In this document: positions 1 to 34,712 of the stretch, in pieces
Numbering within the stretch: position 1 is the first letter of the stretch
Layout of the letters: each line of letters begins with the position of its first letter
From: Sphaeroforma arctica JP610
Lineage: Eukaryota
Direction of reading: 5' to 3'
DNA: 34,712 nucleotides
NCBI RefSeq assembly: GCF_001186125.1
Contig: NW_014039890.1
Span: 16,936-51,647 of the forward strand
The notes under the pieces: model-generated
The model's database searches: none
The model's input: the letters and a program-made list of their open reading frames with translations, nothing else
Told to the model about the DNA's origin: nothing
Translations under genes and position numbers: made by a program

Positions 1-763
1 ATATATCTATAGTATGATATATATATATATATATATACTATAGTTGTATGCGTACTTATACATGTACATATGTGCGTGTGTTTAGGTAAATAATCAAACA
101 GATGTGTGTACACCTATGTGATGATGTAGATGAGTAGGATAAGTGTACATGTACAAGAATAAGATATGAGCACCGGTCCCAGGAAGATCACCGTGCCTAT
201 TACGTTAAGGGGGTTGCACGTTCAAGCTGTATGTTGCCGAACCGCATACTGTATCCGTGGGTGATACAAGAGTGTATCAATTCTCGCCGAGTTTTCCACG
301 GTACATATTAATGGTTGTGAAGCGACACATCGGTGTCGTGCTGTATTCTGGTACAGCGCCGCACTAAGGTTCGATGCAACATTGTGAAATGATATGCTGC
401 GCTGTAATGCCACATATCTATTACTGTGAAACACTGACTCCACGTCGAGTCTCGTGGTGGAGAAAAATCGCTTGGATTCATAGTATTTCACGAGGAGGCG
501 GGTGTAGACTCCTTGTTGTTTACGTATACGATCAACCCGTATTCGTCGTTTGAGTTCCCACGGTGTAAAGTTGCTATAGGTATTTTGGTTCTTGCGACCG
601 CTAGTGAGACAAGCTGCGGGAGAGCGCATTTGACTAGCGAGCAATCAATGGACATAAATATGCACACGCGGTGTGAACTCTCGTCGCCCGAAAGATATCG
701 GTTAAACTACAGATGAGTTACATAGGTGTAAGGTAGCATTATTACCCGGCGTATGTTTTTGTG

Positions 764-1738
764 NNNNNNNNNNNNNNNNNNNNNNNNNNNNNNNNNNNNN
801 NNNNNNNNNNNNNNNNNNNNNNNNNNNNNNNNNNNNNNNNNNNNNNNNNNNNNNNNNNNNNNNNNNNNNNNNNNNNNNNNNNNNNNNNNNNNNNNNNNNN
901 NNNNNNNNNNNNNNNNNNNNNNNNNNNNNNNNNNNNNNNNNNNNNNNNNNNNNNNNNNNNNNNNNNNNNNNNNNNNNNNNNNNNNNNNNNNNNNNNNNNN
1001 NNNNNNNNNNNNNNNNNNNNNNNNNNNNNNNNNNNNNNNNNNNNNNNNNNNNNNNNNNNNNNNNNNNNNNNNNNNNNNNNNNNNNNNNNNNNNNNNNNNN
1101 NNNNNNNNNNNNNNNNNNNNNNNNNNNNNNNNNNNNNNNNNNNNNNNNNNNNNNNNNNNNNNNNNNNNNNNNNNNNNNNNNNNNNNNNNNNNNNNNNNNN
1201 NNNNNNNNNNNNNNNNNNNNNNNNNNNNNNNNNNNNNNNNNNNNNNNNNNNNNNNNNNNNNNNNNNNNNNNNNNNNNNNNNNNNNNNNNNNNNNNNNNNN
1301 NNNNNNNNNNNNNNNNNNNNNNNNNNNNNNNNNNNNNNNNNNNNNNNNNNNNNNNNNNNNNNNNNNNNNNNNNNNNNNNNNNNNNNNNNNNNNNNNNNNN
1401 NNNNNNNNNNNNNNNNNNNNNNNNNNNNNNNNNNNNNNNNNNNNNNNNNNNNNNNNNNNNNNNNNNNNNNNNNNNNNNNNNNNNNNNNNNNNNNNNNNNN
1501 NNNNNNNNNNNNNNNNNNNNNNNNNNNNNNNNNNNNNNNNNNNNNNNNNNNNNNNNNNNNNNNNNNNNNNNNNNNNNNNNNNNNNNNNNNNNNNNNNNNN
1601 NNNNNNNNNNNNNNNNNNNNNNNNNNNNNNNNNNNNNNNNNNNNNNNNNNNNNNNNNNNNNNNNNNNNNNNNNNNNNNNNNNNNNNNNNNNNNNNNNNNN
1701 NNNNNNNNNNNNNNNNNNNNNNNNNNNNNNNNNNNNNN
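764..1738. other. Assembly gap (975 N)
   Basis: Run of N. ORFs crossing it are artefacts. Confidence 0.99.
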
Positions 1739-2152
1739 AAACCAGCTACTCTAGCTCCCAAGTATAAACCAGCCACTCGAGCTCTGGAGTATAAAACAGC
1801 GATATCTACTAGACAATTCCTTGGGCTCTGTTTGGAATCATCGGGTTAACTGTTTTGCACGGTTTCTGCTATTGGCAGTTTTTCTCCGACACAGGTATAG
1901 TTCTATACTGTACTTGCCAGAACGCATATATGGTGTCACTACTGAACAGTTGTCTCAAGTATTCAAACCGACGGGTTACTCGAGACGTACACCTCGGGTC
2001 CTCTAGCTCTCAGAGGTAAAATGCCAGCACACTGCTCTAGCTCTCGGGGATAATGCCAGCGGATCCCGCTTGTTCGTGGAGGTAAAATTAGCGTCCCAGA
2101 TAGTTAGTACATCTTCATTCCTGAAGCTCGCACACGTTCCGTGCTTCAGCGT

Positions 2153-2167
2153 GGGGGGGGGGGGGGG
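2153..2167 (+). promoter_or_regulatory. Polypurine tract (G15) of E0
   Basis: G homopolymer ending 1 nt before the TG of the LTR, the same arrangement as in E3. Confidence 0.85.
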
Positions 2168-2168
2168 T

Positions 2169-2402
2169 TGTGGTCAGATATGCGATTTAGGGTTATCAGG
2201 GTTTTTGTAGTTAGATATCCGATTTTGGGTTATTAAGGTTTATTTGCGGATCGGTCATAAACCCAGTTTAGGGTTCTGATCCGAATACGCACTTGCGCTA
2301 ATTGACCAGATGCTAATCGAGTAATGTTCAATAAATAGCCAACGACTCACCTCTGATGAGGGGAGTACGTTGGGATATAGTTATTGACGCGTATTTACCA
2401 CA
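2169..2402 (+). repeat. 3' LTR of E0 (234 bp)
   Basis: TGTGGT...ACCACA inverted termini. AATAAA is followed by a hairpin and ggagtacgttg, homologous to the E3 LTRs. Confidence 0.85.
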
Positions 2403-2606
2403 ATCATCTGCACTGTGCAGTCCAATCTCGTTTTGGCTCAATGTAAGTTGGGTGCGTCTGTTCATTTCATCGGCACTCGGGTTGTCTCCCATTGCTACTT
2501 CCATTGTGGCGATCGAAATTAGCCTCGCTGTATCTAACGGAGTCGATATTTGCTTGGAGCGAGGCTCTGCATACCCTAGGCTGTGCGAGAACGAGGTGAG
2601 TAGCTG
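2403..2606 (-). pseudogene. E1 linker and probable start of the integrase zinc finger
   Basis: 68 open codons follow the TAA at 2607-2609 in the MT frame and end RRTQLTLSQNEIGLHSADD. This resembles the RxxLIxxxHxxGH of the HHCC start, with the first His as Asn. It is cut by the E0 LTR. Confidence 0.45.
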
Positions 2607-3020
2607 TTAGCCAGACTTTGGGCCCGCTCGTACTATAACCGTGTGGGCCCATGGTGTCTTTCCACAGGCGATCTTGCCATCCTTCAAGAAAGTATGCGCG
2701 GTTCTCGGAACTAAGATTGGGTCCTGTTGGAGTAGCGATACAAACAATTGTAACCACTCTGCTTGTGGTGCCCATGGTAAGCACACCGTGGCTGACGCTC
2801 CCTCGGACTTGATCTTCCTCAACATCCGATATATCAAATACCATGTAGGATTCATCCATACGTCGATATGCTTCCAGTTGTGCTCAAAAGCACTCCCTTT
2901 CTTATTCTCGGAGAGAAGTATCGTGACAGTTAGTGGTCCTTTTCTGAGGCGAATACATCGACGTTGTTCTTGCCCAAGAGCTGCTGCGCCTGTTTGAAGT
3001 AGTCTGGGAATAGTTTCCAG
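2607..3020 (-). pseudogene. E1 DIRS-type N6-adenine DNA methyltransferase-like (MT) domain
   Basis: Begins in frame after RNase H: WKLFPDYF..VDVFAS(2945-2959)EKDH*LSRYFS, then a frameshift to GSAFEHNWKHIDVWMNPTW(2841-2852)YLIYRMLRKIK..VCLPWAPQAEWLQLF. This fits the DIRS MT pattern DLFAS..N..LPRF.S..DAF...W....NPP/FPP..LI..VL.K....L..P.W....W. Confidence 0.78.
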
Positions 3021-4360
3021 CATTCGGCGTAAAACACCTCCATATCCTCTTCGTCGACTGTCCCCTCATGAAGTCGAAACCACGCGTCAGGCAACACATT
3101 CTTTTCGCCGGGTATGTGCGATATGGTAAAGTTGAACGGCGCTACGATATGATGCCATCTCTGTAACATCGGGTTGAGCTTCAACTGTGTACTCATGTAG
3201 ATTAATGCTTTGTGGTCCGCCAGTACGGAGAAACCGCTGCAGTGTGTAAGTCCGTACACTAATGCAAGTAGCTCCTTCATCGGTGTGGCGTAGTTGCGTT
3301 GGGCTGCATTCAATGCCTTGCTGAAAAACATGAGATAGTGCTTCCGCCCCTCCACGGTTTGGAATAGGGAACCTCCGATACCGTAGTTACTAGCGTCTGT
3401 CTCGAGTTGTACTGGTATGCCGTCCACTGGGAAGCGAAGAACTACCGAGTTTACTATCGCGTGCTTCATGGCGTCCCATGCCTCTTGGTGGCGGGGCTCC
3501 CATTTGTTCCCGATGTCCTCATTCGACTTGAGTTTCACAAACTCCCGTAAAGGCGCTACAATCCTGGCGAAGTTGGGGGTATGTTCTCGCAGGAAGTTTG
3601 CCAGGCCTAGTGCCGAGGCAATGTCTTTGTAACGCTTGGGTGTTGGCCAATCGATCAACTTTGCTTGTTTCTCGTGGCAGATGTCGATGCCTGCCTTGGA
3701 GACCTTCTTACCGAGCACCATGACTTCTCTCACTGCGAAGTGACACCTGGTTGGATTCAGCTTGAAGTTGTGGTACGTTAGTCGGCGGATGACTTCTTTC
3801 ACCACTTTCGTGTGCTCTGCTAAGTTATCCGTTGCTATAACTATGTCGTCCATGTAGTGGTAAGCGGGTAGGGCTTTCAGCACGACACTCAGGATTCGTT
3901 GAAACTGATGCGTCAACATGTGCAGACCAAAGGGTGCTGACGTGATGGAATACTGACTCTTACCGTGGGTAAAGCTGAACAAATACTGCAAGTCTGGCTG
4001 TAATTAGCAGCCTATAGTATACTGCCGTTAAGTCCAAGGTCGTGTAGTATCTCTTGCCTTCAATGTTTCCGTAATGTCGTTAATCCTCGGAATTATGAAT
4101 TGGTCTGCCGGAATCAGTGCGTTCACCGCTCTCAAATCCAGGCATACCCGGACCTTCTTCAATTCTTCCGACTAGATGTACTCTGGTACTGCTAGTAGGG
4201 GGAGGTTGACTGGTGTCGGAGTATCCCGCATAGTGATCACAAGATCTTCCTGCCATTTCTCGACTTGCTTGTCGATCCATGGGATCCACTTGTCCGCGAC
4301 GAAGTTACGTACTTCCCTTCTCATGCTCATCGCCGTCTCTTGCGTGATGGGTATCCGCAC
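3021..4360 (-). pseudogene. E1 reverse transcriptase-RNase H (frameshifted)
   Basis: APFGL, HYMDDIV, LGLANF, ETDASNYGIGG, NYATPMKELLA, DHKAL, HIPGEKNVLPD. Confidence 0.93.
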
Positions 4361-4368
4361 TTCTCTTC

Positions 4369-4941
4369 TTACAAGACGACATTATCTTTGTCCGAAATCA
4401 CCTTGTTACCCTCCAGTTCCGCTTTCAATTCTTGGCGAATCCCGTCCGCCTCTGTCAAATCTGGGCCATTCCGGAGTGGGAGAGGTTCCAAGAGTTTGTC
4501 TAGTTCGTCAATTGGTGCAAAGGGAGACTGAAGACCTCCTTTATACAAACCCAAACTCGGCATCAGGTCTTGGCCTATGATAACGGTTATTGATGGGGGT
4601 AGGTTCATCAGCTCGAATGATTGTGTCGACATCTCTAGCCCATATCGAACTGGTGTGGCGAGTGTAGCTCCCAACCGTTTCGTGCGTAACGATCTGTCTG
4701 CTAAATATATGTAGGCTCCTTCTGGTGCTGGTGTTGTTGGTAAATTCCATTCTTTTGCGGATGCCGTGTCAATGCAACTCCTGTTTGCTCCTGAGTCAAC
4801 GAGTGCTCTGCATGTCTTTCCATTTACTTGTATGTTGATAAACACCCTGTTGTCTTTCGATATCAGTGGGTCTTTCATAGATAAGATTGCCGATGCACCC
4901 TGCGGGAGAAGAAGGGTTACATCAGAGTCAGACACCCTCAC
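4369..4941 (-). pseudogene. E1 aspartic protease region
   Basis: ALVDSGANRSCI ... VIIGQD retropepsin motifs. Confidence 0.9.
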
Positions 4942-4944
4942 GTC

Positions 4945-7371
4945 CTAATGAGAGACGTCGGAGAGGTCATCCCAATCCTCAGTGTGTTGATCCCCACCCC
5001 ATTCTTCTTGTTCGTCTTCGTCTGGGTGTTGCAGAAGTAAGGCAATGTGCATCTCGGTGGGGTTGAACGCCTCCTCCTCTTCTTCCTGCGCTGGAACGTC
5101 GACCGCGTTTACCTGGAGGGTGGGTTGAGATTGCCGCTGTTGAAATGTCGGCTTACCCACTCGCTGGTTAGAACAGTGATTCCTGCACGATGGGATGTGT
5201 CGAAAGCTGGGTGGCGCATTCGTGCGGCATGCATTACAACCCGTTGTAGGTGGACGTCCAGCGTTTCCTGCTGCTGGAGGTTGGTTCTGTGCCTGCGGGT
5301 TTGCGACGCCTCTATTCTGAGGCTGTCTCCTTGCCTGTCTGGTGAAGCCGCGTAGCCTGTCTGCGGTTGCGTCGGTCATACCTCTTTGCCAGTTTTTCTT
5401 AGATACCGGATCCGTCTGCTCATTGCGAATAGTGAAATCTGCTTCCTGTATGTTCGGGTTCAGAATTCGTAAGAGCTCTTCCGTGTCCATACTATCCCAT
5501 CCTGGGTGGTGCTGGAGGGTCCGTTCATACGTTAAATGACCTGTCAAGTCTTCCAGTCCTTGCACGAGGCAATGGTTCAGAAGTCGTTGCGGAAAATCTC
5601 CTTTCTTTTCGGCTCTGTCCCAACCTTTTTCGTGGATGTCAACCACCTTGCTCAGATATTCCCGTGCTGATTCGTTACCTCTCACTCGGGGGTTACCTCG
5701 AGCAAGTCGTTTGAACGGTGGATCTATCGTGGCTCTGCTTTCGTGATCGCAGATGCTGTCGATCACCTGCGCCGCCGTCAGTCTCGTGAGGTTTTCGTTT
5801 TTATATTTGATTGAGTCCAATGTAGGTTTGACCGCCTTAAAGTGAACCAATACCTTGTAAAACCAACGTATCACCCATGTTTCATCGAGGCCAGAGACTT
5901 GTGCGTTCTTCACTGCTTCCTCTAGTGCCCCTCTTGTGTCACGTTCCGCCACGTTGTGGAGTCGATACCTTCCTTGTGGCCAGTCTGGCCATTAGCGAGG
6001 CTCATGCTGACGCTTTAAGGCCTCTTGTTGGGTCTGAACTGCTCCTTGCAAAGCATTTATATGATGGTCTGCAGAGAAATGCATCGTTGCTCATCGTGTT
6101 GCTCCTGTGCTTCACATAGCGACACTGCAGATTCTGCTATCTTTGCTTCTAGGAGGCTGCAATAATCTAGTTGCTGCTGTTTCGTCTGCTTAGGCGGTAC
6201 TACGGGTGTCGGTGCACCCCGGGGAGGGGTCGTGTGGAGAGGTGCGTGGTGTGGCGTAGAGGTGCGAGAGGTGGAGTTGTTCGCGATACTCTGTTGACTG
6301 CGAGTGTCGAAGACGGCTGCTTGTGTCGGCTGTGGTGCCCTGTCCCTCTGCCGCAATAACTGTTGTCGAAGTCGGCATGCTTATTGGGCTTGAGCGACTG
6401 TACCGTGGGGGTTTTCCCAAAACTGTCCCTCTTGCATCTCTCTCTGTGTTTCTAGTCGTCTATCTCTGTGTGACCCAACACGTCTATTCTTGTTGCTACG
6501 TGATCCATGGGATTGGGCGGAATAAGAGGCTAGGTTGAACTCACTGTCGTAGTCGTCTTCGTGATTCCCTTCGTTGTCCCGTGGGTATTGATCCTGGATC
6601 GCCCTGCGTCTCGACTGGTGGACATCCTCATACGGTCGAGTCTGGCGTTTCCACGTGTTGTCCCTGTCGTCGCTGTATCGGTGGGGTGATTGGGATATAT
6701 CGCTGCTCCTTGTGAAGTGTTCATCACTTCGTCGTCCACTCCGGCTCTCATAACCTGAACGTTCGCTGCGTCGGTCGTCCCTCACGTTGGTGTCATGAGT
6801 TTTTTGCTGCCTTTTGTGCATCCGTTTCTTACGACGTTCTTTGTCGATGTCTGAGAGGGAGCGTAACGTTGCTTTCCCTTCCTGTCGAGTGCGTCGGGGG
6901 ATGCTCCTGCCTCTTCACCCTCCTTGAGCCCGGCGTGGTTTCTTGCTGGGAATATCACGCGGGGGGGGAGGGCATTAGATATGCGCTGGAGGCGTGAGTA
7001 GTTGTTGTTGTTGGCGAATCTGTCGTGGTCGCCGCTGGTGGATCGGTGCCTGACGGTGTGGTCGTTGGAGCTGTAGGCCTTGCGTGCCTACGGTCTCCGT
7101 CCCTTTTTTTGGGGGTCAAAGGGAGTCGCGGGACTGTCTCGCTCACACCCGCTGGTGCCCCAGTAGGGATTGGTGGGGAGTCTTCTGGCGCTTGTGGCAA
7201 ACCGATGCCAAAAGCAATCGCTGCTTGCTGTTGGAACAAGTAGTCTGGCATCGGCGGCGCGGTGCTACTGGTCGGTTGAGTGTCGGGTGCGGTGCTGCTG
7301 GCTGACTCAGCGATGGAACCGCTGGGTATCGAGGTAGCCGTTGCGTACGGTGCAGAGTGGTTGGCGGTCAT
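4945..7371 (-). pseudogene. E1 gag-like region, broken into several ORFs
   Basis: ORF 4945-5952 aligns with E3 gag (ERDTRGALEEAVKNAQVSGLD vs ERDTKGALVEALKNAQISGLD) and has a C-terminal Cys/His knuckle. Upstream ORFs are low-complexity, so the 5' limit is uncertain. Confidence 0.75.
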
Positions 7372-7778
7372 CGTGCTAGTGTCGAAATATCGAGTGTAGT
7401 CTTCTCGTTGATACGCTAGCTGCTTAAGTAGTCCGCCCCTGATGTGCAGGACGTGTGCGTGCTCGACGTTCGCTCTAGTGCCTCTCCATTGTGTTGGTTC
7501 AGGTCGAGGACGGAGTCATTAACGCTTGTATATACCTTTCGCCCATTTGCATGCCGTTAGGCTGCCTTGCCGTTAAACGTGGTGGGCGTTAACGTATTGC
7601 CTTGGCGCCGCGTCTGCGTTCTCGCCCGATTTCCGTTAACGTTTATCGTACCACGTAATTGCGGCGGAACTGTTAACGTTGAACGTTATCGTTCTGTCCG
7701 AGTTTGCTGGGCTTCAGAAAAAGACTAGGCTCGCTGCTCCAAACCTGTGTTCCTACTCCACAATTTTCCAACTCCGCG

Positions 7779-7831
7779 GTTGCTCCTCCGAGTTATTGTT
7801 GCTCCTCCGAGTTATTGTTGCTCCTCCGAGT
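7779..7831. repeat. 19-bp tandem repeat, ~3 copies (gttgctcctccgagttatt)
   Basis: gctcctccgagt occurs at 7782, 7801 and 7820. Confidence 0.9.
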
Positions 7832-8450
7832 ATATTCTGCCCCTGATTTACTCTGCCTCTTGGAGTCCAGGAGTTCTCGTCCAGGTGGAAAATTTTGCTC
7901 TTGTCGGGGTCCCTGGAGTAATGGGTCTCAGGCCCCAAAATTCAAAAAGAAAAGAAAAAAGGGACTAGTTTTAGAATTTAGGCCCAATTTTGTGTGGCTA
8001 TGGGTGAGGGTGGATGGACCAGAATGCTCCAGATACCTGGCGCTAATCGCCATGACCTAGGGTGCCTCCTAATTATTCACATTTCTTACCTGAACTTACC
8101 TTGTATTTGTTGCAATGTTCGCTATATGTTCTTCATTGACTCTGTTCCAGTGTGTCTGTACAAATGCACTTAGAAACAAGAAGAACGTGTTCAAGTGTCG
8201 TATCGTCATGCGTAATTATATAGAAATCTAATATTCATATCATTATTAAACAATGAAGTAAAGGAATGCCTGAACGAGGCTGTGGTTCGCCAAATTGAAT
8301 CGTGTTGCTCCTACCTCGTGCGAGTGTCTGTGGTTAAGAGTTTAATAACTCCGAATCCCCCCGCTCGTTCGTACGGCACTTACCTGTCTTACCTGTACGT
8401 CGATACATTCTTATATCTCATGGTTGTAACTCGTCTTATTATATCAACTG

Positions 8451-8520
8451 ATTTCTATTACTTGTTACATCGTTACACTACCCATTATTTCTATTACTTG
8501 TTACATCGTTACACTACCCA
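8451..8520. repeat. Tandem duplication, 36-bp period
   Basis: atttctattacttgttacatcgttacactaccca occurs at 8451 and 8487. Confidence 0.92.
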
Positions 8521-9789
8521 CCTTTGAAATCTCGCTGGCCTGTAGTTCGCAATGTATAGCCTTCGTCTGATCCGACTCGTCTTCATCCATGTCGTGCTCT
8601 GTGTGGCTATATGTGTGTCTCAACTACTAGTTGGTGCCCATCGTGTGAGAGTTATGGACACTGTGTTGTCGCCACGTCTTTGTGCATCACGCTATGACGT
8701 ATACGCCAACCCATCTTCTAAATACGTGCACTGGTTCTCCATGTATTTATATACCTTATAGTTATATACGTAGCCTTTTATAGACATATCTTTCTATTCT
8801 GTAGATGTATCTATTATGTCTATCCTTCTCATCACCCTCAGGGTCGGTACGTCCTTGTGTAGCTAAGGCCCGTTTCTGATGACCATGTTATATGAATTGT
8901 CATGGCGGGTATAATAACGCCTAGACGTGTGCGACCTATTCGTGTGCAAATCCTGTACTCATGACCATGTTTATCTATACTTGTATGGAAACTGGTATGA
9001 CAACAAGTGGTTTTACACATATACACAATATAACTTGCCCAATCTAACATAGATTGTGTATCACAAGCTCGCGGACGAGTGTCATAGCCTTAAACCCTAT
9101 CACCCGTCACATGTCTATATTCTTGTCACAATTTGTGCCATGTTATTTAGAAATTTATAACTAATTCATTCCAGCCTGTTTATCGATACCATAACATGTG
9201 CCTATGTGTGTGCTCTTGTCATGACTTGCACTATATTACATATAGTGTATACAAATTCTTGGACTAGTCTGTTACGCATGTCCGTCTCAAATGCACTTGT
9301 GAACACACACCACCTGTTACTTCTCTTCACTAGGAACTATCTTATTCTGTATTTACACTTGGTTTAACCTTCTCATATCACAACCTGAACCCCCATTTGT
9401 GTTCTATTTGTTATTCCTAAGTAATACTTTGTACTCAGTATACACAACCAACATTGTCTAAATCATTTGTTCCAAATTTGATACTTAACTTATGTGTTGG
9501 TCTGGCACTCACCCTATTTTGTCTGTGCAGACGCTGGGTAATACTTGTGTTGTTGAAATGCCAAAAATGGGTATCTTGAACTAATGCTCCCCACTATTCC
9601 AGAAATTAATTGTTTGTTATCTTATTTCCTTTCTTTCAGATGATCTATTTAGACGCTCTAATTGGACTTGGTAATTTGGTTGAACGACCTAACGCTCTCT
9701 ATTCTCGTATATTAATAATACTTGCCTATAAAAATATAGAAAATAAAATTAATGAAAATAAAAATACCTAAAATTCTATCCGTAAAAAT

Positions 9790-9986
9790 TGTAGTAAACA
9801 CGTCAAATACGGTCATAAACCCTACTGAGGCTCAGTGAGCCTCGGTCAGGTATATTTATTAAGTAATTTGACTGTTTACGTGAGTTCCGTAGAGTCTCAC
9901 CATGTGCGACTCTATGGAACTAAAACCTGCTAAGCAGGTTTATCCTAAACCTAACCAGGTTTATCCTATTAAGGAGTTTTACTACA
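9790..9986 (-). repeat. 5' LTR of E1 (197 bp)
   Basis: Perfect 9-bp inverted termini TGTAGTAAA...TTTACTACA. On the minus strand, AATAAA is followed by the gaggctcactgagcctc hairpin, and a T-run follows the LTR as in E3. It abruptly interrupts the E2 RNase H. Confidence 0.82.
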
Positions 9987-11560
9987 GTTGTGCTGGATTC
10001 AAGCCTTTTCAGAAGTAGATAATGTCTCTTCTGACTCCATCGATGACTTGAAACAAACACCCTCCTATGCCATAGTCACTAGCATCGTTCATGATTTGAA
10101 ACGGCACCTCATCAATCTGGTATGCTAGTGGCGATGGCTGCTTTGAGTTCTTCCCACTTCTTGATTAGTTCCGGTGTCCATAACATGGATATGTTCTGAT
10201 TCATTTTTCCCTTCATTAGGTTCCGAAAGTGTTTCGTTGTGTGGGCAAATTTGAGGACATGGTCTTGCTTATAATTTGCTAGTCCCACTGCTTTGTGCAG
10301 ATCTCTTTTTGTTCTGAGTAGTGGCCAATCCATCATTCTTTTTTGTTTCTCAGGGTCCGCTTTGAGTCCCTGTGTGGTGACTTTCACCCCAAGAATGTTG
10401 ATCACTTTGACCGCAAAGGCACATATGTTGTGATTTAGTCGGAAGTTTGCGCTATTCAGTCGCTTGATTACTCCACGAACTGTTTTGCAGTGTTCTTCTT
10501 CTGTGAGACTCGCAATGACTATGTCATCTACATACACTTGTACTCCTTTGATATCTATGAGCAGATTCGCCATGACTCTCTGAAATTGTGCTGTTAGTGA
10601 GTGTAGTCCAAACGGCGCGGACTTGAATGAATATTGCGCTCCTCTCCACGAGAATGCGAAGAAGTGTTGGCCTGCTTCGTCTACTAGGAAGTGATTAAAT
10701 CCTCCTGTAAGATCTAGCTTTGAAAAGAACTGTGCTCCTTGTAGGTTGTGTAACACTTCTTTACTTTTGGTAACACAAACTTGTCCTGTTCATATTGATA
10801 ATTGATCTCACGTAAGTCTAGACATGTCCTGACTTTTTTTGAGTAGACCTGTTTGGTCATGTTCTCCTGCTGATAACAACGGCAGGTTTACCGTTGTGGG
10901 TTTGTCGCGTTTGTATATGTGACCATCTTTAAGCCATCGTTGCACATTCTCGTTCGTTTGCGGAATGTATTTGTGCGGAACAAAGTTGACTTTAGCGTGC
11001 CTCATTTGTCTGACGCTGATTTCATTTGCAGGTACCGTGACTGTGGAGCCTGGTAGGTTACAATGAACATCAGGAGGTATATTCGCACTGGTATCCAGGA
11101 GGTCTGTAAGTGACTCTCTGAAACCTTCTTGTTCATGCTCTAAGTCTTCTTCATGTGGTGTGAGGAGTGATTCCCATTTTGCATCTGTTGGTATGAATGG
11201 GTTGATTAACCCTGCTATGTATATACCTATGTATGGTAGAATGTCCATACCTAGAAGTATTGGTGTCTTTTTGTCTGGTAAGTCCAATACTTCAAAGCAC
11301 TGAGAGGTCATCCTCCCTCCATAGTTAATGTCACAAACTTCTGTTGATCCAGTGCGTTGTATTATTGCATCTGTTTGTACTCGTTGTATATACCCAGGTT
11401 GCGCTCTAACAGACAGATATAGTTCTGAAACTACACTTTTGTCCATGCATGAGCGTTGTGCCCCTGAGTCTACTAGTGCATTGTATGTATTGCCATTTAT
11501 TTGTATAGCAATGTGTAAACGTTGGTCTCGTGGTGCGGGAAGTAAAGATAAAGGTTAATA
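9987..11560 (-). pseudogene. E2 pol fragment (protease-RT-partial RNase H)
   Basis: DSG at 11462-11470, ILLGMD, FSKLDLTGGFNH, APFGL, VYVDDIVI, and DASDYGIGGCLFQ at ~10050-10090. Confidence 0.92.
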
Positions 11561-11659
11561 ATTTATATCATTTGCATTTATTAACAACGTTTCTTCATCT
11601 GTAAATACATAGAGTCTGTCAGCCAGATCAATCATGTTCGCTTCCGCCCACCAGTGTTT

Positions 11660-13108
11660 TCAGTGCTCATCACCTTCTGTGATGTCTTCCACCTTGCCAG
11701 ATGTAATGGACAGTCTTGCTATCTGTACATCTTTCTTGGCTCGCTGCTCAGCCTTCTTGGCTTGGACTGCTTTCTTATCGGGACATTCGCTGTACCGATG
11801 TGGGTATGGCATTACCAGGCAGTAGGGGCATGCACGTTCTTCACGTGCTTCTTTCTTTTTCCGTGTCTGCTCCCCTTGCTTGTTCTGGTTTTGTAAACCA
11901 TTGTCTGTTTTGTGACGTTCGTTGGCGTTCGTGGAGTTATCCTCCACTTGCGTGTTCGTCTGTGCATTATTGCGCTTATTTGCAGCTCGCGCTTGATCTC
12001 TCAACATACACTCTCCTTGTGTTACAGACGCCGTTCATATGTGTGTCTCAGTCATAGTATGAAACTTGGTATGTTCTATGTCAGACAGGTGTCCTTCACT
12101 TCCATCAGGTTGCTTGTCTCCTTTGATTAGGAGATCCACTACTGATTGTAGTCCATAGTACTTAAGTGCTAGGTACCTTTGTACTTGGAGGATTTGGAAG
12201 TGTATGGGTTCCTTGTCTGAGTTGCGGTGACGCTCCTCTAACATCGCCATTGTCTTGTGCACACGCTCTGTGCGCACTTCGACGTTCATCTTCTTATTCT
12301 GCATGTCATTGAGAAACTTCTCCAATAGATAGTCTACTGGGTGTGATCTGAGTCGATCAAGAAAGATTCTATTGAACTGTTCAGGATCAGTGAAGTGACT
12401 AGTCGTTTGTGTCTCAGAGTCTCTTATGTTATTGAGTACTGCTTTGGTTTTCTCCGTTGCATCAGTGGAATCTAATAATCTTCTCACTTGCGCTGGATAC
12501 TGACACAATGGCATTGACGTAGCTAAGAACAGATAACTACATTGTGTAGTGAACTCTGTGATATCTTCACAGTTTTCCAAACTAAAGAAACTATCTTTAG
12601 TCCTCTTGGGAAATTCCGATGTCTTGAGTAATTTCTCAAGAGACGGTTCATTTATCTGATCTCCTAACCGGGAACGCATGAGCTCTAGCTTACTAATGTA
12701 CAGACCACTTTGTATGAGTTTGTCCTCTTCATCATCATCACAATTGTTGATCGCTTGGTCATATCGTCGTCTGAGCTCCGCATCCACTAGTGGCATGCGA
12801 CGCTCTGGCTGTTGATTATGTATGCCTACCCTCATCTTGTTCAGAGTTGGTATGGGCACCGGTACTGTCTGTTCCAATTTGGACACAAACCGACTCACCA
12901 GAACAAGATTGCATTGACAGATACTCTGGTCTATTTCTAGACACATTGCTGACGCTGCGATGGGTACCCCCGCCGGTGTAGGCTGACCCGAACTACTGTC
13001 TGGGCTTGCCTCCCCCATTGGGCTGACTCCCACGACACCTGCGCCTTCACTACCGCCTTCACTACCTTACCCCCCATTGTACACGCTTGTTCTGGTTGCT
13101 GTTGGCAT
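11660..13108 (-). pseudogene. E2 gag-like region (frameshifted)
   Basis: A 332-aa and a 115-aa ORF lie directly upstream of the protease and include a CPYC-x6-H-x4-C knuckle. Candidate ATG at 13108. Confidence 0.7.
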
Positions 13109-13462
13109 TTTCAGAAGTGTGTGTTGGTGTGTGGGTGTTAGTGGATTATTACTAAATACTCTATATAGGTTCTGTGGGAAAGCGCGCACTTCACCCCCCC
13201 CCCGCCGGTCTTTTGTGCTTATTTATATAAATGAAATGAAATTTTGATTTGTTTTACTTACTGCTATAGTGTTGTTGCTTTGCTGCACTTCCACTGGAAG
13301 TGTTTACCGTGCTGTATGACGCGGTAGCTTGTTGCTTTGTTCCCTGTATTTATGAGGGATAAAAACGGTGTTTGTTAGTAAAGCTTATTTCGTCATGTGT
13401 GACGTCACTTGTGCTTATTACGTCATGTGAGAAAATAATTCCTCATGTGTTCTCAATGAGAT

Positions 13463-13637
13463 GTTCGGTCCTTGTGACGTCACCGAAAAAGGTAGGTCCT
13501 GTCGACGTCACCGAAGAAGTTCAGTCCTGTCGACGTCACCGAATAAGTTCAGTCCTGTCGACGTCACCGAAGAAGTTCGGTCCTGTCGACGTCACCGAAG
13601 AAGTTCGGTCTGTTGACGTCACCTCTTGATGTTCGGT
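13463..13637. repeat. 28-bp minisatellite, ~6 copies (gtcctgtcgacgtcaccgaagaagttcR), in the E2 leader
   Basis: gacgtc occurs at 13476, 13504, 13532, 13560, 13588 and 13615. Confidence 0.93.
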
Positions 13638-15747
13638 CTTAGTCACTGCACATGTATTGATGTGTGCACCACCTGTTGTGTGTGTGGTTTCTAAGTGATT
13701 CTCACTTGTGATCCTTTTTGGTGCTTGTGTGCTTCCTTGTGTGGATCTCACTGGTTGTGTGCCAGCTTTTGTGAAGCTTGTTTGGCTCGCGATGTCCTTG
13801 GGCTTGCTGTTCTTGTTCGCCACTTGCTGTCCGTTCCTAGGACTGTAGCTTGTGAAACACAGTGATTGATTGTGTATTTCAATTGTGTATTTCAATGTTG
13901 TGTACCAATGATTGAATTGGTCACTTGTATGTGTGTGTCGTCTCTCTACTGCAGGTTATTTGACCTATGTGCTTTTCAAGTGCTCCCCTGACTTTGCTTT
14001 TGTACGTGTTATGTCGTACTGTGTGTGTTCCTGCCCTTCAGGTTTATGGTTGCACGTTGTGCTATTGTTTTGTGACGAGCTGATTGCTCTTGGATGTTAA
14101 TTCACCCTGTTGTGTCTGTGTATTGTTTATTTTTGAATGTTTGTTTGTACCTCAATGAAGACCATTCGTTGTTAGCGATGCTTTGTGCACTTTATGTATT
14201 ATTGGCTTGCTTGTAGCTCAATGCGCTAGCCTACATTTGGTGTAATTGATTGATTGCCACTCTGATTTGTTGATTGAGTGTTTTGAATCTTGTATAGCTT
14301 GTATAAAGTGCTGCGTTGTTTGTATGGAAATGGCTTGCCCTTCTAATGATTCTATATTGAGATCTTTTCATATCCTAGTAGGAAGTATTGTCATAATCTC
14401 TAGTTTATGTTAATGAATGGAGATCACTTATTTGAAATCAGTGAATCTTGTTTTAATGACTATCATGTGATCACAAATTGTGATGCTTAAGTTCGTGTGT
14501 TCACAAAGAGTGGTACTTAAGCCTTATTTGTGTCTTGTATTAAGTAGTGGTGCTGATTCCTCATTCCCCTGTGTACCGCACTACGTGTTCCATATCATGT
14601 TACTCGCTCACCACACTTTCGTCCTGTTTTGATCGTTTTTAGACTATAATTGTGCTTGATCAGGCCGTTGGTGTGTGGCTATATGATCTTGAGAGGTACT
14701 CTGGTAGTATGTTGTTTGTACTCATAGGTATACTTTGAGTTTTAGCTATTAGTGTTCCTCGATTGTATGTTCGATTTGTGTGCACCTTCTAATTTAACTT
14801 CTGATATTGAGTATTGTACTCAGAACTTCGCTATGATTCACTATGAATATCTCCTGACTTGGGAGCTACTTTTTGCTAAGGCATACCTCTTTGTTATCAC
14901 TAGTTGGATCTTCCGATCTCTATTTTTATTTATTAAGATTCTCAATACTATAAATTACTTTGAAATGTAAGTGATGCTTCTTGTGAACTTATTGATCCTC
15001 TTAATTGATCGATCCTCCTATCTGGTAACTAGTCTTTTTAGTGTTGTGTCCACTCTTCTTATGCTCTAGATAATGTGTACACATAGATGCTCTATCTCAC
15101 TTGTTGTTTGCTTGTTACATTATAATGTGATGATTGAATCTTATATTGCACTGTGCTGATTGAATCGTAGATAAATGTTGTCTTTACCGTGTTCTGTGTT
15201 CTTACTATTCGTCTAGAGAGACTTCTGTGTACGTGTAGTGATGTGCTTTTTGAAAGTCTAACGTCATTTTGGTTTCTTGTCTGAAATTTCCTGAAAAAGC
15301 TCAACATTGATAGATCGATCACCTTGATAGCTTCTCAGTTTTCACTAGTTTATGCCTTCACGCTGGTACTTACTTGTACCTCTCTATACTTGATAACACT
15401 CTATTAACATAGTACACTTACCCCAAATATTCAGTACACAATGCTGTTACCTTGTATGTTCCCTTTTTTGTTCACTAGTGAGTCTATGCCGGAGCTCGCT
15501 TCTTTGCTTCTTCCACTCACTTCTTGTTGGGCCCCGGCTGGCTAGCTGGTGGGAACACGTTTATTCGCCTCCTCTTTCTTGTCTAGCTTCCTTGGCTGAC
15601 TTGCTGAAACTTCTTCTTTGTATCTTTACCTTGAAACTGAAATAGAGCTTATTCGGTATTACTAGATACTTATTGTGTACTTCACTTGTCACTTGCTTTG
15701 TTAGGTGGAAGTCAGTTGACTTATCTAAGTAAAGATATTGTAAATAA

Positions 15748-16073
15748 TGTAGAGTATGGAGAGCAGCTGAAAGGTATAAGACAATAGGATACAATAGACC
15801 TCTTCTCAAGTACGGTTATCTCAGCTAAGAAATTCCCTAGTCTGAGAGAACCGAACTGAGTCTTTATTTGTGTTTTCACTAGACTCAGGATTTACTTGAG
15901 TGTTTCTCTCACACGCGGGAGTCCCGGTATATATATTACCGGTTCTACCGCTAATATTTATGATGACTCTAATATCATAAGTATTCCAATCCTAATTCCA
16001 AGCTCAGTATTTGATGATTCTGGGTTTTGGGATTTGGATTGGCTTTTTGATATTCTGGTCCCTAGATGATACA
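15748..16073 (-). repeat. Putative 5' LTR of E2
   Basis: TGTA...TACA ends. On the minus strand, a TATA-like run (~15928-15936) precedes AATAAA (~15863-15868). The sequence switches abruptly to coding-like DNA at 16074. No partner LTR is present in the window. Confidence 0.4.
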
Positions 16074-16075
16074 TG

Positions 16076-16210
16076 TATGATGACATTGCCCACTACTACA
16101 AACTAGACACAAAAGCCGCCGAGGATTATGACCTAGCTGCAGACTTAGCACTATTCAATTTAGATTTAGATGACGATATTTCAGAGAACAAGGATGTATC
16201 AGAGACTTAA
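16076..16210 (+). pseudogene. C-terminal fragment of an ORF convergent with the transposase
   Basis: 45 codons, YDDIAHYYKLDTKAAEDYDLAADLALFNLDLDDDISENKDVSET*, truncated at the putative E2 LTR. Confidence 0.3.
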
Positions 16211-16301
16211 GAGATAAGTAAACAGTAAAGTAACATATAAATTTATAACTTAATTTATTCGACTAAACTACGTTCTGTTTATAACCCTGGATCCCTCCTC
16301 A

Positions 16302-17825
16302 CTATGGGTGATATACTATCGGTGAAGAAAAAATCGTGAAGAAGTGCGGATCTACCAAACGTACCTCCTGCGCCAACATCCTGAACAGTTTAGCCGAAGA
16401 TGCAATCTCAATCGTTTCTAGATTTTGCGCAATAGTAAATTGGTTGTCTTTGCGCAACATCGGAGGTACGTTATATGTGCATCCAGCCGGTAGTAAATCA
16501 GCTATATGAAATTCTTTATCACCCATCGCGGCGGAACCAGGCCACATCTTCACGTATAGAGCCTTTCTACATATCCGAGATATTTTCCGATCATTTATTT
16601 TGCCGGGATACAACGGAGACACATATGTGCAGTGTCCGGCGGCTGACATTCCCACGAGCCTTTTTACCGTATTATGATGTTTGTACTTGCTATTTGTTGC
16701 CTTTTGGAAATCTAGATTGGACAGAGTCTAGATGAAGAACTTTACAACAGTGAAGGGAGTAATATGTGTTATTGATAATTGAGTATGATGCAATCCCTTT
16801 GTATTTATAATATACGTGCATACAATATATTCATTCAAAGTACTACGTTAACATATTGAGCGCTCTTCAGACACACGAATACATACCTGTGCAATCGACA
16901 ATTAGTTATGTTTTTGGATGCTTGTCCATGAAGCAAGGTAGCCGTAGTGCATCCACAGTTGCCTTGTTGAAGAAAGTCATCGGTGCATTACCAGGATGAC
17001 GGATATAACCCAAAAGTACTGCATTCATATCATTGAGAATATTTGATACGGTCTGTGTACAAATTAATCCAAACAAGTGTGTTAGGATGCTTGATCTAAG
17101 TTGTACCTAACCCTGGCGAACCACAACAAAAGGGCGTTCCGAAAAGTCAGTGTATTTCGTCCGGGTCTGAATGCTTTACCATATTCCTCTATATTATCCG
17201 CAAAAGCCAGAAACTTAGCGGGAATTTGAAATCCTGTCCAGAAGCGAACCTTCTCTACATCCTTATATACATACTCGTACGTCAGTTTGTAAACGTAAGT
17301 CTCTTTAAAAGTCTTCGCCATCCCGTCAAATATGTTGCTTCTCATTGAGTTTTTCCTCCAACAAACTCAATTCAATCTTTTGCTTGAAGACCTGTCGTGT
17401 GTTCCTGTTCTACACTTTTCATCTCAGTACGTAGTTGGTCAAATTCTGCTTCCAACGCTGCTAACTTAGCAGCAGATCTGCTAAGAGCCGCTATCTTCTC
17501 TTCTAGCTGCATCTCAGTAGTGTTCACCTTAGTGTGTCGCCTTTTTACTGGTATGATATTGTCATCTGGATGTATGGTAGCAAGTGGTCGCCTATTCGAA
17601 TGTAAACTGGGTCGGGAATTCTCCTGCAGAGATTCCAATTGCATCATCTCATTCAGTAATCTCTGCTGTTCTAACGCTTCCTGTGCTAAACGTGAACGTG
17701 CAATATGTGCCCGATATCGTTCTGCCGTCATTGGAACAGCATCGCTTGTGAGTTTTGTATGTCTCCATGTTTTACGTATATACTTATATGACAGTGTTTT
17801 GTGCACAATTTATGTTGTATTTTTA
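16302..17825 (-). pseudogene. ISL2EU/PIF-Harbinger-type transposase pseudogene (THAP remnant, HTH_Tnp_4, DDE_Tnp_4)
   Basis: LCTKH..KLTSDAVP (THAP end), a coiled coil, KVRFWTGF, RNALLLWFARVRYNL, LIVDCT(E) split by an intron (GTATGT at 16886), SKYKHHNTVK.LVG, YVSPLYPGKINDR, MGDKEF and NVPPML..NQFT. The RIHVE motif is missing. Confidence 0.85.
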
Positions 17826-18544
17826 TCTCACAATGAAGTTGACCGTCCCGTCAACCAGAACCGTGTGCGATCTTGGTACCAGACTGTGGCATTCTGGCAA
17901 CGCTATATTGTCGGTTCCTCCCAAGATCTTGAAGCCCATATCAGTCTTGCTCAAAGATGGAGTGCGATTTAAGTGGGGTGCTGACCAGCAGGCCGCGTTT
18001 GATTTAATCAACGCGCGTCTGAAGACATGTGCAGTCCTTGCTACGCCGGAACTGGGTGACCGGCTCTATCAGTTCGCTGATGCTTGTGGGCATATCGGCC
18101 TTGGTGGTGCGATATGTGTGCTGAGGAATGGGGAACTCTGGCCAGTGGCGTATATTTCCTCCAAGTTCTCACCGGACCAGCTCAACAATCACGTAACTGA
18201 CAAGGAGTGGCTTGTGCAGGTGTACGGTCTTCGGAAGCATTGGATTGTGTTTGGTAACTCTCATCACCCTATCACAATCTTCACGGACCATCAGGCACTT
18301 TTAACCCTGTGGCACCGTAAGCCGTGGCCGGCGGCAGGCACGCTGGCAGGAGGCTTGTCGGGACCGTGATGGTTATCTCTTGCATGTGTGGGGTGGGTAA
18401 GGACAACGGCACAGCGGATATGCTGAGCCGCCTTGCAACTAAGGTGGATCTGTGGATGGATCCGGTTGGGGCGCGAACAGCTACCCCTGTGCGGCGAATT
18501 ACGTGGCGGTACCCGGTCGCCCGCCTGGTCCTCTCCACAGTAAT

Positions 18545-18926
18545 GAATATATGGCCAATAACAAGTATTTCAATGTGGCTTATAAGGCTTGGGGTCCGGA
18601 TACCCATTCCCAGGCAATAACCACTTGCCCTCTTATTTCTCCCCCTCTTTGGAGGGCGGTGCGTTCTCCAAATTATGGACGTTCCTCAACTTTGAGATGA
18701 ATTGCCCGTGGGCCGCTGTCCCGCGCGAAGATTATCGCGGATGAAGAAGACATTTCATTAACGTGTCCTTATCTCCCTGATTCCCCAAGGTTTCAGCTGA
18801 TGTTATCTTTGTTGTCGCGGGAGCCCATCATCATTCCTCCGGAGAAAGGGGTCTTTTTTTCGCTATGGACATGAAGAGATGCCACCTCGCTGGGGTACTA
18901 AGTTGTTGTGTAGGCTATCGGCCAAG
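18545..18926 (+). pseudogene. E4 N6-adenine methyltransferase-like (MT) domain
   Basis: Read across two frameshifts: EYMANNKYFNVAYKAWGP / GNNHLPSYFSPSLEGGAFSKLWTFLNFEMNCPW(18700-18711)AAVPR / KIIADEEDISLTCPYLPDSPRFQLMLSLLSREPIIIPPEKGVFFRYG..PPRWGT. Colinear with the E1 MT domain. Confidence 0.72.
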
Positions 18927-19289
18927 GGTGCCAATTTCCAGGATACTAAGGATTTTTGGCGTCAGCGTGACGCGTTCGTTCCAGGAGCTGTGGCTGGGGA
19001 CGCCACCCACTCGGTTCTCCGGACTAGTCCGCGAACGGTGCCCCCCCCCAACCCACTCCCGTGGAGCTGTCTTCAATCGAGCGAAAGGCTGCGCAGGGCA
19101 CGGAACCTAAGCGCAAAATACCTGATCGGCGTGTGCACAGGGCTAGTGCCCGACATGGGCAAGTCCAGGCAGCTGTGCAGAGGGACTTGCCCAAATCTAA
19201 GGGCAAGGTCGAACCGTCAGTCAAGCGTGCCATGGAAGGCTCTTCTCCGTATCGGATTCGGGGCTTCATATTTTCTTGGCCGGAAGTCT

Positions 19290-20264
19290 ACAGTGTCATT
19301 GCGGCCACCCACAGAGTGTATATGCATACAGGAACTGACAAGCTGATGGGCAAGCTGTATACCCTTTATGGATGGAACGGCCTGCGATCCCTGGTCCGAG
19401 TGATCAAGCGATCGTGTCACCGTTGCTAGTTACGGGCTCCGCATAGTGCACAGGAGTTGGGCTTACTCCAGCAGCCCAAGCGTGCGCGCGGGTTGTTTAA
19501 CCATGTGTTCATGGACTTTGCGTCTCTGCCTAAGACCTTAACGGGATATACTCATCTTCTGCTGGTGGTGGACAGAGCCACTTCGATGGTGTTAGTAAAA
19601 CTATCTCACACTAAGAGTGCTCGTAAGGCTATTAAGTTCAAAAATGAAGTTGTTCATCCTTGGGGTCAACCCAAAATGTACACGTGTGACAAGGATTCTG
19701 TCTTCATGGCCAAGGAATTTGCTGACTTTGCAAAGCAATCAGGCAGGGGAAAGCACGATGTCACCACTGACCATCACCAAGCCAATTGTGCAGCCAAAGC
19801 TATGGTGAAGGTTGCTCAGGATTAGATACTCAAGTCTATGACTGCGCAGGATGAGGGTGATTGGGTCCCTTGGTTGCAACTGTTACAATGCTGCGACTAC
19901 CGCCACTCAAGATTTCGCCCCATATACGATGGCTACCAACCGTGTATATGATGGGGAGCGTGAGTTCAACTTCGAAGCCGACGTATGTTGCCTCCTGGCC
20001 ACTGAGGACTCTGCCCATGCCTTAGTGCGTGATGATGCAGCGTTCCAGTGCACCCAGCATGCTAAGGAAGCGCAAAGGGCGAGGGCAAATAGGGTTCGCA
20101 AGCGGGCTCAAGAACTTGCTCCCGGGTCTCTGGTTAAATTCAAGTCTTCCCCGGATCGTCCGAAGTTGGATGATAAATGGAAAGGCCCTGCTACTATACG
20201 GTCGCAGGATGGCCCGGTAACGTACACTATCTCGTTCCAGGGCAAAGGAGTCAGTCGCCACTGA
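19290..20264 (+). pseudogene. E4 integrase (HHCC finger, rve core, GPY/F-like C-terminus)
   Basis: THRVYMHTG...SCHRC, FNHVFMDF, HHQAN, WKGPATI, with several premature stops. Confidence 0.88.
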
Positions 20265-20919
20265 ACCCAGCTCTGTCCGTATATATCTCCCATTTTCCCA
20301 AATATTGGGCAGGAAGTCGATTTGGTATTCTCGGCGATTACGAGCAGTGGCTATTCATGCGGTCCCTCTTTCGGAAGGCACCGATCGAGTGGCGCAGAGC
20401 GGTGTTGCACCACCATCGGCACACTGAGAAGGGCCAGACGTGGAAGGGTCTAGTTAACTCGGCCTTTGGTCTTTTGCAGAAGGCGTATACCCGTAAGGAC
20501 AAGCGGGTCAAATACAACTTATCTCCTGCGGTTCGCAAGTTTTTGCGCGGGAATGGAAGAGGCTCTCCCCGGGCACTCTTCAGTCACGCATGTCCCTGGT
20601 CGGGTCGGCGTTGGCGTTTGCTCAGGTCCCCACATTCCGTGCCGAGAAGGTTAAGGAATGGACGGACGCAGCGAACAATAGGGATATTTAATCTTTTATG
20701 CTTTTCATTACCTGACATAAACAGCGACATCAAAATTTGTACATGGTATAAAAACCGAAATTTTCAAATCCTATTGGAAATTTGCTTCCGATGGCTCGAG
20801 TTGAAAACAAACGCATGTTTTTGTCCAATAAGACCGTAGTAGTGAAGATTTTTGTTCAAGAAAAACTTGCACTGTGCAACTTGCTGCCTACGACTTGGTG
20901 GCTCGGTGGAAAAGCCGCC

Positions 20920-21130
20920 TGTGGTCAGATATACTCTATTTAGTTTATTTCACGTTTTTAGGTTTATTTGAAAAAGGGTCATAAACCCTGGTTTAAGGTT
21001 TATGACCAATTTTATACACATGTTAAATATTAGAACCTATGGTTCATTTTATAATTCAATAAAGATACAACGTCTCCCCTTGTAAGAGGGGAGTACGTTG
21101 AGATATTGTTAACTCGCGTATTTGACTACA
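20920..21130 (+). repeat. E3 5' LTR
   Basis: 203/211 identical to 27220-27430 by manual comparison. Confidence 0.97.
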
Positions 21131-22421
21131 TTTTTAACAAGCTTATTAGTTGTAATTTATTGAAGAAAAGTGATAACCGACATAGTCTAAAGAAGACAGA
21201 TTAATGACCCATATTTTTTTCGCTAGAATAAGAGCGTCAATATCAGGACAATGGAGAAACCCCCCAGGAAGTCACATGAGAGAGGGAAATACACCCATAG
21301 GACTGTCCACGACAGACCGACAGCTGGGAAGCGAGGATACCGGGTTCGGTAGTAGTGAACTGAGCCTACCATCATTGTTGTCAAACTCAGGAAGCGACTC
21401 CGATGTAGGCAACGAAGCAAAAGGCTACCCAAATGAAGAAATGTCACCACCACGCGGATCGCTCTGTGAAATGAATCAACCCCTAGACATGAGACGGCAG
21501 AGATCAGCCAGATGGTACATCTCTAATACAATAAGTAGTGACGAGAGACAGGAATACACGAATGTGTGGAGGAGACGACAAGCAGGACTTCCAACGAGGT
21601 TACGACGAATAGTGAGTGTACCAGACACACCGAGGTTTTGGGGACATGACCATGACGAGGAAATGAACGAAGAACACTGGACAGGGGAAGTTTGCTATGG
21701 ACAAGGTAAGTCTCTATGGATAACAAGGAGACGTACAACAATACACTGAAATACAGGTGGAGTCTATAGGCAGATGAGTGTTGATAGGAAGGTGTGAACA
21801 TTAGTAATGAGCAAATATGAAATAGTGTACATGAGGTGTGTGATAAGGGATCAGTAGATATTAGCGGTACGTATATGGAAGTGAATCATTGTGTATTGGC
21901 CTCGTATAAGTGTAACATACGATAGCGACTAGTTATGAGCAGCATAAGTGTGGAAGTATAGGTGTGAGAAGAATACCACAAAATTCGATATGAGACACGT
22001 AATAGCATCACATTGTGGAGTATGCGCGACAGAACAGCTGTCAGCGAAGAAGTAAGAGGAGCAAGAGATGCAGGATGGGTGGAATAGAGAAAGAATAGGT
22101 AGACAACACGTACGGTCGGGACTAGATAGATAGAACGAGTATGTAGACAAAAGAAGCACGTGCGACAATAGGGGGAGCATGAGACGTGTGACCATAGGGG
22201 GAGCATGAGTCTAAAGCAAAGAGCAATGAAGGAGAGTTACTCCATGCAATTAATCTGCACGAGGAGTAGTGAGTCCATGGACTCTGGGAGTAGGCAGATG
22301 TAATTGAGAAGTACATGTGTGTCAAGAGAGGTGCCATCCGTTGCATATATAAGCAACAGATAAATAGGTTAAAGATAAATTATTCTCGACTTAGACATAC
22401 AAGCACCGTAACCTTACTGCA

Positions 22422-24560
22422 ATGCCGAGCACCCGTAAGAGTCGTCGGCAGCATGGTCTGGAACTCGAGCAACATGTACGTAGTACGAGCCAACTACGAG
22501 GTTTTAAGCGTAGAGCTGGCCTATCTCAAGAGGGAGACCAAGGGTTGTCTGAGGACCAGCGAGGGGAGGCAGACGAACCATTTCAGGCGACCAGAGCGTT
22601 ATTTGGCTGAGTCTCAGCATCGCCGAGCGAAAGCAACGAGTCGTCACCTCCGAGCGCCCACACATGGCGTTGTAGTGATATGGGACAGAAGCGTCAGAAT
22701 GACGGTGGCAGGGTTCTACACCAACAAGGACAGACTCGACCTCGTCAGAAGCGACGCCCTTACCGTCAGAGCCGTCAACACGTGAGCAATGCACAATCCA
22801 AGAAACAGCAAGAATTGCTGGAGAAATATGAGCAGCGGCTGCAACACCTTCAGCGGCAGGCAGAGAGACCTCGAGGAGGTCCGACCACTTTTTCTCCAGA
22901 TCAGGGCCAGGAGGAGAGTATTAGTACCAGTCAGCCGCCGGAGTCAGTTGGGGAGAATAAACGTTTAGAGTTCAGGATTCCAGGCAGTCCGGTTAGATAC
23001 GGAGTCGGATACCAAGCCCCAGCCCAAGGGATGGAACCTCACGACTCAGATACACCACGGGCGGCGATCTCCCTACAAGATTCTGTACATGCGCAGCAAA
23101 GAGCAGCACAAGACCTTCATGGGCCGGAGGCGCTGGAAAACCGTCGTGATCGATTATCGGAGACGGTTCATTCTCAGCGACAGAATCGACGATTCGAGGC
23201 GGAGGCACTACGAGACTCGATACCCGAACACACGGTGTTATCGACCCCTGCGACACAGGTATCCCCACCAACGGCTGGTGACAGGGTGACCCCTCCGACA
23301 CCGGAGAGTATTGCGGCGGATCGCCAAGCGCTTCATGCGCGGATGCTTCGACTATCGGAAGAATTGTGCAGTGCGGTTGATGCAGATGATCTTCTACGTG
23401 CCGAGGCGCTGAGAGGGGTGTTAGAAACCTTACGAGCCACACATGACTCGCACCCCGTAACCAAGCACGAACCACGAGAACCGAGAAGCTGGCCTGAATG
23501 GCCGTCGAACCGATACCAACTACACAATGTATTCGAGAGAGATACTAAAGGAGCCCTGGTGGAGGCGCTGAAGAACGCACAGATCTCGGGCCTAGACACG
23601 GCGTGGAGTTTACGGTGGTTTTATAAGGTTCTGAGCCACTTCAAGACCGAGCAGTCTACTTTAGATTACATCAAGTCCAACCACCAACGGTTGCTTAATT
23701 GGACTCCAGAGTTGCAGATAACACAGATCTGCTCTCGCGAAACTCAAGCGACAGTCGACCCCACATCCCGCAAGTTGGCGAAGGGACACTCTCAGGTGTC
23801 AAATGTACCTATTATGGAACAGATGACACAATTAATGGAGAATCACAGACGTGCCCACGAACGCAGCCAGACGGATGCGGAATTCAAGCAAAACCTTTTG
23901 AACCACTGCATTGTGCAGTTGTTGGAAGACTCTCTTGGGTCTCGTACATATAAGCGGACGCTACAACTGCACGCCAAGTGGCACTTGATGGAGACTCACG
24001 AATTGTTGCAGCTTCTCAGTCCTGATATTCAAGAAGCACAGACAAGAACTACGGCGCGGATGTCGAAACGACGACCACATACCAACGATCATCAACAGGG
24101 GGGTGGGACGGTAGCTCGTACACCGCATATGACCACTCCACGAGGGACACAACAGTGGCAACAGCGCATGCCACCGTCGAATACAACAACAACATGTGGC
24201 GGGTGCCAGGCACAAGCACCACCAGGGTTGAGGCACATTCCTCGCTGTCATAACTATAGGGCAGCGACCCAGGACAACCGTGGCCGCACGTCAGAGACAC
24301 GTCAACGTGGCCCGGGACCGCATAGTGCAGTAACACCTTCCACAACGATAACACCATCGGTTCCACCGGTACGGAGCGTGGGAGGCGACAACACGACGCA
24401 ACCATAGGTCCATAGTCTCACAGACACGTCGGCGTGGGATACCCCACCTACCGCCACGGATCTACATATTGGAGCGCTGCTTTCTGGTGATATGGGGGTG
24501 AGTGATCTGACAGGAGACGATAAGATATCCCCCAAATGGTCTCCCATATCAGATCAACCT
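22422..24560 (+). pseudogene. E3 gag-like region
   Basis: The frame from ATG 22422 runs through the 575-aa ORF (22680-24407), with stops at 22608 and 24405. Homologous to E1 gag. Confidence 0.8.
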
Positions 24561-26510
24561 TGTAATATCAGGGTGTCTGACGATGATATAGCTTTGACGT
24601 TTGCGTATACAGGATACTCGGTACAGGCGATAAAAGACCCACAGTTAACAGCAGATCAACGGGTGTGTGATCAAGTTCAGTTGAATGGTCGCACATTCCG
24701 AGCCCTGGTAGATTCAGGCGCAAATAGAAGTTGTATTTTGCAGGCATCCGCAGAGGCGCTAGGCCTTCCGATATCTCCGGCTCCTCCTGATTCATACATT
24801 TATTTGGCGGATCAAGCGGCGCGTACTCGGCGACTGGGGATGACGAAGAGCATCCCAATTAGATATGGAGCGGTTATAACTAACGGTTCCTTGGAGCTCA
24901 GGAATCTACCGGTAGGCATCGATGTGATCATCGGGGTAGATATTATGCCTGGCTTAGGTTTATACTTAGGAGGACTACAATCTCTGTTAGCACCTATAGA
25001 TCCGACAGAGTTGGATAACTTACTGAAGCCGATCACTAGACGGCAAGCCCCAGATTTAACCGAGCCTGACGGCATCCGGGAGGATCCAAAATCAATATTA
25101 GAGGCGAATGCAGCGATTACAGATAGCGCACGATGCTGATTGGAAGGAAGTGAGGTGACCATACCGGTCACTAGAGACCAAGCAATGAACATGCGTCGTT
25201 CAACTAGGAACTTTGTGTCAGACCTATGGATACCATGCGTGGAAGAACAGGTGCAGAAGTGGCTACGAGATTTAGTCATTATCAAGCAAACTACTCCAAC
25301 TACAGTGAATTTACCACTATTAGCGGTACCGACCTTTGATAGCGAGGGGAATGTCAAGAAGGTACGAGTTTGCCTCGATATGCGAGCAGTCAATGCTCTG
25401 ATCCCAGGCGACCAATTCCTGATCCCCAAGATGAACGAGATCATATCGCGGTTACAGAGCAAGAAGTATTATACAACATTGGATATCTCAGCAGCGTATC
25501 ATCGTTTGCCGATTCACCCAGATTCTCAGTACTTGTTTAGCTTCACCCATGGGCGCCACCAATATTCATTTACATTGGCGCCATTCGGTCTGCACGTTAT
25601 CACCCAGAAATTCCAACGGACGTTGAGCACAATCTTGGATGGCCTCCCCGTGAACCATTACATCGACGATATAGTGATAGCGGGTGACGACTATGAAGAG
25701 CATAAGGCAACGGTTACAGAGGTGATTCGCCGTCTTACATATCATAGCTTCAAGTTGAATCCTGATAAATGTCACTTTGCGATCAGGGAGGTAATGATTC
25801 TCGGAAAGAAGGTGTCAGCAGCAGGTATTGATATTGATTTCGAGAAGCAGGCGGAGCAGCTGGATTGGCCGACCCCGCAGCGTTACAAGGATATAGCATC
25901 GGCGCTAGGTCTTGCGAACTTCCTCCACGAACATCTTCCAATTTTTGCGCACATAGTAGCACCACTTCGAGAGTTCTGTAAGCTGAAACTTAACGAGTTG
26001 ATTGGGACAAGGTGGGAGCCTCGCCACGCAGAGGCGTGGGCGGCTATGAAGACGACGATTGTTAACGCGGTGGCTCTACACTTCCCAGTGGAGGATATTC
26101 CCCTGAACTTGGAGACAGATGCCAGTACTATGGCATCGGAGGGGCTTTGTTCCAGTAGGTGGAGGGAAAGAAGCGCTACCTTATGTTCTTCAGTAAGACT
26201 CTTAATCAGGCACAACATAATTACGCCACGCCAACGAAGGAATTCTTGGCGCTTGTATATGGGCTTACACACTTCCGAGATTTCATCGACGGGCAGCGAT
26301 TCGCAGCATTCACGGACGATAAGGCGCTAGTGTATATGAATACACAGTTGAAGTTGATCCGATGCTACAACGCTGGCACTACATTATAGCCCCGTTTAAC
26401 TTCACTATATCAACATTCCGGGAGAAAAGAATGTTCTCCCTGATATGTTGAGTAGGGTCCACGAGGGGACAGTGGAAGGCGATATACCAGAAGTAATGTA
26501 TGCAGATTGT
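24561..26510 (+). pseudogene. E3 protease-RT-RNase H
   Basis: ALVDSGANRS, VRVCLDMRAVN, LDISAAYH, APFGL, HYIDD, ETDAS, TKEFLA. Stop at 25137-25139 and frameshifts in RNase H. Confidence 0.95.
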
Positions 26511-27039
26511 CTACAACGCCTAGATCGCCTCCAGGATACGATCTTACCAATGTTGCACAGGCTGACGATGCGATACACGGACACTTTGATGAGGAACTTC
26601 GATCTGGTGCACTTTGAGGAAGGCGATGTGGTGATGGTCAAATCGGAAGGGCGCACATCGAAGGCCATGCGCCCTTTGTTTGGTCCATATGTAATTAAGG
26701 CCGGAACGGACAGGGGTACGACCTTGCTCATCGGGATGGTTCGATTCCATCGGAATTCAAGGGTCGACCGGTTCGGGCTGGATTTATACGGATGGTCCAC
26801 AGGAGCACGGATCCACACCCCTGGACGAGAGTCTATGGCGTGAGGACGGGTTTGCGTTCCGACACATCATTAAACATCGCATGAATGATAAAACTGGTCA
26901 GACGGAGTACCTAGTGCGCTGGCGTGAAGGAAATCCTACCCGAGAAACGGCCGAGGCGTTTGACGATGCTAATGACATCGTGGCATACCATAAGGATACA
27001 CAAACACGCTCTCGCAAGCGCCGACGGGAAGCAGTGTAA
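26511..27039 (+). pseudogene. E3 integrase C-terminus and chromodomain
   Basis: FEEGDVVMVK..RPLFGPYVI (GPY/F motif). The frame from 26821 reads FRHIIKHRMNDKTGQTEYLVRWREGNPTRETAEAFDDANDIVAY, matching the chromodomain pattern I..HR...EYLV.W.G..TWE. Confidence 0.85.
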
Positions 27040-27208
27040 CAAGTATGGTTGTGCAGCATTCTTATTGTTCTTTTCTTTAATTTGCGTTATTTCAAGTTAT
27101 CTTAATGCCAGCGGATCCCTCTTGTTCGTAGAGGTTAAACCAGCGTCCTATGTATAGCGAGTATATCTTCACTCTTCTGAAGCTGGCACACGTACCGTGC
27201 TTCAGCTT

Positions 27209-27218
27209 GGGGGGGGGG
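27209..27218 (+). promoter_or_regulatory. E3 polypurine tract (G10)
   Basis: G-run ending 1 nt before the 3' LTR. Confidence 0.88.
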
Positions 27219-27219
27219 T

Positions 27220-27430
27220 TGTGGTCAGATATACTCTATTTAGTTTATTTCACGTTTTTAGGTTTATTTGAAAAAGTGTCATAAACCCTGGTTTCGGGTT
27301 TATGACCAATTTTATACACATGTCAAATATTAGAACCTATGGTTCATTTTATAATTCAATAAAGATACAACGTCTCTCCTTGTAGGAAAGGAGTACGTTG
27401 AGATATTGTTAACTCGCGTATTTGACTACA
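27220..27430 (+). repeat. E3 3' LTR
   Basis: Direct repeat of 20920-21130. Confidence 0.97.
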
Positions 27431-27833
27431 CGCCGTTAGCCCTCATATCCTCTCACACACTCAGATATCCATACCATCTTATTTGTTGTCCCACAGTTTT
27501 CTCATGCCTAACACCTGAGCTGTGTTAATATATGGGTCTCCTGACACAACACCATACACTGCACAGCAGCTCACATACAGTCATATCCATTTATATACTC
27601 CGGCTGAAACCCCCAGAATTGAAAATCCTAAAAGTAAACTGACGATACGCAAGTTTATATTGCATCAGTTTAATTAATCGGCTTAAGCTGTAATTCTTCA
27701 GCCTAAGCTATAATTATCATAGGAAAATGTGTGCGTATCAGGTCTAAAAAGAAGTGACACAAAGTTACAAACAGGGACCACACCCTTATGGTCACTGCAA
27801 TAGTTGTTTCGCACAATGAACCTTTGGATTGTT

Positions 27834-28098
27834 GTATGGTTGCGGTCTACCGACTCATAGGGGGTTTGTACGGTTGCGGTCTACCGACTCATAGGGGGTT
27901 CGGATGGTTGCGGTCTACCGACTCGTAGGGGGTTCGTATGGTTGCGGTTTACCGACTTATAGGGGGTTCGTATGGTTGCGGTTTACCGACTCATAGGGGT
28001 TTCGTATGGTTGCGGTCTACCGACTTTATCATGACGTTCGCATGGTTGCGGTCTACCGACTAATTCAGGGGGTTCATATAGTTGCAGTTTACCGGCTT
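27834..28098. repeat. 34-bp minisatellite, ~8 copies (gtatggttgcggtctaccgactcatagggggttc)
   Basis: ggttgcgg occurs at 27838, 27872, 27906, 27940, 27974, 28008 and 28044, with a degenerate copy at ~28080. Confidence 0.95.
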
Positions 28099-28294
28099 AA
28101 TTGGACACATGTATTTAAATTTAGCACGTGAGTTTATCTTTTGATGCTGCACACCATCCGTGATGTCCGGAATAAGTAAATAAAAGTGATTATCGCTTTC
28201 AAATGAAGGGTGGAAGTTGATGACACACTTCGATCTGGTCAGAATACACAGGCAGATTCTAGACCAACTAGTGAAATCCCAATTTGTGAATTCT

Positions 28295-28386
28295 AAAGCA
28301 TATTATTCATACGTAGCAAATCGTACGCAAATATCATTCAAAAGCATATTATTCATACGTAGCAAATCGTACGCAAATATCATTCA
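28295..28386. repeat. 46-bp tandem duplication
   Basis: aaagcatattattcatacgtagcaaatcgtacgcaaatatcattca occurs twice. Confidence 0.93.
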
Positions 28387-29575
28387 ATTTTTACCTTGTA
28401 GAAGCGTGTTCGTGCACGATCCAATGTCACATACAGTCTACGTTCAGATCATTCTGGCATGTGATTCATAAAGTAATAGGAATAGCAACTCAAATTGACC
28501 CTTAAGGGTTGATAGTACAGATATCTTGCGATTATCTCCCCAATTTTCCCAGTGCTCATCAACCCTTTCCTCCCCTCTCCGAAATAACGATTTCCCGAAA
28601 AGTACGACAGCTATCACTTATTTTCGGATTCTTCGATAATCTATAGGTATACATCTCATAGCGCATAGGTTTATAAGGAATATGATGCATTGTAGAAAGT
28701 CAGTAACTTTTGAATATGACCGAACTTCCACACATGGATGCGTGAATCGGTTGACCCCTTATATACAATTAGCGGTTAAACTTAGTTTCATTACAACATA
28801 CATAGATTTGTTTGGAAGAAGTCATATTTTTCCTAATAAATAATATTGTTGTCGCATTCCACAACCTTGATATATAATATATCCATTGAAGACAAACTCG
28901 ACAATAATTTACTTTTCAAATCCATGTACTGCATCAAACACTCTTCCATACTCAGACACTGAAATATGTAAAAAATTGAACGAGTCGACCAAGATGATAA
29001 TCTAGACCTGATAGCTGATCAGTCTAAATATATAATGTTTTATTTCGTAAACGTCGCCATGGGCATGTGTTGCAAATCCAACTGGACCATATTCACAATC
29101 CGTGCGACATTTTTATAAAAGTGATCACATATTTGAGCATATATGAATCATTACATTTTCATAGTCAGAGTCAACGACCAATCTCGACGCGCACGGTAGT
29201 TAGCTTCTCATCCGTGCAGATGTGAGAGTTAAGACTCATCAACTATTTACGTCAAAAGCGATTAGCTGAACATGAGACAACTATACCCGCCTTACCCCTC
29301 GAGTTCAGTAACAACTGTACAGATATGTGAGAACGTCTCTCAACGCAAATTACAGCACATGACCCTGAGTATTGTTCAGAATAGTTCTCTCTGATGGGAA
29401 TTTCAACAGAATAGCTATGAGGACTACGAAATACACCAAGATATTCAGTACAGTAATATATAAAAACAAAGAGACGCTGAATAAACTGAAACGCAGACGC
29501 ACAGTTGAATATATAAATATTTTTAGATATGTATATACATGTATATATGTACTGTCTACACACATACACACACAC

Positions 29576-29627
29576 NNNNNNNNNNNNNNNNNNNNNNNNN
29601 NNNNNNNNNNNNNNNNNNNNNNNNNNN
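29576..29627. other. Assembly gap (52 N) next to a CA microsatellite
   Basis: Run of N. Confidence 0.99.
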
Positions 29628-30069
29628 TAAAATTCCTAAAATCATTTGTATTGTGTTCACATATGTACCATCAGGTAGATAAATTTAAATACGAATATAA
29701 ATATATCCATCAGTTATATCATGAATTCTGTACGATATGAAACTGAAGACTTTACAATCATTCTCGCCGATACACCGCTGAACATGAGCGTCAATACTCA
29801 CCCAACCCCTCGGAGTTTGTAACAAATGTATTGGTACGTAAGTACGTCAATATGCACATAGATAGGTATATATGAATATACATGTAAAAATAAATATACA
29901 TTTCACACACGTAGATACACACACAAAAATAGATAATCTTTAAGCTGTACTTATATATAATAATTTAAAGACTATAAATTGTACATTAATAGATAAAGAA
30001 AGAAACATTTAAATATATTATAAACACAGCCACGCACATAAAGAAACGGTTAAAATTATTTCTTATGTA

Positions 30070-30072
30070 TGT

Positions 30073-30103
<31 letters not shown>

Positions 30104-30465
30104 ATATATCTATATAGATATAACATTCATATATACATATAACACGCACACACACAAACACACACGCACACAAACACACACACACACACACATATATATA
30201 ACACGCACACGCACACAAACACACACACACACATATATATACATGTTTCTATAGATACAAAATAACCCCACACACACACATATATAAATATATATAAATA
30301 CGTGCTCTCTCTTTCGCACACACGTGTACATATATATATATACATATATATATATATAAACACACATGTGTACACACACACACACATATATATATATATC
30401 TATATGTATATGTATATATATATATCTATATATATATATAAACATACATACATCCATACATAAAT
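30070..30465. repeat. Compound (CA)n/(TA)n microsatellite
   Basis: Visible dinucleotide runs. Confidence 0.95.
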
Positions 30466-32223
30466 CAAGGTAGTCCAAATCATATCTGCAGCAGATGTAT
30501 CTCTATTCTATCTCCATAGAAGTCAAAGATTGGCTGATTTCCCATTTCCTTTGTCACGCTATCTGCGCTCACTTTTCATCAATGTGCTTCTTCCAAAGCT
30601 TGAGGAATTTCACTCATGTCGACCAAGATTGGACGGTGGAAGCGTATGCGCGGTGTATGATTTGTATATGCCTAAACTACCAACTAAAATACACAGCGTG
30701 TTCTTTTAATGTATGTATGCATGCAGGCATGCAGGCATGTGACTGTAGTACCACTTCAATAGCGATATGTCATTTAATGTAAACATACTTAGCGGAAGAG
30801 GTTTACCACTACAATATACGTCTCACTCGGATCAAAACAAACGCTATTTGCTTACGTGATGAGAAATTTATACTTAACCTACGCGATGAGAAGTATAGGC
30901 CTTCACTATGCGAAGGAAAGTGGTATTGTATGGTCAATGGTGTGTTCCATTAACAATTTTTTAAAGATAGCGGAGCCACCCCGGACACTTACGGCATAGT
31001 TGGATCATGGCATAGCGGGTCGCCTAAAAAACCCTTATTTTTACATAGTCTACTAATGTTTCTTTTATAAACGGCTATGCTACTAAATAAAACAGACAAT
31101 GATTTATATGGATGAGCCCTGAAACCTGAGATCTGTACTTTGCTCTCTCTAGAGAGAGTTGAGCCGGGCGTAATCAAAATCACATTTCTTCGGGTTGTTG
31201 TATTTATTATTATAAACAAAAACACACGAACCTATTACATAAACAAATAGTCAAATACTCTCTCTAATAAAATTTTACATAGAGGGCTGTGACGTAGCCT
31301 TCTTGTTGTATAATTCAGAAGGCAGAAGGCTATATGGATGTGAAGCCTCTGATACAAAATCAATACATATTGCGTATTTTTGACTATACTCTGGAGTCTG
31401 GATTCCCTGGATTCCTGTAGTCTTCAGTCTGCTTAGACCTGGTCTCTGGAACATGAATCATTATATTCACAGCAGCTGCTCGTCTTGTACAAAAAAAAGA
31501 GATATCGGATCTATCTAAAACAGATGTAGCCATGGTGATTTTGCTGGTTTTATATTATATTGCGCTTGTTATATTTAAAAAAACAAACAAACTCTCGTAT
31601 CATTATTTTGTATAACAACGATGCTACATTTCTATTTTCGTAAAAAAGGCTATGTAAATATGAAAACTGTATGCTACATTTCTTGACACTATTTCCCACT
31701 CCGACTGGACTCTCTTGGAGGGGCTAAATACTGGCCCAGTGCTGGGACTGGGAGACTGGGACTTGGAGTCTGAACTCTGGACTCTGGACTCTGGGGCCCT
31801 GGGGCCCTGAGCTTTCTATGTCACTAAATATTATGTATTTTTACTATGGACATTATACAGTACTATTTTCTTACATTTGTTCTTTTAAAAAAAGAAGGTG
31901 TATGTAGCACTGACTGTAGTGTGCAATAGTGACAATGGGAGGCTGTCCGCTGTCTGGTCATTCTTTTTGAGTGGTGGCGCCTGCCTCGGCTCCTGCAACC
32001 TGGTGCCTGGCTAAATTTGACATTTGTATCAACACAATTGTTTACAGACAATGGTAGTTATTAATAATATTAGCTCCGGGCCAGTCCCCAGCCCCCGGCC
32101 CACCTGTCACTGACAGGCTGTCACATTTTTGTCATTTCCTGTATCACTATGTAAAGTCTATAAACCAGTTAAAAACAAATCACGGTTTGTTGTTCCACCA
32201 ATAATCAGCGAGAAAAATAGCAA

Positions 32224-32681
32224 GTATGTAAGTACTCTCACATGCAATGTCTAAAAATCAGTGATTTAGGAAGCACTGAAGCGAGCCTAGACCGAGGGAG
32301 GAGTTTCGGCTTTCTACAATAAAATGTGTTGTAATGGATTGAGGTGTCGTTTATTAAATAGACATGTGGGAAATATTGGTAGGGAGGCGCTACAGATTAT
32401 CGCAAAGATATTTTAAAACTTGTTGACATTTGTATCCAGCCATATTTCAAAATGCCTTTTTGTGTTGTCATGTGCCCCCTTTTTTGGTGGAGATGCGTGA
32501 TTTAAAAAATACGACAACACGACGACGCCCGACGGACAGCAACAAAAAGTCAAAAATGCAGAGTTCTCTCGCGTTGGCATTTTTCTCTGGCAGGAGGAGG
32601 TAGTCTTCAATCCAATTTCGACGTTGTAATTTTGAAACAACAGTACAAAACGTCGCAACTTTTCGTCATTCAATTCATTAG
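32224..32681 (+). other. Putative 5'-UTR intron of the SAM synthetase gene
   Basis: Overlapping donors GTATGT (32224) and GTAAGT (32228) lie downstream of TATAAA (~32159). The acceptor caattcattag (32681) resembles the caattcaatag acceptor of the coding intron. Confidence 0.5.
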
Positions 32682-32748
32682 GTGTTACGTGCAATTTGTA
32701 CTAGTAGCACAATCCAGAAACTTTGAATTCACCCAAATCTATTTAAAT

Positions 32749-34026
32749 ATGTCTGATTTCGAGTTTCTGTTTACCTCTGAATCCGTCGGTGAGGGTCACC
32801 CCGACAAAATCTGTGATCAGGTATCTGACGCTGTTCTAGACGCGTGTCTGGCCGAGGACCCTCAGTCGAAGGTAGCCTGCGAAAGTGCGTCAAAGACCGG
32901 TATGATCATGGTCTTCGGCGAGATCACAACTAAGGCTGTGCTTGACTATCAGCAAATCATCCGTGGTGCCATTAAGAAGATTGGTTACAACGATTCCTCT
33001 CTAGGTTTCGATTACAAGACGTGCAACGTCATGATTGCGATTGAGCAGCAGTCTCCAGATATTGCACAAGGTGTTCACGAAGAACGTGATGATCTTGACG
33101 TAGGCGCTGGTGATCAGGGAATCATGTTTGGTTATGCGACCGATGAAACTCCGGAGTATATGCCTCTTACTTGCCAGCTGTCGCATCAGCTTAATGCCAA
33201 GCTTGCCGAGCTTCGTCGTTCAACGTATGTTCCATCCACTGTTTTTTTACGTTCCGCACTGCACACAGTCCATTTCTCTGCCCTATCTCGTTTCCTTATT
33301 TCATTCACTGTCTCGATCATTAACAAATACCACTTTCTATCGCAATTCAATAGCCATCCTTGGATTGGACCCGACACCAAGACTCAGGTCACTGTGGAGT
33401 ACAAGAAGTCCGGTGGATCTCTTGCTCCCGTCCGTGTGCACACAGTTGTAATTTCTGCACAGCACACTGATGACATCAAGCAGGATGCTATCGTTAAGGC
33501 TCTAGAGGAAGATGTTGTCAAAGCCGTCATTCCCGAGCGCTACCTTGATGCCAATACTGTACTTCACTTGAATCCAAGTGGACGATTCGTTATCGGCGGA
33601 CCTCAAGGTGATGCCGGACTAACAGGCCGTAAGATCATTGTAGACACTTACGGAGGTTGGGGAGCTCATGGAGGAGGTGCCTTCTCCGGCAAGGATCCAA
33701 CCAAGGTTGATCGATCAGCCGCCTATGCTGCTCGTTGGGTTGCCAAGTCACTTGTTGCAGCCAAGTTGGCAAACAGATGCCTTGTGCAGCTTTCATACGC
33801 CATTGGTGTAGCTAAGCCCCTATCTGTGTTCGTAGACACTTATGGAACTGGAACCAAAACTGATGGTGACATTGTCAAGATCATCGAGCAGAACTTTGAT
33901 CTTCGCCCTGGAGCTTTGATCCGTGATCTGGATCTATTGAAGCCGATATATCAAGACACAGCATGCTACGGACATTTCGGCCGCAATGAGTTCAGCTGGG
34001 AGAAGCCCAGAATCCTCAACTTTTAA
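32749..34026 (+). CDS. SAM1: S-adenosylmethionine synthetase (methionine adenosyltransferase); exons 32749-33224 and 33354-34026; 382 aa
   Basis: [99 protein letters not shown]. The true start is ATG 32749, not the TTG at 32632. Confidence 0.97.
33225..33353 (+). other. Spliceosomal intron (129 nt) in SAM synthetase
   Basis: GTATGT...cattaac (branch point)...caatag. Removing it gives [18 protein letters not shown], matching the conserved RR...PWLRPD.KTQVT block. Confidence 0.92.
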
Positions 34027-34712
34027 TTACAAGATTTTCAAATAACCAATATTGGACAGCTTACGTTGAGTTTGTCCCGTGACGGTTCAACATTATAATG
34101 CTTTTAAGAGGTGGTTGATTTCACCTCACCTAACGATTATTAGGTGTAAAGAAGGCAAGAGATAATACAATAGCACTGGAGTCAGTTCTGGATAGCTCTT
34201 AACATTAACTGTAAACAGGATAAGTATTTAAATATAAAAAGGCATCCTTGAGCATGTTTGAACATGTAGTTGTTTGAATATACTGACAATTGTCTTCATT
34301 CAGAATGTATATAAGTTATCATAGGCCCGAAATATGTATTTTTGAATGCATTTGTATTCTCAAGGATGGTTGCTATCGATTGGAAAACTACCCTGTTGTT
34401 TCCGGGAATCCTAAATACTTAAGCGCGGGACGGTACGTCGTCACCAAAGACCGAAGTGGGGGACGGTGCATTTGCGCGCGGGACGGTGCATCACACTAAA
34501 GACTGACTGATGTGGGGGACGGTACCTGTGGATTTGAGATAGAACGGTGAGTGCGATTTCGAAGCACAACTATATACCATTCGAAACTAAGATTCAGAAT
34601 CGTAAATCGCTGTGAACGTATTCGAGTGCCTACGTTTATATCAACACAAACACTCCCTTATCGACTCACACACGGTACACACATAAAACGCATATACGTG
34701 TACATGTATGTT

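What the first reader, a model, noticed from the sequence alone, without database searches (positions are those of the whole stretch)
2607..3020. Adenine DNA methyltransferase-like domain fused after RNase H in a Ty3/gypsy LTR retrotransposon (E1)
Seen: the RT-RH frame runs directly into WKLFPDYF...VDVFAS...LSRYFS...SAF..NW...WMNPTW..IYRMLRKIK...LPWAP..EW, followed by an integrase-finger-like start. Established: this motif order (DxFAS SAM-binding motif, then an NPP[YFW]-type catalytic motif) marks the phage-Dam-like MT domain after RNase H in DIRS/PAT tyrosine-recombinase retroelements. It is not part of the standard Ty3/gypsy PR-RT-RH-IN layout. E1 has a protease and a TG..CA LTR, and its relative E3 has direct LTRs, a TSD and a chromodomain, so these are not DIRS elements. 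Inference: a chromovirus-like lineage encodes its own 6mA writer, possibly to mark or protect its cDNA or to mimic active chromatin. I cannot check whether this has been published.
Basis: partly seen in the sequence, partly recalled or inferred. Interest (0 to 1): 0.9.

Follow-up and report, generated by a model that had tools for sequence, protein, structure and literature searches.

The report
Dead Dam-carrying gypsy retrotransposon, overlooked chromodomain
This is a broken copy of a gypsy-type jumping gene in the single-celled animal relative Sphaeroforma arctica that carries a bacterial-style DNA adenine methyltransferase-like domain; a 2026 preprint already describes such elements in this species, but its relatives also end in a predicted chromodomain that the preprint says they lack.

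Summary
On the minus strand, E1 runs gag–protease–RT–RNase H into a Dam-like (PF05869-type) domain at 3019–2610. That domain is broken by a stop, a frameshift and NPTW in place of NPP[W/F/Y]. The window's SAM-synthetase is 382/382 identical to S. arctica's. bioRxiv 10.64898/2026.05.21.726589 describes an ichthyosporean 'DAM-LTR' lineage in that species, with 6mA maps and a negative E. coli assay. E1's RT groups with Dam+integrase gypsy elements, including an Abeoforma one, and apart from DIRS-like rows.

E3 is a deletion derivative whose sister copies run on into the Dam domain.

One addition: E3 and 9 of 10 clade proteins tested end in a diverged chromodomain lacking the third cage aromatic, whereas the preprint says this lineage lacks chromodomains. 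The likely function is 6mA marking of cDNA, which is unproven. This scan noted the same kind of element before on other DNA (Rozella, Euglena).

The parts
2610..3019 (-). E1 Dam-like adenine methyltransferase domain (PF05869-type), pseudogenised: stop 2932-2930, frameshift about 2912-2903
2945..2959 (-). DVFAS motif (D-x-F-A type; SAM-binding role recalled, not tested)
2841..2852 (-). NPTW at the catalytic-motif position; NPP[W/F/Y] in 44 of 52 aligned rows
3020..3082 (-). RNase H-to-Dam linker, homologous to E3 up to 26510
3140..3502 (-). E1 Ty3/gypsy RNase H (Pfam RT_RNaseH 2.2e-20, RT_RNaseH_2 2.3e-23)
3503..4380 (-). E1 reverse transcriptase, YMDD motif, with stops and frameshifts near 4065 and 4003
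4369..4944 (-). E1 aspartic protease (DSG)
4945..5991 (-). E1 gag-like ORF (no Pfam hit; 46-56% identical to the E3 gag-like ORF)
2403..2606 (-). Post-Dam linker, cut by the nested LTR; integrase zinc-finger start not demonstrable
2169..2402 (+). 3' LTR (TG..CA) of a nested, opposite-strand E3-like element, preceded by a G-run polypurine tract (about 2152-2168) and a 3' region like E3's
20920..27430 (+). E3: sister element with 211-nt direct LTRs (20920-21130, 27220-27430), 4-bp TSD CGCC, gag-PR-RT-RNase H, internal deletion of Dam and integrase core
26505..26515 (+). E3 deletion junction: sister contigs go on here into the first residues of the Dam domain
26851..27003 (+). E3 C-terminal chromodomain; first and second cage aromatics kept, third absent

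Best explanation
E1 is a decayed copy of a Sphaeroforma arctica Ty3/gypsy retrotransposon whose pol carries a DIRS-type Dam-like domain between RNase H and integrase, and in intact relatives this domain likely writes N6-methyladenine on the element's own new cDNA. Shown here: the order gag-PR-RT-RNase H-Dam in E1; single ORFs with PR-RT-RNase H-Dam-integrase and a chromodomain-like tail in relatives; the family's place among gypsy RTs; and E1's death by stops, frameshifts, a changed catalytic motif and an LTR insertion. Inferred: the domain is made as part of Gag-Pol, so it would be packaged next to RT and integrase. It would use SAM to methylate adenines on the cDNA or the RNA:DNA intermediate. 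After integration the host AMT1 would maintain the mark and keep the new copy in transcription-permissive chromatin (the preprint's model). The chromodomain would help choose the site. Confidence is about 0.95 for the identity and about 0.4 for the cDNA-methylation mechanism.
For: Host: the SAM-synthetase at 32749-34026 is 382/382 identical to the S. arctica protein apart from a 43-residue in-frame insert. Best solved-structure match of RT-RNase H: Ty3 Gag-Pol, E=3e-37. RT tree of 54 rows: E1+E3 100/100, inside a 13-row Dam-bearing clade with Abeoforma P0156 at 99/94, apart from 12 RT-Dam rows without integrase at 100/100 (same placement). The Dam tree recovers the same clade (SH-aLRT 92), so RT and Dam travelled together in this lineage. 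NPP[W/F/Y] is kept in 44 of 52 aligned domains. The AlphaFold model of the C-half has pLDDT 94, and its best fold matches are adenine methyltransferases: PCIF1/CAPAM, CcrM, KsgA. The preprint reports more 6mA-marked and more expressed DAM-LTR than other LTR insertions in S. arctica and A. whisleri.
Against: No activity has been shown: eukaryotic Dam domains expressed in Dam-deficient E. coli did not raise 6mA (preprint). The 6mA enrichment is measured at ApT, the host AMT1 site, so it can be the host's work. Fold scores are weak for this half domain (Foldseek E>=0.023; best VIA Z 5.9, within the range the tool calls uninformative), and RNA methyltransferases match as well as DNA ones. E1 itself gives no Pfam Dam hit. 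E3 lacks Dam and the integrase core yet has LTRs and a TSD, so a Dam-less copy either moved in trans or lost them after insertion. The 12 'DIRS-like' rows are labelled by architecture only; the 6 looked up had no name.
Confidence: 0.65

Rival explanations
1. The domain is kept as a non-catalytic nucleic-acid- or SAM-binding accessory of RT-RNase H or integrase, and the 6mA on DAM-LTRs is deposited by host AMT1 because these copies are transcribed.
For: Negative E. coli assay and lack of the N-terminal part of prokaryotic Dam (preprint). Earlier unchecked scan notes report lineages that keep the domain without the motif.
Against: NPP[W/F/Y] is kept in 44 of 52 aligned domains across very divergent elements, which fits selection on catalysis.
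Confidence: 0.25
2. The domain is an active adenine methyltransferase whose substrate is the element's RNA or the RNA:DNA hybrid and not finished dsDNA, for example to control replication or avoid host sensing.
For: The best fold matches include RNA adenine methyltransferases PCIF1, KsgA/DIMT1 and Erm. The domain is fused directly to RNase H. The preprint raises a hybrid requirement.
Against: Its sequence family is the phage DNA Dam family PF05869. The fold scores are too weak to indicate a substrate.
Confidence: 0.2
3. E1 is a DIRS element, or a one-off chimera of a gypsy copy with a DIRS fragment.
For: RT-RNase H-Dam is the DIRS pol order (PMC3783388 passages), and no integrase or LTR of E1's own is seen.
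Against: E1 has a protease, which tyrosine-recombinase elements lack. Its RT is gypsy-type. Relatives have Dam plus rve integrase in one ORF. E3-like contigs also enter the Dam domain.
Confidence: 0.03

Closest known systems
Ichthyosporean DAM-LTR lineage (Fernandez-Moreno et al., bioRxiv 10.64898/2026.05.21.726589; whole main text read; figures and supplements not seen)
   Same: Same host species, Ty3/gypsy RT, and DIRS-type Dam domain in pol. Named Abeoforma proteins (P0150, P0155, P0156) and S. arctica proteins (SARC_07150, SARC_09892) group with E1.
   Different: The preprint says the lineage 'lacks chromodomains'; E3 and 9 of 10 clade C-termini tested have one. E1 is a dead copy with NPTW.
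DIRS tyrosine-recombinase retrotransposons with an MT (Dam PF05869) domain (Muszewska et al., PMC3783388; passages read)
   Same: RT-RNase H-Dam order and the same Dam family.
   Different: DIRS lack protease and DDE integrase and have inverted terminal repeats. E1 has a protease, its relatives have rve integrase, and E3 has direct LTRs and a TSD.
Chlorophyta DAM-chromovirus-like clade and EpiLTRs (same preprint)
   Same: Dam plus a chromodomain in one gypsy element.
   Different: Described as an independent capture in green algae and Euglena; EpiLTRs add a cytosine methyltransferase, not seen here. Not compared by sequence here.
Chromovirus chromodomains, groups I and II (PMC3350952; passages read)
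   Same: Chromodomain fold at the integrase C-terminus with W45 kept.
   Different: Group I keeps Y24, W45 and Y48; group II lacks Y24 and usually Y48. E3 keeps an aromatic at the first two positions and lacks the third (read by eye).

Membership tests
Ichthyosporean DAM-LTR lineage | Host is an ichthyosporean (Pirum, Abeoforma, Sphaeroforma arctica) | tested here: met
   SAM-synthetase 382/382 identical to the S. arctica protein; A. whisleri 68%, Capsaspora 66%
Ichthyosporean DAM-LTR lineage | Dam (PF05869-type) domain in pol | tested here: met
   No direct Pfam hit on E1's halves, but 26 of 30 scanned homologues carry Dam and the N-half matches independently
Ichthyosporean DAM-LTR lineage | RT branches with Ty3/gypsy, not DIRS | tested here: met
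   the DIRS side is labelled by architecture, with no named DIRS reference
Ichthyosporean DAM-LTR lineage | Dam domain groups with other ichthyosporean DAM-LTR domains | tested here: met
Ichthyosporean DAM-LTR lineage | DDE integrase after Dam | tested here: inconclusive
   Met in relatives; in E1 it is cut off by the nested LTR and the remnant does not score
Ichthyosporean DAM-LTR lineage | Lacks a chromodomain (as the preprint describes it) | tested here: not met
   E3 and named A. whisleri P0156 have one. I read this as a descriptive miss in the preprint, since the lineage is defined there by its Dam tree, and not as exclusion from the lineage.
Ichthyosporean DAM-LTR lineage | Asn-Pro-Pro catalytic triplet | tested here: not met
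   E1 has NPTW; 44 of 52 aligned rows have NPP[W/F/Y]. Read as decay of this copy.
Ichthyosporean DAM-LTR lineage | Raised 6mA and expression on insertions | not testable with these tools
   Needs the nanopore modification calls
DIRS | No aspartic protease | tested here: not met
   Protease at 4944-4369
DIRS | DIRS-clade RT | tested here: not met
DIRS | Tyrosine recombinase ORF and inverted terminal repeats | tested here: inconclusive
   None among the ORFs scanned or the repeats listed; E1's ends are lost. E3 has direct LTRs.
Chromovirus (chromodomain-containing Ty3/gypsy clade) | Chromodomain at the integrase C-terminus | tested here: met
   (E3 and relatives; E1's own 3' end is missing)
Chromovirus (chromodomain-containing Ty3/gypsy clade) | RT inside the chromovirus clade | tested here: inconclusive
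   The clade lies outside a 9-row group with plant and fungal rows (95/89), but the backbone is open and no named chromovirus references were used
Chromovirus (chromodomain-containing Ty3/gypsy clade) | 5-bp TSD (common in chromoviruses, PMC4007536 passage) | tested here: not met
   E3 has a 4-bp TSD; one insertion only

The most novel reading that the evidence does not exclude
Ichthyosporean DAM-LTRs are reader-plus-writer elements: they pair the Dam domain with a non-canonical chromodomain that has lost the third cage aromatic and steers integration to permissive, not silent, chromatin, where Dam-seeded 6mA is kept by host AMT1. The presence of the chromodomain alone, which contradicts the preprint's text, is about 0.9 likely; the probability given is for the coupled function.
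Probability: 0.15. Interest if true: 0.65.

Novelty: already known. Interest (0 to 1): 0.27.

Why it matters
If the Dam domain is active, a transposon writes the host's 'active chromatin' mark on its own new copies, the reverse of the usual methylation silencing. That idea and this lineage are already in a preprint, so E1 adds only a dead example. The usable addition is the overlooked chromodomain: Dam plus chromodomain is then not confined to the algal and Euglena lineages, and the preprint's split into chromodomain and non-chromodomain DAM-LTRs may depend on a Pfam threshold. Naturally intact single-ORF relatives (P0146, P0156, P0149) are better test material than E1.

Tried and rejected
No whole genome was held, so genomic copies could not be collected and dN/dS was not computed.

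Pfam and PHROGs on E1's two halves gave no methyltransferase hit. The word-indexed homologue search with the C-half among longer proteins gave 0 of 23 candidates. A profile of alignment A2 against PDB sequences gave nothing significant (best E 0.25). The ESM Atlas did not answer.

No RNA holder was listed for 2410-4400; this is no evidence on expression. Contig depths were not used as copy numbers.

The integrase zinc-finger start in 2606-2403 was not supported by BLAST or a profile. A search for a minus-strand LTR of E1 with a profile of the three LTRs found only weak self-palindromic matches (the first try failed on a format option).

I considered that the LTR at 2169-2402 is an inverted terminal repeat of E1 and rejected it: it follows a polypurine tract and E3-like 3' region on the + strand, and a sister contig runs on past it. 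P0239 also ends in the antisense of this LTR family; I read that as a separate insertion, not tested.

In one search about 20 residues of E1's RT row were in the wrong frame; with them masked the placement was the same (FastTree only). One of 10 clade C-termini (P0151) did not score as a chromodomain. A copia reading of P0239 got no Pfam support.

Full report
Observation. Six-frame translation shows a minus-strand element, E1: gag-like ORF 5991-4945, protease 4944-4369, RT and RNase H (Pfam RVT_1 1.5e-11, RT_RNaseH 2.2e-20). The RNase H frame runs on through a short linker into WKLFPDYF (3019) and DVFAS, then a stop at 2932-2930. After a frameshift near 2912-2903, a second frame carries WMNPTW, LPWAP..EW and GKTPW up to a stop at 2609-2607. 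Contigs across 2648/2670-3283 match with 0 differences in 4 of 4 runs laid, so the lesions are in the genome; the runs may be one strain.

What the domain is. Neither half hits Pfam Dam directly. A full phmmer search with the 100-residue C-half gave 99 proteins at E<=0.001. I scanned 30 of them, chosen as the top hits and longer proteins: 26 carry Dam PF05869 and 19 pass its cut-off. Of 9 further distinct hits scanned, 5 carry it. The N-half, independent of that search, matches 36 of 100 proteins, against 0 for the reverse and 0 in 20 shuffles. In an alignment of E1 (X at the breaks) with the 51 of 100 proteins that covered the whole domain, 44 of 52 rows have NPP[W/F/Y], and E1 alone has NPTW. 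E1 scores 151 bits on a profile of 50 relatives against 5.4 for the best of 100 shuffles; this is partly circular for the C-half. AlphaFold models the C-half at pLDDT 94. Its best matches are SAM-dependent adenine methyltransferases: PCIF1 (TM 0.52-0.56), CcrM and KsgA, all at E>=0.023. The VIA search gave Z 5.9 for PCIF1 and 4.2 for E. coli Dam. These fold scores agree with the sequence evidence but would not carry the claim alone.

What the element is. The best PDB sequence match of RT-RNase H is Ty3 Gag-Pol (3e-37). The best long homologue of RT-RNase H, P0001, is itself PR-RT-RH-Dam-integrase-Chromo, with a weak Dam hit at E=0.0067. The RT tree used 54 rows; 8 of 62 hits were dropped for short RT and 3 near-duplicate cluster members were left out. 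It places E1 with E3 (100/100), next to P0146 and window element E2, in a 13-row clade (99/94) whose 10 database rows all carry Dam, 9 of them with integrase, including A. whisleri P0156. Twelve RT-Dam rows without integrase, DIRS-like by architecture only, lie apart (100/100, repeated with a wrong-frame stretch masked). A Dam tree recovers the same clade (SH-aLRT 92).

Host and literature. The SAM-synthetase at the end of the window is 382/382 identical to the S. arctica protein. One literature search found bioRxiv 10.64898/2026.05.21.726589; I read its whole main text, but not its figures or supplements. It claims the first identification of Dam in non-DIRS LTR elements and defines an ichthyosporean lineage in Pirum, Abeoforma and S. 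arctica. It reports more 6mA and expression on DAM-LTRs than on other LTRs, and no activity in Dam-deficient E. coli. The finding is therefore already known, down to the species. Earlier notes of this scan describe the same kind of element in Rozella and Euglena; I did not test them.

Corrections to the anatomy. The LTR at 2169-2402 is on the + strand, behind a G-run and a region 83% identical to E3's 3' end. A contig bridges the junction with 0 differences, and an 830-nt sister contig matches 2409-2677 with 24 differences and has 561 further letters that do not lie on this LTR, each in 4 of 4 runs. It is a nested insertion that cut E1. E3 (20920-27430) has direct LTRs with 8 differences in 211 nt and a 4-bp TSD. 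It shares E1's linker up to the residue before the Dam domain and then jumps to the integrase C-terminus. In 4 of 4 runs a contig bridges this junction unchanged, while other contigs leave at 26510 with letters that read W-Q-L-F-P, the start of the Dam domain. In 2 of 4 runs the listed loose ends before 26514 read like integrase; that table is cut. E3 is thus a deletion derivative of a Dam-bearing family.

The chromodomain. The preprint says this lineage lacks chromodomains. E3 26830-27036 hits Pfam Chromo at 3.9e-5 but just under the cut-off (23.9 versus 25.1 bits). All 36 PDB sequences matched at E<=10 are chromodomain-containing proteins (that cpSRP43 and Chd1 contain them is partly recalled). 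Its model (pLDDT 89) matches chromodomains in all 40 rows listed, at probability 1.00 and E from 0.003; the alignment behind the model included canonical retroelement chromodomains. A profile built from 8 chromodomains outside the clade scores E3 and 9 of 10 clade C-termini above the best of 20 shuffles each: A. whisleri P0156 at 23.3 bits, P0146 at 7.8, P0155 marginal at 7.1 versus 4.5, and P0151 fails. None of the eight clade members scanned had a Pfam Chromo hit at E<=0.01, which likely explains the preprint's statement. By eye, W45 is kept in 9 of the 10 clade rows of alignment A3, an aromatic at the Y24 position in 7 of 10, and none has an aromatic at the Y48 position (three have one a residue later). 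By the cage definition in PMC3350952 (passages), canonical methyl-lysine binding is doubtful. One search for Sphaeroforma + retrotransposon + chromodomain gave 3 papers: the preprint, PMC4007536 (passages read) and PMC11244446 (listing only). I saw no report of this domain there; the preprint's unseen supplements may bear on it.

Mechanism. Shown: the domain is part of pol between RNase H and integrase and keeps its catalytic triplet across divergent elements. Inferred: it travels in the particle with RT and integrase and methylates adenines on the new cDNA or hybrid, seeding a mark that host AMT1 maintains; this is the preprint's model. I give that about 0.4, against a non-catalytic accessory role (0.25) and an RNA or hybrid substrate (0.2). 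E1 itself can do none of this.

Verdict. Real, correctly recognised in its core, and already described in this species. The remaining value is a modest correction on the chromodomain. Interest 0.27.

Noticed in passing
window 17923-20264 (+): A further decayed gypsy element (E4) with RNase H, a Dam-like remnant at 18533-18865 (profile E=1.9e-6; best match S. arctica SARC_09610), then an integrase zinc finger and core. It looks like a more distant DAM-LTR family.
   Followed up: partly
window 9988-11638 (-): E2: truncated PR-RT-RNase H start, 75% identical to the intact DAM-LTR pol P0146; it breaks off before the Dam domain. All four LTR-element remnants in the window are thus tied to Dam-bearing families.
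   Followed up: partly
protein P0239 (S. arctica SARC_09551), residues 1-394: Dam domain (Pfam E=1.2e-5) between an HH-like and a CxxC-GK-like stretch that by eye recall a Ty1/copia pre-integrase zinc finger. No copia Pfam hit; the gene model may be spliced. The preprint's main text never mentions copia. A possible copia-type Dam capture, unverified. It ends in the antisense of the same LTR family that cut E1.
   Followed up: partly
proteins P0161, P0165, P0168, P0194, P0234: Unnamed relatives with other orders: endonuclease-Dam-RT-RNase H-integrase (P0161, P0165), Dam before the protease (P0168, P0194, the latter with weak hits to further methylase families) and Dam after integrase and a weak Chromo hit (P0234). 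Some may be the preprint's Euglena types; not checked.
   Followed up: no
window 16302-16727 (-): DDE_Tnp_4 transposase fragment (Pfam 1.5e-14; Harbinger/PIF-type label recalled).
   Followed up: no
window 32749-34026 (+): Host S-adenosylmethionine synthetase gene with a stop-free, in-frame 43-codon insert, presumably an intron. Its closeness to the elements is taken as chance.
   Followed up: partly
window 13463-13638 and 27800-28059: Tandem arrays of 28-nt and 34-nt units.
   Followed up: no
window 20300-20700 (+): Broken reading frames after E4's integrase that by eye recall the N-terminal part of a tyrosine recombinase; no Pfam hit for the ORF scanned.
   Followed up: no

What the first reader, a model, noticed from the sequence alone, without database searches (positions are those of the whole stretch)
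18545..18926. Second, divergent MT domain between RNase H and the integrase HHCC finger in E4
The ORF track misses this because of two frameshifts. The hand-joined peptide aligns colinearly with the E1 domain: HLPSYFSP/H*LSRYFSP, GGAFSKLW/GSAFEHNW, EMNCPW/WMNPTW, KIIADE/KIKSEG, CPYLPDSPRFQLMLSLLSREPIIIP/LPWAPQAEWLQLFVSLLQQDPILVP, VFFRYG/TFLKDG, PRWG/TPWA. Here it is clearly flanked by RNase H (~18070-18440) and a DDE integrase (from ~19290), which fixes the order RT-RH-MT-IN. The E4 RNase H is very different from that of E1/E3, so the architecture is old or was acquired more than once. The DxFAS motif appears lost in a small deletion near 18600.
Basis: partly seen in the sequence, partly recalled or inferred. 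Interest (0 to 1): 0.85.

Follow-up and report, generated by a model that had tools for sequence, protein, structure and literature searches.

The report
Dead Gypsy retrotransposon carrying adenine-methylase domain
This is a broken copy of a Gypsy-type jumping gene, likely from the animal relative Sphaeroforma, that carries a real adenine-methyltransferase-like domain between RNase H and integrase; this kind of element was described in a 2026 preprint, and the twist here is an altered catalytic motif shared with a sister copy.

Summary
Observation confirmed. Window 18542-18914 is a decayed DIRS-type Dam-like methyltransferase domain between a Gypsy RNase H and a zinc-finger/DDE integrase. A profile from 74 homologues scores it at 61 bits; the best shuffle reaches 6.4. 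It has three frameshifts, not two. They are genomic: contigs from four studies match with 0 differences. Paralogous copies show purifying selection in the inferred frames (16 of 27 changes synonymous, 7.3 expected). Intact RT-RH-Dam-IN polyproteins exist (8 of 29 scanned). Named close relatives are Sphaeroforma arctica proteins. This is a DAM-LTR element, a kind described in bioRxiv 10.64898/2026.05.21.726589, including in S. arctica; this scan also noted the kind in other genomes. Not in that preprint's main text: motif IV reads N-C-P-W and a sister copy keeps it; the integrase is far from the E1/E2 lineage (AU p 0.034, long branch); the closest solved fold of the family is the RNA cap methylase PCIF1 (weak, Z 6.5). 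Whether this was a second capture is unresolved (DAM tree AU p 0.40). Methylase activity is untested.

The parts
17834..17970 (+). Remnant of RT thumb/connection; 5' truncation point of this copy
   Evidence: Paralogous contigs have loose ends before 17834; thumb-like residues read by eye; no RVT_1 hit here
17974..18437 (+). Ty3/Gypsy-type RNase H, frameshifted near its C-terminal end
   Evidence: Pfam RT_RNaseH_2 E 1e-12 and RT_RNaseH E 4.4e-10, both above cut-off
18542..18914 (+). DIRS-type Dam-like (PF05869-family) N6-adenine methyltransferase domain in four pieces
   Evidence: Profile score 61 bits vs 6.4; hhalign; purifying selection
18605..18612 (+). Break 1: deletion of about 13-14 nt that removes the D-x-F-A-S block (likely cofactor-binding)
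   Evidence: 6-residue gap in the profile alignment; paralogue has 14 more letters over 18525-18640
18700..18711 (+). Motif IV reading N-C-P-W instead of N-P-P-W
   Evidence: Codons read; no change listed in the paralogous 2364-nt contig; same residues in the loose-end reading of two more contigs
18724..18727 (+). Break 2: 8-nt deletion relative to a paralogue
   Evidence: Paralogous contig has 8 extra letters behind 18723
18857..18860 (+). Break 3: frameshift in a T run
   Evidence: Frame change; paralogue alignments end here
18915..19285 (+). Pro/Lys/Arg-rich linker of about 126 codons
   Evidence: Spacing of 33-191 aa in six relatives; no PHROG or NCBIfam hit
19286..19885 (+). Integrase zinc finger (H2C2) and DDE core, with two in-frame stops
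   Evidence: Integrase_H2C2 E 4.1e-5 and rve E 7.7e-6, both below curated cut-offs; stops counted; 30% to P0075
19884..20290 (+). Integrase C-terminal region with an SH3-like (GPY/F-type) module
   Evidence: Matches P0075, P0011, P0012 tails; paralogue P0093's Atlas model aligns to SH3_Tf2-1 clusters, under the bar
20282..20688 (+). Unassigned, predicted helical C-terminal domain of the E4 family, frameshifted near 20542; 3' truncation at about 20683
   Evidence: 89% to S. arctica P0093; paralogous contig colinear to 20608, loose ends at 20683; no family hit
2610..3025 (-). E1's Dam-like domain (comparison copy; motif IV N-P-T-W; one stop, one frameshift; element ends just after it)
   Evidence: 141.7 bits on the same profile; sequence

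Best explanation
This is a dead, doubly truncated copy of a Ty3/Gypsy-type retrotransposon with a Dam-like domain between RNase H and integrase; in active ancestors the domain was likely made as part of the Pol polyprotein and would likely have put N6-methyladenine on the element's own new DNA copy so that fresh insertions stay transcribable. Shown: the domain, its order, its decay, past purifying selection, and in-frame fusion in intact relatives (identity about 0.95 sure). Inferred: Pol packaging brings the domain to the cDNA or RNA-DNA intermediate inside the particle; the host enzyme AMT1 then maintains the mark (the preprint's model). This copy itself cannot work: it has three frameshifts in the domain, has lost D-x-F-A-S, and lacks gag, protease and RT.
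For: Domain real and colinear. 8 of 29 proteins scanned have RT, RNase H, Dam and integrase domains in that order in one chain (P0001, 7, 8, 13, 18, 24, 61, 66). A paralogous contig runs colinearly from RNase H through DAM and integrase at about 84% identity. 16 of 27 paralogue differences are synonymous against 7.3 expected (p 4e-4); the two other frames give 3 and 4. The catalytic Asn and the aromatic residue of motif IV are kept, and the first Pro acts through its main-chain carbonyl (PMC3814359, passages), so Cys there need not kill activity (inference). The preprint reports more 6mA and more expression on DAM-LTR insertions than on other LTRs in S. arctica. A family member matches phage N6-adenine methyltransferase models (TIGR01712 E 6.5e-11, below its cut-off; phrog_111 E 3.7e-13).
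Against: No activity has been shown: the preprint's E. coli expression of retrotransposon DAMs did not raise 6mA, and eukaryotic DAMs lack part of the prokaryotic enzyme. Iyer et al. judged DIRS1 MTase domains likely inactive (PMC4738411, passages). N-C-P-W was absent from the 62 of 74 homologues in which the motif could be read (53 are N-P-P-W/F/Y). The best structural match of a family member is the RNA enzyme PCIF1, ahead of E. coli Dam (Z 6.5 vs 5.2). The 6mA enrichment is a correlation and AMT1 alone could explain it. No intact E4-family polyprotein was found.
Confidence: 0.5

Rival explanations
1. The domain is a catalytically dead methyltransferase fold kept as a nucleic-acid or protein binding module of Pol (for example binding the template RNA or cDNA).
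For: Motif IV drifts in both lineages of this window (N-C-P-W in E4, N-P-T-W in E1) while the domain stays under purifying selection. The heterologous assay was negative. Iyer et al. proposed inactivity for DIRS MTases.
Against: 53 of 62 readable homologues keep N-P-P-aromatic, and the profile consensus keeps the D-x-F-A-S block. E4's closest integrase relative P0075 has N-P-P-W. The Asn is kept in E4.
Confidence: 0.25
2. The domain methylates RNA, not DNA: like PCIF1/CAPAM it would put N6-methyl on the cap-adjacent or internal adenosines of the element's own transcript, stabilising it or helping its packaging.
For: PCIF1 is the only PDB sequence hit of the family profile (E 1.5), the top three Foldseek rows (E 0.03-0.07, TM about 0.5) and the top VIA row (Z 6.5, rmsd 3.5, 112 aligned), followed by rRNA methylases. 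One of 19 alignment members hits Pfam PCIF1_WW (E 0.0012). RNA dimethylases replace the first Pro by a small hydrophobic residue, as E4 does with Cys. It would explain the negative genomic-DNA assay.
Against: All structural scores are weak (Z under 8; within about 1.3 of E. coli Dam). The model is of a lineage-A fragment (P0003), not of E4. Sequence models place the family with phage DNA methylases. It does not explain the 6mA enrichment on DNA.
Confidence: 0.2
3. The segment is a stray DIRS fragment nested in an ordinary Gypsy copy, or a chance resemblance made by hand-joining frames.
For: E4's best pairwise DAM scores are to DIRS-like proteins (149 and 145 against 113 for the best lineage-A protein). 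The window is a nest of broken elements.
Against: Shuffle tests; the colinear paralogue across RH-DAM-IN in four studies; frame-specific synonymous excess; P0075 carries a similar DAM and the closest integrase, though that gene model may be joined.
Confidence: 0.04

Closest known systems
DAM-LTR retrotransposons, ichthyosporean lineage (Fernandez-Moreno et al., bioRxiv 10.64898/2026.05.21.726589; whole main text read; supplement not visible)
   Same: Dam-like domain in a Ty3/Gypsy-organised element with DDE integrase; reported from S. arctica; no chromodomain detected in E4.
   Different: E4 has N-C-P-W, not the Asn-Pro-Pro triplet; it has an unassigned C-terminal domain; its integrase falls outside the E1/E2-type group. 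The window thus holds two deeply divergent DAM-LTR lineages where the main text describes one. The E1/E3 family has a divergent chromodomain-like tail (Pfam Chromo E 3.8e-5, 1 bit under cut-off).
DIRS1-type tyrosine-recombinase retrotransposons (MT domain after RNase H)
   Same: Same methyltransferase family, same place right after RNase H; E4's best pairwise DAM matches are DIRS-like proteins.
   Different: E4 has a Gypsy-type RNase H and an H2C2/DDE integrase; no tyrosine recombinase was detected in its span.
PCIF1/CAPAM cap-specific adenosine N6-methyltransferase
   Same: Closest solved structure to a family member; link already proposed for DIRS MTases by Iyer et al. (PMC4738411).
   Different: Only 12-16% identity and weak scores; PCIF1 is a cellular enzyme of about 480-500 residues in those structures; substrate of the retrotransposon domain unknown.
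Phage N6-adenine methyltransferases (Pfam PF05869 Dam, TIGR01712, phrog_111)
   Same: Relatives of the domain pass the Pfam Dam cut-off.
   Different: Only the first 100 or so of 169 profile positions match; embedded in a polyprotein; no activity shown.

Membership tests
DAM-LTR retrotransposon | Dam-like domain of the eukaryotic retrotransposon family | tested here: met
   61 bits on a profile of 74 homologues; 12 of 19 members of alignment A1 hit PF05869; E4's own pieces are too broken to hit Pfam
DAM-LTR retrotransposon | DDE (rve) integrase with H2C2 finger rather than tyrosine recombinase | tested here: met
   rve E 7.7e-6, H2C2 E 4.1e-5, both under curated cut-offs in this decayed copy; aligned with intact integrases
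DAM-LTR retrotransposon | Ty3/Gypsy order (RNase H before integrase) with DAM between them | tested here: met
   colinear paralogue
DAM-LTR retrotransposon | RT groups with Ty3/Gypsy RTs | not testable with these tools
   This copy has no RT core, no whole genome is held, and no intact E4-family protein was found
DAM-LTR retrotransposon | Long terminal repeats and target-site duplication | tested here: inconclusive
   E4 is cut at about 17834 and 20683; no repeat pair flanks it. The other lineage's E3 has 211-nt LTRs and a 4-bp duplication
Ichthyosporean DAM-LTR clade of the preprint | DAM domain falls in the single ichthyosporean clade | tested here: inconclusive
Ichthyosporean DAM-LTR clade of the preprint | No chromodomain | tested here: met
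   No hit downstream of E4's integrase by Pfam or a three-sequence profile; the copy is truncated at 20683
Canonical active N6-adenine methyltransferase | Motif IV (N/D)-P-P-(Y/F/W) | tested here: not met
   N-C-P-W in E4 and in a paralogue
Canonical active N6-adenine methyltransferase | Intact cofactor-binding block (D-x-F-A-S in this family; role recalled, not tested) and open frame | tested here: not met
   Deleted in this copy, three frameshifts
Canonical active N6-adenine methyltransferase | Methyl transfer to adenine | not testable with these tools
   Needs an assay; the preprint's E. coli test of other members was negative
DIRS1-type retrotransposon | Tyrosine recombinase | tested here: inconclusive
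   No hit in E4's frames; the unassigned C-terminal domain could not be folded (pLDDT 46)
DIRS1-type retrotransposon | No DDE integrase | tested here: not met
   E4 has H2C2 and rve

The most novel reading that the evidence does not exclude
The E4 family is a second, independent capture of a DIRS methyltransferase by a Gypsy element in Sphaeroforma, and its N-C-P-W domain is an RNA methylase of PCIF1-like fold that marks the element's own transcript rather than DNA. That would explain why retrotransposon DAMs failed to methylate E. coli DNA.
Probability: 0.08. Interest if true: 0.7.

Novelty: new member of a known kind. Interest (0 to 1): 0.25.

Why it matters
As found, it is one more decayed example of a kind published in May 2026, from a host that the paper already covers. 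What it adds is modest. Two very different DAM-carrying Gypsy lineages sit side by side in one locus. One keeps a non-canonical motif IV under purifying selection, which gives a natural contrast (N-C-P-W against N-P-P-W families in the same genome) for asking whether catalysis explains the 6mA on these elements. The structural lean towards PCIF1 suggests testing RNA substrates, which the preprint's main text does not mention.

Tried and rejected
No whole genome is held, so copy number and intact copies could not be counted. Word-based protein searches for longer relatives of E1's DAM and E4's integrase found none. Metagenome scans with E4's integrase and with P0093 and a viral scan with P0093 found no relative. 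No RNA holder was listed among sequencing runs, which says nothing on expression. Assembly error as the cause of the frameshifts: rejected. N-C-P-W as post-mortem decay of this copy: rejected. The C-terminal domain: a weak Atlas lead to DNA polymerase B clusters (score 0.91, 125 of 256 features, low recognition) was not repeated with P0093. A by-eye likeness to tyrosine-recombinase core-binding domains (recalled) got no support from Pfam, PHROGs, NCBIfam or PDB, and the single-sequence model was too poor to search with. The RNase H tree does not place E4 (AU p 0.29). All tree references carry DAM, since they came from a DAM search, so monophyly against DAM-less Gypsy elements was not tested. 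A fold search of viral structures was not run. Look-ups of this scan's notes by place and by sequence were empty.

Full report
Setting. The window is eukaryotic and holds a nest of broken retrotransposons next to a SAM synthetase gene. No whole genome is held. The named close relatives of the elements are Sphaeroforma arctica proteins: P0093 is 89% identical to E4's C-terminal ORF, and P0002, P0003, P0010 and P0075 carry that name (4 of the 10 proteins looked up). The host is therefore inferred to be Sphaeroforma, an ichthyosporean.

The observation. Three-frame translation shows the quoted blocks in order. E1's methyltransferase ORF finds 18728-18838 as its best non-self hit (E 2.5e-4). A search of 1.84 billion representatives with that ORF gave 89 proteins at E up to 0.001; I scanned 67 of them against Pfam, and many carry PF05869 Dam. 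A profile from 74 of the 89 finds three colinear pieces at E4 in the unjoined six-frame window (i-E 7e-7, 0.056, 2.3). Read with X at the breaks, E4 scores 61.0 bits against at most 6.4 for the 1680 reported of 2000 shuffles. E1 against E4 scores 103, with 0 of 5000 shuffles reaching it. Profile comparison of two unjoined pieces gives 87.7% and 96.5%. The domain runs from about 18542 to 18914 and has three frameshifts.

The breaks are real and the domain belongs to the element. Contigs from four studies match 18323-20608 with 0 differences (one of the four runs may be the window's source). A second contig of 2364 nt follows E4 from the end of RNase H through DAM and integrase at about 84% identity, has 14 more letters across the first break and 8 more at the second. 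Of 27 differences between window and paralogues inside the domain (3 of the 30 listed were left out, as they lie at indels), 16 are synonymous in the inferred frames against 7.3 expected (p 4e-4); the two shifted readings give 3 and 4. So the domain was protein-coding and constrained while the family spread.

Architecture. RNase H lies upstream (Pfam E 1e-12) and an H2C2 finger and DDE core downstream (E 4e-5 and 8e-6, under curated cut-offs). E4 is cut at about 17834, beside a DDE_Tnp_4 transposase remnant, and at about 20683. It has no RT core, gag, protease or LTR, so it fixes only RH-DAM-IN. The full order comes from intact relatives: 8 of the 29 proteins carry RT, RNase H, Dam and integrase domains in that order in one chain. 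One of them, P0001, is 75-84% identical to E2 of this window. After the integrase E4 has an unassigned domain shared with P0093. It hit no family and gave only a poor model.

Motif IV. E4 reads N-C-P-W. The paralogous 2364-nt contig lists no change there, and the loose-end reading of two further contigs (agreement 0.82) gives the same residues with a synonymous change. Among 74 homologues the motif could be read in 62: 53 were N-P-P-W/F/Y and none N-C-P-W. P0075, whose integrase is E4's best match (30%), has N-P-P-W. In DNA m6A methylases the first Pro acts through its main-chain carbonyl, and RNA dimethylases carry a small hydrophobic residue there (PMC3814359, passages). The change therefore neither proves nor excludes activity. 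A whole-word search for NCPW with methyltransferase found 0 papers.

One capture or two. E4's RNase H is 27% identical to E1's. In the integrase tree (18 rows) E4 falls outside the 11-row group that holds P0001, and forcing it in is rejected at AU p 0.034, on a long branch. In the RNase H tree (16 rows) p is 0.29. In DAM trees E4 sits inside the E1-type group when P0075 is present (48 rows, 91/89, long branches meet) and next to a DIRS-like protein when it is not (33 rows, 78/91), with AU p 0.40 for the joint clade. All references came from a DAM search, so there is no DAM-less Gypsy control. The backbone is clearly divergent; the number of captures is not resolved.

Mechanism. The best-supported model is the preprint's: the domain is part of Pol, travels in the particle and methylates adenines on the new cDNA or hybrid, after which host AMT1 maintains a transcription-friendly mark. 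Support is the reported 6mA and expression excess of DAM-LTRs in S. arctica; against it is the negative E. coli assay. I give it 0.5. A non-catalytic binding role (0.25) follows Iyer et al. (PMC4738411, passages) and the motif drift in both lineages here. An RNA substrate (0.2) rests on PCIF1 being the top hit by sequence profile (E 1.5), Foldseek (E 0.034) and VIA (Z 6.5, rmsd 3.5, 112 aligned; E. coli Dam 5.2) for a model of family member P0003 (pLDDT 77). All three scores are weak, and the model is not of E4.

What is known. Fernandez-Moreno et al. (bioRxiv 10.64898/2026.05.21.726589; whole main text read) describe DAM-LTR elements, at least four transfers from DIRS, and an ichthyosporean lineage in Pirum, Abeoforma and S. 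arctica. Searches listed no earlier title that describes a Gypsy element with Dam; of these I opened only the preprint and Iyer et al., and PMC5890265 (cytosine methylases in retrotransposons) was seen as a listing only. This scan's notes list 23 similar findings in at least 3 other genomes; I found the preprint before reading them and did not check them.

Verdict. The feature is real and correctly read. It is a new, dead member of a recently described kind, with a small twist in motif IV and an open question of a second capture. Interest 0.25.

Noticed in passing
window 20282-20688 (+): Unassigned, predicted helical domain at the end of the E4 family, where related elements have a chromodomain-like tail; conserved in S. 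arctica P0093. Leads to polymerase B fingers (Atlas, weak) or a tyrosine-recombinase core-binding domain (by eye, recalled) were not confirmed.
   Followed up: partly
window 20920-27430 (+), E3: Complete insertion with 211-nt LTRs (96% identical, TG...CA), a G10 polypurine tract and a 4-bp target duplication, but with an internal deletion that removes the DAM domain and integrase core compared with P0001. It may be a non-autonomous derivative.
   Followed up: partly
window 26833-27036 (+): Chromodomain-like tail in E3 (Pfam Chromo E 3.8e-5, 24 bits vs cut-off 25.1); similar tails in P0011, P0013, P0017, P0018. E3 is the close sister of DAM-carrying E1, which sits awkwardly with the preprint's statement that ichthyosporean DAM-LTRs lack chromodomains.
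   Followed up: partly
window 9988-13066 (-), E2: Truncated member of the family of intact polyprotein P0001 (75-84% identity); ends within RNase H, before the DAM domain.
   Followed up: partly
window 16305-17809 (-): PIF/Harbinger-like DDE_Tnp_4 transposase remnant (E 1.5e-14) with a second short ORF; lies at E4's 5' truncation.
   Followed up: no
window 2051-2400 (+): 3' end (polypurine tract plus LTR) of another E3-like element, meeting E1's truncated end tail to tail. These LTRs contain an internal inverted repeat (I10).
   Followed up: no
window 13463-13638 and 27800-28100: Tandem arrays of 28-nt and 34-nt units.
   Followed up: no
proteins P0016 and P0019: A different architecture among the hits: an endonuclease/exonuclease/phosphatase domain, then Dam, then RT, RNase H and integrase finger, so Dam lies before RT.
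   Followed up: no
window 32750-34026 (+): Host SAM synthetase gene with one in-frame intron-like insert; its nearness to the methyltransferase elements is probably chance.
   Followed up: no
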